A stretch of 64,000 bases of DNA, from positions 305 through 64,304 of the forward strand of contig JAAYDW010000051.1 of the NCBI GenBank assembly GCA_012729055.1, written 5' to 3'. The notes under the pieces are model-generated. The model searched no databases. It was given only the letters and a program-made list of their open reading frames with translations, and had not been told where the DNA came from. The DNA comes from Deltaproteobacteria bacterium. GTDB taxonomy: Bacteria > Desulfobacterota > Syntrophia > Syntrophales > Smithellaceae. Made by a program: the position numbers and the translations under genes. Below, piece after piece: positions 1-64,000 of the stretch. Position 1 is the stretch's first letter, and the number at the start of each line of letters is the position of its first letter.

Positions 1-2064
1 GAATGCAAATTAAACTTCTTTCAATCAAAGAAGGCGGGCAAGATAGCGGTTGTCACCATGGACAACGGGCAGTTTCCCAATATCCCGAATACCTGGGGCG
101 TTGAAGCCCTCGAATCCCTGAACAAGGTGCTCGATATTGTCGAAAAAGATAAGGACGTCAAGGGATGGTTTCTGACCGGCAAGCCTTTCATTTTCAATGT
201 CGGCGCGGATATCATGAGCGCGGACCCGAATGCGAAAAGAGAAGACGCCCTCACCATCGGCGCGATGGGGCACGCGGCCTTCAAGCGGATTCTGAATCTT
301 CCGTATCCGACGCTGGCGGCTTACAACGGCGCGACCATGGGCGGCGGCGTCGAAGTCGGGCTTTATCACAAATACCGAACCATCTCCAAAAGCCCGGGCG
401 GCTGCGATCACTATGCGCTGCCCGAATGCTTTCTGGGCCTGGTGCCGGGCTGGGGCGGAACACAGCTTGTCACCAAATTGTGCGGCCCGGAGATCGCCAT
501 CGAACTCGTCATTTCGAATCCGCTCAATATGAATAAAATGATCAATTCCATAAAGGCCCTGGAAATGGGACTGGCGGACAGGATGTTCGCACCGGCGGAA
601 TTCGTGGATGAATCCCTGGCGCTCCTCGAGCGCATCATTGCCGGCGAAGAAAAGATCGAGCGCAAAGCGGTCGATCCGAAGATGAGCGACGAGCTTTACC
701 AAAAGACCAAAGCAATGATTGTCGGCAGGGTTCATTCCGGCGCATTGGCCCCCTATCGCGCGCTGGAACTCATCAAGGGAGCAGGCGTTTGGTCGCTCGA
801 TGAAGGGTTCCAGAAGGAAAACGAAGCGCTGGCCGACATGATCACCTCCGATCAGTTCAAATGCGGCCTTTACTCGTTCGACCTCACCCAGCGCCGGGCC
901 AAGAAACTTCCGGGCCGGCCGCCTAAAGAAGTCAAGGGAAACAAGATTGCCAAAATCGGTGTGATCGGCGCGGGACTTATGGCCTCCCAGATGGCGCTTT
1001 TGTTTGCACAGCGCTACCAGTGCCCGGTCGTCATGAAAGACATTAAACAGGAATTCGTGGACAAGGGCCTGGCTTACTGCAAGGATCAGCTGGCCAAGAG
1101 CGCGAAGAAAGGCAAACTGTCCGCGGCCGACGCCAGATGGATCGGCGAAGATCTGATCAGCGGCACAATTACCTATGAACCGTTTGGGGATTGCGACTTC
1201 GTGATCGAAGCCGTTTTCGAAGAAATAGGCATCAAGCAGAAGGTCTTCGGCGAACTGGAAGCCGCCTGCAAGCCCGAGTGCATGTTCCTGACCAACACCT
1301 CGTCGCTCGATGTCGCCGAGATGGGCAAATTCCTGAAAGATCCGTCCCGCGTGGTCGGATTCCACTTCTTTAATCCCATCGCCATGATGCCGCTGGTTGA
1401 GATCATTAAAACGGACAAGACCAGCGATGTCGTCCTGGCCACGGCTTTCGACATTGCCAAAAAGATCAGGAAGACGCCGGTCCTGGTGGCAAACGCGCCC
1501 GGCTTCCTCGTGAACCGCGTTCTGACGGCCATGTCGGACGGCATCTTCCGCGTGCTCGACGAAGGTGCCGATTTCCTGCAGACGGACATGGCCATTCACG
1601 AGATGGGCTTCCCCATGTCGCCTTTCACCCTGACCGCTCTGGTGGGCCCCGCTATCTCCCTGCACGTGCTCGAAACCCTGAACAAAGCGTGGCCGGACCG
1701 GTTCAAGGTGAATGAGGGCCTCAAGAACCTGGTGGCCAAAGGGAAAAAGGCCATCCTGATTCTCACCGACAAGGGCATAGCCGTCGATCCGGAAATTTTG
1801 GCCGGCTGGCCGCAGGGCAACAAGAAGTTCACCGACGACGAGATCCGGCAGAGAGTGCTGGAACGGATCGCCGTGGAAGTCGACATCATCCTCAAAGAAG
1901 GCGTCGTAGCGAGCCCGAAAGATGTGGATACGGGGGTCATCATGGGCGCCGGCTGGCCGTTGTTCATGGGCGGGATCACGCCTTATCTGGATCAGAAAGG
2001 CATTTCGAAAAAGGTAACGGGGAGCGACTTCCACCCGAACGGTTTTCTGGCAATAGAAAAATAG
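1..2064 (+). CDS. Bifunctional enoyl-CoA hydratase / 3-hydroxyacyl-CoA dehydrogenase (FadB/FadJ-like); 5' end lies outside the window
   Basis: Frame 1 is open from base 1 (..KIAVVTMDNG..), so the ATG at 58 is internal. Crotonase-type N-terminus (FIFNVGADI). Rossmann GxGxxG (IGVIGAGLMASQMA). 3-hydroxyacyl-CoA DH region (GFHFFNPIAMMPLVEI). Confidence 0.9.
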   Translation, partial: ECKLNFFQSKKAGKIAVVTMDNGQFPNIPNTWGVEALESLNKVLDIVEKDKDVKGWFLTGKPFIFNVGADIMSADPNAKREDALTIGAMGHAAFKRILNLPYPTLAAYNGATMGGGVEVGLYHKYRTISKSPGGCDHYALPECFLGLVPGWGGTQLVTKLCGPEIAIELVISNPLNMNKMINSIKALEMGLADRMFAPAEFVDESLALLERIIAGEEKIERKAVDPKMSDELYQKTKAMIVGRVHSGALAPYRALELIKGAGVWSLDEGFQKENEALADMITSDQFKCGLYSFDLTQRRAKKLPGRPPKEVKGNKIAKIGVIGAGLMASQMALLFAQRYQCPVVMKDIKQEFVDKGLAYCKDQLAKSAKKGKLSAADARWIGEDLISGTITYEPFGDCDFVIEAVFEEIGIKQKVFGELEAACKPECMFLTNTSSLDVAEMGKFLKDPSRVVGFHFFNPIAMMPLVEIIKTDKTSDVVLATAFDIAKKIRKTPVLVANAPGFLVNRVLTAMSDGIFRVLDEGADFLQTDMAIHEMGFPMSPFTLTALVGPAISLHVLETLNKAWPDRFKVNEGLKNLVAKGKKAILILTDKGIAVDPEILAGWPQGNKKFTDDEIRQRVLERIAVEVDIILKEGVVASPKDVDTGVIMGAGWPLFMGGITPYLDQKGISKKVTGSDFHPNGFLAIEK

Positions 2065-2113
2065 CGTGTTGAGTGAGCGAAATTTGCTCGATCAACAGAG
2101 ACACCACAATATA

Positions 2114-2199
2114 GCAGGGAACGGCTTGCGACCTCGCGCCACCTTCAGTGTGGTCAGGTTATCGCGACCACCCTTGCGGGCGGCAAGACCGTTCCCTGC
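2114..2199 (+). other. Intercistronic long-range RNA stem-loop
   Basis: GCAGGGAACGGCTTGC (2114-2129) is complementary to GCAAGACCGTTCCCTGC (2183-2199) with one bulged A. It lies in the gap between the fadB-like stop and the acd start. Confidence 0.4.
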
Positions 2200-2230
2200 A
2201 TCTCATCAACAATGGAAGGAGGAGGTTTCT

Positions 2231-4069
2231 ATGGCAAGTTTGTGGATTGATGAAAGAGATATCAAATTTCAGTTGTATGAGGTTTTCAATATCGGAGAAA
2301 CGATTCTGGGCAAGGGACGTTACACCGATCATGACGTCGACATGTGCAACATGGTGCTCGATCAGGCGCAGAAGTTCGCCGAGACCGACATCGCTCCCAC
2401 CTATCCGGATGAAGTTCATCGCAAACCGGTCGAAGCGGTCTTCAAGGAAGGCAAAGTGCTCGCGCCGGAAGCCTATCATCGCATCTGGAAGGTTTATAAC
2501 GAAGGCGGCTGGATGTCCGTATCCGATTCGGCCGAAGTCGGCGGGCAGGTCTTTCCGCAGATCATCGGGGCGTCCTGCTACCACATGTTCCTGGCCGCCA
2601 ACCAGGCCTTTTTGATGTACGCGGGACTGACGCACGGCGCGGCGCGGCTTGTGGAAGACTTCTTCCAGCACCCCCTGCGCGAAGTCATCCTCGAAAAGAT
2701 GTACACGGGCGTGTGGGGCGGCACAATGTGCCTCACCGAACCCAGCGCCGGTTCCGACGTGGGCGCGCTCAAGACGACCGCCAAAAGGAATGCGGACGGC
2801 ACGTACTCCATTACCGGCACCAAGTGCTTCATCTCCGCCGGCGACCATGACCTGACGGAAAACATCATTCATCCGGTGCTCGCCCGCATTGAAGGCGATC
2901 CTGCCGGCACGAAGGGGATTTCCATTTTTGTCGTTCCCAAGATCCGCATCAACGAGAAGGGCGAACTGGGCGAGCCCAACGACGTCAACTGCGGCGGCAT
3001 CGAAAGCAAGATGGGCATTCACGGCAACGCCACCTGTACGCTGAACTTCGGCGAGAACGGCAAATGCATCGGCTACCTCATGGGCGAAGAGCGCGCCGGC
3101 ATGAAGATCATGTTCCAGATGATGAACGAAGAACGCCAGGGCGTCGGCATGATGGGCGTTTCGCTCGCGATGGCGGCGTACCTGCACGCGCTCGACTACG
3201 CCAAACAGCGCCTCCAGGGCCAGAACATCATCTCCGTGGCCATGAAGGACGAAAAGGCGCCTCAGGTGCCGATCATCCAGCATCCGGACGTCCGCCGCAT
3301 GCTGCTGAGGCAGAAGTCCGTCACGGAAGGCATCCGGGCGCTGACGTTCCTTTGCTACTATGCGATGGACAAGGAAATGATTGCTCATAACGAGAACAAC
3401 GAGCAGGACAAAGAATACTGGCACGGCATGATCGAAATGCTGACCCCGATGGTCAAATCCTACTGCACCGAGATGGGCATGGACGTCTGCCAGCTGGCCG
3501 TGCAGACCTACGGCGGATACGGCTTCTGCCGTGAATATCCGGTCGAGCAGATGATGCGCGACCAGAAGATCAACCTGATTTATGAAGGCACCAACGGTAT
3601 TCAGGCGATGGATCTTCTGGGACGTAAACTCGGAATGAAGAAGGGATTGTATTTCATGAATCTTCTGGGGCTGACCCAGGCGGCAATTGCCGAGGCCAAG
3701 AAATCCGACGCGCTTGCAGCCGAAGCCGCCGTTGTGGAAGGCGCGCTCAACGCCTGCGCGGGAGCCGCCATGGAATTCGCCAAGATGATGAAAACCACGC
3801 CATACGTTCCGCTCATCGGCGCCGCGGATTACCTCAACTGCCTGTCCGACGCGCTCGTGGGCTGGCTGCATATCTGGATGGCCAACGCCGCCGCCAAGGG
3901 CCTGGCCAATGCCGCAAACGACAGGGAAAAAGCGTTCTACAACGGTAAAATCCAGGGAGCGAAATTCTTCATCAACCGCATCACCGCGCTGGTACCGGCC
4001 AAACTGGAGACCCTCAAGAAGGACGAGCAGAGCGCCATGAACATCGCCGAAGAAGCCTTTGCCGTCTAA
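2231..4069 (+). CDS. Acyl-CoA dehydrogenase (long, about 610 aa form with C-terminal extension)
   Basis: ATG at 2231 is preceded by GGAAGGAGGAGG. Motifs TEPSAGSDVGALKT and YEGTNGIQAMDLLGRK are typical of the ACAD family. The upstream part of the 2066 ORF is Arg/Pro-rich and looks non-coding. Confidence 0.9.
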   Translation: MASLWIDERDIKFQLYEVFNIGETILGKGRYTDHDVDMCNMVLDQAQKFAETDIAPTYPDEVHRKPVEAVFKEGKVLAPEAYHRIWKVYNEGGWMSVSDSAEVGGQVFPQIIGASCYHMFLAANQAFLMYAGLTHGAARLVEDFFQHPLREVILEKMYTGVWGGTMCLTEPSAGSDVGALKTTAKRNADGTYSITGTKCFISAGDHDLTENIIHPVLARIEGDPAGTKGISIFVVPKIRINEKGELGEPNDVNCGGIESKMGIHGNATCTLNFGENGKCIGYLMGEERAGMKIMFQMMNEERQGVGMMGVSLAMAAYLHALDYAKQRLQGQNIISVAMKDEKAPQVPIIQHPDVRRMLLRQKSVTEGIRALTFLCYYAMDKEMIAHNENNEQDKEYWHGMIEMLTPMVKSYCTEMGMDVCQLAVQTYGGYGFCREYPVEQMMRDQKINLIYEGTNGIQAMDLLGRKLGMKKGLYFMNLLGLTQAAIAEAKKSDALAAEAAVVEGALNACAGAAMEFAKMMKTTPYVPLIGAADYLNCLSDALVGWLHIWMANAAAKGLANAANDREKAFYNGKIQGAKFFINRITALVPAKLETLKKDEQSAMNIAEEAFAV

Positions 4070-4091
4070 GCGACATTTAAAATTTACCCAA

Positions 4092-4121
4092 GGAAGGAGG
4101 AACCGCACGGTTCCTCCTTCC
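4092..4121 (+). terminator. GC-rich hairpin after acd (possible terminator, no clear U-tract)
   Basis: GGAAGGAGGAACCG..CGGTTCCTCCTTCC inverted repeat, 23 nt after the acd stop. Confidence 0.4.
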
Positions 4122-4365
4122 TTCCCCGAATTACAGAGCGACCCACCGTTCGTCCGCAAGGGTAAGAATAAAGATTTTTATCCTGTTTCCTCCCCCTCCC
4201 ATTTCCTTTCTTCTCTCTTTTCATTTCTGATACTGCTCCGGTTTATCGGCAATCCGACGCGCGATATTGCGAACCGGACCACGCGTGAATGGAGTCGCAA
4301 TCAGAGCTGAACAGGCAGGAAAAATCTTTGATCCGCATCCACCGCCGGAGCTGCGCAGGCAACTC

Positions 4366-4773
4366 ATGAAGACTTTCAGGAAACGGACAGGAATAGCCGG
4401 GATGGCGCTCGTCTTAACGGTTTCATTCTTCATTTTTCTCTGCGGGGAGGGCACGGCTTTCAACTTTCCGGCAGCCGGCCGGCGCCGCGGCGATGCATCC
4501 ATTGCCCGGGAAAATTCAAAAGCGGCTATCTCCAAAGCGCCGGAATTCGACAATCCCTATATCGAACTGGACATCATCGACTTTGCCGACGCCGATGGAC
4601 ACCGGATCGACCCGGTTTCGCACGACTGTCTGATGAAACGCGCCACGGAACTTCCCGGCGCTTTCAGCGAAAAATACGACAGCTATTCCAAGATTCCGCT
4701 AAACGCCGCCAATCCCAATCTGCCGCCGGGCATACCGGGCCGGACACGGCCTGGCCCTGTGGCGGATTGCTAA
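4366..4773 (+). CDS. Hypothetical small membrane-anchored/secreted protein
   Basis: N-terminal hydrophobic segment IAGMALVLTVSFFIFLCGEG. Codon usage looks like the neighbours. No recognisable family. Start is uncertain (a TTG at 4267 is the alternative). The 3' end overlaps the convergent activator gene by 4 nt. Confidence 0.5.
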   Translation: MKTFRKRTGIAGMALVLTVSFFIFLCGEGTAFNFPAAGRRRGDASIARENSKAAISKAPEFDNPYIELDIIDFADADGHRIDPVSHDCLMKRATELPGAFSEKYDSYSKIPLNAANPNLPPGIPGRTRPGPVADC

Positions 4774-6929
4774 TCGCCGAACGGTTTTCCGGCCAAGCCG
4801 TGCTTTTTCAATTTTCGAAAAAGCGTCGCCCTGGAGATATTGAGTTTGCGGGCAATCTGGACTTTGCTGAATTTCAAATCCAGCATCCGGCCGATGAGAT
4901 TCTTTTCCGTTTCATCGGGCGCCACCAGATCAAAGGAAGTGGATTTTGACCGGTCGATGCCGGCAATATCCGGCGGGACCAAATCAACCGTCAGGCGGTC
5001 CGAAACAGCGTAATTCACCATGCGTTCCACGACATTCTGCAGCTCCCGCACGTTTCCCGGCCAGGAATAACGCAGAAACATCTCCATCACCGTATCATCC
5101 ACGCCGGTGATGGTCTTGCCCAGGGCGGATGCGCATTTCTTAACAAACGCGTCCGCCAGCAGGGGAATGTCGTCTTTCCTCTCGCGCAGCGCCGGCAAAT
5201 GGATGTTGAAAACATTCAGACGGTAATAGAGGTCCTTGCGGAAACTTCCCCGCGCCACTTCCTCGATCAGGCTTTTGTTTGTTGCGCAGACAATCCGCAC
5301 ATCGACCGTCCGGATCTGGTTGGAGCCGATGCGCAGCACGCACTTGTCTTCAATCACGCGCAACAGCACCGCCTGAATTTCCAGGGGAATCTCGGCGATT
5401 TCGTCCAGAAGAATCGTGCCTCCGTCGGCCATTTCAAATTTTCCCTGGCTGCCGCCGCGACGCGACCCCGTGAACGCGCCTTCGCCGTAGCCGAACAGTT
5501 CGCTCGCCATCAGATCGCGGGGAATCGCCGCGCAGTTGATGGCCACATACGGGCCGTCCCGGCGCGGGCTGGCGTTGTGAATGGCTTGCGCCAGAATGTC
5601 TTTGCCCGTGCCGCTTTCACCCAGCAAAAGCACGTTGGACACGCTTTTCGAAATCACATGGGCTTCGTCGATAACCCGCCTAAACCGCTCGTTCCGGCCG
5701 TGGATATCGGAAAACTTCAGGTTGGCCTTGGCGCCCGCAAATTTATTCACCAGGGATTTGATTCTCTGGATTTCCGAAAAAATAAGAATCTTTCCGATGG
5801 CCGCTCCGCCGGACGAACAAATGCTGTTGCAGGTCAGCGTAAAGTCGCCGGGTCCTCTGGAGAAATAAAGGCGAACCTCTCTGTCGCTTTGCGGATCCCG
5901 ACGGTTGATCAAATTCCAGAAACGCCGGTTGGCTTCTTCGGGAAAGACGGTTTCCAGAGGCTCGCCCGTGACGGCGCTGTTTTCCAGTCCGAAGAGCTTT
6001 TGCGCGCGCTCGTTGACGGCGGTGATTTTCCCTTCGGTATTGACGGCGATCAGCGCTTCGGGAATGGAGGCAATAATCGCTTTTTGCAGGCTGTAGGCAA
6101 CGTCCGTTTCGGAAAAGGCGCTCTGCAGGCGGTCCAGCGCTTTGCGGAGTCTCAGCTCGTTTTCAATGGCGTGTACGGCGGCGATGGCCATGCCCAGCGT
6201 GTGCGGGTGCGCGCCGAATAAAAGAGAGATAATGCTGATGCCGCCGATGACCTCGCCTTCCGGATCGATAATCGGCGCGCTCGACGCGGCCAGAAAATGG
6301 AAGATCTGCTTGTAATGCTGGGCGCCGATGATCTGCAGCGGCTTTTTCTGCTTCAGCAGAGTCCCGATGGTGTTGGTGCCGCAGCATTCCTCCGTCCAGA
6401 GCGCGCCGGGGCGCCAGTTGTACTGGCGGTGGAGTTCCACGTACTTTTCATCCTGCATGACTTTCAGAATGTAGCCGTTTTTGTCGGAGAGCGACACGGT
6501 GAAACTGCTGGTCGTCATGGATTTGTAGAGCCTGTCCAGGAAAGGCTGACTGATATCGATGAGCAGCCGGTTGTTTTGAAACAGCTCCTCAAGGGCCCCG
6601 CCCGTCAGGATCTCATTGTTCAGTGCTCCGCAGGGATTGATTCCGTATTCCCGGCTGCGCTGCCAGCTTTTAAAAATCAGCGGCGGAACAACGGACGTGT
6701 CGATCTTTTCCGCGCCGCTGACAAACGCATTCCACTCGCCAAGCGTGAGCTCCTTGAATGCCAGCCACGCCCGCAGGACCTCCTGGGGAGTAACGCCCTT
6801 TTCCAGATCGACTTCGCCGTTGAAAATTTTGTAAAAGTCCAGCGGGGAATCGCTTCCCTGATGGCCCGGACGCGCGTCGTCTGCTTTGGACTTTTCTTTG
6901 GTGATGGTGTCGGTATTCAGATTCTCCAT
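4770..6929 (-). CDS. Sigma-54-dependent transcriptional activator, AcoR-like (GAF + PAS + AAA+ + Fis-type HTH)
   Basis: Walker A GESGTGKD, GAFTGS loop (GEGAFTGSRRGG), C-terminal HTH (KVQIARKLNISRATLFRKLKKHGL). AcoR-type N-terminus (FKSWQRSREYGINP) plus a GAF-like block. PAS segment (IPEALIAVNTEGKITAVNERAQKLF). Confidence 0.92.
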   Translation of the reverse strand: MENLNTDTITKEKSKADDARPGHQGSDSPLDFYKIFNGEVDLEKGVTPQEVLRAWLAFKELTLGEWNAFVSGAEKIDTSVVPPLIFKSWQRSREYGINPCGALNNEILTGGALEELFQNNRLLIDISQPFLDRLYKSMTTSSFTVSLSDKNGYILKVMQDEKYVELHRQYNWRPGALWTEECCGTNTIGTLLKQKKPLQIIGAQHYKQIFHFLAASSAPIIDPEGEVIGGISIISLLFGAHPHTLGMAIAAVHAIENELRLRKALDRLQSAFSETDVAYSLQKAIIASIPEALIAVNTEGKITAVNERAQKLFGLENSAVTGEPLETVFPEEANRRFWNLINRRDPQSDREVRLYFSRGPGDFTLTCNSICSSGGAAIGKILIFSEIQRIKSLVNKFAGAKANLKFSDIHGRNERFRRVIDEAHVISKSVSNVLLLGESGTGKDILAQAIHNASPRRDGPYVAINCAAIPRDLMASELFGYGEGAFTGSRRGGSQGKFEMADGGTILLDEIAEIPLEIQAVLLRVIEDKCVLRIGSNQIRTVDVRIVCATNKSLIEEVARGSFRKDLYYRLNVFNIHLPALRERKDDIPLLADAFVKKCASALGKTITGVDDTVMEMFLRYSWPGNVRELQNVVERMVNYAVSDRLTVDLVPPDIAGIDRSKSTSFDLVAPDETEKNLIGRMLDLKFSKVQIARKLNISRATLFRKLKKHGLAGKPFGD

Positions 6930-6965
6930 ATCTGACCTTCCTTATTTGTTTCCCGGCCGCGCCGC

Positions 6966-6983
6966 AGTATCAAATAAGTATCA
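6966..6983. promoter_or_regulatory. Direct repeat AGTATCA-N4-AGTATCA; candidate activator binding site / autoregulatory site
   Basis: Two exact 7-mers 11 bp apart. They lie about 130-150 bp upstream of the sigma-54 -24/-12 element and about 40-55 bp upstream of the activator ATG on the other strand. Confidence 0.3.
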
Positions 6984-7081
6984 TTATGGCAGTTCTGAGG
7001 TGAGCCGAGTGAAACATATTTGAGACCATTTATCCATCAAAAAAAACGGCCGCGGCCGCAATTCTTCGTATTTAGGTAACC

Positions 7082-7099
7082 AATACAAATAGTTGTATT
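7082..7099. promoter_or_regulatory. Inverted repeat AATACAA-ATAG-TTGTATT next to the sigma-54 element
   Basis: Perfect 7-bp arms, ending 15 bp upstream of TGGCAT. The region is AT-rich. Confidence 0.3.
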
Positions 7100-7113
7100 T
7101 ATACACCTGGCAT

Positions 7114-7129
7114 TGGCATGCGTCCTGCT
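7114..7129 (+). promoter_or_regulatory. Candidate sigma-54 (-24/-12) promoter for the polyesterase-foldase pair
   Basis: TGGCAT-GCGTC-CTGCT compared with consensus TGGCAC-N5-TTGCW. The invariant GG and GC have correct spacing. A divergent sigma-54 activator gene is adjacent. A sigma-70-like TTACAT-N17-TATAAT (7129-7157) overlaps and is an alternative. Confidence 0.55.
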
Positions 7130-7327
7130 TACATAATGCAAATTCACATTTTATAATCAACGGATTCTTTGTTCCGGTGACGCTTATTTTTACAACTGCC
7201 TGCCCGGCAGGAAGCACGCATTCACGAGGGGGGATGGTTCCAGAAAGCTTTTTTAAGCTTGTGCATTGTTACAACGGATGGGCCCAGGAAAGCAACAACT
7301 AAAATGCGTGCAAGTGCGGTGTTGGCC

Positions 7328-7352
7328 GCCGCCCGCCTCTATGGCGGGCGGC
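7328..7352 (+). other. Strong GC hairpin in the 5' leader of the polyesterase gene
   Basis: GCCGCCCGCC-tctat-GGCGGGCGGC, a 10-bp all-GC stem about 55 nt upstream of the ATG. No U-tract. Confidence 0.4.
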
Positions 7353-7406
7353 AGGCGGTAGAAAGCAACTTTTACAGAACTATTAAAAAAAGGGGAGGGG
7401 TTCTTT

Positions 7407-8249
7407 ATGAAAGTTTGGAAAGTATTGTTGGCTTCAATCTTTACGCTGCTGTTAACCGTCAGTCTGGCACATGCGGTGCAGATCGGTCCTGCGCCGACAT
7501 CCACTCTGCTCAACGGCGACGGGCCTTTTGCCGTATCGTCGAGCAGCGTCTCCAGTTGGGTGACGGGCTTCGGCGGGGGGACGATCTACTATCCGACCAC
7601 GTCCGGGCAGTATGCGGCCGTTGCGGTGTGCCCGGGCTTTACCGGAACAAGCTCTTCGATTTCCTGGTTTGCCCGAAGGCTCGCCACACACGGATTTGTG
7701 ACGATTGCCATGAACACGAACACCATCTATGATTATCCGTCGAGCCGCGCCACGCAGCTCGCCGCGGCGCTGCGCTACCTGCTCAACTCTTCGAGCAGCA
7801 CCATCCGCGCCCGCATCCGCACCGCCGACCGCGCCGTGGCGGGGCATTCGATGGGCGGCGGCGGCACGCTCATCGCGTCTGCGAATGATTCGACGCTGCG
7901 CGCCGGCATTCCGCTCACGCCGTGGAACACCTACACCAGTTTCTCCTCGGTGCGCGTGCCCCAGATGATTTTCGGCGCCGACGGAGATACCATTGCGCCT
8001 TATGCGTCGCATGCGCGCCCCTTCTACAACAGCCTCAGCTATCCGGAAAAAGCGTACGCCCTGCTCAACGGCGCAACGCACTTTACGCCGAACAGCACGG
8101 ATCAGCGCATCGGCCGCTACGGCGTGGCTTTCGCCAAGCGTTTCGTTGACGGCGACACCCGCTACACCCCGTTCCTGTGCGGCGCCGAGCACACGGCTTA
8201 CGCAACCAGCTTGCGGTTCGACACATATCTGAGCACCTGTCCGTATTAA
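7407..8249 (+). CDS. Secreted cutinase/PETase-family polyesterase (dienelactone-hydrolase-like alpha/beta hydrolase)
   Basis: RBS GGGGAGGGG. Signal peptide ..TVSLAHA/VQ. By-eye alignment to TfCut2/LCC/IsPETase: GTIYYPT, CPGFTG, ISWFARRLATHGFV, GHSMGGGGTL, IPLTPW, GADGDTIAP, PFYNSL, GATHFTPN, KRFVDGDTRYTPFLC, STCPY. Predicted triad Ser148/Asp194/His225. Cys258-Cys278 pair. Confidence 0.9.
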   Translation: MKVWKVLLASIFTLLLTVSLAHAVQIGPAPTSTLLNGDGPFAVSSSSVSSWVTGFGGGTIYYPTTSGQYAAVAVCPGFTGTSSSISWFARRLATHGFVTIAMNTNTIYDYPSSRATQLAAALRYLLNSSSSTIRARIRTADRAVAGHSMGGGGTLIASANDSTLRAGIPLTPWNTYTSFSSVRVPQMIFGADGDTIAPYASHARPFYNSLSYPEKAYALLNGATHFTPNSTDQRIGRYGVAFAKRFVDGDTRYTPFLCGAEHTAYATSLRFDTYLSTCPY

Positions 8250-8275
8250 AAGGCGGAAAACGGGAAACACGAAAC

Positions 8276-8300
8276 GCGCCGGATCGCCCCGATCCGGCGC
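8276..8300 (+). terminator. Intercistronic hairpin between polyesterase and foldase (possible attenuating terminator)
   Basis: GCGCCGGATCG-ccc-CGATCCGGCGC followed by GTTCTTGCTG. Lies 27 nt after the stop and about 58 nt before the foldase ATG. Confidence 0.45.
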
Positions 8301-8358
8301 GTTCTTGCTGCAAACATTCAACCATCAGGACGATTGACAAAGGAGAAATAGTCTTCCC

Positions 8359-9108
8359 ATGCTCATCGAAAAAGCAAGCTTCATTCAGAAAAAATGGTTA
8401 TGGCTTATTTTGGTCCTGCTCATTGCCGCAAGCGCGGCAGGCTATTTTGCGCGCGATGAAGAACCCCCGACCCTGGCGCAATACAGAATCGTCGCCAGGC
8501 ATGTTCTTTCCACGCACAAAAATATTCCTCCGGCGGAAAACAGGATCGCCGCATGCAGCTCCGCCGACTGCAAGGATGTTGCGGCCGTCTTGCAACCGGA
8601 GGCCAAAGAAAAAGCGGATGAAAAAGAAGAAATCTATACTCTGTTTCAGGCCGATGCAGACGGCAATCTTGTGCTCAATGAAAAAACACGCCTCAATATC
8701 GAAAAATTATACGCGCTCAACACGCCGGAGGAACTGGCGGAAAAAATGCAGAAGCTGTCAAAGGCGCTTCCCGAGCCGGCGCATCGGCAGGTTGTCAATC
8801 TGGTGAATTACTTTGATACTTATACGCGAAATATAAAATTGAGCTATCCGCCGGATGAGCAGCCGGCAACAGTCGAAGCGGTTCTCGATCGGTTCAGGGG
8901 GATGCATGATTTGCGCCTGTCGCATTTCGGCGCCGACGTGGCATCCGCTTTTTACGCCGAAGAAGAAAAGCAGTCTCTCCAACTGCTGTATCTGATGGCG
9001 ATAGAAAAGGACGAGGGATTATCGCTGGATCAGAAGGTCGAACGGGCGCAGCAGCTTCTGCAAAATAATCCGGAACTGGCCGCCGCCTACGACCCCGACC
9101 GCAAATAA
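8359..9108 (+). CDS. lif: Lipase-specific foldase (Lif / lipase chaperone family), membrane-anchored
   Basis: N-terminal TM anchor (WLWLILVLLIAASAAGYF). By-eye match to Pseudomonas LipH-type foldases: ADADGNLVLNEKTR, LPEPAHRQVVNLVNYFDTY, HDLRLSHFGADVASAFYAEEE, LSLDQKVERAQQLL. Confidence 0.85.
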   Translation: MLIEKASFIQKKWLWLILVLLIAASAAGYFARDEEPPTLAQYRIVARHVLSTHKNIPPAENRIAACSSADCKDVAAVLQPEAKEKADEKEEIYTLFQADADGNLVLNEKTRLNIEKLYALNTPEELAEKMQKLSKALPEPAHRQVVNLVNYFDTYTRNIKLSYPPDEQPATVEAVLDRFRGMHDLRLSHFGADVASAFYAEEEKQSLQLLYLMAIEKDEGLSLDQKVERAQQLLQNNPELAAAYDPDRK

Positions 9109-9118
9109 AGAAAAAAGA

Positions 9119-9151
9119 GGGAACGGTCGTGACCGTTCCCTACACCTTTTT
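9119..9151 (+). terminator. Probable rho-independent terminator after the foldase gene
   Basis: GGGAACGG-tcgtga-CCGTTCCC stem, then TACACCTTTTTG. Confidence 0.5.
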
Positions 9152-9266
9152 GTTACCCGCCTGCGGGGGCAACGCTGCTCCACCCTTCCATGAAGAGAGA
9201 AAGAATCCGAGGACCGTCGCTAAACGCTTGTTTCATCGTATGATTTCGCTTTTCCTGCACATTTTC

Positions 9267-9296
9267 TTGACATAAAAAATTTTTCGAGGGTATGAA
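9267..9296 (+). promoter_or_regulatory. Sigma-70-like promoter candidate upstream of the carboxyltransferase gene
   Basis: TTGACA-N18-TATGAA, about 75 nt upstream of the ATG at 9370. Confidence 0.35.
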
Positions 9297-9369
9297 TGCC
9301 TGCGCCTGACCAATGCGGCAGGATCGTCGCCTAATCGGTCAAATATTGAAGCAGGATGAGGAAAAGAGC

Positions 9370-10932
9370 ATGCCTTTTGAAAAAGAACTGGAACATCTGG
9401 AGAAACTGAAAGAGAAAGCCCGGCAGATGGGCGGACCCGCCAAAATCAAGATTCAGCGCGACAAGAAAAAACTGGCAGCGCGCGAAAGGATTCCGCGCCT
9501 CCTCGACCCCGGCACCTTCCTGGAAGTCGGAATGCTCAACTGCTCGGACGTTCCGGGTATGGAAGAAAAAACGCCCGCGGACGGCAAGGTGGGCGGATAC
9601 GGAAAAATTCACGGACGGCCCGTGGCCGTCATCGCCAACGACTTTACAGTGCTCGCGGCCACCAGCAGCCGCGTCGCCGCGCGCAAGGAAGTCGATATCA
9701 AGAGCGAGGCGGTGCGCCGGGGCTTTCCGCTCATTTATCTGGGAGAAGCGGGCGGCGCGCGGATGCCGGACATCATGGGCGCCAGAGGCCTGGCCTCTTA
9801 CGGCGGCGGCGGCTACGACACGTTCGTGGAGGCGATGAGCCGCGTGCGCCGCTCTCCGCTCGTCACCGCCATCATGGGGGAATGCTACGGCATGCCGACG
9901 TGGATGGCCTGCCTGTCGGATTTCGTCGTTCAGGTAAAAGGCAGCGCCATGGGCGTCTCCGGCCCCCGGGTGCTGGAGCTGGCGATCGGCGAAAAGATCA
10001 CGGATGAAGAACTCGGCGGCTGGAAGGTCCACGCTGAAATCACCGGCAACATCGACCGCGTGGCTGAAAACGATGAAGCGTGCATGGACATCATCCGCGA
10101 ATACCTGTCCTACATGCCCTCGCACTGCGATGAAAAGCCGCCCGTGCTTCCCGTCCCCGAGGGGTCCGGCGCTGCCATGGACAAGATTCTCAGCATTCTG
10201 CCCGAAAAAAGGAACCGCGCCTACGACATGAACAAAATTTTAAAGACGATTGCCGACGGCGGCCTTCTGTTTCCCATAAAGCCCGATTTCGCCAAGAGCG
10301 TGATCACGACGCTCGGACGCATTGACGGCCGGGTGGTGGGCTTTGTCGCCAATCAGCCTTCTTTCGGCGCGGGCGCGATCGACACCAACGGCATCGACAA
10401 GATCACCAGTTTCCTGGTGTTGTGCGATTCCTTCAACATCCCCCTGCTCTTTTTCGAAGATACGCCGGGATTCCTGGTCGGTCGGGAAGCGGAGCGCAAC
10501 CGCGTGGGCGCGAAGGTGATGAATTTCATGAACGCCCTGGGGCAGATCACCGTTCCCAAAATCACGGTGATTGTCCGCAAAGCATACGGCATGGCGTTTC
10601 ACACAATGGCGGGCCCCGGATGCCGGACTGATTTCATCGTCGCCTGGCCCACGGCGGAAGTGAGCTTCGTCGCGCCGGAAATCGCGGCCAACATCGTATT
10701 TGCCGGAAAGATGGCCGGTTCGCCGGAGCTCCAGACCCAGAAGGACACGTACATTTCGGAGATGGTTCGCGACAGCGCCCCCTACTCGGCGGCCGGCGCG
10801 CATTTTTTCCAGGACGTCATCGATCCGCGCGACACGCGCGATTTCATCATCCGGGCGCTGGATATCTGTGAAGACCGGCGCACGGGAGGCATCGGACGGC
10901 ATCTGCTGGCAAACTGGCCGACCAAGTTCTAA
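9370..10932 (+). CDS. Acyl-CoA carboxylase/decarboxylase carboxyltransferase subunit (PccB / MmdA / GcdA family)
   Basis: Two-domain carboxyltransferase pattern (GRPVAVIANDFTVLAATSS; GRVVGFVANQPSFGAGAID; VPKITVIVRKAYGMAF). The ATG at 9370 gives the typical MPFEKELEHLEK.. N-terminus. Confidence 0.9.
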   Translation: MPFEKELEHLEKLKEKARQMGGPAKIKIQRDKKKLAARERIPRLLDPGTFLEVGMLNCSDVPGMEEKTPADGKVGGYGKIHGRPVAVIANDFTVLAATSSRVAARKEVDIKSEAVRRGFPLIYLGEAGGARMPDIMGARGLASYGGGGYDTFVEAMSRVRRSPLVTAIMGECYGMPTWMACLSDFVVQVKGSAMGVSGPRVLELAIGEKITDEELGGWKVHAEITGNIDRVAENDEACMDIIREYLSYMPSHCDEKPPVLPVPEGSGAAMDKILSILPEKRNRAYDMNKILKTIADGGLLFPIKPDFAKSVITTLGRIDGRVVGFVANQPSFGAGAIDTNGIDKITSFLVLCDSFNIPLLFFEDTPGFLVGREAERNRVGAKVMNFMNALGQITVPKITVIVRKAYGMAFHTMAGPGCRTDFIVAWPTAEVSFVAPEIAANIVFAGKMAGSPELQTQKDTYISEMVRDSAPYSAAGAHFFQDVIDPRDTRDFIIRALDICEDRRTGGIGRHLLANWPTKF

Positions 10933-10954
10933 CGGGCGCGAAGAGCGGCGGCTT

Positions 10955-11953
10955 TCAGGGGGCGAGGGCTTCCACCAGACCGTCCATACGGTCGCCGGTC
11001 TGCGTCAGGCGCGTTTTTACGAATCCCGCTTCCTCAAGCCAGGAGCGAATTTCATCAAACGTGTAGGTCGACCCTCCCTGCGTGTTCATCAGCATGTTCA
11101 CCGCAAAGAGTGCCCCGTCTTTCGGCGTGACGCGATCCGGCGCCATAACGTGATCGCGGATGATGATCCGTCCTTCGGAAACCAATGCGCTGCGCACTTT
11201 CCGGAAGAGCGCAATATTTTCCGCGGGACTGTTCTGGTGGATGATGGCGGAAACGAGCGCCAGATCGTGTCCGCCGGGAAGCTCGTCCGTGTAAAAATCT
11301 CCCTCCACCAGGCGGACCCGGCGCGCGAGCCCCGCTGCGGCCAGGCGCTCGCGCGCCAGGGGTATCACCTCGGGCCGGTCAAACAGCGTCGCCCTCATAA
11401 AAGGCGCGGTTGAAAGAAAGGCGATCGTGTACGTGCCGGACGCGCCGCCCACATCGATCAGGTTCCGGGCGTTTCCGATCTCCACGGCCCTGACGATTTG
11501 CTGCGCCATCGACAGGCCCACCACATGCATGGCCCCGACAAAAGCGCGAACTTCATCGGCAGAACGAATCTCGGCGGGAGGGATCGCAAACGGCTCGCTG
11601 CCGGTTACCTTCGAAGTGAGACCGGACCAGCTTTTCCAGAGGGAATTCGCATGAAGGACCATCGGCAGCACCGAGTGTTGACTTTTGTCATCGAGATACA
11701 CCGCAGCATCGGGCGCCGGGCGATAAGCGCCGTCTGGCGCTTTTACAAGCAGACCCATGGCCGCGAGGGCGTCAAGAAGAATCGTCAGGCCCCGCAAATC
11801 AGCCGGCAGCCGCGCGGCCAGGGTTGCGGCGGTCGCCGGCGCTTCGGTAAGCAGCGTAAAAAGGTTCAACTCGGCGGCGGTCAGCAAAAGCCTGCTTTCC
11901 ATAAAGCCGCGGGCCAACTTCAAAATGTCCTGTGCCGTGTGTGCGTTTGTCAT
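10955..11953 (-). CDS. Class I SAM-dependent O-methyltransferase (family-2 type with N-terminal dimerisation domain)
   Basis: SAM motif I LIDVGGASGTYTIAF. Length about 330 aa, with a winged-helix-like N-terminal domain. Confidence 0.85.
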   Translation of the reverse strand: MTNAHTAQDILKLARGFMESRLLLTAAELNLFTLLTEAPATAATLAARLPADLRGLTILLDALAAMGLLVKAPDGAYRPAPDAAVYLDDKSQHSVLPMVLHANSLWKSWSGLTSKVTGSEPFAIPPAEIRSADEVRAFVGAMHVVGLSMAQQIVRAVEIGNARNLIDVGGASGTYTIAFLSTAPFMRATLFDRPEVIPLARERLAAAGLARRVRLVEGDFYTDELPGGHDLALVSAIIHQNSPAENIALFRKVRSALVSEGRIIIRDHVMAPDRVTPKDGALFAVNMLMNTQGGSTYTFDEIRSWLEEAGFVKTRLTQTGDRMDGLVEALAP

Positions 11954-12225
11954 GCGCGCTTCTTACTTTATTTTTTAAGAAAAAACCACAACGGCCTGCA
12001 TCATCCGGCGCCCGGAACGGCCGGGTCGACCGGGAGGCGGCTCATCCGATGCGGGAAGGCCGTGAGGATCAGGACGTCTCGACCTGCCGTGGCTTCGGCG
12101 CTTTCCAATGAGAGAAAGAGGAAGGCGTCGGAAGTCATCATCGCCAAAGGATGAGCATTCCGGTGTTGAAAAACCGTCCTTGGCTTTGCTCGGGTTCGCG
12201 CTCCACAAAACGGAATTCGGTCGTT

Positions 12226-13116
12226 TCACGGACGTCTTTTTGCCGTTCCCAGGCGCGACTGGAGATAAGCCGTCAGGTTGACCGGCTCGTTTGCGATCTT
12301 GAATTTCCGGCGGATGTGTTCACGGTGCCGATGAACGGTCGCCTCGGAAACGCCCCGCAGCCGGGCGATTTCCTTCGAGCGCATGCCGTTGCGGATCATG
12401 TTGCAGATGTCCACCTCCGCGGGCGTGAGCGTGCGGAACAGGTCGCCCCCCCGCTCGACAAACGGAGAGGAAATTTCCTGAAGACTGGTCTTTAAAATTT
12501 CCAAATATGTGAGCTTGTTTTCCGGAACGGCGGGCGCGAGCGCGGAAAGAACCGGCATAACGACCTTGTCGATGTTCATCTGTATGTTTTCGTAAATCCG
12601 TCTTTTTTCCTCTTCGATGTTGGAGAGAACGACGCGTAGCGCCGCATTCGCCTCCTGAAGCGCCTTTCTTTCGAGAAGAAGCTGCCGGTTGTATTCCTGC
12701 AGATCCTGCCGGGCCGTAACCCCGACGGCGATCTCACCGATCCGCTGGGCGATCGCTTCCAGCAGGGCCCTTTCTTCCCGCAGAAACGGGCCTTCATCCG
12801 CTTCCGGCCGCTCTTCGGCATAAAGGACGGTCACGTCGCCCGCGGATTCGCCGCCGACCCGGATTTGCGCGGTTTGCCGCCACCCGGTCCACGCAAACTT
12901 TTTGCTTTCAAACGTCTCTCCCCGAAAGACAATACGCGCGCAGGCGACGTCTTCATAGCGCCAGGACCGCGGAAGAAAATCGGCAAGCGATTTCAGAAAT
13001 TCCTCCATGGAATTCCCGTGGCTTTCCGCCAGGCGCGCCATCCCGTACAAGCAGTTCAACTCCTTAATCCGTTCCTGCAGAGCGATTTCGAGGCCGTCTT
13101 TTCTTTCCATCACCAT
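12226..13116 (-). CDS. LuxR/GerE-family transcriptional regulator with an uncharacterised N-terminal sensor-like domain and a coiled coil
   Basis: C-terminal HTH LTPAEVDICNMIRNGMRSKEIARLRGVSEATVHRHREHIRRKFKI. N-terminal IKELNCLYGMARLAE block. Central coiled coil. Confidence 0.85.
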   Translation of the reverse strand: MVMERKDGLEIALQERIKELNCLYGMARLAESHGNSMEEFLKSLADFLPRSWRYEDVACARIVFRGETFESKKFAWTGWRQTAQIRVGGESAGDVTVLYAEERPEADEGPFLREERALLEAIAQRIGEIAVGVTARQDLQEYNRQLLLERKALQEANAALRVVLSNIEEEKRRIYENIQMNIDKVVMPVLSALAPAVPENKLTYLEILKTSLQEISSPFVERGGDLFRTLTPAEVDICNMIRNGMRSKEIARLRGVSEATVHRHREHIRRKFKIANEPVNLTAYLQSRLGTAKRRP

Positions 13117-13146
13117 CCACTTTCGTAAATCACCGCGGATTTTAAT

Positions 13147-13169
13147 ATTGCCTATATTTTATAGGCAAT
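13147..13169. promoter_or_regulatory. Perfect 23-bp palindrome (10-N3-10) in the luxR-type / femAB-type divergent intergenic region; candidate operator
   Basis: ATTGCCTATA-TTT-TATAGGCAAT. A third half-site, ATTGCCTAT, recurs at 13216-13224. Confidence 0.5.
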
Positions 13170-13347
13170 TCTAGTGCATTCTTTCAGCATTTACAACAAG
13201 CTTTTGATCCCGTACATTGCCTATCAAGAAGACCTTTCGAATCAATTTGCTAAGAGGCTGCGAAGAAGCAGCCAACAGGTTTTACCGGACGCATGCTGTT
13301 TTTCCGGTGCGGACACCTCACAAGAACGCAACTGTCGGAGTGATCAG

Positions 13348-14442
13348 ATGAACATCGGCGTACAACCGAAAAATATTTCCGCCCTGCTGCCCACCGATAT
13401 CCTGTTTCAAACCCCCTACTGGAGCCGGGTCAAATCCCGCCTCGGCTGGAAGCCGGCCGCTTTTGATTATCGCTCATCGACGGGTCAGTCAGGAGACATT
13501 CTGCTGCTTACCAGAACGCTCGATTCCGGACTGGCCGTCGCTTATGTTCCCCAGGGGCCTGAAGCCGGTCCGGAACCCGACCAACAGGGTCTTTTCCTCG
13601 AAACGCTGTCGCTTGCGCTTGCGGAGCACCTGGATGCTTCCGTCGCCTTCGTCCGCTACGATCTTCCCTGGACGTCGCCCTATGCCCTCGAAGCCGCGGC
13701 AGGACAGTCCTGGCCGGGACACCCGGCCGTGCGGCTTCGCGAATTGCGCATGAATTTCGGGACCCGCACCTGGAATTTACGCAAAGCCGGCCTGGATCTC
13801 ACCGTCGCCGATGCGCTGGAAATCAACCTGCGCCCGCCTGTGGAAAAGATTTTCGCGGGCATGAAATCCAAGACGCGCTACAATATCCGCCTGGCGCGGA
13901 AAAAGGGCGTTTCCGTATTCCGCGCATCCGTGGATAGCCTGCCCCTTTTTTACAGGCTTTATCTTCAGACGGCAAAACGCAACGGCTTTCCGCCCGGCAC
14001 GTACAGCCATTTTTCTGCGCTGTTTTCCGCACACGCGCACAAGGGCGGATCGTCTGAAACCATTTTTCTTTTGGCCGCAAAAGGTCCGGATATCCTGGCA
14101 GGCGGGATCTTCGTCCTTGCGGGACGCCGGGCCCTGTATCTGTTCGGCGCATCCTCCGGTGAACGGCGGGAACTGATGGGATCGTATGCCCTGCACTGGG
14201 ATGCCATGCGGATCGCGCGGAATAAAGGATGTCTGACTTATGACATGGGCGCTGTCTCTCCCGGTCCGGATCCAAGCCATCCGTTTTACGGCCTGTACCG
14301 GTTTAAAACCGGTTTCGGCGGGGAAATTGTCCATCGCAGCGGCTCCTGGGATTTTCCCTTTGATCAGGAAGGGTATACATCCTTCTGCAATGTCGAATCG
14401 ATCAGCCGGCTCACGGCCTCGGCACAGCCGGCTTTCTGTTAA
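13348..14442 (+). CDS. FemAB-family (GNAT-fold) peptidyl/aminoacyl transferase-like protein
   Basis: FemAB-like features: FQTPYWSRVKSRLGW, KSKTRYNIRLARKKGV, YLFGASSGERRELMGSYALHWDAMRIARNKGCLTYDMGA. Start chosen at the ATG at 13348 (MNIGVQPK..). Confidence 0.8.
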   Translation: MNIGVQPKNISALLPTDILFQTPYWSRVKSRLGWKPAAFDYRSSTGQSGDILLLTRTLDSGLAVAYVPQGPEAGPEPDQQGLFLETLSLALAEHLDASVAFVRYDLPWTSPYALEAAAGQSWPGHPAVRLRELRMNFGTRTWNLRKAGLDLTVADALEINLRPPVEKIFAGMKSKTRYNIRLARKKGVSVFRASVDSLPLFYRLYLQTAKRNGFPPGTYSHFSALFSAHAHKGGSSETIFLLAAKGPDILAGGIFVLAGRRALYLFGASSGERRELMGSYALHWDAMRIARNKGCLTYDMGAVSPGPDPSHPFYGLYRFKTGFGGEIVHRSGSWDFPFDQEGYTSFCNVESISRLTASAQPAFC

Positions 14443-14677
14443 CGGGGTCATTCCCGGGAAAGGCGGAAACCATGAGTCGCTTATCCGTCATGCAATCGGT
14501 TTATGCATCGGGCCGGCACGGCAACGCTCCGGCCGGCGCTGTCCGACAGAGCCACCGGCAGCGGCCGCCGGCAAAAACGTTATCGGCCGAAGAAAGGCCC
14601 GTCTCCCCCTTGGCGGGTTGCGCACGAAACACCCGCGTAAAGAAGCGCGGGCGCGCAAGCGCCAAAGCCCACGCCCC

Positions 14678-16306
14678 TTAATCCGGGGCTTCCGGCTCCC
14701 AAAGCGTCACCCGGTTGCGTCCCTCGTTTTTTGACCGGTACAGGGCCTTGTCGGCTTTTTCAAACAGATCGCGAACGTCCAAAACATGGCTTCCTTCCGT
14801 ACCGGCCACGCCGATGCTGACGGTAAAGGAAATGATTTTCCCTTCCTCCGCGACCAACGGCAGGGTCACCTGCTGTTCAATGCGTTCCCGAAGCCGGCAG
14901 CAAACGCTGTACGCCGCGCGGGCGGAGGTTTCCGGCATGAGCACACCGAATTCCTCGCCGCCCAGGCGGGCGACAACATCCGACTCCCTGAGGGAAGCGG
15001 CAAGAATCTCGCCGAACCGGGCCAGAACCGCGTCGCCCGCCGGATGGCCGTAGGCGTCGTTCACCCGTTTAAAAAAATCGATATCCAGAATGCCGATCGA
15101 CAACGCCTTGCCGTAGCGTTTGGATCTTTCAATCTCACATTTCAAATACTCCAGGAAGTAACGCCGGTTGTAAAGGCCGGTCAACTCATCCGTCTGCGCC
15201 AGCTGTTCGATGCGCCTGAGCAGCATCACTCGGTCCGTGGAATCGTGCAGGGTGATCAGTTCTCCGACACTTCCGTGGTTTCTGATGATCGGCAGACACT
15301 CAACATCAAAATACCTTTGCGTTTCGCCGTCGGATAATTCAATGCCCGGCGGACCGTCCGGGCCGGATTTTTCCCCCGCCTTCCGGCGTTCCATCATCTC
15401 CGTGCAGACGCGGTAAAGGTCGGGGCAAAGCGATGCGACATCGGCAAACGGCCGTCCCGCGAGAGGTTGCTTTGGCGCGACAATTTTCTGCGCCTGCGGA
15501 TTGAGGTCCAGGATTGTCGCGTCGGAGTCGATGATGATGACGCCTTCCCGCATCTGCTCGATGATTATGGCGCGCGCAATCGGCAGAAGCTCGAGCAGCC
15601 GGTACCGGAAAGTGCCGATGTAAAAACAGATCATGGAGAAGAAAAGGCCGAAGCAGGTATAATCCTTAACCAGACCGGGAAACAGTTTGAACAGGTAAAC
15701 GATGTTCCCGATCAGCGGAAACAAAACGCCGGCCAGAATCCAGGACGCCTGCCGGCGGTAAACCCCGGAGCTGCGCAGAAACGCCCGGAAGATGATCCAG
15801 GCGCCGCCGAGCATGAGCGCATAATTGTACAGGGCGGCGATATAAAACCAGAAGCCGTGTTCCACCCGGAGGGTGAGCAGAGGGCCGATCGAAACATAAT
15901 CGGTGCGACTCCAGATCAAACCGTGCCATTCATTGGTCGCAACCAGAATGTCGGACAAGAGGGGAAGCGCGAACAGCAGAAGAATGCGGGGAAACGGCAG
16001 GGGATCGTCCTGCCCCGCATAGCGCAAGGCAAACACGAACCAGACCACGGGGATGGCCGTTAAAAACCAGTACGAAAATTTGGCGAAAAAGATCGTTCCC
16101 GCGGGTGTCGTTGTGACCTGCTCCAGGGCGTTGCAGACGATGAGGCCGACAAGCAGAGCGCAAAGCCCAAACAGGGGATATGCCGTTTTCACCGTCCGCC
16201 TGGCGTTATAGATCACGGCGGCAAGAAAGGTCAGAAAAACGGCGGTCACCGGCGCGATGGCCAGGAATATCTGATACTGAAGCAAAATGTCTTGATGCAT
16301 CCACAC
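14678..16306 (-). CDS. Membrane diguanylate cyclase (multi-TM N-terminal domain + PAS + GGDEF)
   Basis: Six or seven N-terminal TM helices. GGEEF active site with an RESD I-site 5 residues upstream. DELTGLYNRRYF. Confidence 0.9.
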   Translation of the reverse strand: MWMHQDILLQYQIFLAIAPVTAVFLTFLAAVIYNARRTVKTAYPLFGLCALLVGLIVCNALEQVTTTPAGTIFFAKFSYWFLTAIPVVWFVFALRYAGQDDPLPFPRILLLFALPLLSDILVATNEWHGLIWSRTDYVSIGPLLTLRVEHGFWFYIAALYNYALMLGGAWIIFRAFLRSSGVYRRQASWILAGVLFPLIGNIVYLFKLFPGLVKDYTCFGLFFSMICFYIGTFRYRLLELLPIARAIIIEQMREGVIIIDSDATILDLNPQAQKIVAPKQPLAGRPFADVASLCPDLYRVCTEMMERRKAGEKSGPDGPPGIELSDGETQRYFDVECLPIIRNHGSVGELITLHDSTDRVMLLRRIEQLAQTDELTGLYNRRYFLEYLKCEIERSKRYGKALSIGILDIDFFKRVNDAYGHPAGDAVLARFGEILAASLRESDVVARLGGEEFGVLMPETSARAAYSVCCRLRERIEQQVTLPLVAEEGKIISFTVSIGVAGTEGSHVLDVRDLFEKADKALYRSKNEGRNRVTLWEPEAPD

Positions 16307-16482
16307 AGCCTAAAGTTCTTTTGCCTGCATCGTCAAACGCAACGGCTTCGGCGTTACATAGCGGCGGCGCGTTTCATGAACGCATTGCCTGTCGCATAGC
16401 GTTATCATGCGCTTTTCATCTTCCTCCCGTCAAGCGCAAAGAATCGCTTTGATCGTCCGGGCGTGGTCACTGTCCGCCTCTG

Positions 16483-17340
16483 TCACTGCGGCAGGGTCGG
16501 CGCCGGCTCTGTTTCGTCTTGTTCCGTCGGCGCGGCGGGCTCCGCCGGCGGGCCGGGCGCGACATTCGTTTCGCCTTCGGGCGCGGCTTCGGACTCGGGT
16601 GTCGCCTCTTCCTTTGCGACAACCTCGTCGTATTCTAGAATGACGATGCCGCGGCGCACCATGATCTGATAGATCCGCTCCGCGCGGCCGGCCGCATAAC
16701 GGGAATTGGCGTCGGGGCGGAAGCGCCGCGGATTGGGCAGAGCGGCGGCCAGCTGGGCAGCCTCGCGCGGTCCCAAAGACGCGGCGGACTTGCCGTAATA
16801 CTTTCGGGCGGCCAGGCCGACGCCGAACTGTCCATCGCCCCATTCCGCCACGTTGAGGTAAAGCTCCATGATTCTCTTTTTACTGAGCCGCCGTTCGATT
16901 CGCCAGGTGAGAATCGCTTCCTTGATTTTACGCACGGGATTCTTGGCCGGGCTGAGATACAGATTCTTGGCCAGCTGCTGCGAGATGGTGCTGCCGCCGG
17001 CCTTGAACTTTTTCTTGCGGATGTCCTTTTCCAGCGCCTTTTGCATCGCTTCGAAATCGAAGCCTTCGTGCGACCAGAACTTGTCGTCTTCCGCAATAAT
17101 CACCGCCTTCACGACGTAAGGCGAAACCTGGGACAGGGGGACCCAGGACGTGGCGATCTTTTTCTTCACGCCCTTGTCCCGCCACATCGCTTCCCGGTAT
17201 TCCATGAAGGCGGTTTTGCAGGGGCGGTCCGTCGTCAGACGGGCAACATTCGGATAAAAGAAATAGCGCCCGATATCGACAACGAGAATAACGAGCAGGA
17301 CCGCCACCGCCCATAACAGTATTTTTTTCCAGCGAAGCAT
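16483..17340 (-). CDS. mtgA: Monofunctional peptidoglycan glycosyltransferase with Pro/Glu-rich C-terminal tail
   Basis: GT51 motifs IIAEDDKFWSHEGFD and GGSTISQQLAKNLYL. N-terminal TM anchor. Confidence 0.9.
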   Translation of the reverse strand: MLRWKKILLWAVAVLLVILVVDIGRYFFYPNVARLTTDRPCKTAFMEYREAMWRDKGVKKKIATSWVPLSQVSPYVVKAVIIAEDDKFWSHEGFDFEAMQKALEKDIRKKKFKAGGSTISQQLAKNLYLSPAKNPVRKIKEAILTWRIERRLSKKRIMELYLNVAEWGDGQFGVGLAARKYYGKSAASLGPREAAQLAAALPNPRRFRPDANSRYAAGRAERIYQIMVRRGIVILEYDEVVAKEEATPESEAAPEGETNVAPGPPAEPAAPTEQDETEPAPTLPQ

Positions 17341-17594
17341 GATCCTTCTTCCTGTTTTCTTTCGGTTGTCGCTTCCTATACCCCCTGAAAAAATAATGCA
17401 AAATAAATTTGACAGACTTTTTGATTTTTAGTATGCGTTAGCCGACACGAAGTAGGCGACATGTACTTGAGATGAACCTTCGTTTTCTGTGTGCAGTAAA
17501 ATATCCATGAGAATATATCCTTGGCGGCCTTGCCGTCCGAATCTGTGCACCGTTAACAAAATGGGACCCCCCTCAACAAACAAGGAGGTGCTTC

Positions 17595-18542
17595 ATGATG
17601 CAACGGCGATCATTCATACTATCGGGGTTATTTGTTTTTTTTCTTTTGTTCTTTCTTAATGCCGCGGCCGGGGCCGCATCCTATCAGGTAAAAAAAGGCG
17701 ACAGCCTTTACAGCATTTCCAAAAAAACAGGCGTCAGCGTCAACGACATCAAAAAGGCCAATCGCCTGACGGCCAACACCGTCAAACCGGGGCAGAAACT
17801 ATCCCTTCCGGGCAAAGATTCAAAAAAAGAGTCAACAGCCGCCCACGATGCCAAAACAAAAGCAACCGCACAATATTACACGGTCAAAAGGGGCGATACC
17901 GTACCGAGCATCGCCAAAAAAACCGGCGTGCCCGTCATGCAGATCGCCCGGATGAACAATGTCACCACGAAAACCCTGCGCGCCGGCCAAAGGCTGATTT
18001 TAGCCAAACAGGAGCCGCCCGCCAAGGCGCCGGCCGCGCCGGAAGAAGATTTGCTGGATGAAGAGGACGACGAAGCCCTGGCCGAGGCGTCTTCGGAAAT
18101 CGCCTGCGAAGAAAGATCCACAGACGAACTTTTGGGCACATGGGGCAGCGCGGATGAAAGAAAGCTCTTTATCCGGGTCGCCACCGGCTTCCTGGGCGCT
18201 CCGTACCGCCTGGGCGGCGCTACAGTCAAAGGCATCGACTGCTCCGCATTTGTCCGGAAAATGTACGAATTTTTCGACATTACGCTCCCCCGCACCGCGC
18301 GGGAACAGTCCAATATCGGCATGCCGGTGAAGCGCGACGAACTGGTGGAAGGAGACCTGGTTTTCTTCCGGACCAAAAAGCCGATCGGGCACGTCGGCAT
18401 TTACATCGGCAACAACGAATTCGTCCACGCATCGTACAAAGGCAAAGCCGTCCGCATCGACAGCCTGGATCGACCCTATTTTCAGAAGAGATTTCAGCGG
18501 GCCGTCCGCGTAAAGGGCCTGGAGGAAAAAGGCGGAACCTGA
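17595..18542 (+). CDS. LysM-LysM-NlpC/P60 peptidoglycan endopeptidase
   Basis: RBS AAGGAGG. Signal peptide. Two LysM repeats (YQVKKGDSLYSISKK; YTVKRGDTVPSIAKK). NlpC/P60 Cys (GIDCSAFV) and His (GHVGIYIG). Confidence 0.9.
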   Translation: MMQRRSFILSGLFVFFLLFFLNAAAGAASYQVKKGDSLYSISKKTGVSVNDIKKANRLTANTVKPGQKLSLPGKDSKKESTAAHDAKTKATAQYYTVKRGDTVPSIAKKTGVPVMQIARMNNVTTKTLRAGQRLILAKQEPPAKAPAAPEEDLLDEEDDEALAEASSEIACEERSTDELLGTWGSADERKLFIRVATGFLGAPYRLGGATVKGIDCSAFVRKMYEFFDITLPRTAREQSNIGMPVKRDELVEGDLVFFRTKKPIGHVGIYIGNNEFVHASYKGKAVRIDSLDRPYFQKRFQRAVRVKGLEEKGGT

Positions 18543-18576
18543 TGACAGCATATTTACCGAACCGTTTACCTTCAAG

Positions 18577-18601
18577 GGGCGCCGGCGCCCCTTTTTTTTT
18601 A
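18577..18601 (+). terminator. Rho-independent terminator after the NlpC/P60 gene
   Basis: GGGGCGCC/GGCGCCCC stem followed by a run of 9 or more T. Confidence 0.75.
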
Positions 18602-18720
18602 AACGCCTTTTTTGCCGGTTGATTATCCCTTTTGTTTATTATATGAATGCAATCCTGCCGGTTTGATCGTTTACTTAAAGACGGCCAACGTCAAACACAC
18701 CCCGTAAGAAGGAGGACGTT

Positions 18721-19443
18721 ATGAAAAAAACAGTGTTGTTCTGTGTCGGTATTTTGATGCCGGCGCTCTTGTGCAGCGGCTGCCTGGTTGCGGAGAGCAA
18801 ATACACGAAGAAAGTCGATGAAGCAAACCAGTTAACGCAGCAGATCGCCTCTCTGGAAACCCAAAACAAGGGGCTCACGGAGCAGGTGGCGTCCCTGACG
18901 GGAAAAGTGGCCGATCTGGAAGCGGATAACGCCGGCCTCTCGGAAAGCCTCGACCGGGCAGCGAAAAAGACCCAGGAACAGGAAAAAGCCAGCAACACCT
19001 ATCAGCAGCTGCTCAAGGAAATGAAAAGCGAAATCGCCCAGGGGCAGATCACCATCAAGGAGCTGAAAGGCAAGCTGACGATGGACGTCGTCGATAAAAT
19101 CCTCTTTGCCTCCGGAGAAGCCAAAGTCAAAAAGGAAGGTCTGGAGGTACTCGACCGGGTGGTGGAAATTCTGAAGGACGTACAAGACAAAAACATCCGC
19201 ATTGAAGGCCATACGGACAACGTTCCGATTGCCGGGAAGCTCGCGAAGACTTATCCTACCAACTGGGAATTGTCCGCGGCCCGCGCCATCAACGTCTCCC
19301 GCTACCTGCAGCGGCAGGGCATCGATCCGTCGGTTCTCTCGGCAACGGCGTTCGGCGAATACCAGCCGATCGCGGACAACACGACGCCCGAAGGCCGGGC
19401 GAAGAACCGCCGGATCGCCATCATTTTGCTGCCCAAGGATTAG
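18721..19443 (+). CDS. OmpA/MotB-domain lipoprotein with N-terminal coiled coil
   Basis: Lipobox-like LLCSGC. Heptad-rich segment (QLTQQIASLETQNKGLTEQVASLTGKVADLEADNAGL). OmpA C-terminal motif RIEGHTDNVPI..NWELSAARAINV. Confidence 0.85.
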   Translation: MKKTVLFCVGILMPALLCSGCLVAESKYTKKVDEANQLTQQIASLETQNKGLTEQVASLTGKVADLEADNAGLSESLDRAAKKTQEQEKASNTYQQLLKEMKSEIAQGQITIKELKGKLTMDVVDKILFASGEAKVKKEGLEVLDRVVEILKDVQDKNIRIEGHTDNVPIAGKLAKTYPTNWELSAARAINVSRYLQRQGIDPSVLSATAFGEYQPIADNTTPEGRAKNRRIAIILLPKD

Positions 19444-19474
19444 CGCCGGCCGGTTTTGCAGCAAGGAAAGTTTC

Positions 19475-21409
19475 ATGGGAAAAAACATCGTAGAAAAAAT
19501 TCTCGCCGGGCATCTGGTTTACGGCGCGCTTGCGCCCGGCGGGGAAATCGGCCTCCGCATCGACCAGACCCTCACCCAGGACGCCACGGGCACCATGGCT
19601 TATCTGCAGTTTGAAGCCATGAACGTCCCCCGGGTCCGCACGGAGCTGTCCGTCAGCTACATCGACCACAACACGATTCAGATCGGTTTTGAAAACGCGG
19701 ACGATCACCGGTACCTGATGAGCGTCGCGCAGAAGTTCGGCATTGTGCTGTCGCGCGCCGGCAATGGGATATGCCACCAGGTCCACCTGGAGCGCTTCGG
19801 GCGTCCGGGAAAAACGCTGATCGGCTCCGACAGCCACACGCCCACCTGCGGCGCGCTGGGCATGATCGCCATCGGCGCGGGCGGACTCGACGTCGCGCAG
19901 GCCATGGCGGGAGAGCCCTTTTACCTCGCCTGCCCGTCCGTGGTGAAAATTCTCCTCGAAGGCCGGCTTGGGCCCTGGGTTTCCGCCAAGGACGTCATCC
20001 TCAAAGTGCTGGAAATTTTCTCCACCAAAGGAAACGTCGGAACCGTTTTCGAATACGGCGGCCAGGGCGCAGCGACGCTGAGCGTTCCGGAGCGCGCCAC
20101 CATCGCCAACATGGGCGCGGAATGCGGCGTGACGACCTCCGTGTTTCCCAGCGACGAACAAACCCGCCGGTTTCTCTGCCTGCAGGAGCGAGAGGCGGAT
20201 TTCACTCCGCTCAGCGCCGACGCCGACGCGGCTTACGCCCGCGTGGTGACCATCGACCTGTCGCGGATTGAGCCGCTGGCCGCCAAGCCGCACAGCCCCG
20301 ACAACATCGCCACGGTCCGGTCTCTCACCGGCATCCCCGTACAGCAGGTCTGCCTGGGGAGCTGCACCAACTCTTCCTACAAGGATCTGGTGACGGTCGC
20401 CAGGATCCTCAAAGGCCGGATTGCGCATCCCGACGTGAGCTTCATTTTGGCGCCGGGCTCCCGGCAGGTTCTCGACAATCTCGCCCGCGACGGCTACCTG
20501 GCGGATCTGATCGCTTCCGGCGCCAGGCTCATGGAAAACGCCTGCGGCTTCTGCATCGGCAACAGCCAGAGTCCGCAGTCCGGCGCGGTTTCGCTGCGCA
20601 CCTCCAACCGGAATTTTCTCGGCCGGTCTGGAACGCTCGACGCCGACATCTATCTGGTAAGCCCCGAAACGGCGGCGGCGGCGGTCATCACCGGCCGCTT
20701 CACCGATCCGCGCGACCTGGAAATGGACTACCCCGACGTGCCGGCGCCCGAACGGCTGGTTGTCGACGACCGTCTGATTTTGCGGCCGGAAGACGCGGGG
20801 CGGACCGTGGAAATCTACCGCGGCCCGAACATCGGCCGGCCGCCGGTCAACACGCCGCTGCCCGACACGCTCGCCGGTCCGGTAACGATCAAGGTCGGCG
20901 ATAAGATCACGACCGACCACATCATTCCCGCCGGCGCGCGGATGAAGTACCGCTCGAACATTCCCAAGTACGCCGAATTCGTTTTTGAAAACGTGGACGC
21001 CGCGTTTGCCCGCCGCGCCTTGGCCAACAAGGAAGCCGGCCGGCACAACATCATCGTCGCCGGTCTGTCCTACGGCCAGGGATCGTCGCGCGAACACGCC
21101 GCCATCTGTCCGATGTATCTGGGCGTGCGGGCGGTCATCGCCAAGTCTTTGGAGAGAATCCACGCCGCCAACCTGATCAACTTCGGCATCCTGCCGCTCA
21201 CGTTCGTCGATGAAAAGGACTACGACGCCCTCGACGCGGGCGACAACCTCGAAATCGCCGGTCTGAGAACAGCCGTCGCAACCCGGGAAGTCCTGACGGT
21301 CGCCAATCGGACCAAAGGCGCCTCTTTCGCCGTGCGCCTGAGCCTGTCGCCCCGGCAAAAAAAGATGATTCTGGCCGGCGGCGCGCTCAACGTCCGCAGT
21401 CGGAAATAA
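19475..21409 (+). CDS. Aconitate hydratase (about 640 aa single-chain form)
   Basis: ATG at 19475 (MGKNIVEKIL). Aconitase motifs IDQTLTQDATG, GSDSHT, CLGSCTNSS, NACGFCIG, GQGSSREHAA. Confidence 0.9.
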   Translation: MGKNIVEKILAGHLVYGALAPGGEIGLRIDQTLTQDATGTMAYLQFEAMNVPRVRTELSVSYIDHNTIQIGFENADDHRYLMSVAQKFGIVLSRAGNGICHQVHLERFGRPGKTLIGSDSHTPTCGALGMIAIGAGGLDVAQAMAGEPFYLACPSVVKILLEGRLGPWVSAKDVILKVLEIFSTKGNVGTVFEYGGQGAATLSVPERATIANMGAECGVTTSVFPSDEQTRRFLCLQEREADFTPLSADADAAYARVVTIDLSRIEPLAAKPHSPDNIATVRSLTGIPVQQVCLGSCTNSSYKDLVTVARILKGRIAHPDVSFILAPGSRQVLDNLARDGYLADLIASGARLMENACGFCIGNSQSPQSGAVSLRTSNRNFLGRSGTLDADIYLVSPETAAAAVITGRFTDPRDLEMDYPDVPAPERLVVDDRLILRPEDAGRTVEIYRGPNIGRPPVNTPLPDTLAGPVTIKVGDKITTDHIIPAGARMKYRSNIPKYAEFVFENVDAAFARRALANKEAGRHNIIVAGLSYGQGSSREHAAICPMYLGVRAVIAKSLERIHAANLINFGILPLTFVDEKDYDALDAGDNLEIAGLRTAVATREVLTVANRTKGASFAVRLSLSPRQKKMILAGGALNVRSRK

Positions 21410-21441
21410 TTCCGCATTTTCACCCGATGGAGTAAAATGAA

Positions 21442-22665
21442 ATGAGCCGAAAAATTAAAGTGAAGACGCCTCTCGTCGAAATGGACGGAGACGAGATGAC
21501 CCGCATCATGTGGCAGATGGTGAAAGACAAGCTGCTTTTTCCCTATCTGGACATGGACATCGACTACTACGACCTCCACGTCAAGCACCGCGACGATACG
21601 GACGACCGGGTCACGGCCGACGCGGCGCGCGCCATCCAGAAATACGGCGTCGGCGTCAAGTGCGCAACGATCACGCCCAACGAAGACCGGGTGAAGGAAT
21701 ATACGCTCAAGAAAGCCTGGAAAAGCCCCAACGGCACGATCCGCGCCATGCTTGACGGCACGGTGTTCCGCAAGCCGATTCTGGTCGGCAACATCAAACC
21801 GGGCGTCGCCGCCTGGAAAAAACCGATCACCATCGGCCGCCACGCCTACGGCGACGTTTACGACAACTTCGAAATGACCGTTCCCGGCGCGGGCAGACTG
21901 GAAGTCGTCTTCACGCCGGCCGACGGCGGAGCGCCGCAGAAGGAACTCGTGAAGGACTTCCCCGCGGCGGGAATCGTCCAGATCAACCACAACCTGGAGG
22001 CGTCGATGCGGAGCTTCGCCCGGGCCTGCTTCACCTACGCGCTTTCCGAAAAGATCGACGTGTGGTTTTCCACCAAGGACACGATCTCCAAAAAGTATGA
22101 CGCGGGCTTCCGCGACGTCTTTGAACGCGAATTTGCCGAGCACTGGAAAGACCGATTTGCCCGGGCGGGCATCGAATACTTCTTTACGCTCATCGACGAC
22201 GCAGTCGCGCGCATCATGAAGACGGAAGGCGGAATGCTCTGGGCGCTCAAAAACTACGACGGCGACGTGATGTCGGACATGATCGCATCCGCGAGCGGGT
22301 CGCTGGCCATGATGACCTCCGTCCTGGTTTCGCCCTACGGTTGGTACGAATATGAAGCCGCGCACGGCACGGTGCAGAAGCACTACTACAAGCACCTGAA
22401 GGGCGAGGAAACCTCCTCCAACTCGATGGCGCTGATTTTCGCCTGGACCGGCGGCCTGCGCAAGCGCGGCGAACTCGACGGCACGCCGGAAGTCGTCGCT
22501 TTTGCGGACACGCTGGAGGCGGCCGCCCTCGCCACGGTTGAAAGCGGCGTGATGACGGGCGATCTGCTTCTCCTGGCCGAAAAACGGCCCACGAACCGGA
22601 AGGTCAACACGGAAGGCTTCATCGACGCCATCGCCGGAAACTTAAAGAAAAAAATCGATGGCTGA
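21442..22665 (+). CDS. icd: NADP-dependent isocitrate dehydrogenase (eukaryote-like dimeric type)
   Basis: [46 protein letters not shown]. Confidence 0.93.
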
Positions 22666-23710
22666 AAACGCGCATAAGGGTTTGCCCAACCTGATGGACT
22701 TCACGCCTCCGGAGATGGAAGGCTTCATTGCCGCCTCCGGCAAGGAAAAGTACCGCGCCCGGCAACTGCTGAAGGCGCTCCACCAGTCCGGCTGCCTCTC
22801 CTTCGAGGCCATGACGACGCTTGCGCGCGATTTCCGCAAAACACTGGCCGAAACGGCCCGGATCTACCGTCCGTCGATCGTCAAAATCCAGAAGTCGCCG
22901 GACGGCACGCAAAAAGTTCTGCTGGCTCTCGAAGACGGTCTTTTTATCGAAAGCGTGCTCATCCCGGGGAAAAACCACTGGACGCTCTGCATTTCCACGC
23001 AGGCCGGCTGCGCGATGGGCTGTGCCTTCTGTCTGACGGCGCGCCAGGGCTTCAAGCGCAATCTGACGCCGGCAGAAATCGCAGGCCAGGTTGTCGCGAT
23101 CCGGCAGGAAACGCCCGAAGGCGCCGCCGTGGGCAACATCGTTCTGATGGGCATGGGCGAGCCGCTCGCCAACTACGACCATACGGTAAAGGCGATCCGG
23201 ATCCTCACGAGCGATCTCGGCCTGGGCTTTTCCTCGCGGCGGATCACCGTGTCCACCTGCGGGCTCACTCCGCAGATCCTCCAGCTGGGCCGCGACATCT
23301 GCATCAATCTGGCCGTTTCGCTAAACGCATCTGACGACGAAACCCGCAGCCGGCTCATGCCGGTCAACAAAAAATATCCGCTCGCCGCGCTTTTGGACGC
23401 CTGCCAGAAATATCCCATGCCGGGCCGCCGAATGCTCACCTATGAATATATTCTCATTGACGGCGTCAACGCCTCGCGGGCCGACGCCCAAAAGCTGGCC
23501 CGGCTCCTTGCCGATCAGCGCTGCAAGATCAACCTGATCGCCTTCAACGAATACCCAGGCTCGCCCTACAAAACGCCCTCCCCGGAAGCCATTTCGGCCT
23601 TTCAGCAGGTGCTGCTCGACCGTCATTTCACCGCCATGCTGCGCAAGAGCAAGGGCGCCGACATCCTGGCCGCCTGCGGTCAGCTCAGCGGCACGATGAC
23701 CCCATCTTGA
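22658..23710 (+). CDS. rlmN: 23S rRNA/tRNA adenine-C2 methyltransferase (radical SAM)
   Basis: CxxxCxxC cluster motif ([11 protein letters not shown]), [10 protein letters not shown]-terminal ACGQL. Overlaps the icd stop by 8 nt. Confidence 0.93.
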
Positions 23711-23737
23711 GTAAACCGGCCGGAGTTTTTTTCGCCA

Positions 23738-23766
23738 TTGACGGAGTCAAAGAATTTTCATATAGT
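23738..23766 (+). promoter_or_regulatory. Sigma-70-like promoter candidate for the hybrid kinase gene
   Basis: TTGACG-N17-TATAGT, about 50 nt upstream of the ATG at 23818. Confidence 0.45.
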
Positions 23767-23817
23767 TGCGCCGGACACGCAGCAGACTTCCTCGATGATG
23801 TTCGACGGGCATGATCA

Positions 23818-26763
23818 ATGACGATCTACAACAAAAATGCTCCGCACGCGGCAAAATCCCTGAAAACCGTTATTCTCATCACGCTGGCCGCGTTAACGGT
23901 TTTCGTAGTGATCGTCTTTGGCGCGCTTGACGCTTACCGGGAGCACCAGAACGTCCAGAACAGGCTCCGGACCAACCTGAACACGATCTGCGCGCAGCTT
24001 TCCGCCGCCGCCGCTCCGCTGCTCGCGCGCGGAGACCGGGAAACACTGGACCTCGTCCTTCGAAGCTTCATGCGGGACAAAACGATCGCCGGCATCGTTG
24101 TCCGGGACAGCGCTCAGACCTTTGCCGCTCTCACCCGCGATCAGGAATGGCGCGCGGTTCCCGCCGAAGGCGCTTTGCCGTCTGCGGGCCTGATGGCCGG
24201 AACCAGCCCGCTTACCGACGGAGAGAAACCCATCGGAGAACTGGAAGTGCTCCTGACCCCGCGTTTTGGCTTCGCAGAGATCCTCCGGCCCCTGCTTGCG
24301 GAAACCGCATCCTTCATCTTTTTCCTGTTTATTCTCATGGCGGCTCTGTATCTCGTCCTCGCGAAATCGGTCATCCGCCCCTTGCAGAGGATGGAGGACT
24401 ATGCGCTCCGGGTCAGCGAAGCGGAAGTTCCGGAAAAAGTGTACATGCCGTTCGTCCGGCTGCCGCAGGAAATGCAGACGCTCAAGGCGGCCGTCGAGAA
24501 GATCGTCGAAAAAAACAACGCCCGCTATCTTGAACTGCAGTTCTCGCAAATGGCCCTGCGGGAAACGGAAGCCCGGTACCGCGACATTTTCTACAACGCC
24601 AACGAGGGCATTTTCCAGATCGCGCCGGACGGACGGATGCTGATGGCCAATCCGGCGCTCGCGGAAATTCTCGGGTACGAATCCGTGGACGAGATCTTGC
24701 GGATTTACGATTCGCCCCCGGCGGGTATTTATTCCGACGGGCCCAAAATCAAGGAGATGCTCTCCCTCATTGCCAAGCACGGCTATGCCAAGGATGTCGA
24801 ATACGCCGCGCGACGGAAAGACAAGACGCCCATTACCACGCTCGTCGACGTCCACGCCATCCGCAACGCGGGGGGGAAGGTCATGTATTACGAAGGCCTG
24901 CTTCGGGACATCACCGAGCGCAAGCGGATGGACGAGCTGCGCATCGCCAAAGAAGCGGCCGAAAAGACGGCGCAATCCAAAAACGAATTTCTGGCCAACA
25001 TCAGCCATGAAATCCGGACGCCGATGAACGCCATCATCGGATTTACGAACCTGGCGCTGCAAAACGAGCTGGCCCCCAAGCTGAGAAACTATTTAAACAC
25101 CATCGCCGGATCGGCCCGCAATCTTCTTCGCCTGATCGACGACCTGCTCGATTTCTCCAAGATCGAGTCGCATCATATGGAAGTGGAATCCATTCCCTTC
25201 AGCCTCCGCGGCGTTGTCGCCAATACCTCGGACCTGACGGCGCTGAGAGCCGGGGAAAAGGGCGTCGCCTTCAAAGCGTCCGTGGAGCAGGAGGTTCCGG
25301 ACCGGCTGATCGGCGACCCCCTGCGCCTGGGCCAGGTGCTGCTGAACCTGGTGAACAACGCCGTTAAATTCACGTCCGCGGGCCACGTCTTCCTGCGCGT
25401 CAAGGCGCAAGACATCACGGACGACGACTGTCTCATCAAATTTTCTGTTGAAGACACGGGCATCGGCATGACGCCGGAGCATCTTTCCAAACTGTTCAAA
25501 CCCTTCTCGCAGGCCGATACCTCGATCACCCGGCGCTTCGGCGGAACGGGACTGGGGCTGGCCATCTGCAAACATCTGGTGGAAATGATGGGCGGCTCCA
25601 TTCAGGTGGAAAGCCGGATGGGGGCGGGCACTACGTTTTCCTTCGCCGTCGCGTTCGCCCGCGGCCGGGAGGGAGGCGAAAGTCCGGCCGACGCGGACGC
25701 GGCCATGACGTGGGCCGTGGATCAAAGCCGCGGACGACGCGCCTATCAGGCCATCCGCGGCGCGCGAATTCTGCTGGTGGAGGACAATCCCATCAATCAG
25801 GAGCTGGCCGCGGAAATATTAAAGGAAATCGGTCTGGCGGTCGACATCGCCGCCGACGGGTCCGACGCGCTGGAGCGGCTTCGCCTCGCGCCCTGCGACC
25901 TCGTTTTGATGGACATTCAGCTTCCGGGAATGAGCGGCTTGGAAACCGCCCGGCACATCCGGAAAGACGATCGTCTGCGGCGTCTTCCGATCGTGGCCAT
26001 GACGGCGCACGACAGCGTCCGGGCCAAAAAAGACTGCCTGGAGGCGGGGATGAACGACTATATCGCCAAACCCCTGGATATCGATTTACTCCTGTCCGTC
26101 CTCGTCAAATGGCTCGCCTCCCGGCCGGCGGCGGAGATGCCGTCGCCGCCCGGATTTCTGCCGGGTATTGACATCGCCCGGGGTCTGGCGCGTCTGGAGG
26201 GCAATGTTTCGCTCTACCACCGCCTGCTCGACGCGTTTGTGGACCACTATGAAACAGTGGAAGACGCCATTTCCCTCCTCATGGAGCAAAACGACGACAG
26301 AAGGGCGGCGGCCAAAGCGCACGCCGTCAAAGGCGCAGCCGCCAATCTATCGCTTGACGACGTGGCCGAAGCGGCCGGCAGACTGGAAAAAGCGCTCCGG
26401 GCAGGCGCCAGGAACAACAGTCTGGTCGCCCTGAAGGTTCTGGCGGGGCAAATAACCGTCGCCTGCCGGTCCATCCGCTCCCTGCCCCGCCCGGCACAGG
26501 AGTCGCCGCCTGCGGCGCCGGCGGCGACCTCCATCGACCCGGACGCGTTCGCCGCCGCGCTGGGCGGCCTCTACAGTTCGCTCCTGCGCCAGGACTTGAA
26601 GGCCCTGGCCCAGTTTGAGGCGCTCAAAAAAAACTTTGCCGGCTCGGAGCTGGACCAGCGCCTGAGGCAGATGGACGCGGTTTTTGCGGACCTCGACTTT
26701 GAAAACGCCAGAAAAGCGCTAAGCGCGCTGGCCGAACAATTCAACCTTACCCTGGGAGGATAA
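23818..26763 (+). CDS. Hybrid sensor histidine kinase (TM sensor + HAMP + PAS + HisKA + HATPase + REC + HPt)
   Basis: H-box SHEIRTPMNAI. G1 DTGIGM. G2 GGTGLGLAI. REC DLVLMDIQLPGMSG. HPt HAVKGAAANL. Confidence 0.92.
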   Translation: MTIYNKNAPHAAKSLKTVILITLAALTVFVVIVFGALDAYREHQNVQNRLRTNLNTICAQLSAAAAPLLARGDRETLDLVLRSFMRDKTIAGIVVRDSAQTFAALTRDQEWRAVPAEGALPSAGLMAGTSPLTDGEKPIGELEVLLTPRFGFAEILRPLLAETASFIFFLFILMAALYLVLAKSVIRPLQRMEDYALRVSEAEVPEKVYMPFVRLPQEMQTLKAAVEKIVEKNNARYLELQFSQMALRETEARYRDIFYNANEGIFQIAPDGRMLMANPALAEILGYESVDEILRIYDSPPAGIYSDGPKIKEMLSLIAKHGYAKDVEYAARRKDKTPITTLVDVHAIRNAGGKVMYYEGLLRDITERKRMDELRIAKEAAEKTAQSKNEFLANISHEIRTPMNAIIGFTNLALQNELAPKLRNYLNTIAGSARNLLRLIDDLLDFSKIESHHMEVESIPFSLRGVVANTSDLTALRAGEKGVAFKASVEQEVPDRLIGDPLRLGQVLLNLVNNAVKFTSAGHVFLRVKAQDITDDDCLIKFSVEDTGIGMTPEHLSKLFKPFSQADTSITRRFGGTGLGLAICKHLVEMMGGSIQVESRMGAGTTFSFAVAFARGREGGESPADADAAMTWAVDQSRGRRAYQAIRGARILLVEDNPINQELAAEILKEIGLAVDIAADGSDALERLRLAPCDLVLMDIQLPGMSGLETARHIRKDDRLRRLPIVAMTAHDSVRAKKDCLEAGMNDYIAKPLDIDLLLSVLVKWLASRPAAEMPSPPGFLPGIDIARGLARLEGNVSLYHRLLDAFVDHYETVEDAISLLMEQNDDRRAAAKAHAVKGAAANLSLDDVAEAAGRLEKALRAGARNNSLVALKVLAGQITVACRSIRSLPRPAQESPPAAPAATSIDPDAFAAALGGLYSSLLRQDLKALAQFEALKKNFAGSELDQRLRQMDAVFADLDFENARKALSALAEQFNLTLGG

Positions 26764-26783
26764 GAACATTGAGAACAGACACC

Positions 26784-27251
26784 ATGATGCAAACCATCCT
26801 GATCATCGACGACGAAGTCACCAATATTGCCGCGCTCAACGAACTGCTGCAGTCCGGCTACAACATCCTTTTCGCCAAAGACGGACCGACCGGCATCAAG
26901 CTCGCCACCTCCACCCTGCGGCCGGACCTGATTCTTCTCGACATCCTGATGCCGGAAATGGACGGCTACCAGGTCATGCACCTGCTCCAATGCGACGAAT
27001 ACACGAAGAACATCCCCGTCATCTTCATCACGGCAAAGGGCGACGAGGAGGACGAAGTCAGGGGGTTCGCGCTGGGCGCGGTGGATTACATCAGCAAGCC
27101 TTTCCGACCGATCGTCGTCAAGGCGCGGATCAAGTCGGCCATGGAACTGAAGAGGCACCGCGACTTCCTGGAATGGATGCTGAAAGAAAGAACCAAGGAA
27201 CTACAGCAGATGGAAAAAGAATATTTTAACATGTTCTACCGGAAGGCCTAA
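26784..27251 (+). CDS. Single-domain response regulator (REC) with short helical tail
   Basis: ILIIDDE, DLILLDILMPEMDG, KP motif (YISKPF). The ATG at 26784 is preferred over the TTG at 26769. Confidence 0.85.
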   Translation: MMQTILIIDDEVTNIAALNELLQSGYNILFAKDGPTGIKLATSTLRPDLILLDILMPEMDGYQVMHLLQCDEYTKNIPVIFITAKGDEEDEVRGFALGAVDYISKPFRPIVVKARIKSAMELKRHRDFLEWMLKERTKELQQMEKEYFNMFYRKA

Positions 27252-27271
27252 GCGCGCCGGTTTCTTTTTTT

Positions 27272-27397
27272 TCACGCCGTCTTCTTCCGGAAAGGCGCCG
27301 GTTTCTTCCCACGGTCCGGCCGCGGCGGCCGGGACTGCTTTTCGCGCAGCAGCCGGGAAATGTCCTTCTGCCGGCGCGTGGTCTTCTGCCCGCCCAT
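27272..27397 (-). CDS. Possible 41-aa highly basic micro-ORF at the end of the RND operon (speculative)
   Basis: The ATG lies 2 nt after the TAG of the P-II-like gene. Translation: MGGQKTTRRQKDISRLLREKQSRPPRPDRGKKPAPFRKKTA. Third-position GC is strongly enriched, as in neighbouring genes. No family recognised; below the ORF-track cutoff. Confidence 0.25.
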   Translation of the reverse strand: MGGQKTTRRQKDISRLLREKQSRPPRPDRGKKPAPFRKKTA

Positions 27398-27399
27398 CG

Positions 27400-27690
27400 C
27401 TACACGCACTCCTCGAGCGGAAAGGTGAAAGCCCGCAGGCCGGCCCGCGGATGTTCGTCTCTCAGGCGCCGCACCAGGTCAATCAGGCGTCCGACATCGG
27501 AGTCGGGCACCGCCAGCATCAGTGTATTGTTCCGACCGGGCCAGATGTGGGAATCCAGTTTGGGCTCGCTTTCCACCCCCTCGCCCGTCGCTCCGCGTAT
27601 TTTGGTGTAGCTTCTGTAGCCCGCCTGCTTGAAGGCCTCCGTGATGCTTTCATCGGAAGCTTCGGCGTACACAACCAGAAACATCTTCAT
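27400..27690 (-). CDS. Small P-II-like, transporter-associated protein
   Basis: 96 aa with a beta-alpha-beta-like pattern (MFLVVYAEASDESITEAFKQAGYRSYTKIRGATGEG). Lies immediately downstream of the RND pump. Resembles small P-II-fold proteins I recall annotated beside RND pumps. Confidence 0.7.
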   Translation of the reverse strand: MKMFLVVYAEASDESITEAFKQAGYRSYTKIRGATGEGVESEPKLDSHIWPGRNNTLMLAVPDSDVGRLIDLVRRLRDEHPRAGLRAFTFPLEECV

Positions 27691-27719
27691 GGCATAACCT
27701 CCCTGGCGGAAAATTGCGA

Positions 27720-30700
27720 TTACTTCCGGGCCAATTTCTCTTTTTTCTTTTTGCGGTTCTTAAAAGACTCCTGCCAGTCGTCGAAAATATCGTAAGCGGC
27801 GGGAACAACGATCAGCGTCAGAACCAGCGACGTCAAAAGCCCTCCGATCACCGCAATGCCCATGGGCGCGCGCGTTTCCGCGCCTTCGCCCACTCCCAGT
27901 GCAATGGGCAGCATGCCGAACACCATGGCAAAGGTCGTCATCAGAATCGGCCGCATCCGGACCGGCCCCGCCTGGAGGATGGCTTCGCGCCGCGCCATTC
28001 CCCGGCCGCGCAGCACATTGGTATAGTCCACCAGCAGAATCGCGTTTTTCTTCACCAGGCCCATAAGCAGAATCAAACCGATAAAACTGAAAATGTTGAG
28101 CGTGTTCCCCGTCAGAAACAGGGCGCCGAATGCCCCGATAAACGACAGCGGCATGGAGAGCAAAACCGTAATCGGATGGATAAAGCTTTCAAACTGCGAT
28201 GCCAGGATCATATACGCCATGACAATTCCCAGGAACAACGCAAAAATCAGGTACACGAAGGATTCCTGCATGACGTCGGCCATTCCGTAATATTTGGGAA
28301 CATAATCCGCCGGCAGGATTTTTGCGGCAATGGCGTCGAGTTCGTTTTTCGCCTCCCCGAGAGGTTTTCCTTCCAGGGAAGCAAAGACGGTGATGGATCT
28401 CTGCCGGTCCGCGCGGTTGATCACGCTGGGACCCGTGCCTTCCTCCACCTTGACCACGTTGGCCAGTTCCACCAACTTTCCGTCGCGGGCGCGCACGGCA
28501 ATGCGCCCCAGGCCCTGTTCGTTTTCCCGGTCCCCGGGATTCAGGCGCACGCGGATGTCGTAGCGTTTGCCGCGCAGCTCATCCTTGTAGCGGGCGATGT
28601 CCAGTTCCCCGCTGATCAACAGATTGATCGCCTCGGCGATCGTCGCCACATCCACGCCCAGGTTGGCCGCCCGGTCGCGGTCAATATAGACCTTGAATTC
28701 CGGCTTCCCTCTCTCCAGCGAGGTGTCCACATCGACAATGCCCGGCAGTTTGGAAAACTCCGCCGTAATTTTTTTTGCGTACTCCTGCAGCGCGCCCAGA
28801 TCCTGTCCCCGGATGCTGTACTGAATGGGCACGTTCCGGATGCCGCCGCCGACCACAGAAATATCTTCCGCAGATACCTTGATCCCCGGAATTGTATTCA
28901 ATTTAGTCCGCGCCATCTTTTTCAGTTCTTCCTGGCTGTGCCGCCGCTGGGCTTTCGGCGTCAGGTTGACCATCATGAGCGCGCGGTTGGTGTAGCCCCC
29001 GTAACCCTGAACATAATAAACGGATGTGACTCCCGGCAGCTCCTGGATCATCGCTTCGGTGTTTCCATAATAGCGTTCCAGTTCCTCAACCGAAAAGTCA
29101 ATGGGCGCCTCCATGCGGATCATGAATACGCCCTGATCCTCCGGCGGATTGAATTCCTTGCCGATAAACGTCGTCAGGCCGAGGCTCAAAATAAAAACGG
29201 CGAGGGCGGCAAGAAGGACGGTCTTGCGGTAGCCCAGGGTGACTTGCAGAATGCGCCGGTAAAACGATTCCAGCTTTTTGTAGGAATGCTCCATCAAATC
29301 GTTCAATTTTTGCCAGATCGTTTTTTTCGCCGGGGGAAGCAACCCGGATTGCGCTGCCATCGGATTGGGCACGGATTTCTTCTGCGCCTTGAGAAAGATC
29401 GACGCCATCATCGGCGTCAGCGTGAAGGATACCAGCAGAGACACCAGCACTGCAAAGACGATGGTCAGCGCGAATTGCAGGAAGAAACGGCCGATGATCC
29501 CTTTCATGAAGGCGACGGGCAGAAAGATCGCCACGATAGCCAGCGTCGTCGCCATGACCGCCAGGCCGATTTCCGAGGTGGCAAAGGTGGCCGCCTCGCG
29601 CGGCTCCATGCCTTCCTCCACGTGCCGGTAGATGTTTTCAATGACAATAATGGCGTCATCGATCAGCAGTCCCACCGAAAGCGACAGCGCCAGCATCGTC
29701 ATGTTGTTGAAGGTAAAGTTAAACGCGTTGAGCAGGGCAAACGTGGAGATGACGGACACCGGCAGGGCCACGGCGCTGATGAGCGTCGTGCGCACGTTTT
29801 TTAAAAAGAGAAATACGGCCAGGATGGCAAAGAGGCTGCCGATGAGCAGGTGAAACTGCACTTCATCGATGGAGCGGACAATAAACAGCGACTGGTCCAC
29901 GGCGATATTGATCTTCATTCCGGGAGGCAGCGTCTTGTTGATCTTCGCAATTTCACTTTTCACCCGGTTGGCCACTTCCACCGTGTTGGTTCCGGACTGC
30001 TTCTGAATCGCCATGCCGACCGCCGGAACCCGGTTAAAGCGCGCCAGCGACCGTTTTTCTTCCATGCCGTCTTCCGCGCGGCCGATATCGCGGACCCGCA
30101 CCGGCGCGCCTTTATAGTAGCTGATAATCAGATCGTTAAAATCCGGAATACGCGCAAACTCCCCCTTGATCCGAACCGTGTATTCCTTGGTTTTCGTTTC
30201 AATCCGGCCGCCAGGAAGCTCGATATTTTCCCGTTTCAGAGCCAGGACCACATCGCCCGGAGCGATCTGATAGGCCTGCATTCTGGCGGTATCCAGCCAG
30301 ATGCGGACCTGGCGGAGCCGAAGCCCGTAAAAGATGACGTCGCCCACGCCGTTGATCCGCTGGAGCTGTTCCTTCAAAACCTCATCGGCATACAGAGACA
30401 AATCGCGCACCGACCGGTCTCCGGAAAGATTGAGAAACAGAATCGGCGACGCGTCGGGATCCACTTTCGCAATCCGCGGCTCGTCGATATCCTCGGGCAG
30501 CTTGTTGCGAATCGCGGAAACTTTTTCGCGCACGTCCTGAACGGCCTGATCGATGTCCCGTTCCAGAACGAACTCGATCGTGGTTCGGGCATAGCTTTCA
30601 TAGCTTGTCGAGGTGATGCTCTTGACGCCGTTGATCGTGTTCACCGCGCCCTCGATGCGGTCGGTGACGTCTACGTCCATGACGTCGGGGCTCGCGCCCT

Positions 30701-30854
30701 TGAGCGTGGTGGTGATGGTCACAATGGGGAAATCAATCTTCGGAAAGAGATCCACGCCGATGGACGGATAACTGACGAGCCCCAGCACCACCAGCGCCAG
30801 GATGACCATGGTGGCGAAAACCGGCCGTTTGACGGAAGTATCAGCGAGCCACAT
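27720..30854 (-). CDS. RND efflux pump inner-membrane permease (AcrB/HAE family)
   Basis: 1044 aa, 12-TM RND architecture. N-terminus MWLADTSVKRPVFATMVILALVVLG. Typical AcrB-like repeats. Confidence 0.95.
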   Translation of the reverse strand: MWLADTSVKRPVFATMVILALVVLGLVSYPSIGVDLFPKIDFPIVTITTTLKGASPDVMDVDVTDRIEGAVNTINGVKSITSTSYESYARTTIEFVLERDIDQAVQDVREKVSAIRNKLPEDIDEPRIAKVDPDASPILFLNLSGDRSVRDLSLYADEVLKEQLQRINGVGDVIFYGLRLRQVRIWLDTARMQAYQIAPGDVVLALKRENIELPGGRIETKTKEYTVRIKGEFARIPDFNDLIISYYKGAPVRVRDIGRAEDGMEEKRSLARFNRVPAVGMAIQKQSGTNTVEVANRVKSEIAKINKTLPPGMKINIAVDQSLFIVRSIDEVQFHLLIGSLFAILAVFLFLKNVRTTLISAVALPVSVISTFALLNAFNFTFNNMTMLALSLSVGLLIDDAIIVIENIYRHVEEGMEPREAATFATSEIGLAVMATTLAIVAIFLPVAFMKGIIGRFFLQFALTIVFAVLVSLLVSFTLTPMMASIFLKAQKKSVPNPMAAQSGLLPPAKKTIWQKLNDLMEHSYKKLESFYRRILQVTLGYRKTVLLAALAVFILSLGLTTFIGKEFNPPEDQGVFMIRMEAPIDFSVEELERYYGNTEAMIQELPGVTSVYYVQGYGGYTNRALMMVNLTPKAQRRHSQEELKKMARTKLNTIPGIKVSAEDISVVGGGIRNVPIQYSIRGQDLGALQEYAKKITAEFSKLPGIVDVDTSLERGKPEFKVYIDRDRAANLGVDVATIAEAINLLISGELDIARYKDELRGKRYDIRVRLNPGDRENEQGLGRIAVRARDGKLVELANVVKVEEGTGPSVINRADRQRSITVFASLEGKPLGEAKNELDAIAAKILPADYVPKYYGMADVMQESFVYLIFALFLGIVMAYMILASQFESFIHPITVLLSMPLSFIGAFGALFLTGNTLNIFSFIGLILLMGLVKKNAILLVDYTNVLRGRGMARREAILQAGPVRMRPILMTTFAMVFGMLPIALGVGEGAETRAPMGIAVIGGLLTSLVLTLIVVPAAYDIFDDWQESFKNRKKKKEKLARK

Positions 30855-31971
30855 TGACCTTTACCCCTTCCGACAGGTTGTTCTGGCCGACGACGACCAC
30901 CTGCTCGCCGGCTTTCAGGCCTTCGGTCACCTCGACGTGCTCGCCGAACGCATTTCCCGTTTTGATGATGCGTTCCCTGGCCTCGCCGCCGTCGACCACG
31001 TAAATCCGGATGGCGGGACCGTCGTACATCAGCGACGTCAGCGGCGCCACCACCGCGTCCCGGGGCGCCTCGGTGGAAATCTTGATCCGCGCGAAAGAGC
31101 CGGGTTTCAGGGCGAACCCGGCGTTGGGAACGAGCGCCTCCGCCTGCATCGTGCGCGTGCGCTCTTCAATATGCGGATACAGGAGGCTGACTTTGCCCTT
31201 GAAGGTTTTGCCGGGAAAGGCGTCCACGGTGAAGGCAACCTCCTGGCCCTCCCGCACGGAAGCGACGTCCTTCTCGCTGATGGTAAAGGCAAGCTTGAGG
31301 GGATTGACTTTGATGAGTTGGAAGAGCGGCGTTCCGTTGCGCACGTAGTCGCCCGCGGACACCCGCTTTTCCTTGACCGCGCCGACCAGCGGCGAATAGA
31401 TTTTCACCCGAACCAGCCTTTCCCGCGCGATCGCCTGCGTCGCCCGGGCCCGTTCCAGTTCGGCTTCAGCCAGCGCCACGCGCGTGGAAATATCGTCAAA
31501 CTGCTGCCTCGTGATGAGCTCTTCCCGATACAGGGCTTCTTTCCTCTTGAATTCGGCGCGCGCGTTTGTCAGCGTCGCTTCCGCCTGGCGGAGCATCGCG
31601 TCCGCGCGCTTCGCGTCGAGGTGATAATCGGTTTCGTTGATCTGGGCCAAAAGCGTCCCCCGGACCACGAGCGTTCCTTCTTCCACGAAGATATTCTTGA
31701 TCAGCCCGTCCACTTCGGAGCTGACCAATACTTCCTCGTCGGCTTTCAACGTTCCGGTCGTTTCCAGGTACGGCTGAACGCTGCGGATTTCAGAGGTCCA
31801 GACGCGGACATTCACCGGGCGCTCCGGCTCCGCCTGCTTTTCCCCCGAGCAGGCGGCCAGGGAAAACAAAACCGGACAAGCGACGAGCAGCGCCAGCAGA
31901 CCTGAGGCAAACGGACGAACGGACATCGACGTTCCGTAAAATAATTTATTGGCAACACGCATACACTCCAT
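30841..31971 (-). CDS. RND periplasmic adaptor (membrane fusion protein)
   Basis: Lipobox LAAC. Alpha-hairpin and barrel-sandwich pattern. Overlaps the pump start. An alternative start is the ATG at 31926. Confidence 0.9.
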   Translation of the reverse strand: MECMRVANKLFYGTSMSVRPFASGLLALLVACPVLFSLAACSGEKQAEPERPVNVRVWTSEIRSVQPYLETTGTLKADEEVLVSSEVDGLIKNIFVEEGTLVVRGTLLAQINETDYHLDAKRADAMLRQAEATLTNARAEFKRKEALYREELITRQQFDDISTRVALAEAELERARATQAIARERLVRVKIYSPLVGAVKEKRVSAGDYVRNGTPLFQLIKVNPLKLAFTISEKDVASVREGQEVAFTVDAFPGKTFKGKVSLLYPHIEERTRTMQAEALVPNAGFALKPGSFARIKISTEAPRDAVVAPLTSLMYDGPAIRIYVVDGGEARERIIKTGNAFGEHVEVTEGLKAGEQVVVVGQNNLSEGVKVNVAR

Positions 31972-32005
31972 CCCTCTCCGCGCCCCCAGAGGCGCCGCGA
32001 TCCTT

Positions 32006-33307
32006 TCAGACTCCGTCCAGAACGAACGTCAAGAGCGTTCCGCTCGATTTTCTCACTTTCAAATAGGCAAGCCGCAAGCCGTAGAGGGCTTCCGCCGCGT
32101 TTCTTTCCGCGGTCAGCAACAGCGCGTTGGCGTCCATGACGTCCAGACTCGTCGCCAGACCGTTTTCATACTGCCGCAAAACGGCGTTGTAATTGTCCTG
32201 GGCGAACACGAGCTGGTCCTCCAGAAACGTAAGGGCGCCCTGCTGCGTTTCCAGATCCAGATAGGCGCCGCGCAGTTCGACGTCGATGTTTTTTTTGAGG
32301 TCATCGTACGCCAGGCGCGCCTGACGCTCTCTGGCCTGGGCTTCCCGGAGTTCGGCAACCCGCAGTCCGCCTTCAAAAAAAGGGAAGTTGAGCGACGCGC
32401 CCGCCAAAACGCTTTCGCGAACGAGGCTCATCGTCGCCGGATTCTGGTCCGCCGCGTTGTATATGGCGTATAACCCGACCGTGGGCCAAAAGGCGCCCCG
32501 GGCGTACTTCACCTGCTGTTCGGCGATCATCTTCTGCATCTCGTAGCTTTTCAAGTCGGCCCGCAGGGAAAAAGCCGTCTGCCGCAGGGCGTCAAACCGG
32601 TCCAGCTCCGGAGAGGTTCCGTTTTCGTCCTTCAAACGAAAGGTTTCCTCGATCCCCGTCACGCGGGTCAGCGCCGCGCGCGACAGTTTGTAGGCGTTGG
32701 TCGCCCGGATGTAATCGGCGCGAGCGCCGGACAGTTCGCCATCGGCCCGCAGGAGCGCCGTTTTCGTCACATCGCCGACTTTGAGTCTTTTCACCACGGA
32801 ATCGCGGTACTGCGTCAGCCGCTCCATATTGGCCGCCGCGATTTCCAGGCCTTTTTTCGCCCGCAGCACATCAAAGTATGCCGACGCCACGGCCAGAAGA
32901 AAATCCGCTTTGGCGGCGTCGAGGTCGTACTCGCTTTTGGTGATCATCTGGCCGGACATTTTAAGAGCGTCCAGTTCGCGGACGCTGAGCGAAAACGCCT
33001 GATCGGCGCGGATGCCCCACGTTCCGGACTCCTGCGGCTGAATCACCGCGCCGGTGACGGTGAATTTCTCCTCGGAAAAGCGATTGTAGGTGCCGAAGGC
33101 CGTTACCTTGGGAATCAAAACCGCCCAGGCCTTTTTTCTGGTCATCTGCGAGATGAACAGATTTTCTTCGGCATATTTTATTTTTTCGGAATTCTTGAGC
33201 GCCTGCCGGTATAAATCGCCCAGGGTGTATTCCTGAGCCGCCGCGCCGGTCGCGAAAATCGCCGCGGCGCAGGCCAGGGCCAGCAGTCCACACCACACGT
33301 TGTTCAT
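32006..33307 (-). CDS. TolC-family outer-membrane channel (paralog 1)
   Basis: Signal peptide MNNVWCGLLALACAAAIFATGAAAQ (internal ATG of the 33418 ORF). Two-repeat TolC coiled-coil pattern. Confidence 0.85.
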   Translation of the reverse strand: MNNVWCGLLALACAAAIFATGAAAQEYTLGDLYRQALKNSEKIKYAEENLFISQMTRKKAWAVLIPKVTAFGTYNRFSEEKFTVTGAVIQPQESGTWGIRADQAFSLSVRELDALKMSGQMITKSEYDLDAAKADFLLAVASAYFDVLRAKKGLEIAAANMERLTQYRDSVVKRLKVGDVTKTALLRADGELSGARADYIRATNAYKLSRAALTRVTGIEETFRLKDENGTSPELDRFDALRQTAFSLRADLKSYEMQKMIAEQQVKYARGAFWPTVGLYAIYNAADQNPATMSLVRESVLAGASLNFPFFEGGLRVAELREAQARERQARLAYDDLKKNIDVELRGAYLDLETQQGALTFLEDQLVFAQDNYNAVLRQYENGLATSLDVMDANALLLTAERNAAEALYGLRLAYLKVRKSSGTLLTFVLDGV

Positions 33308-33347
33308 GTGCCCGATCCTTTCCCTTTCTAAAAAAATACTGACCCGT

Positions 33348-34685
33348 TCACCGGGCGGCCCCCATCGACCGCTCAAGCCGCGCCAGTGAAATATGATAAT
33401 CCGCCAGGGCGTTGGCATATTCGGACTTCGCGCGCGTGAGCAGCGTCTGGGCGTCCAATACTTCCGTTGAACGCGCCACCCTTTCTTTATAGCGGGCTTC
33501 GGCGATCCGGAAGTTTTCCTCGGCCTGTTCGATCACTTTCTGCGAAACGGCAATCTGACTTTCGGCTTCCTGCAGCGTGAGGAAGGCGTTCTTGATTTCC
33601 AGCGCCACCTGATCCTGAAGTTCCCGAACCTGATCGAGCGCCTGATTTTCCGCCGCCTTCCCCGCGTCCACCCGGAACTTGGTTTTGCCCCACTCCCAGA
33701 AATTCCAGCTGGCCACCGCCATCACCTGCCAGCTTTCCATGTCCTTGTACAGCGTGCCGGACACGGACGGCGTATCGCCGAAACGGGCGTAGTTGCCCAC
33801 CAGACTGACGGCGGGGAAGAATTCGCTTTGCGCAACGCGGACCATCTGGCCGGCCTGATCGGCCCGCAGCGCGGACATCTTCAGCTCCGGTCGTCGCTGC
33901 CTGGCGATTTCCAGACAGTTTTCAAAGGTCCGGCTGAAGGGGGAGTAGGTCAGCATATCGACGATCTCCACGGGCTCCGTCACCGCGCGCTTCAGCACCG
34001 TGTTGAGGCGGGCCTTGGCAAGTTCCAGGGCGTTTTGCGCGCGGACCGCCGCCTGCCGGCCGTTGGCCAGTTCCACTTCCGTCTGTAAAAGATCGTTTTT
34101 GGGAATGAGGCCGACGCGGTAGAAATTCCGGGCGACGTCGGAATGGGCGGAAAGCATCTCCACCGCCTGACGCGCGTTTTCCGCGAGCCGCTGGGACCGC
34201 AGGATGTTGAAATAGGCGATTTTCACATCCTGGACCACATCCAGGGATTTGGCCGTCACTTCGACGGCCGCCGCGTCTTCGGCGATCCGGCTGGCCTGAT
34301 AATTGGCCCAGAGGCCGCCGCCGGTAAACAGCGGCTGGCGGGCCTCGATGATCCAGTTGTAGTTGTTGATCGTTCCCGTCACCATGTACGCTCCGGGAAG
34401 GGGAGGCGGCCCGGCAAATCCCGGAAAGTAAAAGCTCGGTTCCTCGTTGAGCCGGGTGTAACTGTAGGACGTGCTGAATTTCGGCAGAAATCCGGCAAGC
34501 GCCTCGCGCTTTCTGGCTTCGGCGCCCCGGGCGCCCTCCCTGGCCATATTCAGCACCAGGCTGTTTTTGAGCGCCAGCGACACGCAATCGTCGAGCGTCA
34601 GCGGCTCCTGGGCCCGCGCGGACGCGGACGCAACAAGCGCCGCGGCCAGGGCGATAACCAACACGGATCGGATGTCAGCGGTCAT
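33348..34685 (-). CDS. TolC-family outer-membrane channel (paralog 2)
   Basis: Signal peptide ..ASASARAQEP. TolC-like repeats (LTLDDCVSLALKNS; ARYKERVARSTEVLDAQ). Confidence 0.88.
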   Translation of the reverse strand: MTADIRSVLVIALAAALVASASARAQEPLTLDDCVSLALKNSLVLNMAREGARGAEARKREALAGFLPKFSTSYSYTRLNEEPSFYFPGFAGPPPLPGAYMVTGTINNYNWIIEARQPLFTGGGLWANYQASRIAEDAAAVEVTAKSLDVVQDVKIAYFNILRSQRLAENARQAVEMLSAHSDVARNFYRVGLIPKNDLLQTEVELANGRQAAVRAQNALELAKARLNTVLKRAVTEPVEIVDMLTYSPFSRTFENCLEIARQRRPELKMSALRADQAGQMVRVAQSEFFPAVSLVGNYARFGDTPSVSGTLYKDMESWQVMAVASWNFWEWGKTKFRVDAGKAAENQALDQVRELQDQVALEIKNAFLTLQEAESQIAVSQKVIEQAEENFRIAEARYKERVARSTEVLDAQTLLTRAKSEYANALADYHISLARLERSMGAAR

Positions 34686-35295
34686 GATTTTTAACTCCGT
34701 TTAAGAAAATATCCAGAATGATCTGCGTTTTGGAAACCAGCGGCTCTTTCGGCTGCAGAAACATCCAGTCCATGGAGGCGGCCCGGATCAGATGCGACAG
34801 CGCGGCGGCCGTTTCATGCGACGGAAGACGCCGAATCATGCCTTTTTTCATGCCGGCTTTTAGTATATTTTCGACAAAAGATAAATGCCTAAAATAATCG
34901 TTCCGCAGCCGTCGGCGCATCGTGTCCGTCATGTCGGGCGAAAGATCGCCCTCCCCCCGCAGGAAGATCCGGCAGAAATCGGCATTCTCCTCGACAAACC
35001 GAAGCTGCGAGTCGATCACGGCCGCGATGCGGTCCTGCAGGGAATCGGCCGACGAAACCGCCCGTCGGACCGCGTCGTACATCAGCGTCAGCTTTTCAAA
35101 GATCATCGTCGTGTAAAGATGCTCCTTGCTGTCAAAGTACTGGTACAGCGCCCCGGTGGAGAAGCCGGAGGCCTTGGCGATCTGGGCCACCGTCACATTG
35201 TGGTAGCCCCGCACGGAAAAGCGCTTTTCCGCTTCCGCAAGAATCGCCCGGCGCCTCATGAGGAACTCCCGTTCCTTGCGCTGTTTTTTTTCCAT
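34675..35295 (-). CDS. TetR/AcrR-family repressor, first gene of the RND operon
   Basis: HTH RGYHNVTVAQIAKASGFSTGALYQYF. Start at the internal ATG (MEKKQRKE..). Overlaps the TolC paralog 2 start by 11 nt. Confidence 0.88.
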   Translation of the reverse strand: MEKKQRKEREFLMRRRAILAEAEKRFSVRGYHNVTVAQIAKASGFSTGALYQYFDSKEHLYTTMIFEKLTLMYDAVRRAVSSADSLQDRIAAVIDSQLRFVEENADFCRIFLRGEGDLSPDMTDTMRRRLRNDYFRHLSFVENILKAGMKKGMIRRLPSHETAAALSHLIRAASMDWMFLQPKEPLVSKTQIILDIFLNGVKNHDR

Positions 35296-35319
35296 GGTTG
35301 AATACCCGGTCCGGTTTTT

Positions 35320-35352
35320 TGAACAACCGTTCATTTTATGAATACTCGTTCA
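35320..35352. promoter_or_regulatory. Two tandem 14-bp palindromic boxes upstream of tetR; candidate operator
   Basis: TGAACAACCGTTCA (35320-35333) and TGAATACTCGTTCA (35339-35352), 19 bp centre to centre, 25-57 bp upstream of the tetR ATG. Confidence 0.45.
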
Positions 35353-35448
35353 CATGTCCGGCGCCGTTTGTCAAGTTTTTTGTCCGGGCGGAAGGCGGCG
35401 GGCCCGGCCTCCGGCCCGCGCGGGGAAACGTCCGTTCGGACGCGGGGC

Positions 35449-36180
35449 TCAGTCCCGGAACCGGAAACGAAGAATGTGAAAAATGGCGCAGACGGCGTCG
35501 GCCCAGCCGATCTTCTTTCCTTCCTCGTACGTGCGCCCCGCATAGGAAATGCCGGTTTCGTAAACCCGGAGCCGTTTTCCGGCAAGCCGCATGCGCGCGA
35601 CCTTGGCGGTGATCTCCGGTTCGACGCCGAACCGCGGGCTTTTGAGATTGAGCCGGCGGGCCACCTCGCTCCGGAAGACCTTGTAGCAGACTTCCATGTC
35701 GGTCAGGTTGAGGTTGGTGAGCATGTTGGAGAGCGTGGTCAGAATCGTGTTGGCGAACTGATGCCAGTAGTACATGACGCGGTGCGGTTCGCCGATAAAC
35801 CGGCTGCCGAACACCACGTCGGCCCGGCCGTCCAGAATCGGCCCCAGGAGCTTGGGGTAGTCGGCCGGATCGTACTCCAGGTCCGCATCCTGAATCAGGA
35901 TGAGATCGCCGGTTGCTTTCGCAAAGCCGTCGCGCAGCGCCGCCCCCTTCCCCTCGTTGACGGTTTTGTTGATCAGGTGAAACGGGATCGCGGGATATTT
36001 TTCCGTCAGGGACTGCATCACCTGCCAGGAACGGTCCCGCGACGCGTCGTTCACCAGGATGATTTCACGCTCCAGACTGCCGGGCAGCGGCTGCGCGATC
36101 ACCCGGCGCAGCAGCTCTTCCAGGTACGGCTCCTCATCGTAAACGGGAATGACAATGGACAGCATTTTAAAGGGTAGCAT
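35449..36180 (-). CDS. Family-2 glycosyltransferase (polyprenyl-phosphate sugar transferase-like)
   Basis: LSIVIPVYDEE, ILVNDASRD, IQDADLEYDP (DxD). Confidence 0.85.
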   Translation of the reverse strand: MLPFKMLSIVIPVYDEEPYLEELLRRVIAQPLPGSLEREIILVNDASRDRSWQVMQSLTEKYPAIPFHLINKTVNEGKGAALRDGFAKATGDLILIQDADLEYDPADYPKLLGPILDGRADVVFGSRFIGEPHRVMYYWHQFANTILTTLSNMLTNLNLTDMEVCYKVFRSEVARRLNLKSPRFGVEPEITAKVARMRLAGKRLRVYETGISYAGRTYEEGKKIGWADAVCAIFHILRFRFRD

Positions 36181-36280
36181 AGTCGGGTCCGCCGCATCGA
36201 TTTGAAATCATGGAAAATGCTTTTCGCACATCCGGCTCAAATTATCAAATGTATTCTGGCGGTTGACTCCGTCGCCCGTT

Positions 36281-37240
36281 CTACGCGCCTATGGGATCGA
36301 AAAGAGCCGTCGAGAGGTAGCGTTCGCCGGCGTCGGGCAGAATCACCACGATGGTCTTTGCGGCAAACTCGGGCCGTTGCGCCAGGCGCACGGCCGCCGC
36401 GGCCGCCGCGCCGCAGGAAATGCCGACAAGCATCCCTTCTTCCCGGGCCAGACGGCGGGCGAATTCGAGGGCCTCCGCGCTTTCCACCGTCTCGACGCGG
36501 TCGATGAGCGACAGATCCAGCGTGTCGGGAATGAAGCCCGCGCCGATCCCCTGAATCTTGTGCGGCGCCGGTTTCAGCGGAAGACCCGCCAGCTTCTGGC
36601 TGATCACCGGACTTTCCGCGGGCTCCACCGCCACGGACAGAATCTTTTTGCCCATGGTGCTCTTGATAAAGCGGGAAACGCCGGAAATCGTTCCGCCCGT
36701 CCCGACGCCCGCCACCAGCGCGTCAATGGCTCCTTCCGTGTCGTTCCAGATTTCCGGCCCCGTCGTTTTTTCATGAATGGCGGGATTGGCCGGATTCTTG
36801 AACTGCTGGGGCAGAAAATATTTCTGCGGATCGGACTGGGCGAGGGTCTCCGCCCGGACGATCGCGCCCGGTATGCCTTCCGCGCCCGGCGTAAGCATCA
36901 GGTTCGCGCCGAAGGCGGCCAGCACGCGCCGGCGTTCGAGGCTCATGGTTTCCGGCATGGCGAGCGTCAGCCGGTAGCCGCGCGCCGCCGCCACGGACGC
37001 GAGCGCGATGCCCGTGTTGCCGCTGGTCGGCTCGACGATTTCCATTCCCGGCGTGAGAAGGCCCCTGGCTTCGGCGTCCCGGATCATGGCTGCTCCGATG
37101 CGGCACTTGACGGAATAAGCCGGATTACGTCCCTCCATTTTCGCCAGCACCGTCGCCCCGGCGCCTGCGGTCACGCGGTTCAACCGGACGAGCGGCGTGT
37201 TGCCGACCGACTGTGAATTATCCGAGTAAATCCTGCTCAT
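36281..37240 (-). CDS. cysK: Cysteine synthase A (O-acetylserine sulfhydrylase)
   Basis: [14 protein letters not shown]-lysine region [20 protein letters not shown]. Start at the internal ATG (MSRIYSDN). Confidence 0.92.
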
Positions 37241-37292
37241 GGTTTGCCTCCTGTCCCTCCCCCGTTTGTAAAATCGGCGGGAGGGTTGTGCA

Positions 37293-38585
37293 TCAGATTT
37301 TCCCAAGCGCCTGGTCGATGTCCGCCAGGATGTCGTCGAGATGCTCGAGGCCGATCGACAGGCGGATGAAATCCGGCGTCACGCCGGCGGCAAGCTGCTC
37401 TTCCGGTGACAGCTGCGAATGCGTGGTGGATGCCGGATGAATCGCTAGCGTCTTGGCGTCGCCGATATTGGCCAGATGAGAGATCAACCGAAGCGAATTG
37501 ATAAACTTCCTGCCCGCCTCCATTCCACCGGCGACGCCAAATCCCACGATGGCTCCGGCGCCCCCGGGCAAATATTTCTCTGCTCTGGCTTTTTCAGGAC
37601 TGTCCGCAAGTCCCGGATAGTTTACCCAGGCGACCTTGGAATGCGCTTTCAGGCGCCGCGCCACGGCCAGCGCGTTTTCACAGTGCCGCGCCATCCGCAG
37701 ATGGAGCGTTTCTAATCCTTGCAGCAGAAGAAAAGCGTTGAACGGCGAAAGCGCCGGCCCCAGATCGCGCAAAAGAACGACGCGGGCCTTCGTGATGTAG
37801 GCGATATTGCCGGCGGGCCTGAGCGCCGGGGCAAAATCGAGTCCGTGGTAGGCCGGATCGGGACCGGCAATCAGCGGATAGCGGCCATTGATCCAGTCGA
37901 ATTTTCCGGAATCCACAATCAGCCCGCCCAGGGAGGTTCCATGTCCGCCGATGAACTTGGTCGCGGAATAGACAATCACGTCCGCGCCGAAATCAAACGG
38001 CCGCAGAATGTACGGCGACACCGTGTTATCGAGCACAAAGACAATGCCGTGCCGGTGCGCGACGGCGGCGATGCCTTCGAGATCCGCAACATCCAGCTTG
38101 GGATTGCCGATGGATTCGGCGTAAATGGCTTTCGTCTTCGAAGTGATCGCCTCATCAAGCGCCGCAAGATCGTTGGATTTGACAAAGCGAACCTTAATCC
38201 CAAAACGCGGGAGCGTGTAATGAAACAATGTGTAGGTTCCGCCGTAGAGATTGTCGGCCGAAACGATCTCATCGCCGGCCCGGGCCATATTCAAGAGCGA
38301 AAGCGTGATGGCCGACTGGCCGCTGGCCACCGCCAGCGCGCCTGCTCCTCCGTCCAGAAGGGCGATCCGCTTTTCCAGCACGTCCGTCGTCGGGTTCATG
38401 AGCCTTGTGTAAATGTTGCCGAACTCGGTGAGTCCGAAAAGGGCAGCGGCATGATCCGTATCTTTAAACTGATACGATGTCGTCTGATAGATCGGCACGG
38501 CTCGCGCGCCCGTCGTCGGATCCGGCTCCTGGCCGCCGTGCAATAAAAGGGTTTCCACTTTCAACGAATCATCCCGTCTGGTCAT
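37293..38585 (-). CDS. metY: O-acetylhomoserine/O-acetylserine sulfhydrylase
   Basis: [40 protein letters not shown] (PLP Lys). Start at the internal ATG (MTRRDDS). Confidence 0.9.
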
Positions 38586-38619
38586 TTCCGCCACCCTTTC
38601 TTTATCCCTTCGGAGAATC

Positions 38620-39717
38620 TTAAACGGATCCCTTTGCGCGCTCCGCTTCATGAGCGGCCCATGCCGTTTCGATGACGCCGCCGCCCAGAACCCTGCCCCC
38701 TTCGTAAAAGACGGCGGCCTGCCCCGGTGTGACGGATTCCTGCGGCTCCCGGAAAACGACCTTCAGCTTTTCGCCGTCCCGAATCACCCGGCAGGGCGCC
38801 GGCTTCTTGCGGTAGCGGATTTTGACCTCCGCCGTTTCCGGAAAGCTGTCTGAATGGAGGTTCAAATCGCCCGCGACAAGCCCGTCCGCCAACAGATCCT
38901 CCTTGTGTCCGACGACCACCTGATTTTTGACGGCGTCGTAGCGCAGGACATAAAGCGGCCGGGGAGCGCTGATTCCCAGACCGCTGCGCTGGCCGATGGT
39001 GTACGCCAGGATTCCCGTGTGACGCCCCCGCACGCAGCCGGACGAATCCACGATGTCTCCCGGCGGCGACGCGAGCCGCCTTTGCGCAAAAAACCGCCGG
39101 TAATCGCCCTGGGGAATAAAGCAGATGTCCTGGCTTTCCGCCTTTTGCGCGACGGGCAGGCCGGCCGCCCGCGCCCGGGCGCGCACCTCCTCTTTTTTCA
39201 TCTCCCCCAGCGGGAAAAGCACAGCGGGCAAATCGTCCCTTCGAATCGGGTACAAAAAGTACGTCTGGTCCTTGTTTTTGTCCGCAGCCCGGAACAACCC
39301 CCATCCGGAGGCCGTTTTTGCGACGCGGGCATAATGGCCGGTCGCCAGATAGTCAAATCCCAGGCTCCGCGCCCGGGCCAAGAGCGCGTCGAATTTCAGA
39401 TAACGGTTGCAGTCCACGCAGGGATTGGGCGTTCTCCCCTTTAAATATTCGTCCGTAAATTTCCGGATGACCCGTTCTTCCATCAGAGAGGCGAAGTCGA
39501 AGACCAGGTGCGGCGCCCCCAACCGGTCGCAGACGCGCTTCGCATCTTCGATGGCGTCGCCGCCGCAGCAGCCGGCAGGGCTTTCGTCCCGACGGATGCC
39601 CAGCCCCATCGTCACGCCGGTAATTGCATGGCCCGCTTCCCGTAAAAGCAGCGCGGCGACCGACGAATCCACACCGCCGCTCATGGCCACCAGAACTTTT
39701 TTTGCCGCCGCCGTCAT
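38620..39717 (-). CDS. mnmA: tRNA 2-thiouridine(34) synthase
   Basis: PP-loop [34 protein letters not shown]. Confidence 0.93.
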
Positions 39718-40033
39718 CTTTTTGCGAACCTTCCTTCCTCCGTGTTTGCCGTCCGACCCGACCGCTTCCGTCCGGTTATTAATACTATTACTTTGGTAGG
39801 AATTAATTCAGCGGCCGGGGTTTGTCAAGCGCTTTTCTCATGCGACGGCGGCGGCCGGCGGAAGCGGTCCGGCGGCCGGATATTTTTCCAATCTTGCAAT
39901 TTCAGGCCAACCTTGCTATTCAACGGCAACAGAGTTCCAGGGGCGGCGTTCAAAAAAGATCGGGCGTTCATTAAACGGCAGCGACCCCCATCGGCGCGGT
40001 CCGGACCGCAGGCTTTAAATACGGAAACCCATC

Positions 40034-41266
40034 ATGCAGAACCACATTGTCTTGTTCATTCTGGTCCTCGCAGCGACAGCGATCGTAAGCTTTGCCTACG
40101 CGATCTGGCGGGGCCGTAAAGACGAACAGATCCTGCGCAGCATCATTCAGAGTTCTCCGATCCCGATGTTCGTCATTTCCACGAACCACAGGATTCTGCA
40201 CTGGAACCGGGCGCTGGAAGGCCTCTCCGGCATCAAGTCGGAAGATGTCGTCGGAACGGACCAGCAGTGGCGGGCCTTTTACAAATCGCCGCGTTCCTGC
40301 CTGGCCGATCTGATTCTCAGCAACAAGGTGATCAACTCCTCGATCCTCTACGCCGGCCAGGTCACCAAATCCAAGGTGCTCAAAGACGCCTACGAAGTGA
40401 CGGAATTCTTCCCGGATCTGGGTGAAAAGGGAAAGTGGTTCCGGATCACGTCGGCGGCCATCCGGGATTCCGGCGGCAAGCTCTTCGGCTCGATGGAAAC
40501 GCTGGAAGACATCACGGATCAGAAAACGGCGGAAGAGGAGCTCCTGAAGCGGACCAAGCTCGAGTCGCTGGGCACGTTCGCCGACGGCGTCGCCAAGGAT
40601 TTCGACAGTCTGTTGTCGGCCATCCTGCGCAATGTTTTTCTGGCCAAAATTTCAGCCAGCGAAGAAGACAAAATCCTCGAAAACGGCCTGGCCATCGCGG
40701 AGCGGGCGGGCCTGCAAGCCAAGGAACTGGCGCACCGCCTCATCACCTTCGCCCAGGGAGGCTATCCCGTTAAAAAGCTCGAAAAACTCGACGACCTGAT
40801 CCGCGAAGCGATCTCGAAGGCGCTGACCGGCTCCAAAGTCGTCTGCAAACCGGTGATCGCGCCCGACCTGTGGCCCGCGGAAATCGACGCCATGCAGATC
40901 AAGCAGGTCATCGAAAACATGGTCGCCAACGCCCGGGAAGCCATGCCGGAAGGCGGCGTCGTGGAGGTGATCGCGGAAAACATCACCACGGGAACCAATA
41001 TCCGGACGCTCGGCGAGGGCAACTATGTCCGGATCGTCATCCGGGACAAGGGCATCGGCATTCCCCGGGAAAATCTTTCGAAAATCTTCGATCCCTACTT
41101 CACCACGAAGGAAAAGAAAGGCCGCGGCGGCATCGGCCTGGGGCTGGCCATTTGCGACTCGATCATCAAGTACCACAACGGTCTGATCAGCGTGGAATCG
41201 GTCGCCGGCGCGGGCACGTCCTTTTTTATCTACCTGGCCGCCGCCGTCAAAAACGGCGCGCCCTAG
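40034..41266 (+). CDS. PAS-domain histidine-kinase-like protein with intact HATPase domain but a substituted H-box
   Basis: TM + PAS (PIPMFVISTNHRILHWNRALEGLSG). The DHp region reads LESLGTFADGVAKDFDSLL where relatives read ..GIAHDFNNLL. N-box QVIENMVANAREAM, G1 DKGIGI, G2 GGIGLGLAI. Confidence 0.85.
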   Translation: MQNHIVLFILVLAATAIVSFAYAIWRGRKDEQILRSIIQSSPIPMFVISTNHRILHWNRALEGLSGIKSEDVVGTDQQWRAFYKSPRSCLADLILSNKVINSSILYAGQVTKSKVLKDAYEVTEFFPDLGEKGKWFRITSAAIRDSGGKLFGSMETLEDITDQKTAEEELLKRTKLESLGTFADGVAKDFDSLLSAILRNVFLAKISASEEDKILENGLAIAERAGLQAKELAHRLITFAQGGYPVKKLEKLDDLIREAISKALTGSKVVCKPVIAPDLWPAEIDAMQIKQVIENMVANAREAMPEGGVVEVIAENITTGTNIRTLGEGNYVRIVIRDKGIGIPRENLSKIFDPYFTTKEKKGRGGIGLGLAICDSIIKYHNGLISVESVAGAGTSFFIYLAAAVKNGAP

Positions 41267-41452
41267 AATCCGCGGCCGCGGGAGGACGGCACGGGTGTCT
41301 TTTCGGAAAACGGCGGACTCATTTGTGGAATCGCCGGAAAACGGCGCGGTTGGACGGAGCGGCAGACGGCCGGTTTTCCCCGGACGGGTCCCCGCTGTAT
41401 GAACGGTCGGCGCCCGCGCGTTTCCGGGAAAACCAACATCCGGATTCGAAAA

Positions 41453-41653
41453 TCACTTCAGGTCAAATCCTCCTGTGTCTTTCTTGACGTCATTCAACAA
41501 ACTTTCGATGTGACGCAAACGCTCCTGAAAAGTGGCAATCCCGAGCGCGGATTCCCGCGGGTGCAGGTTTTCGATTTCAGCCAGACGGCTGCGCAGGTGC
41601 AAAATCACCTCTTCCGCCAGGCCCAGAAGCAATGCGCGTTCATCACGATTCAT
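41453..41653 (-). CDS. Hypothetical 66-aa helical protein, last gene of the N-ATPase-associated transcription unit
   Basis: GGAG RBS about 9 nt upstream of the ATG. 29-nt gap after the upstream gene. No family recognised. Confidence 0.45.
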   Translation of the reverse strand: MNRDERALLLGLAEEVILHLRSRLAEIENLHPRESALGIATFQERLRHIESLLNDVKKDTGGFDLK

Positions 41654-41682
41654 GCCGATTACTCCGTTTCAGAATGTAAAAA

Positions 41683-42489
41683 TCATCCCTGATGGATCTC
41701 GTTGACGGCCTTCCATGCCAGAAACGCTTTCTTTATCGATTCCGCCGCGGTTTCAATGCCGACATTCTGCATGTTGACCATGATGTCGTAATGCTTCGGA
41801 TCGTTGATGTCCTCATTGAAATACTTGCGGATGAAACCGATCTGATCCGTATCGTATTTTTTCACATAGCCCTGCGCCTCCTTGAGCGGCAGTTTCCGGT
41901 CGCGCATGACCTTCTCGACGCGCGTGTCGAAGGGCGCAATGATGCGCACCCGAAACGCCTTGTCCTTGAGAATGAAGCTGCCCCCCCGCCCGATAATGAT
42001 GATGTTGCCGTGCTGGGCGTCCGCGTGCATCACCATGGACAGGCGGCGGATGTACTCATTGGGCCAGATATGACGCGATTCGAAAAAAGAGCTGATGAGG
42101 CTGTCGAAAAGCGAGATGCTCTTTTCATCCAGCGATTTGATCACCTTGTCGCTGACGTGGGCGCTCTCCGCCACCGCGTGAATCAATTCGCTGCCGACCA
42201 GCGTCATGCTCAGGTCCGTGGCGAGAATGCGCGCCACCCAGCCGCCGCCGGCGCCCGCTTCGCTCGACAGGGTGATGACCGGGCCCGGTTTGTCCTTCTT
42301 TTCCTTCTGCCAGCGCATCACCTGGTCTTCCACCAGTTTGTCGACATCCTTGTCCCGCAGCTTGATGTCGCGCGTGTAGTCGGGGCAGTTCACGTCAAAC
42401 AGGGCGTTGGTCTTAACCCGATAACGTTTCGTGCAGTTTTCGCGCCATGCACAGATGACACAAATTCTCTTGTCCGATCCCGTCGACAT
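41683..42489 (-). CDS. Cytidylate-kinase-like family protein with Cys-rich N-terminal extension
   Basis: Core matches the cytidylate-kinase-like (degenerate P-loop) family: VITLSSEAGAGGGWVA, IIIGRGGSFIL, RVRIIAP, DQIGFIRKYF, HYDIMVN. N-terminus has C10-x2-C13-x5-C19-x15-C35. Confidence 0.75.
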   Translation of the reverse strand: MSTGSDKRICVICAWRENCTKRYRVKTNALFDVNCPDYTRDIKLRDKDVDKLVEDQVMRWQKEKKDKPGPVITLSSEAGAGGGWVARILATDLSMTLVGSELIHAVAESAHVSDKVIKSLDEKSISLFDSLISSFFESRHIWPNEYIRRLSMVMHADAQHGNIIIIGRGGSFILKDKAFRVRIIAPFDTRVEKVMRDRKLPLKEAQGYVKKYDTDQIGFIRKYFNEDINDPKHYDIMVNMQNVGIETAAESIKKAFLAWKAVNEIHQG

Positions 42490-42520
42490 ACGTCATACCC
42501 CCTTTCTGAAAAATCAAACG

Positions 42521-43411
42521 TTACGATGCTTCTTCCGACAGCGCCTCAAAACCGGCGACAATGTCCAGAAGTTCCTCGGTGATCGTCATCTGGCGGGTGC
42601 GGTGGAACTGCACGTGCAGGTCCTGCAACTGCTCTTCAATGTTTTTTTCGGCGTTCTGCATGGACGCCAGCCGGCTCGCGTTCTCGCTGGCCAGCGACTC
42701 GGCAAAGGCCCGGTAGAGCGACACGAACAGATACTCGCGGATAAGCGACGAAAAGATCTTGTCGCTGTCCATCCGGAAGATCGGCAGCGACTTGGAGTCC
42801 CATTTTTTCTTCGCGATCTGCCTGAGCCAGTCCATATCGACGGGCAGGAGCTGAAGCAGGCGGGGGTGGTACGTCGCTCCGGTCAGATACTCATTGTAAA
42901 ACAGGACAAAGTGATCGATGTTGCCGCGGAAATGCCATTCGTCGATGATCATGATGATCTCCTGAACCAGCGGCGTAATGCCCGCCGTGGAGCCGGGCGT
43001 GCCGAGGAGTTCCTCCACCGGCTGTCCGGCATCCTCCAGGTAATCCGCCACGCGCGCCCCGATGCTCAGGACCTTGCGATTTTCTTTTTTCACCCCGGCG
43101 CTCTTGATATACTCCAGGGTGAACGTGGAGATCTGCTCGTTGAGTTGCCCGCACAGGCCCTGGTCGGACCCGAAAACGATGACCCCCAGGCGCTTCATCG
43201 TTGAATGCTTCCGGCGCATCGTCGCGCCCATCCGCTCCTTGAGCACGATCTGCAGGCCCATCTCGACGGCGCGGTTGTAGTCGCGCAGCGATTCCACAGC
43301 CCGTTGATACTGGCGGATGCTCACCGCCGCCAGCGCCTTCATCGTCTTGACGACCGACAGGAGATCGCCCGCGCTTTTCATTCTTCTTTTCAGCGACTCA
43401 GTTGTTTGCAT
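42521..43411 (-). CDS. atpG: N-type ATPase gamma subunit
   Basis: [37 protein letters not shown]-terminal ITEELLDIV. Overlaps the atpA stop. Confidence 0.9.
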
Positions 43412-44966
43412 TGGCTTCCTCGACCTCTTCAAGCGGTGCAATGGCCGGTTTGATTTTGCTCAGAATGCTGTCGCGGTCCGTGATGTCGATTTTCTTGCCG
43501 TCCTCGATGCGCGCGCACAGTTCCGGCAACTGCTCGTTGACGACGTCCAGAAGCCGCCCTTCCGCCTGGCGGATCTTTTCAATCGGAACCAGGTCCAGGG
43601 CGCCGCCCGTGATCGACAACAGCGACGCGATCTGTTCGGAGGCGCGCAGAGGCTTGTACTGGCCCTGCTTGAGAATTTCACGGACGCGCCAGCCGCGCTC
43701 GAGGGTCCGGCGCGTGGCGTCGTCGAGCCTTGTCCCGAAGCGGGAAAAGGATTCCAGCTCCTCGAACTGCGTGTAGGACAGGCGCAAATCCCCCGCGACG
43801 GACCGGTAGGCGGGCAGCTGCGTTTTGCCGCCGACGCGCGAAACGGATTTGCCGACATCCACCGCCGGCAGAATGCCCTTGTTGAAGAGCACCGGCGAAA
43901 GATAAATCTGACCGTCCGTAATGGAAATCAGGTTCGTCGGAATGTAGGACGACATGTCCTGCGCCTCCGTTTCGACGACCGGCAAAGACGTCAGCGATCC
44001 TCCGCCCAGTTCGGGGCGCATGTGCGTGGAGCGCTCCAAAAGACGGGAGTGGATGTAAAAGATGTCGCCGGGGAAGGCTTCGCGTCCGGGCGGCCGCCGC
44101 AAAAGCAGCGAAACTTCGCGGTAGGCCCGCGCATGCGAGGTCAGATCGTCGTACACGATCAGCACGTCGCGGCCCTGCTCGACAAAATACTCCGCCATGC
44201 TCGTGGCCGCGTAAGGCGCAATAAACTGAAGCCCCGGCGTGTCTTCGCCGGTGGCTACGACCACGATGCAGGATCCCATGACGCCGTGGTCGCGCAGTTC
44301 GGCGATGACTTTGGCCACGTCCGCGCTCTTCTTGCCGACGGCGCAGTAAATGGAGAGGATGCCCGTCTCTTTCTGATTGATGATCGTATCGACGGCGATG
44401 GCGGTCTTGCCGGTCTGCCGGTCGCCCAGGATGAGCTCGCGCTGGCCGCGTCCGATGGGAATCAGCGCGTCGATCACCTTGACGCCGGTTTGCAGCGGAA
44501 CCGTCACCGGCGCGCGGTCCATGACGGCGGGCGCCGGACGCTCCACCGGCAGCCGCAGGACCGTGCTGACCTCGCCCAAGCCGTCGAGCGGACGTCCCAG
44601 CGGATCGACGATCCGTCCCAGAAGGCCGTCGCCCACGGGCACGTCCAGAACGCGCTTGGTGCGCTGCACCTCGGAACCCACCTGCAGATTTTCGCTGGGG
44701 TCCAGGAGGATCACGCCGATTTCCTTGGGGTCGATGTTGAACACCAGCCCCATGTAGTTGCCCGAAAACCGCACCAGTTCCTCTGCGCGGATGTGCGGCA
44801 GACCGCTGACCCGGGCGATATCGCGGCCGACGAACTGGACGGTGCCGATTTCATATTGTCTCAGTTCAGGATTCTGTTCGTCCAAAACCTTTTCCATGGT
44901 GTCAAACGTGTCGTCCAGAAAGGTTTTCAGCTCCTGACTTTCCAACGGATTTGTTTCCTGATTCAT
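43398..44966 (-). CDS. atpA: N-type ATPase alpha subunit
   Basis: Walker [36 protein letters not shown]. Confidence 0.95.
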
Positions 44967-45015
44967 GTGCTGCCTCCTGTGGTAGGGAACAGTCGCGACT
45001 GTTCCCTACATGACG

Positions 45016-45786
45016 TTATGCCGCATGCGCTTCTTTCTGGAGCGTTTCCGTCAGGCTCTCCACCAGCGTTTCCAGATACTCGTTGAGGCTCCAGGCGATT
45101 TTATGGCCGTTGACCCGGAGTTCAATGCCGGATACCACGTCCGGTTCATGCAGATAGCGGATGGTAAAGCCGTTGGTGATCTGTTTTTTCAAAACCTCCT
45201 CGATCTGCGACTGTCTTGGCGCTGAAATGCCGAAGGCGCTCTGCACGGTCACCCGATTGCCGCCGCCGGTGATCGCCTGGCGGATCTGTTTGCTTTTCTC
45301 CGCATCGAGCGCCTGCAGCCGCCGGAGAAATTCCTCGATGATCCGGTCCTCCAGTTCCTCATCGGCCAGGTCGGACAGGGCCTTGCGCGCCGTCGCGTAA
45401 AGCTGTTTGGCGGCCCGCTGGCGCAGATCGTAGAAGAAGGCGCCCTGCTCGCGGAGCAGCATCTCCTGCCACCGGGTTTTGACCGTGTCGACTTCTTCGC
45501 GCACTTTTTCCATCAGCTCCTTGCGCTTGGCGTCCGCCGCCATCGTCGCCTCGTTGAGCATCACTTCCTTCTTCTCGTTGAGCATCTGATTGCGCTGCTC
45601 GTAAAGCTGGGCTTCCTCCCGCGCCTTGGCCTGCAGCGCGTCCGCATCCTCGAAACGCCGAGCGATCTTGGCTTCCCGGTCGTCCATGGCCTTGATGATC
45701 CGCCCGTACAAAAACCGCTTCAGCAGATACATCAGCAGGAGGAAATTAAAGATCTGCGCCAAAAATACAAACCAGTCGATATGCAT
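45016..45786 (-). CDS. atpF: N-type ATPase b subunit (long form with delta-like C-terminal part)
   Basis: N-terminal TM (FVFLAQIFNFLLLMYLL) plus a long charged helix. The C-terminus resembles an OSCP/delta C-terminal domain. No separate delta gene is present in the operon. Confidence 0.85.
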   Translation of the reverse strand: MHIDWFVFLAQIFNFLLLMYLLKRFLYGRIIKAMDDREAKIARRFEDADALQAKAREEAQLYEQRNQMLNEKKEVMLNEATMAADAKRKELMEKVREEVDTVKTRWQEMLLREQGAFFYDLRQRAAKQLYATARKALSDLADEELEDRIIEEFLRRLQALDAEKSKQIRQAITGGGNRVTVQSAFGISAPRQSQIEEVLKKQITNGFTIRYLHEPDVVSGIELRVNGHKIAWSLNEYLETLVESLTETLQKEAHAA

Positions 45787-45798
45787 GGATCATCCCCC

Positions 45799-46065
45799 TC
45801 ACTTGGTAATGTGACCCCAGAAAGGATTGGCGAAAATCAAAATCATGGAAATCACGAAGCAGTAAATGGCGATCGATTCAATCATGGCCAATCCGACGAA
45901 AAGCGTTCGTGTCAAGGAATTCCTCTCATCCGGCTGCTGGGCGATCGCGGCCAGCGCCTGGGCGATTGCCTGCCCCATGCCTAAGCCCGGACCGATCGAA
46001 CCGATCCCCATTGCCAAACCTGCACCGATAATCGAGGCCATCGCGACGAGACTTACACTGTCCAT
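45799..46065 (-). CDS. atpE: N-type ATPase c subunit (rotor ring)
   Basis: Two-helix proteolipid with a QQPDERN loop. Carboxylate E63 in LAMIESIAIY. Q32 in GMGQAIA. Confidence 0.9.
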   Translation of the reverse strand: MDSVSLVAMASIIGAGLAMGIGSIGPGLGMGQAIAQALAAIAQQPDERNSLTRTLFVGLAMIESIAIYCFVISMILIFANPFWGHITK

Positions 46066-46092
46066 AAATACTCCTCCTTTAATTTCATTTGA

Positions 46093-46818
46093 TCAGGCGG
46101 TTGAGCCTTCTTTCTTAACTTCCGCATGAACTTCATCCTCGGCAGAGAGCGCCGAGGCTATATAAACCATGGAAAGGATCGCAAAAATGTAGGCCTGGAT
46201 TACGCCGATCAGCAACCCCAGGATCTGCATCACGACCGGGAACAGAAAAGGCGTGACGGCCAGCAGAATGCCGATGACCTTTTCGTGGCTCATGATGTTG
46301 CCGAACAGCCGGACCGTGAGCGCCAGCGTCCGGGACAATTCGCCCATGACGTGAAACGGGAAGAAAATGAAGGTCGGTTGAAAATACTCCTTCACATAAT
46401 GGAGTACGCCGTTGCGTGAAATCCCGTAAAAGGGAACGGCGATAAACACACAGGTCGCGAGCGCCGCGGTAGTCGTCATGGACGACGTCGGCGCGACAAA
46501 CCCCGGCACGATCACAAGCACGTTGGACACACAGATGAACAGAAAGAGCGTGCCGACCAGCGGAACGTAATGGTCCGCGCCTTTTTTGGTCATCTCGCTG
46601 ATTTCCCCCCGGATGATGGAAATAACCACTTCCAGGAAATGCTGCCAGCGCGATACGTTCATTTCCGAAGACAGGTTGCGGGTGATGAGGATCGACCCGC
46701 CGACCAGGATGGCCATCACCAGCCAGGTATACAAAATGGTCACATTGAGGGTGATAAAGTTCCAACTCCAGATAATCACCTGATCCGGGCTGATCTGATT
46801 GAGCGATACGACTTCCAT
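46093..46818 (-). CDS. atpB: N-type ATPase a subunit
   Basis: Conserved stator Arg in LTVRLFGNIMSHE. About 5-6 TM helices. Confidence 0.9.
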   Translation of the reverse strand: MEVVSLNQISPDQVIIWSWNFITLNVTILYTWLVMAILVGGSILITRNLSSEMNVSRWQHFLEVVISIIRGEISEMTKKGADHYVPLVGTLFLFICVSNVLVIVPGFVAPTSSMTTTAALATCVFIAVPFYGISRNGVLHYVKEYFQPTFIFFPFHVMGELSRTLALTVRLFGNIMSHEKVIGILLAVTPFLFPVVMQILGLLIGVIQAYIFAILSMVYIASALSAEDEVHAEVKKEGSTA

Positions 46819-46853
46819 ACAAACTCCTTTACCGGTTGATCGGTATCCGCCTT

Positions 46854-47171
46854 CTATTCAGGAACCGCCTCCAGCGTCTTTTGCGGCCCGAAATGATGCG
46901 TAAGGATCTTGCGCATCACCACAAATCCGACCAGGGCGAGAGCCAGTCTCTCCCAATGGCCGTCTTTCAGAAGAAAATAAAACGCCGATAAGACGACCGA
47001 CAGACGCAGCGCATAACTGACGATGAGCAATCGCGCGCGGCTTTCCGCGCGGGACAATCGCTTTATGGTCTGCCAGAGGCTGAGAAAATAGAAAGCGCCC
47101 AGCGCCAGTCCCACGGCAAACATCAGCAGAAGCATCAGCATCGCGTTTATCTTCATGTCAGTCCTCTTCAA
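46854..47171 (-). CDS. atpR: N-ATPase accessory membrane protein AtpR
   Basis: About 100 aa and 3 TM helices, at the position between atpQ and atpB that is typical of N-ATPase operons. Membrane-embedded Arg residues (SLWQTIKRL). Confidence 0.75.
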   Translation of the reverse strand: MKRTDMKINAMLMLLLMFAVGLALGAFYFLSLWQTIKRLSRAESRARLLIVSYALRLSVVLSAFYFLLKDGHWERLALALVGFVVMRKILTHHFGPQKTLEAVPE

Positions 47172-47487
47172 TAATCGTGCTGCGAATCTTCCGGACCCAG
47201 TAAGCGGCGTTGATGCATCCGACGATCACGCCGAGAATAAGCAGCATCAGCGCCCAGGAATACTGGCTGGGCCAGGTGCGGTCGATCCAGAGGCCGAGCG
47301 CGATGCCGATGAGCGTGGGAATGGCGACCGCCCATCCGATGATGCCGAACATCCCCAGGCCGAACCAGACCGTTTCATTCTTGTGTTTCAGGCCCCGGAT
47401 GCGCAGAGCTTCCCGTTGGGCGACTTTCTCCGTGAAATGATCCGCCGCTTTCCGGCGCCGGTTGGAAGTTCGTCGTATTTCAGCCAT
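47158..47487 (-). CDS. atpQ: N-ATPase accessory membrane protein AtpQ (AtpI/AtpZ-like)
   Basis: Two TM helices with the GLWIDRTW motif, as in AtpZ/AtpI-like 'ATPase gene 1' proteins. Lies directly after atpC. Confidence 0.75.
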   Translation of the reverse strand: MAEIRRTSNRRRKAADHFTEKVAQREALRIRGLKHKNETVWFGLGMFGIIGWAVAIPTLIGIALGLWIDRTWPSQYSWALMLLILGVIVGCINAAYWVRKIRSTIIEED

Positions 47488-47545
47488 GTTGATAATTCCT
47501 TCCTTGCTCGTTTGGGGTCCGGCAGGCGCGATCGGAAATCGCGCC

Positions 47546-49773
<2,228 letters not shown>

Positions 49774-49846
49774 CTGTTTTCTCCTCGACGCGATTTAAAA
49801 ACGTTCTCCACACCATGAAACTGCTTTTTTCTGGTCTTCCCTAACA

Positions 49847-49861
49847 GCAAGGGATGTGCCA
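49847..49861 (-). promoter_or_regulatory. Consensus sigma-54 promoter upstream of the N-ATPase operon
   Basis: The minus strand reads CTGGCAC-ATCCC-TTGCT, an exact TGGCAC-N5-TTGC. The -12 element is about 75 nt upstream of the ATG at 49773. Confidence 0.6.
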
Positions 49862-49994
49862 GACAAGGCGGTTTTGACGAAACGCCTTGATGGCGCCGGG
49901 TTTGAAGCCGCAACGCCCCTGCCGGCCGCCGCCGGCGCAAACGACCCGGATGTCCCTGCCGCCGTCTGCAGAAAACGGAGAAAAGACGCGAAAG

Positions 49995-50019
49995 GCCCGC
50001 CGGTATTGCTCCGGCGGGC
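49995..50019 (-). terminator. Terminator hairpin after the MscS gene
   Basis: GCCCGCCGG-tattgct-CCGGCGGGC. On the minus strand it is followed by the T-rich CTTTCGCGTCTTTTCTCCGTTTTC. Confidence 0.55.
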
Positions 50020-50123
50020 GGCGACGTTTTTGTCATGGGGGCGCGACTGAAATGTCGCGGAGGATAATTTTTTTCGAGGGCAACTCCGGGTCCGATCCCG
50101 GAAAAGATGAAGCGCGCTTTCTC

Positions 50124-50993
50124 TCAGGCGTCGGAAGGCGTCTTGCGGATGCGGACGTCGCGCTGCGGCAGGGGAATTTCAATGCCTTTTTCCCGGAAGC
50201 GGCGGGCGATTTCATAGTAGAGCTGGCTTTTGAGGACGCCGGGACGGTTGATGTAGTCCCGCGTCCAGACGCGCAGGTTGAATTTCATGGCGCTGTCGGA
50301 AAATTCGGAAAACAGCACGTCCGGCTTGGGATCCTTGAGGACGCCGGAATTGTTAAGGGCTATTTCCAGGAGAACCTTGCGGACGACCTCCGGATCCTCC
50401 CGGTACGCGACGCCCACCGGAAAATTGAAGCGGACGCTGCGGTCCGTGTGGCTCCAGTTGATCACGGTTCCGGAAATGAATTCCGAGTTCGGCACGATGA
50501 TGGAAATATTGTCGTTGGTGATGATCGTGGTCGCCCGCATTGAAATATCCACGACATCTCCTGCGACATCGCCCACCTCGATCCGGTCGCCCACTTTGAC
50601 GGGCCGCTCCAGGAGGATGATGAGACCGCTCACGAAATTGTTCGTGATGTTCTGCAGGCCGAAGCCGATGCCGACGCCCAGGGCGCCCAGGAGGATGGTG
50701 AGGCTGCTCAGATTGATTCCCGCGGTTTGCAGAATGACGACGAAGCCCACCACCAGAAGGAGGTACTTGACCATGGAGCCGACGGCGACGCGCACGCCCA
50801 GGTCGAGCCGGCTTTTCGCGAGCAGGCGGTACGCAATGAGTTTATTGAGCGCCGAAGCCGCGACGACCAGTACCGCGGTCGCCAGAATCAGGTAACCCAG
50901 CATCCAGAGCGTGAAGGTGGCGTCCCCCACTTTGAAAAGCGGAATGTTGAGCGAATCTAAGATATTTCTTATCCAATCGGTCATGCCGTCCAT
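50124..50993 (-). CDS. Small-conductance mechanosensitive channel (MscS family)
   Basis: 3 TM helices plus the MscS beta-domain motif (VKVGDRIEVGDVAGDVVDISMRATTI). Confidence 0.9.
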   Translation of the reverse strand: MDGMTDWIRNILDSLNIPLFKVGDATFTLWMLGYLILATAVLVVAASALNKLIAYRLLAKSRLDLGVRVAVGSMVKYLLLVVGFVVILQTAGINLSSLTILLGALGVGIGFGLQNITNNFVSGLIILLERPVKVGDRIEVGDVAGDVVDISMRATTIITNDNISIIVPNSEFISGTVINWSHTDRSVRFNFPVGVAYREDPEVVRKVLLEIALNNSGVLKDPKPDVLFSEFSDSAMKFNLRVWTRDYINRPGVLKSQLYYEIARRFREKGIEIPLPQRDVRIRKTPSDA

Positions 50994-51002
50994 ACGATCC
51001 TC

Positions 51003-52781
<1,779 letters not shown>

Positions 52782-53128
52782 ATGGCCATCCTCGCGTCGG
52801 TAGTTTCATCCGCATGGTGTCCGGCAGCCGTCCTGTGCGCCGCCATTTTCTCATCGCTTCATCCATAAAGGAATTTTACATCGCAAGCAATCTGTTTTTA
52901 TGAACAGGGAAAAACCGACCGCCGGGAAAGCGCCGGGACGAAAAATTTAATTGTTTGCAAATACAATTATTTAGAAAATATTTTCAGGCGTCATCAGCGC
53001 GGCGCAGAAATGTGCATTCGAACCGTCATCGACGCCACAACCAACGACGCCGCCGGTCGTCTCTCCCCATTCCGGAGTCTTTGGATTCCGGAACGGGGAG
53101 GATAATTTTCACCGACCGCCGGAGGCGT

Positions 53129-54553
53129 TCATGCCGCGCGCCAGACTTTGCCGCGGAACTGCCGTTCGGCCCATTCGTAGGTCGTCTCTACGGCATAAAT
53201 GGCGTCCTGGATTTTGGCGTACACAGGGAAGCCGGCCTTGCGCAGCGCGGCAAACGTGGAAATTCGGACGCGCTCGGATTCCAGATCGTCTTCCACGAAG
53301 CTCGCCAGGACGGCGATCACGGGTTTTCCGATCTGCCGGGCCATTTCGCCGATCGTATCGGCGCTGTTCTTGACGTTGAGGAAGAGTTCCGCGCGCATGA
53401 TGTATTCGACCGAAAAGTAGGGAACGATGACATCGATGGATTCGTCTTCGTCCATGGCCTTCATCGTATGCAACATGACGTTGAGGTCGAAGCCGAAGGC
53501 GCCCAGATCGACCGGATTAATCGTCGAGGTGTTGACGCCTCTGATTTTTTCGCCGATTTTCCGCTGCGCGGCCTCGCCCAAGTCAGGAAGCATCAACCCC
53601 GCCTGGACGGCCAGATCGCTGAAGAGCACCGAAATGCCGCCGCCGGCGCCGAGAAACCCCACGCGCCTTCCCCGCGGAGTCTTTTCCGCCGCGCCCATCA
53701 TCACCAGATGCATCAGCTGATCGAAGTCGTCCACCAGAAGACCGCCGTGCTGCCGGACGGCCGCCGCCCAGAGGGTATAGTTGCCGGCCATGGCTCCCGT
53801 GTGGCTGGCCGCGGCCTTCGATCCCGCTTCCGTTTTTCCGCCCTTGAGAAGAATGACGGGCTTTCTGGCCGTCGTCTTTTTCAGCGTCCGGAGAAAGGCG
53901 TCCGCGTCCTTGATGTCCTCGACGTAGCAGGCGATGAGCTTCACCTGCTCGTCGTCGGCCAGGTAGTCGAGGTAATCCTCGATCCGCAGGTCGATCTGAT
54001 TGCCGTAGGAGACGACTTTATTGATCGCGATTTTCCGCGTCGCGGCGAGTCCCAGGAAATTGGCCGTCATGCCGCCCGACTGTCCCAGAAAAGCGACGTT
54101 TCCCGTTTCGAGGGGCCCGGGGGACAGCGCGAAAGACACCTTGGATTCGGACGAGTGAATGCCGATGCAGTTGGGCCCCACGATCCGCAGCTCCCCCTTC
54201 CGGGCTTCCCGCAGCAACTCTTCTTCGAGCAGCCGGTTGCCGGTTTCTCCGAAGCCCGACGTAAAAAAATGGATAAACTTGATTCCCCGGCGGACCGCCG
54301 CCCGGACGATGTCCACGGACTGCTCGACCGGCGCGGCGACAATGGCAAAATCCACCGGTTCGGGCAGATCGCCGATGGACGGATAAACCTTGCAGCCGTC
54401 GATCTCCCCGCCTTTCGGATTGACCGGATAAATCTTCCCCGTATAACCGTTTGCCCGGATAATCTGGAAATAGGGCATTTTTCCGCCGCCCAGGTTGCCG
54501 GACGCGCCGACAACGGCTACGCTTTTCGGATAAAACAACGCATCGAGATTCAT
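53129..54553 (-). CDS. ADP-forming acyl-CoA synthetase, alpha-type subunit (CoA-binding + CoA-ligase domains)
   Basis: FYPKSVAVVGAS, KIYPVNPKGGEIDG, phosphohistidine loop AASHTGAMAG. Confidence 0.85.
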   Translation of the reverse strand: MNLDALFYPKSVAVVGASGNLGGGKMPYFQIIRANGYTGKIYPVNPKGGEIDGCKVYPSIGDLPEPVDFAIVAAPVEQSVDIVRAAVRRGIKFIHFFTSGFGETGNRLLEEELLREARKGELRIVGPNCIGIHSSESKVSFALSPGPLETGNVAFLGQSGGMTANFLGLAATRKIAINKVVSYGNQIDLRIEDYLDYLADDEQVKLIACYVEDIKDADAFLRTLKKTTARKPVILLKGGKTEAGSKAAASHTGAMAGNYTLWAAAVRQHGGLLVDDFDQLMHLVMMGAAEKTPRGRRVGFLGAGGGISVLFSDLAVQAGLMLPDLGEAAQRKIGEKIRGVNTSTINPVDLGAFGFDLNVMLHTMKAMDEDESIDVIVPYFSVEYIMRAELFLNVKNSADTIGEMARQIGKPVIAVLASFVEDDLESERVRISTFAALRKAGFPVYAKIQDAIYAVETTYEWAERQFRGKVWRAA

Positions 54554-54660
54554 CGCATTCCTCCCTTGATTCCGTCTCAGATTTCAACGCGCCGCCCGGG
54601 ACGGGCGGCGTTTGTGAACTATACAGCGTCTTTCCGGGGATGCAAGGCGAAATTTCGCGG

Positions 54661-55443
54661 CTACGGTTTGGCCTGGCCCGCGCCGGTGATGAAGATCTTC
54701 CAGAGCGTTTTAAAGGTCAGGTAGTCATGTCCGCCTTCGATCACCACCACGCGTTCGGGCGGCAGCAGTTCGGCCAGGAGCTGATGCCCCCGGGAATAGG
54801 GATCGCCGGCGCCGTACCCCAGATAAACGATTTTTTCGGGATGATCGGCCACAGACACTTTCAACCAGCGCCACAGCATCTGCTGCCAGTCCACGCCGTA
54901 GACATACTCGCCCGGCTCCCACGCGCGCGGGCCGCCCGCAGCTTCGATTTGCGCGAGAAAAAGCGGCGCGCCCAGAAACGGCGCAATGAGGTAAACGCGC
55001 GCGATGTCTTCGGGATGATCCATGTAATACAACAACGACCCCAGTCCGCCCATCGAGAAGCCGACGAGCCAGATTTCCGCATACCCTTTGGCGCGGGCCG
55101 GATCGATCACGTCTTTTTTCAGCCGGTCGATCAGGCGGCGGTCGCCGTAGTAACCGATATGGGCGTTGGGCGCGACGATGTCGCAGGACAGGCCGCAGGC
55201 CCACACGTCCGCCACAAGCCCTTCTTCCTCAAAGCTGCGATGGCTGCCGCCGATGCCGCGCAGAAAGACAATCAGCCGCGACGAGGACGGCGCGTCGGGA
55301 TTTTCGTAGGAAAGCACGTCCATGGGCCGATTGGCAAAGAGGGCGCAGCCTGACAGCAACACGCCCAGAACGACCGCCAAAAGCGCCGCCGCCGCGCGGT
55401 TTTTCCCTCGCCTTCCCCTGCCTGCGCGGCCGTCTGCGATCAC
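54661..55443 (-). CDS. Alpha/beta-hydrolase lipoprotein (esterase-like)
   Basis: Lipobox LLSGC. Nucleophile elbow GFSMGG. C-terminal GGHD. Confidence 0.75.
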   Translation of the reverse strand: MIADGRAGRGRRGKNRAAAALLAVVLGVLLSGCALFANRPMDVLSYENPDAPSSSRLIVFLRGIGGSHRSFEEEGLVADVWACGLSCDIVAPNAHIGYYGDRRLIDRLKKDVIDPARAKGYAEIWLVGFSMGGLGSLLYYMDHPEDIARVYLIAPFLGAPLFLAQIEAAGGPRAWEPGEYVYGVDWQQMLWRWLKVSVADHPEKIVYLGYGAGDPYSRGHQLLAELLPPERVVVIEGGHDYLTFKTLWKIFITGAGQAKP

Positions 55444-55479
55444 GCTTCCTCCCCTCTTCTCCGCCGGCTTCGCCGCCGG

Positions 55480-56814
55480 CTATTCCCCCGCATGCTCCCG
55501 GGCAATCCTTTTTCCCCGCTCCACGTCGACAAACAGGATGACGACGAGGGCGATGAAAAAAAAGACCGAACACACCAGCACGGCCCGCTGCAACCCCAGC
55601 AGCGTCTGCAGCAGGCCCAGGCCCATCAGACCGACGATCGCCGCAAGGCGGCTGGTAAAGCTCCACAGGCCGAAGAACTCGCCGGCCTTCGTATCCGGAG
55701 AGAAAAGCCCCACCATGGCGCGGCAGGCGGACTGCGTGGAGCCCAGGCCCAGGCCCGCAAGCGACCCGATCACCAGAAAAACATGCTCTTCCCGGAACGA
55801 TGTCCCCCAAAGACGATTGAGAAATTCCGTCACGGGGCCGACGCCGTAAATCAGCGTGACGGCGACGACCCAGATGACGAGCGTGAGAATAAACGTCTGT
55901 TTGGCTTTCCACCGGTCCTGGATGACGCCGAACAGCAACGCGCCTCCCGCCGCCGTGAACTGCGTAATAACAAACATCAGCATCTGCGTCTGCGCCGACC
56001 AGCGGACCACCTGGTCGCCGTAAATGAAGGCAAAGGAGATCACGATGGACAAGCCCGCGTAGGCAAAGAAAAACGATCCCAGGAGGATCATCAGATCCCG
56101 GTACTCCCGAATGTCCGAAAAGGTCCGGCGAAGCCTTTTGAAGCCGATCGTGAAATAATTTTCGCCCGGCGGCAGCGGTCGGGCCGCCGCCCGCTCTTTC
56201 ACCCACAGAAAGGTCGGTATCGCGGCGACGAGGAAAAACGCTCCCGTCACCGGTCCCACCCAGCGCAGCCGGGGAAAGTTCTCCAGCGTATAAACGCCCG
56301 CGCCCAATCCGAACATGACGAGCGCCGTCGACAGCAGGCCGCCGAAGTAGCCCAGCCCCCAGGCCCAGCCGGAGATCTTCCCCAGATCTTCGGGCGGTCC
56401 GAGACCCGGCAGAAAACTGGAGACAAACGATTCGCTGTAGGAAAATCCGATGTTGGACAGGATGATGAACAGCATGCCCAGCAGGATGCCGCCGGGCCGG
56501 ACAAAGTAAAGCGCGGCGGTGGCGACGACCGTCAGAAGGCAGCTTGCGAAAAGAAATTTTTTCTTTGCTCCCGTATAATCCATGATCGCGCCGAGGACGG
56601 GCGCCGTGAGGAGCACCAGGAGATAGCTGACGGAGAGAGAAACGCTCCACAGCAGATTGCCCAGGCGGAATTCGGGACCGTCGGCCACGATGAGCCGCGG
56701 AAAGATGACGCAGAAGACCACGGTGATGATGACGGTCGTGTAGGATGAATTGGCAAAGTCGAACATGGCCCATCCGAACAATTCTTTGCGTGGGGCTCTG
56801 GGCGTTTCCGTCAT
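55480..56814 (-). CDS. MFS transporter (UMF1/Atg22-like)
   Basis: Start at the internal ATG (MTETPRAPRKELFGWAMFDFANSSY), typical of the UMF1 family. 12 TM helices. Confidence 0.85.
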   Translation of the reverse strand: MTETPRAPRKELFGWAMFDFANSSYTTVIITVVFCVIFPRLIVADGPEFRLGNLLWSVSLSVSYLLVLLTAPVLGAIMDYTGAKKKFLFASCLLTVVATAALYFVRPGGILLGMLFIILSNIGFSYSESFVSSFLPGLGPPEDLGKISGWAWGLGYFGGLLSTALVMFGLGAGVYTLENFPRLRWVGPVTGAFFLVAAIPTFLWVKERAAARPLPPGENYFTIGFKRLRRTFSDIREYRDLMILLGSFFFAYAGLSIVISFAFIYGDQVVRWSAQTQMLMFVITQFTAAGGALLFGVIQDRWKAKQTFILTLVIWVVAVTLIYGVGPVTEFLNRLWGTSFREEHVFLVIGSLAGLGLGSTQSACRAMVGLFSPDTKAGEFFGLWSFTSRLAAIVGLMGLGLLQTLLGLQRAVLVCSVFFFIALVVILFVDVERGKRIAREHAGE

Positions 56815-56871
56815 GGATGTGGATGTCCTTCCCGCCGGGAACAGGCGTCGATCACGTTTTTTTTCGGGCGC

Positions 56872-56899
56872 ATTATACTCCGGCCGCCGGATATTGCAA
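56872..56899 (-). promoter_or_regulatory. Sigma-70-like promoter for the UMF1-type MFS gene
   Basis: The minus strand reads TTGCAA-N16-TATAAT, about 55 nt upstream of the ATG at 56814. Confidence 0.45.
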
Positions 56900-56925
56900 A
56901 GACGATCTTCCGCCGGCGGGCGGTA

Positions 56926-56954
56926 TTGACAGATGTCCGGGAAAAGCCTAGAGT
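56926..56954 (+). promoter_or_regulatory. Sigma-70-like promoter for the second MFS gene
   Basis: TTGACA-N17-TAGAGT, about 100 nt upstream of the ATG at 57053. Confidence 0.45.
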
Positions 56955-57052
56955 CCGCGCATGAAAATTGTTTATTGCCCATTTGGCCGGCGGCGGCCGG
57001 CGTCCGTCTTCGGGCGGAGGAAAAGCGCCGGTTCGCACAAAAGGAAAGCGCC

Positions 57053-58264
57053 ATGACCGGAGAAAAACTGTGGACCGGGCCTTTTGTCATGGTGAGCGCG
57101 ATCAATTTCCTGGTCTTCCTGACGCATTTTCTGCTCATGGTCACGATCGCCTCTTACGCCGTCATGCAGTTCGGCGCCGCCACCGACACGGCGGGACTCG
57201 TGGCGGGCATTTTCATCATCGGCGCGTTAATGGGCCGGCTGGGAACCGGCCGCTTCATCGAAGACGCGGGAAGCAAAAGGGTCCTTATCGTAAGCACCGG
57301 CTTTTTTATCGTCACGTCGGCCCTGTATTTCGCCGCGTTCAACCTGACGGGACTGATCGTCATCCGCTTCGTCCACGGCATCGCCTTCGGCGCGGCCAGC
57401 ACTGCGACGGGCACCATCGTCGCCCAGATCATTCCCGCCGGCCGGCGCGGCGAAGGCATCGGCTATTACAGCATCGGCGCCATTCTGGCGGTGGCCCTGG
57501 GGCCTTTTGTCGGCGTCCTTTTAATTTCCCAGGCGGATCCCCGGATGATTTTTCTGGTCACATCGGCTCTGGCGGCAAGCAGCTTCGCCCTGTCCTTCGG
57601 CATCGGCCGATCCGCCTTCGGCCCGGCCGAACCGGAAACGGCCCAAGCCGGCGCAGGCTTGCGGCTTTCGGGTTTCTTCGAATTCAAGGCCATTCCGATT
57701 TCGATCATCATTTTGGTCATCGGCTTCAGCTACAGCGGCCTTCTGACCTTCATCTCCCTGTACGCGAAGGAAATCCATCTCGAGCAAGCCGCCGGCTTTT
57801 ACTTTCTGGTCTACGCGGTGACGGTCCTGATCTCCCGGCCGTTTATCGGGCGCCTGTATGACGTCCGGGGCGCCAATTTTGTCGTCTATCCCTGCCTGAT
57901 CGTTTTCGCCGCCGGCATGCTGCTCTTCAGCCGGGCCGCCGATTCCGTTACCCTGCTCGTGTCGGGAGCGCTGATCGCCCTGGGATACGGCAACTTCATC
58001 TCCTCGGCGCAGGCGATCGCCATCCGGGGCGTCAAGCCCCGCCGCCTGGGCCTGGCGACGTCCACCTTTTTTATGTTTGTGGATCTGGGCTTCGGAGCGG
58101 GACCCTACCTGCAGGGTCTTCTCATCCCGTACACAAACTATCGCGGCCTTTACGGCATCATGACCGGAGTCATCCTGGCCGCAATTCCGCTTTACTATAT
58201 CCTGTATGGAAAAAAGGCGTCGGCCGAACTGCGGCCCGCGCGGATCGATACAGAAAAAAACTGA
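57053..58264 (+). CDS. MFS transporter (12 TM)
   Basis: Start at the internal ATG (MTGEKLWTGPFVMV). MFS loop motif GRLGTGRFIEDAGSKR. Confidence 0.88.
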   Translation: MTGEKLWTGPFVMVSAINFLVFLTHFLLMVTIASYAVMQFGAATDTAGLVAGIFIIGALMGRLGTGRFIEDAGSKRVLIVSTGFFIVTSALYFAAFNLTGLIVIRFVHGIAFGAASTATGTIVAQIIPAGRRGEGIGYYSIGAILAVALGPFVGVLLISQADPRMIFLVTSALAASSFALSFGIGRSAFGPAEPETAQAGAGLRLSGFFEFKAIPISIIILVIGFSYSGLLTFISLYAKEIHLEQAAGFYFLVYAVTVLISRPFIGRLYDVRGANFVVYPCLIVFAAGMLLFSRAADSVTLLVSGALIALGYGNFISSAQAIAIRGVKPRRLGLATSTFFMFVDLGFGAGPYLQGLLIPYTNYRGLYGIMTGVILAAIPLYYILYGKKASAELRPARIDTEKN

Positions 58265-58279
58265 AGGAGGATTGAAAGA

Positions 58280-58912
58280 ATGAAAAATGCTTCGCCGTTT
58301 GTCGTGACCGTCAGCCGCGAGCTCGGTTGCGGCGGCGCCTACGTGGGGCAGCAGCTCGCCCGGCGCCTGAATATCTTTTACGCCGACCGGGAAATCATCG
58401 ACGAAGCCGCCCGACGCTTCTCCGTACTGGAAGAAGATTTGAAATTCCGCGAAGAAAAAAAGCTTTCCTTCTGGCAATCGTTCATCCGTTCGTACGCGAC
58501 GACACCGGATGCCTATGTTCCGCCGCGCATTCTGCCTCCCTCGGACCGGGAGCTGTTTCAGGCCGAAAGCGACATTATTTTACGCATCGCCGGCGAGCGG
58601 CCGGCGGTCATCATCGGCCGCTGCGGCGACTACATCCTGCGCGACCATTCGAATCATGTCAGCGTTTTTCTCCATGCCGACGCGGCCTTTCGCCGCGGCC
58701 GCATCGAGCGGCTCTACGGCGTCACTCCGGAGGAGGCCGAAAAAATGATCGTCCGGAGCGACCGGGAAAGAACGCTTTACCACCGCACGGCGACCGGCCT
58801 GGAATGGACCGATGTGCGGCGCTACGACATCGGCCTGTCCACCAGCAAAACGGGCGTGGACAGGACGGTCGACATTCTGTTGAACTACATCCGGGACCTG
58901 GAACGGCAATGA
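58280..58912 (+). CDS. Cytidylate-kinase-like family protein (second copy in the window)
   Basis: RBS AAGGAGG. VVTVSRELGCGGAYVG, VIIGRCGDYIL, FLHAD, YDIGLSTS. Same family as 41683-42489. Confidence 0.8.
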   Translation: MKNASPFVVTVSRELGCGGAYVGQQLARRLNIFYADREIIDEAARRFSVLEEDLKFREEKKLSFWQSFIRSYATTPDAYVPPRILPPSDRELFQAESDIILRIAGERPAVIIGRCGDYILRDHSNHVSVFLHADAAFRRGRIERLYGVTPEEAEKMIVRSDRERTLYHRTATGLEWTDVRRYDIGLSTSKTGVDRTVDILLNYIRDLERQ

Positions 58913-59079
58913 GACGCGGCCGCACAGAAAAATTCTTGCCGGATCCGGCTCCTTTGTGTTTAACTTCCGACCATGGGTAAGAAAACATTCGTTGATGGCC
59001 GACGGCGCCGCACCGCAACCGCGCAACGGGGAACGCCTCCAAAACCATTCGGAGCCGGCAAAGCATCGGGGAGGCCCCG

Positions 59080-61386
59080 TTGATTCGCCGTCATCCCGTT
59101 TTATTTTTCTTTTTGTGCCTGGCCGTTCTGTGCGCCGCCGTCGTAAGCTTGCGCCTGGGCTTTCGCTACGTCGAAGTGGGCCGGGGCATCGCCGGGAGCG
59201 ACGGCAGCCGGCCCACGATCTTTTACGGACGGCCGCTGGAAATCCGCCGCGGCGACTCCCCGGACAATCTGCGCCTGGGCGAGCGGCTGCACCGTCTGGC
59301 CTACCGACGGGTAACCGGAAAACCGTCCGCTCCCGGAACCTATGTCCGCGACAAGGGGCATATCCGGATTGTCCCGCGCCGCCGGGAGGACGGAAGGACG
59401 GCGGCGCCGGTGGAAATCGCCCTCGCGGACGGCCGGGCGGCTTCCTTCACGGTGAACGGCAAAACGCAGGACGTCGTGCGCCTGGAGGCGGAGGAAATCG
59501 GCCGCCTCCTGAATCCGAAGCTGGAATCCCGGCACCAGGTATCGCTCGGCACGGTCTCCCCGCACCTGCAAAACGCAGTCATCGCCTGTGAAGACAAACG
59601 CTTTTATTCCCACCCGGGCATCGACCTCCTCGCTGTCGGCCGCGCGCTCCTGGTCAATCTCCGGGAGGGCCGCTTTGCGCAGGGCGGCTCCACCATCACG
59701 CAGCAGGTCGCCAAGAACTTTTTTCTCTCGCCGCGCAAAACCGTCGCGCGCAAGCTCAACGAAGCGGAGCTCGCGCTGGCGCTGGAGCTGCGCTACTCCA
59801 AGAAGCAGATTCTGGAGATGTACCTCAACAAAATTTACCTGGGGCAGACGGGCGTCGAACGGATTTACGGCGTCGAGGACGCGGCGGACGCTTATTTCTC
59901 CAAACGCGCGGCCGATCTGACGCTGCCGGAGGCGGCGCTTTTGGCCGGGATCATCCAGGCGCCGAACCGCTACCTCCTGTTTCGAAATACGGAGGCGGCC
60001 AAAGCGCGCCGCAATCGCGTCCTGGCGCGGATGAGGGATCTGGACATGATTTCGGAAGAAGCGTTTGCACAGGCGTCCGGGGCGCCGGTGACGCTGCGCT
60101 CGGGCGAGGCGCCCGTCCACCTTTCGTCCTACTTTATCGATTACATCCAGCGGATCACCAAAGACGAGATGGGCAACGAGCGGCTCTACCACACGGGATA
60201 CCGCTACTACACCACCCTCGATCCCGTCATTCAGCAGGCGGCTGAAGAAGCGGTCACCCGGGGCCTGGAAACGATCGAAACGAAGGCCCGCCGCGCCCGC
60301 GAACCTCTCCAGGCCGCGCTCGTCGCGGTGGATCCGAAGACGGGAGAGCTCGTCGCCATGGTCGGCGGTCGCAATTACGCGCAAACCCGCTTCAACCGGG
60401 CTCTGGACGCCCGCCGCCAGCCGGGCAGCGCCTTTAAGCCGTTCGTACTCGCCGCGGTCCTGTCTTCATCGCTTGCGGGAAAATCACAGCTCACGCTGTC
60501 GAGCCTGGTGTCCGGCGGGCCTATCACCCTGGACACGCCGGAAGGCCCCTGGACGCCGTCCAATTACGAGGACAAAACCTACGGCGATCTTCCCCTTCGA
60601 AAAGTCTTCGAGGAATCCGTCAACACCGCCACCGTGCGGCTGGCCTCCGACATCGGCTTTCAGGACGTGCTCGATACCGCGCGGCGGGCGGGCATCAAAA
60701 GCCCGCTCAGACCCGTCGGATCTCTGGCGCTGGGAAGCTTTGAGGTTTCACCGCTGGAGCTCGCCTATGCATACGCCACCCTGGCTTCCGGAGGCATCCG
60801 CTTTGAACCGTTTCCCCTGTATTCGGTCACTGCGGCGGACGGAGAACCGCTCCTGACCCGCACGGTTCGTCAGCACAAGGCGTTTGATCCGCGGGTGGCC
60901 TACCTGGCCGGTTATGCGCTCCAGGGCGTGCTGGAACGCGGCACGGCCGGCGAGGCCCGGGCGCTGGGCATCACCTTTCCCGCGGCGGGCAAGACCGGAA
61001 CCACCAACGGCAACCGCGATTCGTGGTTCGTATGCTACACGCCGGACATTGTCTGCGCCGTCTGGGTGGGATATGACGCCGGCGCGGACACGGGGCTCAC
61101 CGGCGCTGCCGGCGCGCTGCGCATCAGCGCGCGGTTTCTGCGGGCTCTCTATCCGCACGCCGGTCCTTCTCCCGTGGCAGTGCCGGAAGGCATTGAAACG
61201 GCCGTCATCGATCCCGACACCGGCTACCTCGCCACGACGGCGTGTCCGAAAACCTTTTCGGAAGCCTACCTGCTCGGCACGGCTCCCACCGAAACCTGCC
61301 CCGCGCATCCGGTTTCTCCCGTGATGGACGCCATCCGTGACACGGCGCGCGAAGCGGGCAGTTTTTTCCGCCGGCTGTTCGAATAA
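59080..61386 (+). CDS. mrcA: Class A penicillin-binding protein (PBP1A-type glycosyltransferase/transpeptidase)
   Basis: TTG start with a GGGGAGG RBS. GT51 EDKRFYSHPGID and GGSTITQQVAKN. TPase SAFKPF, SVN, KTGTT. Confidence 0.92.
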   Translation: MIRRHPVLFFFLCLAVLCAAVVSLRLGFRYVEVGRGIAGSDGSRPTIFYGRPLEIRRGDSPDNLRLGERLHRLAYRRVTGKPSAPGTYVRDKGHIRIVPRRREDGRTAAPVEIALADGRAASFTVNGKTQDVVRLEAEEIGRLLNPKLESRHQVSLGTVSPHLQNAVIACEDKRFYSHPGIDLLAVGRALLVNLREGRFAQGGSTITQQVAKNFFLSPRKTVARKLNEAELALALELRYSKKQILEMYLNKIYLGQTGVERIYGVEDAADAYFSKRAADLTLPEAALLAGIIQAPNRYLLFRNTEAAKARRNRVLARMRDLDMISEEAFAQASGAPVTLRSGEAPVHLSSYFIDYIQRITKDEMGNERLYHTGYRYYTTLDPVIQQAAEEAVTRGLETIETKARRAREPLQAALVAVDPKTGELVAMVGGRNYAQTRFNRALDARRQPGSAFKPFVLAAVLSSSLAGKSQLTLSSLVSGGPITLDTPEGPWTPSNYEDKTYGDLPLRKVFEESVNTATVRLASDIGFQDVLDTARRAGIKSPLRPVGSLALGSFEVSPLELAYAYATLASGGIRFEPFPLYSVTAADGEPLLTRTVRQHKAFDPRVAYLAGYALQGVLERGTAGEARALGITFPAAGKTGTTNGNRDSWFVCYTPDIVCAVWVGYDAGADTGLTGAAGALRISARFLRALYPHAGPSPVAVPEGIETAVIDPDTGYLATTACPKTFSEAYLLGTAPTETCPAHPVSPVMDAIRDTAREAGSFFRRLFE

Positions 61387-62439
61387 CTACAATCCCAAAA
61401 AGTCAAAGGGCCGGGCCGGCGCAAACAGCTTCGCCGTATCTCCCGCCAGGAAACGGTCGTCGCGCAGTTCCAGTTTTCTCACCGGCGCGGACGCGGAGAA
61501 ATCGAGCCGGTCGAGCGTCACCCAGAAGAGATTGGGCGTCAGCGTCGATTCGAAATAATAGACTTTGTTCTTGTGATCGGACACGGTGCGCCAGCGCGTG
61601 GACGAGATGTTGGGCTGTCCCGGCGTGCTGATGCCGTAGGGCACCGAAACATTGCGGATCACGCTGAAGACGCCCGCCAGCGCGATCCGGAGGTCGGCCG
61701 TTTTGGGAATGGCGTTGATGTAAAACCAGGCGCGGGCAAAGCGGTCCGCCGAGCGGTTCGTTCCCGGCAGCATGACCGTGCCGCCGATCTGCTTCCAGTA
61801 TTCGTTCAAGGCCAGCTGTCCGTCGTAGGACGGCGAGTTGGTCATCACCTGGTAGTCGCGGCTGTGGGAAATGACGAGTTTGCCGCCGAGGCATTCAAAA
61901 ATCGCGCTGTCGCCGGTCGCGTCGGAAACGGACAGATGAACGGTCGCCAGGCCGGCGACGCCGGGGGCCTTGGCGGTGACCAGGGCAAACGGCTCCCGGC
62001 GCATGGCCTCCACCGCCTCCGCCACGGTCGCGAAGTTGTCCAGCGCGTACTGGGTCCACACGGACAGGGCCAGGCCGGTTTTTTTTCCGTCCCAGGCCGG
62101 ATACCGGGATTCCGCAAGCCAGAGCAGATTGGCCGCCAGGCCTTTTTCATTGAGGCCGTCGGTGGTCGAATTGTCGTAGGCGGACGCGATCACGCTGCCG
62201 TAGAGCGATGTCCACCGGAGCGAACGGGCTCCTACGCGCCCGTCGCGCGCCATGCCGCGGGGAAACGCCCAGAGATGGGTCTTCATGTCCTCGATCCAGT
62301 CCATGCTGCGCGCGGTGAGGACCGTGTCCTGGGGGCCGAGGTAAACAATCCGCGAACAGGCCTCGGCTGAAACTGCCGCAAGCAGCAGCATTCCGGCAAT
62401 GATGCCCGCCGCGAGCATGTTTTTTCTTCGAAGATTCAT
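61387..62439 (-). CDS. Secreted Ntn hydrolase of the choloylglycine hydrolase / penicillin V acylase family
   Basis: Signal peptide ends ..SAEA/CSRIVYLG, which places the nucleophile Cys at the mature N-terminus. Confidence 0.85.
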   Translation of the reverse strand: MNLRRKNMLAAGIIAGMLLLAAVSAEACSRIVYLGPQDTVLTARSMDWIEDMKTHLWAFPRGMARDGRVGARSLRWTSLYGSVIASAYDNSTTDGLNEKGLAANLLWLAESRYPAWDGKKTGLALSVWTQYALDNFATVAEAVEAMRREPFALVTAKAPGVAGLATVHLSVSDATGDSAIFECLGGKLVISHSRDYQVMTNSPSYDGQLALNEYWKQIGGTVMLPGTNRSADRFARAWFYINAIPKTADLRIALAGVFSVIRNVSVPYGISTPGQPNISSTRWRTVSDHKNKVYYFESTLTPNLFWVTLDRLDFSASAPVRKLELRDDRFLAGDTAKLFAPARPFDFLGL

Positions 62440-62494
62440 AGGAACTCCTTTCCTTTTTTAAAGAAGTCGCCGGCCGGCGAAGGCCGCCGCGTTG

Positions 62495-64000
62495 TTATCT
62501 ATCTCCGCCCGCCGGCCCGGCGCAACTGTTTTTCCGGCGTTCTTGTCGAAAGCCCCGCCCGAGACAAAGCCATGCCAGCCCCGCGACGGACAAAAGCGTC
62601 AGTCCATAGAGGAAAGCGTCGCCCCAGACGGCGTATGGCGAGCGCTTGCGGGGGATGTAGAGCGTATGCGCGGAGACGGCCTTTTGAAAAAGCGGCGTCG
62701 GCGAACCGGGCAAAATTTCACCCGTCGGTTCCACAAAGACGCTCACGCCGGAATTGGCGACCCGGACCAGGGGAATCCGGTATTCGACCGAACGGAACAG
62801 GGCCAAAGACAGGTGGATGACCGACGCGGGGCTTTTGCCGAACCAGGCGTCGTCCGCCATGTTGACAAGCACGTTGCCGCCCTGCCGGACGAACCGGCGG
62901 GTGTGGTCCGAGAAGACGGCCTCGTAGCACAAAGACGGAATGAGCCGCGCCGCTGAGCCTGCGGCATAGGTCACGACGCCGCGGTCGCCCGGCACAAAGG
63001 GCATCACGCCGGGAAAAAATTTTCTCAAAAACGGCAGTTCCCGCTCCAGCGGCAGATACTCGCCGAAAGGCACGAGGAGAAGTTTGCGGTACTCTTCCTG
63101 CGCCCGGCCGTCCGGATCGATCAGGATAACGCTGTTGTAATACGACCGCCCGGCATCGCCGGCCGGTGACGCGCAGGGAACCAGCAAGGGCCGGCCCGCT
63201 TCCCGGGCCAGCGGCGGAAGGTCGCGGGCCGCTTCGCCGCCGCAGGAATACAGAAGCGGAATTTCCGGCCAAACCGCCAGATCCGCGTGCGGAAAACGCC
63301 TGAACGCTTCGCGGGTCATGGCCAGCGCGGTGCGCACATCGTTCGTCCGGTCTTCGGGCAAAACCGCCGGGTCCGTGACGCTGACCGGCACGTTGGGTTG
63401 GACGGCGATCACGGTGATGCGGCGTTTTGGCCCGGCCGCCTGCCTTTCCCGGTCCATAGACTCCAGGCGCCAGGTCCCGTAGGACGTCAACAACACGAAA
63501 ACCAAGCCGATCATTGCGAGCGCCGGCCAGGGAGATCCGGAAGAGCCGCGCGCCGTGAGGGCGCGGACGATTTGGAAATTGACGAGATAAACAAGGAAAA
63601 GCAAAAGCGGCGCTCCGCCGAGGTCGAGCGCCTGCAGAAGGACGGGCCAGCCGTAGAGGTTATGGGCTTCGCTGCCGGGGAAAACCTGCGGCGTCCAGGT
63701 CCTGAGAACGGCGAGCGCCGCCGCCGCGAACCAGACGCCCGCCTGGCGCTCGAACAGCCGGAATTTGCCCGCCAGAAAGCCGAAGACCGCGTACGGCAGG
63801 GCGGAAAGGGCGCAAAAGACCAGCGTCCAGCCCCAGGCCGTCCAGGCTGAAAGGCCCACCATTGTGGAAAGCGGGATCCTGATCCACCAGACGGCGGCAA
63901 GCCAGAAGCCGAAACCGTAAACCCAACCGGCCGCGAAACCTTTTGCGGGCGAGGTCCGGAAAAGCGCGATACCCAGCGGAACGAGGCACCCCCAGACGGC
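62495..64000 (-). CDS. lnt: Apolipoprotein N-acyltransferase; N-terminus lies outside the window
   Basis: The frame stays open from 63862 to base 64000 (..GFGFWLAAVWWIRIPLSTMVGLS..). C-N hydrolase domain (VWPE, LICYE-like SLCYEAVF). Multi-TM N-terminal part. Confidence 0.9.
   Translation of the reverse strand, partial: AVWGCLVPLGIALFRTSPAKGFAAGWVYGFGFWLAAVWWIRIPLSTMVGLSAWTAWGWTLVFCALSALPYAVFGFLAGKFRLFERQAGVWFAAAALAVLRTWTPQVFPGSEAHNLYGWPVLLQALDLGGAPLLLFLVYLVNFQIVRALTARGSSGSPWPALAMIGLVFVLLTSYGTWRLESMDRERQAAGPKRRITVIAVQPNVPVSVTDPAVLPEDRTNDVRTALAMTREAFRRFPHADLAVWPEIPLLYSCGGEAARDLPPLAREAGRPLLVPCASPAGDAGRSYYNSVILIDPDGRAQEEYRKLLLVPFGEYLPLERELPFLRKFFPGVMPFVPGDRGVVTYAAGSAARLIPSLCYEAVFSDHTRRFVRQGGNVLVNMADDAWFGKSPASVIHLSLALFRSVEYRIPLVRVANSGVSVFVEPTGEILPGSPTPLFQKAVSAHTLYIPRKRSPYAVWGDAFLYGLTLLSVAGLAWLCLGRGFRQERRKNSCAGPAGGDR

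Follow-up and report, generated by a model that had tools for sequence, protein, structure and literature searches.

Type I actinomycete cutinases, represented by TfCut2 of Thermobifida fusca (4CG1), Cut1 and Cut2 of T. cellulosilytica (5LUI/5LUJ), Est119 of T. alba, Cut190 and LCC (4EB0), are among the closest described relatives of the esterase gene reported here. They belong to the same Pfam family, adopt the same fold and share with its product a catalytic triad set in G-H-S-M-G-G, His/Phe at the positions equivalent to IsPETase 214/218 and a single C-terminal disulfide. The PETase of Ideonella/Piscinibacter sakaiensis (IsPETase, type IIb) resembles it in its Gram-negative host and Sec export and falls in its sister group; the two proteins are 46% identical. 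The Streptomyces exfoliatus lipase (1JFR), founder of bacterial lipase family III, has the same fold at 49-52% identity, comes from a Gram-positive aerobe and lacks a foldase neighbor (L079), and it illustrates that family members can be true lipases/esterases acting on acylglycerols. Actinomycete homologs reach their fold with no foldase of their own, as does IsPETase in E. coli; foldase dependence is thus no rule of the family. In the classical lipase-foldase pairs, namely LipA-LipH of P. aeruginosa, the lipase and Lif of B. glumae (2ES4) and LipA-LipB of A. baumannii (9G8U), the gene of the secreted hydrolase comes first and that of its inner-membrane-anchored chaperone second, and the clients are family I.1/I.2 lipases. 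Est-H/Est-L of Roseateles depolymerans TB-87 reportedly have a chaperone-like Est-Ch gene alongside, and the PBS(A) depolymerase (PbsA) of Acidovorax delafieldii a chaperone-like ORF downstream; these enzymes reportedly degrade aliphatic and aliphatic-aromatic polyesters. In P. sakaiensis, according to a recent preprint, PETase works better with the lipase chaperone encoded next to it, and the chaperone gene is conditionally essential on PET (bioRxiv 10.1101/2025.11.11.687616); the pairing of such a hydrolase with a chaperone is therefore not new.

The locus analyzed here follows the same operon logic with a family III, cutinase-like client. In the window, by which we mean the whole 64-kb stretch of DNA that was analyzed, the esterase gene is followed by a gene for a short Lif-type foldase (table 1), and no second copy of either occurs within these 64 kb. 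With moderate confidence we read the two genes as one module, in which an exported, foldase-assisted esterase/lipase/polyesterase would feed the adjacent beta-oxidation. The esterase ORF runs from an ATG to a TAA and encodes a 280-aa precursor, in whose translation all the peptide runs listed in the preliminary description of this DNA are present. It matches the Pfam family PF12740 ("PETase") with 324.3 bits (E 7.4e-97, cut-off 28 bits) over profile positions 4-262 of 263, and PET hydrolases, Thermobifida cutinases, LCC and the S. exfoliatus lipase in the PDB with E values of about 1e-87 to 1e-69. The solved structures are all at most 57% identical to it, the top match being a reconstructed ancestor. 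The cutinase/PETase homology first recognized by eye is thus confirmed, and the encoded protein is a genuine but not unprecedented member of the family. Sec export, predicted earlier from an AHA/VQ cleavage site, is supported by the signal region (K2/K5, a core at residues 6-20 with a mean Kyte-Doolittle hydropathy of 2.49, then A-H-A / V-Q) and by the solved mature enzymes, which begin aligning at residue 21-25; the N-terminal helix has low confidence in the AF2 model. The predicted mature esterase has 257 aa, a mass of 27.4 kDa and a pI of 9.3. An antisense ORF of 289 aa across the gene (7452..8321, minus strand) was dismissed as the shadow of a GC-rich gene, since its GC3 lies below its GC1.

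Table 1. Position, strand and basis of the features discussed (window coordinates).
Feature	Position	Strand	Basis
Beta-oxidation operon, end part	1..4069	+	Pfam families on identical contigs
Enoyl-CoA hydratase/3-hydroxyacyl-CoA dehydrogenase fusion	to 2064	+	Pfam families on identical contigs
Acyl-CoA dehydrogenase, 612 aa	2231..4069	+	Acyl-CoA_dh_M/_1/_C domains on 2231..4066
Sigma-54 enhancer-binding protein, 719 aa, divergent	4770..6929	-	Sigma54_activat 215.7 bits, PAS, AAA_lid_14, HTH_8
Candidate sigma-54 -24/-12 element TGGCATGCGTCCTGCT (GG-N10-GC)	7114..7129	+	Two mismatches to TGGCAC-N5-TTGCW
Shine-Dalgarno-like GGGGAGGGG	7392..7400	+	6 nt before esterase ATG, read from sequence
Esterase gene, PETase/cutinase family (lipase family III) serine hydrolase	7407..8249	+	Translation, profile, PDB, model
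Predicted Sec signal peptide, residues 1-23, MKVWKVLLASIFTLLLTVSLAHA then VQ	7407..7475	+	Hydropathy and A-x-A site
Nucleophile Ser148 in G-H-S-M-G-G	7848..7850	+	Aligned to IsPETase S160 and T. fusca cutinases
Catalytic acid Asp194	7986..7988	+	Aligned to IsPETase D206; invariant
Catalytic base His225	8079..8081	+	Aligned to IsPETase H237; invariant
Predicted C-terminal disulfide, Cys258 (8178-8180) and Cys278 (8238-8240)	8178..8240	+	Aligned to IsPETase C273/C289
Intercistronic GC-rich hairpin, 13-bp stem ACGCGCCGGATCG / CGATCCGGCGCGT, 3-nt loop, then TCTTGC	8274..8302	+	RNA folding
Short Lif-type foldase gene, 249 aa	8359..9108	+	Pfam Lipase_chap, NCBIfam, PDB profile, AF2 model
Terminator-like hairpin, T-runs on both strands	9118..9141	+	10 nt after foldase stop

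The AF2 model of the esterase (pLDDT 94.4) is a lid-less alpha/beta-hydrolase that superposes on solved members of the family. A superposition of this kind had been proposed as a check; Foldseek gave it for 4CG1, 5LUJ, 3WYN, 5ZNO, 6THS and 1JFR, with TfCut2, Est119, Cut190 and LCC among them, at probability 1.00, a target-normalized TM of 0.92-0.95 and an rmsd of 1.0-1.6 Å. The residues were mapped on an IsPETase reference sequence identical to PDB 6QGC_A. The triad, placed correctly down to its codons in the preliminary description, is invariant in 71 relatives and aligns with that of both T. fusca cutinases. The oxyanion hole is predicted at Met149 and Phe78 (IsPETase M161/Y87); Phe78 is a Tyr in the reference enzymes, and only its backbone amide is used. 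The two C-terminal cysteines correspond to the conserved disulfide pair, as had been noted, and are missing together in three relatives (P0056, P0067 and P0074). Residues H147, H202, F206, F226 and A191/T227, together with the lack of the 3-residue insertion, conform to the type I pattern, and the cleft, with His147, Trp173, His202, Phe206 and Phe226, is predicted to be open and of the cutinase type. Compared with the type I cutinases, to the Thermobifida members of which it is 53-55% identical, the esterase has Phe78 for Tyr, a 2-residue insertion before the last Cys and an extra free Cys75, belongs to a Gram-negative (diderm) anaerobic host and lies next to a foldase gene.

It also belongs to a separate clade. 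In a neighbor-joining distance tree of 126 sequences, the esterase sits in a Gram-negative clade of 49 tips that comprises every Lif-linked esterase (bootstrap 95); this clade is sister to the IsPETase-type group (bootstrap 82), and T. fusca and all other actinomycete cutinases fall outside it. The earlier assignment to a TfCut2/LCC-like type I therefore stands for the residue pattern and fails for descent. Since no solved structure or identifiable characterized enzyme is found among the 49 tips, the clade represents an unsampled branch, with IsPETase on one side of it and the type I cutinases of industry on the other. The gene itself is common and not exceptional: dozens of relatives with 70-96% identity occur in metagenomes and NCBI MAGs, a dense series labelled Smithellaceae, Syntrophaceae or Deltaproteobacteria, and their existing annotations read alpha/beta hydrolase, triacylglycerol lipase or dienelactone hydrolase. 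Our scan of species representatives drew relatives from at least 600 stretches, a sample, and the window's own genome is absent among the matches listed. Literature searches retrieved no paper containing both "PET hydrolase" and "Smithella", and nothing relevant for PETase with Syntrophaceae/Desulfobacterota.

Overlooked in the preliminary description, the adjacent foldase gene tells more about the locus than any other feature. Judged from its sequence and model, its product is a short, membrane-anchored Lif homolog. Pfam Lipase_chap (PF03280), the family of the classical Lifs, matches residues 155-239 with 41.2 bits (cut-off 25.7), and the NCBIfam lipase secretion chaperone model aligns over positions 73-221 of 336 with 52.9 bits, short of its equivalog cut-off of 285. 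The best sequence and fold matches are classical Lifs. A profile match to PDB 9G8U_B (E 7e-8) ends at residue 182 of 302, and the AF2 model finds 2ES4_E, 9G8U_B and 6GSF as best fold matches, with modest similarity (TM about 0.4 over about 160 residues; for 6GSF a probability of 0.97 and an rmsd of 2.5 Å over 65 columns). By sequence, the similarity to P. aeruginosa MD1 (5OVM/6GSF) is weak (E 0.02-0.05), and the Lif motif RxxFDY(F/C)L(S/T)A is loosely kept as R-L-N-I-E-K-L-Y-A-L, with the Arg invariant and others altered. The cluster of proteins with at least 90% identity includes an NCBI entry named "lipase secretion chaperone [Smithellaceae bacterium]". The protein comprises an N-terminal membrane anchor at about residues 13-32 (hydropathy 2.49 at residues 14-28; modelled helix 6-32), a disordered linker with C66-x4-C71 (low model confidence at 56-88) and a helical, putative lipase-binding region at about residues 90-244, and it lacks the C-terminal ~90-115 residues (minidomain MD2) of a classical 340-aa Lif. 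We found 120 members of this short family, all of 134-268 aa, and 16 positions of the core are invariant among ten sequences at 30-63% identity. The foldase has a pI of 5.2 and is charge-complementary to the basic esterase.

The foldase gene lies directly 3' of the esterase gene in the window and in 14 related loci (among them L009, L010, L011, L012 and L088-L095), from Smithella, a Deltaproteobacteria MAG, Steroidobacter(aceae), Roseateles, Hydrogenophaga, Piscinibacter aquaticus and metagenomes. Every relative examined above about 60% identity keeps the pair, and the wider neighborhoods of the loci are mutually unrelated. A profile search (E <= 1) detected no Lif-like ORF in ~75 other loci, nearly all actinomycete. 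The modules of aerobic proteobacteria (Roseateles/Pelomonas L088, Hydrogenophaga L095, Piscinibacter aquaticus L094 and Steroidobacter L011/L012) have esterases of the same clade, with 61-67% identity, in the same gene order as in the window; the foldases measured, those of L012 and L088, belong to the same short family at 30-32% identity. These modules have an AraC-type regulator after the pair, whereas the window, from an obligately anaerobic syntroph lineage, has a sigma-54 activator and beta-oxidation genes. The identity matrices of esterase and foldase are correlated (r = 0.64), a value reached by 52 of 5000 Mantel permutations. An origin of the linkage before all Gram-negative family members was considered and found unsupported: in two loci on the IsPETase side (L024 and L051) the downstream gene encodes a conserved membrane-anchored protein with no Pfam match and an hhalign probability of 7% to the short Lif.

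The most serious competitor of an assisted esterase is the stand-alone cutinase that the preliminary description implied, one that folds by itself, like TfCut2 and LCC, next to a Lif-like gene that is vestigial or acts on some other client, for instance a classical lipase. In its favor are the type I residue pattern and the identity to the self-folding Thermobifida cutinases, as well as the missing C-terminal third of the foldase, the intercistronic hairpin and the deviant codon usage of the foldase gene (GC3 0.588, about -3.9 sd), the sole deviant of the two genes. Another client is conceivable, because L090 carries a classical-type lipase gene (Lipase_2/Lipase_C, 480 aa) after its foldase gene. 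Nevertheless, most loci contain no other lipase, and the pairing persists across three phyla and unrelated neighborhoods, always with this esterase clade. The two proteins also co-diverge, the foldase reading frame is intact with a conserved core at all loci examined, and there is the functional precedent in P. sakaiensis. Taken together, we find self-folding unlikely, if still a serious contender, and retain the assisted esterase as the preferred reading.

A second scenario is that the esterase is a plastic-adapted hydrolase of PET or aromatic polyesters, selected for the depolymerization of synthetic polyesters in waste-treatment systems. It does share its family with all efficient PET hydrolases, it has the oxyanion residue Met149 and, in Trp173, the counterpart of the "wobbling" Trp185 of IsPETase, and the contigs apparently come from metagenome assemblies. 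Yet the IsPETase-type features are all missing: His147 replaces Trp159, as A191 and T227 replace the cysteines of the C203-C239 disulfide (absences already pointed out in the preliminary description), His/Phe stand in place of Ser214/Ile218, Ser238 is not kept, and the beta8-alpha6 loop is not extended by three residues. The score against the NCBIfam equivalog for the BHET hydrolase BdeA (NF051441) is 295 bits, below the cut-off of 520. The neighbors are fatty-acid genes and not genes of terephthalate or ethylene glycol catabolism, and the clade, with 60-96% identity and a spread over several phyla, would be far older than plastics. Adaptation to plastic is thus improbable.

The locus, with an identical esterase and the same gene order, recurs on 19 contigs of up to 225 kb from independent ENA, NCBI and Logan assemblies. 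Proteins at least 90% identical to the acyl-CoA dehydrogenase, carboxyltransferase and sensor kinase encoded in the flanks are labelled Smithellaceae, Syntrophaceae or Smithella MAGs, and the Smithellaceae are placed within Syntrophales, Thermodesulfobacteriota. The composition of the esterase gene is host-like (GC 0.616; GC3 0.765 vs 0.755±0.043 in 33 other window genes), and its codon-adaptation-like index of 0.653 is in or near their range; a recent horizontal transfer of this gene was rejected on these grounds. The flanking matches support an uncultured Smithellaceae-type member of the Thermodesulfobacteriota as host and bear out the Desulfobacterota-like anaerobe suggested at the outset. 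An artefact or passenger, be it a chimeric contig, mis-binning or a very recent, unexpressed gain from an aerobic proteobacterium, is highly improbable: it could appeal to the aerobic lifestyle of the closest cultured-genus relatives among the matches listed (Steroidobacter, Roseateles and Hydrogenophaga), to the transposase genes adjoining the relative L091 and to the differing neighborhoods of the module among 86-88% identical relatives, but is opposed by the recurrence of the locus in different samples, the Smithellaceae-type flanks on both sides, the host-like GC and GC3, and the labels of the 70-96% identical relatives.

Sigma-54 control and beta-oxidation genes had been inferred in the vicinity, and the Pfam domains show that the sigma-54 activator and the beta-oxidation genes are real. 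A thiolase gene lies on the parent contig just upstream of the window. The divergent activator is composed of an N-terminal sensor region, a PAS domain, an AAA+ sigma-54 interaction domain and an HTH; MimR_N is recorded for it on identical contigs, and its DhaR/PrdR-like scores are below the equivalog cut-offs. It could regulate the esterase operon, the beta-oxidation operon or both. The element at 7114, which precedes the esterase start by 278 nt, may represent a sigma-54 promoter, a weak proposal from sequence, as window-wide such matches are not enriched (9 found vs 28.7 expected). Of the other loci, L010 alone also has an adjoining sigma-54 activator, and there a comparable element, GGGCATGAATTATGCA, precedes the esterase gene; the site at 7114 is therefore kept as a position-based candidate. 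A co-inherited regulator is not supported, since the two activators have only the AAA+ core in common (39% identity over residues 374-706). Between the two genes of the module, the 116-nt intercistronic region folds with -37 kcal/mol (z = -2.64 vs shuffles), and a strong hairpin occupies the same place in 9 related loci, followed by T-runs in some; in L010, L090, L091 and L093 the stem is the same as in the window and the loops differ. It is probably a leaky terminator or an mRNA-stabilizing element that would set the esterase:foldase ratio, and the second hairpin, after the foldase gene, closes the two-gene unit. Given the strong hairpin between the genes and the atypical composition of the foldase gene, their co-expression is not certain. 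A search of the window for structured RNAs gave no Rfam family at or above its gathering score.

In the foldase-assisted scheme, the esterase would be exported to the periplasm by Sec, cleaved after Ala23 and, as a basic 27-kDa protein, probably folded or activated by the acidic short Lif anchored in the inner membrane. The C258-C278 disulfide would form next, on the assumption that the periplasm of a strict anaerobe permits oxidation. The enzyme would then leave the cell, presumably by type II secretion by analogy with Lif-dependent lipases; no homolog of the T2SS ATPase occurs in the 64-kb window, a result that does not inform on the rest of the genome. Ser148, Asp194 and His225 would carry out the hydrolysis, the oxyanion hole being formed by the main-chain amides of Phe78 and Met149. 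The most likely targets in anoxic sludge or sediment are natural, insoluble esters, be they triacylglycerols, waxes, or cutin/suberin-type and other aliphatic polyesters; the fatty acids set free would be degraded by the neighboring beta-oxidation enzymes of the syntroph, and the divergent sigma-54 activator may control expression. Going by how the family behaves, the enzyme might plausibly also cleave PCL, PBS-type polymers or BHET and attack amorphous PET weakly. Smithella is a syntroph that degrades fatty acids and is enriched in digesters by oleate feeding (PMC7934545). The closeness to beta-oxidation genes is not conserved in relatives, and the metabolic link is thus lineage-specific at best.

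These observations do not overturn current understanding and their value is incremental. Smithella-group syntrophs are usually seen as consumers of fatty acids and alkanes freed by other organisms; a putative secreted esterase beside beta-oxidation genes suggests that some of them hydrolyze ester-linked lipids or polyesters themselves, which bears on fat-rich digesters and on the fate of biodegradable polyesters under anoxia. The esterase is of interest mainly for its anaerobic source and as an enzyme that may need a helper gene for its active form: given the conserved adjacent foldase gene, heterologous expression of the esterase alone may yield inactive or poorly folded protein. In a bolder version, which is possible but which we advance only tentatively and with some doubt, the clade would be an unstudied, structurally unsampled group of cutinase-like polyesterases that, in contrast to the actinomycete enzymes of biotechnology, are obligately matured by a dedicated "half-size" Lif, giving an anaerobic syntroph its own extracellular depolymerase. 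If true, the short foldase would be the smallest natural steric chaperone of the Lif type and would serve to produce members of the family that are insoluble otherwise, and one organism would couple the hydrolysis of lipids and polyesters, natural and possibly synthetic aliphatic/aromatic ones, directly to syntrophic beta-oxidation and methanogenesis.

The esterase reading frame proved to have the start, length and stop given in the preliminary description, whose peptide runs all occur in the translation and whose triad codon positions are correct in three of three cases; the family call, made there by eye, is upheld by profile and PDB sequence searches. Pfam PETase (PF12740, cut-off 28 bits) matches at 324.3 bits (E 7.4e-97) over nearly the whole profile. 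Among the 179 PDB chains matched, the reconstructed ancestral PETases 8ETY/8EU0 rank first (E ~5e-87), followed by the Thermobifida cutinases 5LUL, 5LUI and 4CG1 (E 1e-85 to 1e-82), with LCC (4EB0, 7e-73) and the S. exfoliatus lipase (1JFR, 2e-72) further down. The AlphaFold2 model (mean pLDDT 94.4; 71 homologues in the alignment) confirms the cutinase fold by superposition on TfCut2, T. cellulosilytica Cut1/2, Est119, Cut190, PET40 and LCC (target-normalised TM 0.92-0.95, rmsd 1.0-1.6 Å). The protein shows all testable defining features of PF12740/lipase family III. It scores 295 bits with the NCBIfam BHET-hydrolase equivalog, below the cut-off of 520, so a specific function cannot be transferred from that model. 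An antisense ORF of 289 aa overlaps the gene; its GC1 exceeds its GC3, as is typical of a shadow frame opposite GC-rich coding sequence, and it was rejected as a gene.

Features of the esterase-foldase locus and its surroundings
Feature	Position	Strand	Basis or remark
GG-N10-GC element	7114..7129		candidate sigma-54 site
GGGGAGGGG	6 bases 5' of esterase ATG	+	read from sequence
Esterase ORF	7407..8249	+	ATG start, 280 codons, TAA stop
Antisense ORF	7452..8321	-	rejected as gene
Intercistronic GC-rich hairpin	8274..8302		region -37 kcal/mol, z = -2.6
Foldase gene, 249 aa	8359..9108	+	Pfam, NCBIfam, profile, model
Cys-x4-Cys of foldase	8554..8571		residues 66-71
Terminator-like hairpin	9118..9141		3' of foldase gene
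Carboxyltransferase	9313..10932		methylmalonyl-CoA decarboxylase alpha-like, 387 bits, below cut-off
O-methyltransferase	10955..11953	-	
LuxR/GerE regulator	12226..13116	-	
Aconitase-family and isocitrate/isopropylmalate dehydrogenase-family genes	19202..22665		735 aa and 407 aa, adjoining
N-type ATPase-like operon	42521..49301	-	beta 461 aa, small ORFs, a 241 aa, b 256 aa, alpha 522 aa, gamma 306 aa

Residues were mapped by alignment with IsPETase (reference sequence identical to PDB 6QGC_A), two T. fusca cutinases and the S. exfoliatus lipase (L013 and L079 genomes). The IsPETase triad S160/D206/H237 corresponds to S148/D194/H225, the oxyanion-hole residues M161 and Y87 to M149 and F78, and the 'wobbling' W185 to W173. 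W159, preceding the nucleophile, aligns with H147, S238, following the catalytic His, with F226, and the subsite II pair S214/I218 with H202/F206. The PETase-specific disulfide (C203/C239) falls on A191/T227, and the C-terminal one (C273/C289) on C258/C278. The alignment bears out the triad, the C-terminal cysteine pair and the missing second disulfide and Trp of the first reading. The 3-residue loop extension of IsPETase is likewise absent, so that the esterase, devoid of all type II features, follows the type I motif pattern. Both C-terminal cysteines are lost jointly in three relatives (the homologous proteins P0056, P0067 and P0074), which supports the disulfide. The N-terminus (K2, K5, a hydrophobic core at 6-20, an A-H-A/V-Q junction) looks like the Sec signal peptide proposed earlier, and crystallised mature homologues begin aligning at residues 21-25; the predicted mature enzyme has 257 aa, 27.4 kDa and a pI of 9.3.

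Some relatives carry further elements. In P0011 and P0053, from Smithellaceae MAGs, an insertion C-G-(T/S)-G-C-A-G-G replaces G-F-G-G-G before the first core strand, aligning to window residues 53-57 and representing a second cysteine pair at another site than the IsPETase-specific disulfide. P0020 ends in a Trp-rich tag, 'DGGTEPDPDPEPDYPWWWWWR', and in the uncultured Smithella locus L009 a Trp-rich tag, 'AQWWW(F/I)SSSS...', occurs in N-terminal linkers; these may be sorting or anchoring signals.

The gene adjoining the esterase, missed in the preliminary description, encodes a protein with an N-terminal hydrophobic anchor that matches the Pfam 'Proteobacterial lipase chaperone' family (41.2 bits; threshold 25.7) and positions 73-221 of 336 in the NCBIfam lipase-secretion-chaperone models. 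A ten-member profile matches A. baumannii LipB in 9G8U (E 7e-8) and, only marginally, domain MD1 of P. aeruginosa Lif (5OVM/6GSF). In the AF2 model (pLDDT 80) a disordered linker joins the anchor helix to a helical body, and the model's only meaningful fold matches, covering about 160 of 270-285 residues, are B. glumae Lif (2ES4), A. baumannii LipB (9G8U) and P. aeruginosa LID1 (6GSF). On these profiles and the predicted fold, the product is a Lif homologue of short form: it passes the Pfam threshold, has a predicted membrane anchor and adjoins the esterase, but the full Lif architecture is not present. In contrast to classical foldases it lacks the C-terminal ~115 residues, and the canonical motif RxxFDY(F/C)L(S/T)A reads R-L-N-I-E-K-L-Y-A-L. 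A profile search recovered 120 relatives, all of 134-268 aa, from Smithellaceae, Steroidobacteraceae and many Burkholderiales (Roseateles, Pelomonas, Rubrivivax, Aquabacterium, Hydrogenophaga, Piscinibacter aquaticus), named in their sources as lipase secretion chaperone, helper protein or modulator. The disordered linker, variable elsewhere, holds a Cys-x4-Cys, A-C-(S/G)-(S/T)-(A/P)-(D/E)-C-(K/T), kept in Smithellaceae-type foldases (window, L010, L090, L091, L093) and absent from the Proteobacterial foldases.

The same order, esterase then short Lif, recurs in the fetched loci of uncultured Smithella (L009), Deltaproteobacteria bacterium RBG_16_44_11 (L010), Steroidobacter and Steroidobacteraceae MAGs (L011, L012), a Roseateles/Pelomonas isolate genome (L088), Hydrogenophaga (L095), Piscinibacter aquaticus (L094, esterase frameshifted) and five more metagenomic contigs (L089-L093). 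A profile search (E <= 1) found no short-Lif ORF in the ~75 other fetched loci, nearly all actinomycete. The pair is surrounded by housekeeping genes (L090, L093), transposases (L091), a TetR regulator and pectate lyase (L092), AraC regulators (L088, L095) or, in the window, a sigma-54 activator and beta-oxidation genes; since the wider neighbourhood is not conserved, the two genes move together. Pairwise identities among the esterases correlate with those among the foldases (matrix r = 0.64, reached in 52 of 5000 Mantel permutations), with the foldase diverging faster (esterase/foldase identity to the window pair 88/63% in L090 and 65/30% in L088). The intercistronic hairpin has counterparts at the equivalent position in nine other loci, four of them with the same stem and a different loop, and would probably act as a leaky terminator or stabiliser lowering foldase relative to esterase.

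Several loci depart from the simple pair. In L009:1-7607 (CAZSQS010000016.1), six PETase-family ORFs stand in tandem ahead of one short-Lif gene. Two of them are close paralogs, at 68-70% identity to the window esterase, in which a 'CDAQWWW' motif precedes long poly-Ser linkers; the other four are distant (28-31%), have G-[FHW]-S-[KM]-G-G boxes and lack C-terminal cysteines. Ser/Asp/His are kept in all six. In L090:6001-10901 (ERZ795052 contig, the 88% relative), esterase and short Lif precede a 480-aa classical-type lipase (Abhydrolase_1/Lipase_2, Lipase_C and AF_1763-like_C domains) and another esterase paralog, 90% identical to that of the window; with this gene order, one foldase gene may serve several hydrolases. 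At L091:3052-5510, a relative of 79-83% identity, Y1 and DDE transposase genes lie directly upstream of the pair, hinting at a mobile module. The L094 esterase (3060-3829, VOPW01000001.1; 62% to the window esterase, 51% to IsPETase) is split in two frames at about 3212, where no gene is called, and represents either a pseudogene or a sequencing error.

A neighbour-joining tree was built for 126 sequences over 270 columns, with Kimura distances and 100 bootstrap replicates. In this tree, based on distances only, all Lif-linked esterases form one 49-tip clade (bootstrap 95; no biochemical characterisation of a member could be confirmed), which joins IsPETase and two IsPETase-like proteobacterial sequences (bootstrap 82), with T. 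fusca and other actinomycetes outside. The TfCut2/LCC-like type I assignment made previously thus stands for the motif pattern, which actinomycete cutinases share, but not for descent: on the distance tree, the esterase belongs to the Gram-negative branch. It shares 46% identity with IsPETase, 54-55% with T. fusca cutinases and 61-72% with Proteobacterial members, and the best PDB match, a reconstructed PETase-lineage ancestor, fits an intermediate position. The IsPETase-side relatives L024:5440-8106 and L051:3766-6160 (61% to IsPETase) carry type II cysteines and, at the N-terminus, an additional domain of ~190 aa; next downstream of each lies a conserved membrane-anchored protein of 361-435 aa, unrelated to Lif and with no Pfam match, which may be a different kind of helper.

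Could the esterase gene be a chimeric or recently imported element? Its composition (GC 0.616, GC3 0.765) is that of the 33 other window genes (0.597±0.029, 0.755±0.043), the identical protein occurs on 19 contigs of at most 225 kb (ENA, NCBI MAG GCA_028702735.1, Logan assemblies) in constant gene order, and proteins at least 90% identical to the flanking acyl-CoA dehydrogenase, carboxyltransferase and 981-aa sensor are named in NCBI Smithellaceae bacterium, Syntrophaceae bacterium, Smithella sp. or Deltaproteobacteria bacterium; both explanations are therefore unlikely. These labels also support the anaerobic Desulfobacterota-type host first suggested, Smithellaceae being placed in Syntrophales, Thermodesulfobacteriota. 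The foldase gene is atypical (GC 0.516, GC3 0.588, about -3.9 sd against window genes), and its closest non-identical relative is 77% identical, versus 95-96% for the esterase, suggesting that it evolves fast or has had a history of its own. Directly 3' of the module, the carboxyltransferase, O-methyltransferase and LuxR/GerE regulator keep their order on all contigs with the identical esterase. For the N-type ATPase reported nearby, ORF order and size fit, and the one subunit examined by profile, that of 461 aa, matches ATP-synt_ab.

In a Smithellaceae genome, the window thus encodes a serine hydrolase of cutinase fold, its catalytic machinery intact and its precursor of the exported type, together with a Lif homologue. 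By analogy with LipA/Lif systems and given the conserved linkage, the precursor would be exported by Sec, fold on the membrane-anchored foldase (with which an acidic foldase, pI 5.2, and a basic esterase, pI 9.3, are compatible), form its disulfide and be released, probably via type II secretion; no T2SS ATPase lies within the 64-kb window. The divergent sigma-54 activator may control expression, though on weak evidence; a similar GG-N10-GC element is present in L010, which alone among the other loci has an activator of this kind.

Known Smithellaceae are obligate anaerobic syntrophs. Smithella has been described as a fatty-acid-degrading, hydrogen-producing syntroph enriched through oleate feeding (PMC7934545). 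Given the lid-less cutinase cleft, the known action of the family on both acylglycerols and aliphatic polyesters, and the adjoining beta-oxidation genes, the most economical reading is that the esterase releases fatty acids from insoluble esters. A preprint on P. sakaiensis, where a lipase chaperone gene beside that of PETase is reported to improve PETase function and to be conditionally essential on PET, gives a functional precedent inside the family (bioRxiv 10.1101/2025.11.11.687616), so that esterase-chaperone pairing as such is not new. No paper in the literature searched links PET-hydrolase-family enzymes to Smithella or Syntrophaceae, which is weak evidence, and relatives of the esterase are numerous in public MAGs under generic annotations. 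The short-Lif-linked clade as a whole, structurally unsampled, is a more interesting object than the single esterase.

Follow-up and report, generated by a model that had tools for sequence, protein, structure and literature searches.

A PETase/cutinase-family esterase gene and a neighboring short Lif-type foldase homolog in an anaerobic Smithellaceae syntroph

In the contig of the Smithellaceae genome analyzed here, of which a stretch of 64,000 nucleotides (hereafter the window) was examined, a gene for a PETase/cutinase-family serine hydrolase is followed on the same strand by a gene for a short homolog of the lipase-specific foldases (Lifs). A GC-rich hairpin lies between the two genes, a second hairpin stands behind them, and a gene for a sigma-54 enhancer-binding protein diverges from them on the other side. 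The coordinates of these features are collected in Table 1.

Table 1. Genes and signals of the esterase–foldase locus, with positions counted along the window.
Feature	Positions	Strand	Details
Sigma-54 enhancer-binding protein	4770–6929	−	719 aa, divergent; MimR_N, PAS, Sigma54_activat AAA+, HTH
Sigma-54-type −24/−12 promoter-like element	7114–7129	+	TGGCATGCGTCCTGCT; about 290 nt 5' of the hydrolase start codon
RBS of the hydrolase gene	7392–7400	+	GGGGAGGGG
PETase/cutinase-family serine hydrolase (lipase family III type)	7407–8249	+	280 aa ORF
Intercistronic GC-rich hairpin	8274–8302	+	Perfect 13-bp stem, 3-nt loop, weak T-rich tail TCTTGCT
RBS of the foldase gene	8340–8345	+	AAGGAG
Short Lif-type lipase-specific foldase homolog	8359–9108	+	249 aa ORF; Pfam, PDB profile and AF2/Foldseek
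Terminator-like hairpin with T-run	9118–9141	+	10 bp, bidirectional, closes the two-gene unit; terminator scan

The product of the upstream gene matches the Pfam PETase family PF12740 with 324.3 bits (residues 21–278 against profile positions 4–262 of 263), and 179 relatives were found for it in the PDB, the best of which are Thermobifida-type cutinases and PET hydrolases (E~1e-87). These matches bear out the original prediction that the upstream enzyme belongs to the PETase/cutinase family and is not a family I lipase; the NCBIfam equivalog cutoff for BHET hydrolases is missed by it (295 vs. 520 bits). The protein begins with a Sec signal peptide (residues 1–23, MKVWKVLLASIFTLLLTVSLAHA|VQ, with cleavage after AHA). 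Its nucleophile elbow reads GHSMGG, as opposed to the GHSHGG of family I.1/I.2 true lipases, so that the presumed client is not of the family I.1/I.2 type; the elbow carries S148, and D194 and H225 complete the catalytic triad. In the alignment of hydrolase homologs (A1), these three residues are invariant, and C258 and C278, the pair of the C-terminal disulfide, are nearly so. An antisense ORF of 289 aa (7452–8321) and other overlapping ORFs were dismissed as artefacts arising from a GC content of 59%, since it is the plus-strand ORF that has the 324-bit family match.

The downstream protein had been proposed to be a membrane-anchored Lif homolog, and Pfam, profile-to-PDB sequence matches and the predicted fold all agree with this assignment. 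An HMM search against the lipase-chaperone family, suggested as a check, gave a match to PF03280 (Lipase_chap) of 41.2 bits, above the curated cutoff of 25.7, over residues 155–239 (profile positions 8–92 of 192), and all 34 downstream partners of PETase homologs match the same family at E≤0.01. The NCBIfam equivalog cutoff for "lipase secretion chaperone" is missed (52.9 vs. 285 bits; model positions 73–221 of 336). A profile of the foldase family aligned to LipB of A. baumannii (9g8u_B; E=1.6e-9, chain residues 24–183 of 302) and to MD1 of LipH (5ovm/6gsf; E~1e-4), and stretches of the window's protein align to LipH "FSVDASGNLLIT" and "LQEPARGQALALMQQYIDY". AF2 modeling, based on a narrower alignment (A3), resulted in pLDDT >90 over residues 90–235, and the top four Foldseek matches of the model in the PDB are solved Lifs (9g8u_B, 2es4_E, 2es4_D and 6gsf; probability 0.97–1.0), the alignment covering about 163 of the 270–285 residues in 9g8u_B/2es4. 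A DsbA likeness of residues 68–136 was dropped, the matches being weak and not significant (E≥0.14).

The foldase homolog is anchored in the membrane by the hydrophobic segment WLWLILVLLIAASAAGYF, which follows KK (about residues 13–30; AF2 helix 3–31). The anchor is succeeded by a linker that includes C66-x4-C71 and is modeled with low confidence (residues 57–88), and then by a helical periplasmic domain (residues about 90–245) that corresponds to Lif MD1 plus about three more helices; the anchor-then-linker layout is common to all 34 aligned foldase homologs. The MD1-type mini-domain consists of three helices (108–119, 123–136 and 139–162; Foldseek probability 0.97 against 6gsf). Conserved columns of the family are F96, G102, L104, L137, P138, A141, L148, Y155, R186, F190 and G191, and E115 is invariant. 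Three sequence blocks had been put forward as Lif hallmarks, and all of them are present, ADADGNLVLN at residues 98–107, LPEPAHRQVVNLVNYFDTY at 137–155 and RLSHFGADVASAFYAEEE at 186–203, on conserved family columns and Lif-aligned stretches; however, the YFDTY of the second block does not correspond to the FDY motif of Lifs, as it aligns to MD1 helix 3 (LipH "QQYIDY").

Canonical Lifs carry the motif Rx1x2FDY(F/C)L(S/T)A in MD1 helix 1, and their full scaffold of 11 helices, with an extended helical domain and a C-terminal MD2, embraces the lipase (2ES4). The equivalent of the motif in the window's protein is R111–L120 (RLNIEKLYAL), which is degenerate: the Arg is kept, the Asp is replaced by Glu (E115), and where LipH has its functionally critical Tyr, a Lys stands here, at a position that varies across the family. 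With LipH of P. aeruginosa, LipB of B. glumae (2ES4) and LipB of A. baumannii (9G8U), i.e., with the proteins of PF03280, the foldase homolog shows homology both in sequence and in predicted fold, extending through MD1 into the first part of the helical domain; it also shares with them an N-terminal inner-membrane anchor with a flexible linker, a gene beside a presumed client hydrolase, and an occurrence in diderm bacteria only. It differs from them in being about 100–120 residues shorter: the protein ends at residue 249, directly followed in the DNA by the terminator-like hairpin, and it lacks MD2 as well as the C-terminal stretch of the extended helical domain. The presumed client differs as well, being a lid-less PF12740 cutinase/PETase-type enzyme and not a GHSHGG true lipase. 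Proteins of this architecture (about 230–250 aa) form 586 clusters, and the best 150 representatives of the family are all ≤301 aa. The foldase belongs to a distinct short subfamily that has neither the C-terminal half of canonical Lifs nor the FDY motif.

To analyze the genomic context of the pair, 79 species-representative loci with a PETase homolog were surveyed, of which 31 are diderm and 48 belong to Actinomycetota. A Lif-like gene is located immediately downstream of the PETase homolog in 28 of the 31 diderm loci, including those of Smithella, Steroidobacter, Roseateles/Mitsuaria, Aquabacterium, Hydrogenophaga and others, and in none of the 48 Actinomycetota loci. The Lif-associated enzymes therefore make up a recognizable subset of the hydrolase family, comprising nearly all diderm members and no actinobacterial ones, as had been suggested. 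A short Lif of about 210–260 aa beside a PF12740 hydrolase was found in the window, in these 28 diderm loci, and at loci L009, L010, L012 and L092. Among close relatives, the pair is retained in four unrelated flanking contexts, which, together with its frequency in diderm loci, supports the view that the esterase and foldase genes are a conserved pair. Two consecutive PETase/Lif pairs occur in one Sphaerotilaceae genome, and tandem PETases with a Lif in divergent orientation were detected in Caldimonas. Distances between the hydrolases are correlated with those between the foldases (Mantel r=0.55, 0 of 2000 permutations). No Lif was found within 3.5 kb at the IsPETase-like Rhizobacter locus L050 or at the Smithella paralog L018.

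Several known systems resemble the locus. In Roseateles, Mitsuaria and Rubrivivax, the PETase gene is followed by a Lif-like gene of roughly 230 aa and then by an AraC gene, and the hydrolases are 60–65% identical to the window's enzyme; in these Roseateles-type Betaproteobacteria, no hairpin comes between the abutting genes, and the regulator encoded nearby is of the AraC type and not a sigma-54 activator. Polyester-degrading esterases of Roseateles depolymerans TB-87 (est-H/est-L/est-Ch) and one of the same family from Acidovorax delafieldii (PbsA) were reportedly cloned along with a gene for a putative chaperone. Reviews citing the TB-87 and A. delafieldii enzymes mention no chaperone, and a keyword search for literature combining lipase-specific foldases or chaperones with PETase, polyester, cutinase, Roseateles depolymerans or Est-H/Est-L esterases returned no match. 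The closest solved structures are those of actinobacterial cutinases and PET hydrolases of PF12740 (Thermobifida TfCut2/Cut190-type, LCC), which have about 50–55% identity, the same triad and the same C-terminal disulfide; in contrast to the window's enzyme, they have no adjacent Lif at any of the Actinomycetota loci sampled. Actinobacterial cutinases are secreted enzymes of monoderms, made without a periplasmic folding step.

The nearest precedent is the IsPETase system of Piscinibacter (Ideonella) sakaiensis, in which, according to a preprint that cites an earlier report, a lipase-chaperone gene adjoins IsPETase, enhances the function of PETase and, on PET, is conditionally essential (bioRxiv 10.1101/2025.11.11.687616). 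The combination of a PETase-family hydrolase with a neighboring lipase chaperone is shared with the window, and the IsPETase-clade hydrolases of a related Sphaerotilaceae genome adjoin short Lifs of the same family as the window's. The genes of that genome are divergent, whereas those of the window are co-oriented with a hairpin between them; the window's host, moreover, is a strict anaerobe of another phylum, and its hydrolase, of a Thermobifida-like type with a single disulfide, has about 50% identity to the sampled enzymes of the IsPETase clade (L050). The original prediction of an undescribed foldase–client combination, which was to fall if the pairing proved common and already described for this hydrolase family, is consequently not sustained: the neighborhood survey reveals the pairing in most diderm loci, and it has been reported for IsPETase in the preprint. 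The pairing is widespread, and the locus does not represent a new principle.

Upstream of the hydrolase gene, the best match to GG-N10-GC is TGGCATGCGTCCTGCT, which is identical in L001 and reads TGGCACAGGTTCTGCT in L013, the loci closest to the window. The Pfam domains of the divergent enhancer-binding protein were taken from its syntenic ortholog in L001–L003. Judging from sequence, this activator is a candidate regulator of the esterase–foldase operon, which appears to be sigma-54 controlled. The distance between the promoter-like element and the start codon is unusually long.

The hairpin between the two genes, earlier noted at 8276–8300, is real and conserved with covariation. Folding of the region gave an MFE z of −3.05, and of 16 intergenic regions that were folded, 14 have an equivalent hairpin directly 3' of the stop codon of the hydrolase gene, with a consensus of 14 pairs and compensatory changes at 6 of them. 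It was also considered as a REP-like repeat, which was rejected: the hairpin is unique in the window, its exact matches being only its own two arms and the others lying at chance level (35 found vs. 32 expected). We regard it as probably a leaky terminator or a 3'-end stabilizer. The alternative that it acts as an intrinsic terminator at which all transcription of a monocistronic esterase gene ends, with the foldase gene transcribed separately and no tuning of the ratio within one transcript, seems doubtful to us. A proper T-run does follow the hairpin in the relatives L013, L019, L023 and L025, and in some lineages the foldase gene is divergent and so needs its own transcription; yet in the window the tail is weak, the site was not called by the terminator scan, and no promoter-like site was found in the 56 nt between the hairpin and the start codon of the foldase gene. 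In addition, the genes abut or overlap without a hairpin in many proteobacterial loci (e.g., L009 and L010), which shows that they are co-transcribed in those lineages.

Taken with a leaky or stabilizing hairpin, we consider it probable that the locus is a two-gene operon of an anaerobic Smithellaceae (Syntrophales) syntroph, encoding a secreted PETase/cutinase-family esterase and a dedicated periplasmic short Lif-type protein that would bind it and act as its steric foldase. Transcription would start at the sigma-54 promoter upon activation by the divergent enhancer-binding protein, and the hairpin, conserved as it is, may terminate or stabilize part of the transcripts, which would leave more esterase message than foldase message. 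As read from the two translations, the esterase would be exported by Sec and its signal peptide removed, and the N-terminal helix of the foldase would anchor it in the inner membrane, the helical domain lying in the periplasm. There, the foldase would bind the newly exported esterase via the MD1-like three-helix module and about three further helices, help it to reach or keep a native, secretion-competent state, and then let it go on to be exported through the outer membrane. This foldase step draws on the homology to LipH/LipB, on the strict gene linkage and on the published report of a chaperone adjacent to IsPETase (bioRxiv 10.1101/2025.11.11.687616). Since the C-terminal half of canonical Lifs, including MD2, is missing, the foldase probably clamps its smaller lid-less client and does not fully embrace it.

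The Lif-like protein might instead be dedicated to the esterase without being a folding catalyst, i.e., it might serve as a periplasmic holding, inhibitory or targeting factor. Such a factor, which we consider unlikely, could protect the membrane lipids of the cell itself from the esterase or hand the enzyme to the secretion machinery. The FDY motif and MD2 of true steric foldases are missing, and tight gene linkage would suit a dedicated partner in any role. At L092 and L040, the hydrolases next to a Lif are close relatives of the crystallized RgCutII (8air), the PBS(A) depolymerase 8c65, IsPETase and the Caldimonas-type PET hydrolase 8ian. To our knowledge, these crystallized relatives were produced heterologously without a foldase; a folding barrier may therefore not exist, or, as we prefer, any foldase dependence is probably quantitative rather than absolute. 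Against a non-catalytic role, the Lif homology includes MD1, the module with which LipH binds its lipase, and the chaperone adjacent to IsPETase is described in the preprint as improving PETase function, which fits activation better than inhibition. We therefore favor a dedicated foldase. It is highly improbable that the two genes are neighbors by chance and that the client of the foldase is a classical family I lipase whose gene lies in another part of the genome. Family I.1/I.2 lipases are the textbook clients of Lifs, and only a 64-kb window of the genome is visible; but the pair persists in four flanking contexts and in diderm loci of different classes (28/31), it has been duplicated as a pair, its two proteins co-diverge, and the best 150 family members are all of the short architecture.

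More tentatively, and with less confidence than in the operon itself, we hypothesize that short Lifs are a distinct, uncharacterized branch of steric chaperones for PETase/cutinase-family hydrolases across diderm phyla, strict anaerobes included, that works without MD2 and the FDY motif. If so, the binding geometry would differ from the "headphone" embrace of LipH/LipB, and the yields of Gram-negative polyesterases could be raised quite generally by co-expressing the cognate short Lif, a means that has been overlooked. Gram-negative PETase-family enzymes are intensively engineered for plastic recycling and, as far as we know, are normally expressed without any partner; the linkage of nearly all those sampled to a short Lif-type helper suggests a maturation step in vivo that expression and discovery pipelines have overlooked. 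The locus extends the PETase–Lif pairing to uncultured anaerobic syntrophs (Smithellaceae). The window's enzyme more plausibly acts on natural esters and polyesters, from which it would release fatty acids or alcohols that are then oxidized syntrophically.

Elsewhere in the window, no type II secretion genes were found among 20 large ORFs, and Rfam and tRNA scans gave no match. Two ORFs of 589 aa each (43317–45086 and 52955–54724) were considered as a related pair and rejected, as they are equal in length but share no repeat. The genes neighboring the locus encode an acyl-CoA dehydrogenase, a carboxyltransferase and the sigma-54 activator.

The locus is an example, from a lineage of anaerobic syntrophs, of a widespread module that combines a PETase-family hydrolase with a short lipase-specific foldase (Lif) and that earlier literature already mentions. 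The original prediction is partly supported: its gene pair, foldase homology and intergenic hairpin are upheld, and its claim of novelty fails.

Features of the esterase–foldase locus (window positions)
Feature	Position	Strand	Details
Sigma-54 enhancer-binding protein (MimR_N, PAS, AAA+)	4770-6929	-	divergent to operon
-24/-12 element TGGCATGCGTCCTGCT (TGGCAT-N5-CTGCT)	7114-7129	+	~290 nt 5' of esterase gene
ORF1, PETase/cutinase-family hydrolase	7407-8249	+	280 aa; PF12740
Intergenic hairpin	8274-8302	+	perfect 13-bp stem; folding
ORF2, short Lif-type foldase homologue	8359-9108	+	249 aa; PF03280

As anticipated, the upstream gene encodes a cutinase/PETase-family enzyme: ORF1 covers the full PF12740 profile at 324 bits, its nearest solved structures are Thermobifida-type cutinases and PET hydrolases (E~1e-87), and the alignment shows conservation of the catalytic residues S148 (within GHSMGG), D194 and H225 and of the C-terminal cysteine pair C258/C278. 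Judged by its sequence, ORF1 belongs unambiguously to the PET-hydrolase-like/cutinase family; against the NCBIfam BHET-hydrolase equivalog model it scores 295 bits, below the cutoff of 520. A Sec signal peptide can be read from the N-terminal sequence, MKVWKVLLASIFTLLLTVSLAHA/VQ. Roseateles and Rubrivivax supply the nearest named relatives of ORF1 outside the Smithellaceae/Syntrophaceae clade, at 62-64% identity. Cleavage of esters or natural polyesters, freeing fatty acids or alcohols, is a more plausible natural role than plastic degradation.

The predicted kinship of ORF2 with lipase chaperones was borne out by an HMM search, in which it exceeded the curated Pfam Lipase_chap threshold (41.2 vs 25.7 bits), and the three sequence blocks quoted in its favour are all present and coincide with conserved blocks of the family. 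The Pfam match is confined to aa 155-239 (profile positions 8-92 of 192), and the alignment to the NCBIfam 'lipase secretion chaperone' model spans aa 96-239 (positions 73-221 of 336) and scores far under that model's cutoff. PF03280 is matched by all 34 aligned ORF2-type partners, and a 34-homologue profile of the family detects Acinetobacter baumannii LipB (9g8u_B; E=1.6e-9) and the MD1 domain of LipH (5ovm, 6gsf; E~1e-4). The AF2 model of ORF2 (mean pLDDT 79.7; >90 at aa 90-235) has as its four best PDB matches 9g8u_B, 2es4_E, 2es4_D and 6gsf (probability 0.97-1.0), all of them solved Lif structures, and every next-ranked match has a probability of at most 0.09. By profile and model, ORF2 is a Lif of short form.

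Alignments of ORF2 to Lif end after ~160 residues, and periplasmic Lif chains comprise 270-300; the helical scaffold lacks its C-terminal portion, including the second mini-domain. A truncation artefact is ruled out and the shortness is genuine, because a terminator-like hairpin lies directly 3' of the ORF2 stop codon and, among the 586 representative clusters recovered in an exhaustive family HMM search (193 with E<=1e-10), none of the best 150 exceeds 301 aa and most measure 210-260 aa. The Lif hallmark motif is Rx1x2FDY(F/C)L(S/T)A; its aligned equivalent in ORF2 is R111-L-N-I-E115-K-L-Y-A-L, which retains the Arg and has, in place of the Asp, a Glu that is invariant in the family; the residue at the Tyr position varies. 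The ORF2 string 'YFDTY' was considered as the FDY motif and rejected, as it aligns with MD1 helix 3. The family profile block 'LhaLR..hFG' gives weak secondary matches at residues 212-230 and 264-276 of 9g8u_B, a hint, at non-significant scores, that the long Lif scaffold may contain repeated copies of a unit found once in the short form. The foldase linker, otherwise unstructured (model pLDDT <50), carries a cysteine pair, C66-x4-C71 (8554-8571; aa 66-71), that is kept in the closest Smithellaceae homologues (the window, L001, L005, L013, L015 and L016), is missing from proteobacterial homologues in the family alignment, and is a possible disulfide or metal site.

Close ORF2 homologues all come from Smithellaceae, Syntrophaceae or 'Deltaproteobacteria' MAGs and always lie 3' of a PETase gene, across four unrelated flanking contexts; the Roseateles and Rubrivivax loci have the order PETase, ~230-aa Lif-like gene, AraC regulator. 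To survey co-occurrence, the foldase profile was run on every flanking ORF of 79 loci, one genome per GTDB species. A same-strand Lif-like ORF immediately follows the PETase gene in 28 of the 31 diderm loci, including Smithella, Sinobacteraceae, several Steroidobacter, Mitsuaria, Aquabacterium, Hydrogenophaga and Burkholderiales MAGs, whereas none was detected on the flanking ORFs of the 48 Actinomycetota loci. In the NJ tree, the Lif-negative hydrolases are the actinobacterial clade, L050 and L018. Distances among the hydrolases correlate with those among the foldases (Mantel r=0.55, 0/2000 permutations), and the foldase is the faster-evolving partner (mean pairwise identity 0.45, against 0.61 for the hydrolase). 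Given this clean split, the tree and the co-divergence, the originally suggested foldase-dependent subclass of polyesterases corresponds to a real genomic pattern and coincides almost entirely with the Gram-negative members of the PETase/cutinase family.

Two loci are exceptions to the pairing and lack a Lif within 3.5 kb: L050, from a Rhizobacter sp. MAG with an IsPETase-like enzyme, and L018, a second PETase paralogue in a Smithella MAG. Both might use a foldase from another locus. The next gene at L018 encodes another alpha/beta hydrolase, PAF-AH/chlorophyllase-like. Copy-number variants of the module occur at three loci: a Smithella MAG (L017, 1060-5110) carries PETase paralogues in a tandem array of three, one of them degenerate, with a single Lif after the array; Caldimonas L040 (2423-5324) has two tandem PETases and one divergently oriented Lif (57.9 bits in Pfam); and a complete Sphaerotilaceae genome (L092, 1976-5741) has two consecutive divergent PETase/Lif pairs and a hydrolase whose nearest relatives are RgCutII, PBS(A) depolymerase and IsPETase.

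Ahmad et al. (2019) reportedly described a putative chaperone gene, est-Ch, beside est-H and est-L in Roseateles depolymerans TB-87, and Uchida et al. (2002) are said to have found a similar one beside pbsA in Acidovorax delafieldii. Public annotations name several ORF2-type proteins 'lipase chaperone', 'lipase secretion chaperone' or 'LimK'. The one direct statement found in the open literature searched comes from a preprint, which reports that a lipase-chaperone gene adjacent to IsPETase can 'improve PETase function' and is conditionally essential on PET (bioRxiv 10.1101/2025.11.11.687616). With the pairing this common and already described, the proposal of an undescribed foldase–client combination does not stand.

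The analysis shows, for this pair, homology and fold, features of topology, linkage of the two genes and their co-divergence, and the best-supported reading of ORF2 is a dedicated Lif-type periplasmic helper of the esterase; we infer binding between the two and foldase activity. The esterase would be exported via Sec, captured by the MD1-like module of the membrane-anchored short Lif, and released for secretion once matured. Close relatives of the Lif-adjacent hydrolases at L092 and L040 include the crystallised enzymes IsPETase, RgCutII, PBS(A) depolymerase and the Caldimonas-type PET hydrolase, all of which, to our knowledge, have been produced heterologously without a foldase. This speaks against a strict foldase requirement; the short Lif probably raises esterase yield, stability or secretion without being indispensable, consistent with the preprint's wording. 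What remains of interest is the distinct architecture of the short Lif, together with its practical use in expressing Gram-negative polyesterases.

The intergenic hairpin had been proposed to set the esterase:foldase ratio. When 16 intergenic regions were folded, 14 had an equivalent GC-rich hairpin directly 3' of the hydrolase stop codon; these differ in stem sequence, often carry a T-run, and show compensatory double changes at 6 of 14 consensus pairs in a seven-sequence alignment. The hairpin is unique in the window and is not a dispersed repeat. Our preferred reading is a leaky terminator or a 3'-stabilising element, which would give more hydrolase than foldase message, because the tail in the window is only weakly T-rich, a terminator scan of the window did not call the hairpin, and no promoter-like site was found in the 56 nt between it and the foldase start codon. 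In many Proteobacteria the two genes abut.

The divergent sigma-54 activator and the -24/-12 element, conserved among the loci closest to the window, suggest that a small-molecule signal governs esterase production, presumably through sigma-54 control of the operon. Close to the pair lie genes for an acyl-CoA dehydrogenase, a carboxyltransferase and an O-methyltransferase, and the remainder of the window holds ordinary chromosomal genes such as those for aconitase, isocitrate dehydrogenase, an RND efflux pump and sensor kinases; no T2SS genes were found among 20 large ORFs of the 64-kb window. The host lineage, Smithellaceae (Syntrophales, Thermodesulfobacteriota), comprises, as far as is known, strictly anaerobic syntrophs. 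Two ORFs of the same length, 589 aa (43317-45086 and 52955-54724), proved unrelated; they share no DNA repeat, neither has a Pfam hit, and both probably run antisense to GC-rich coding sequence. The syntenic relatives L001-L003 carry a 381-aa eCIS_core (PF13699) gene between the O-methyltransferase and LuxR/GerE-type regulator genes (L001 8580-10216), whereas the corresponding interval here (11954-12225) is ~270 bp without that ORF; a ~1.4-kb indel thus separates the window from these close relatives.
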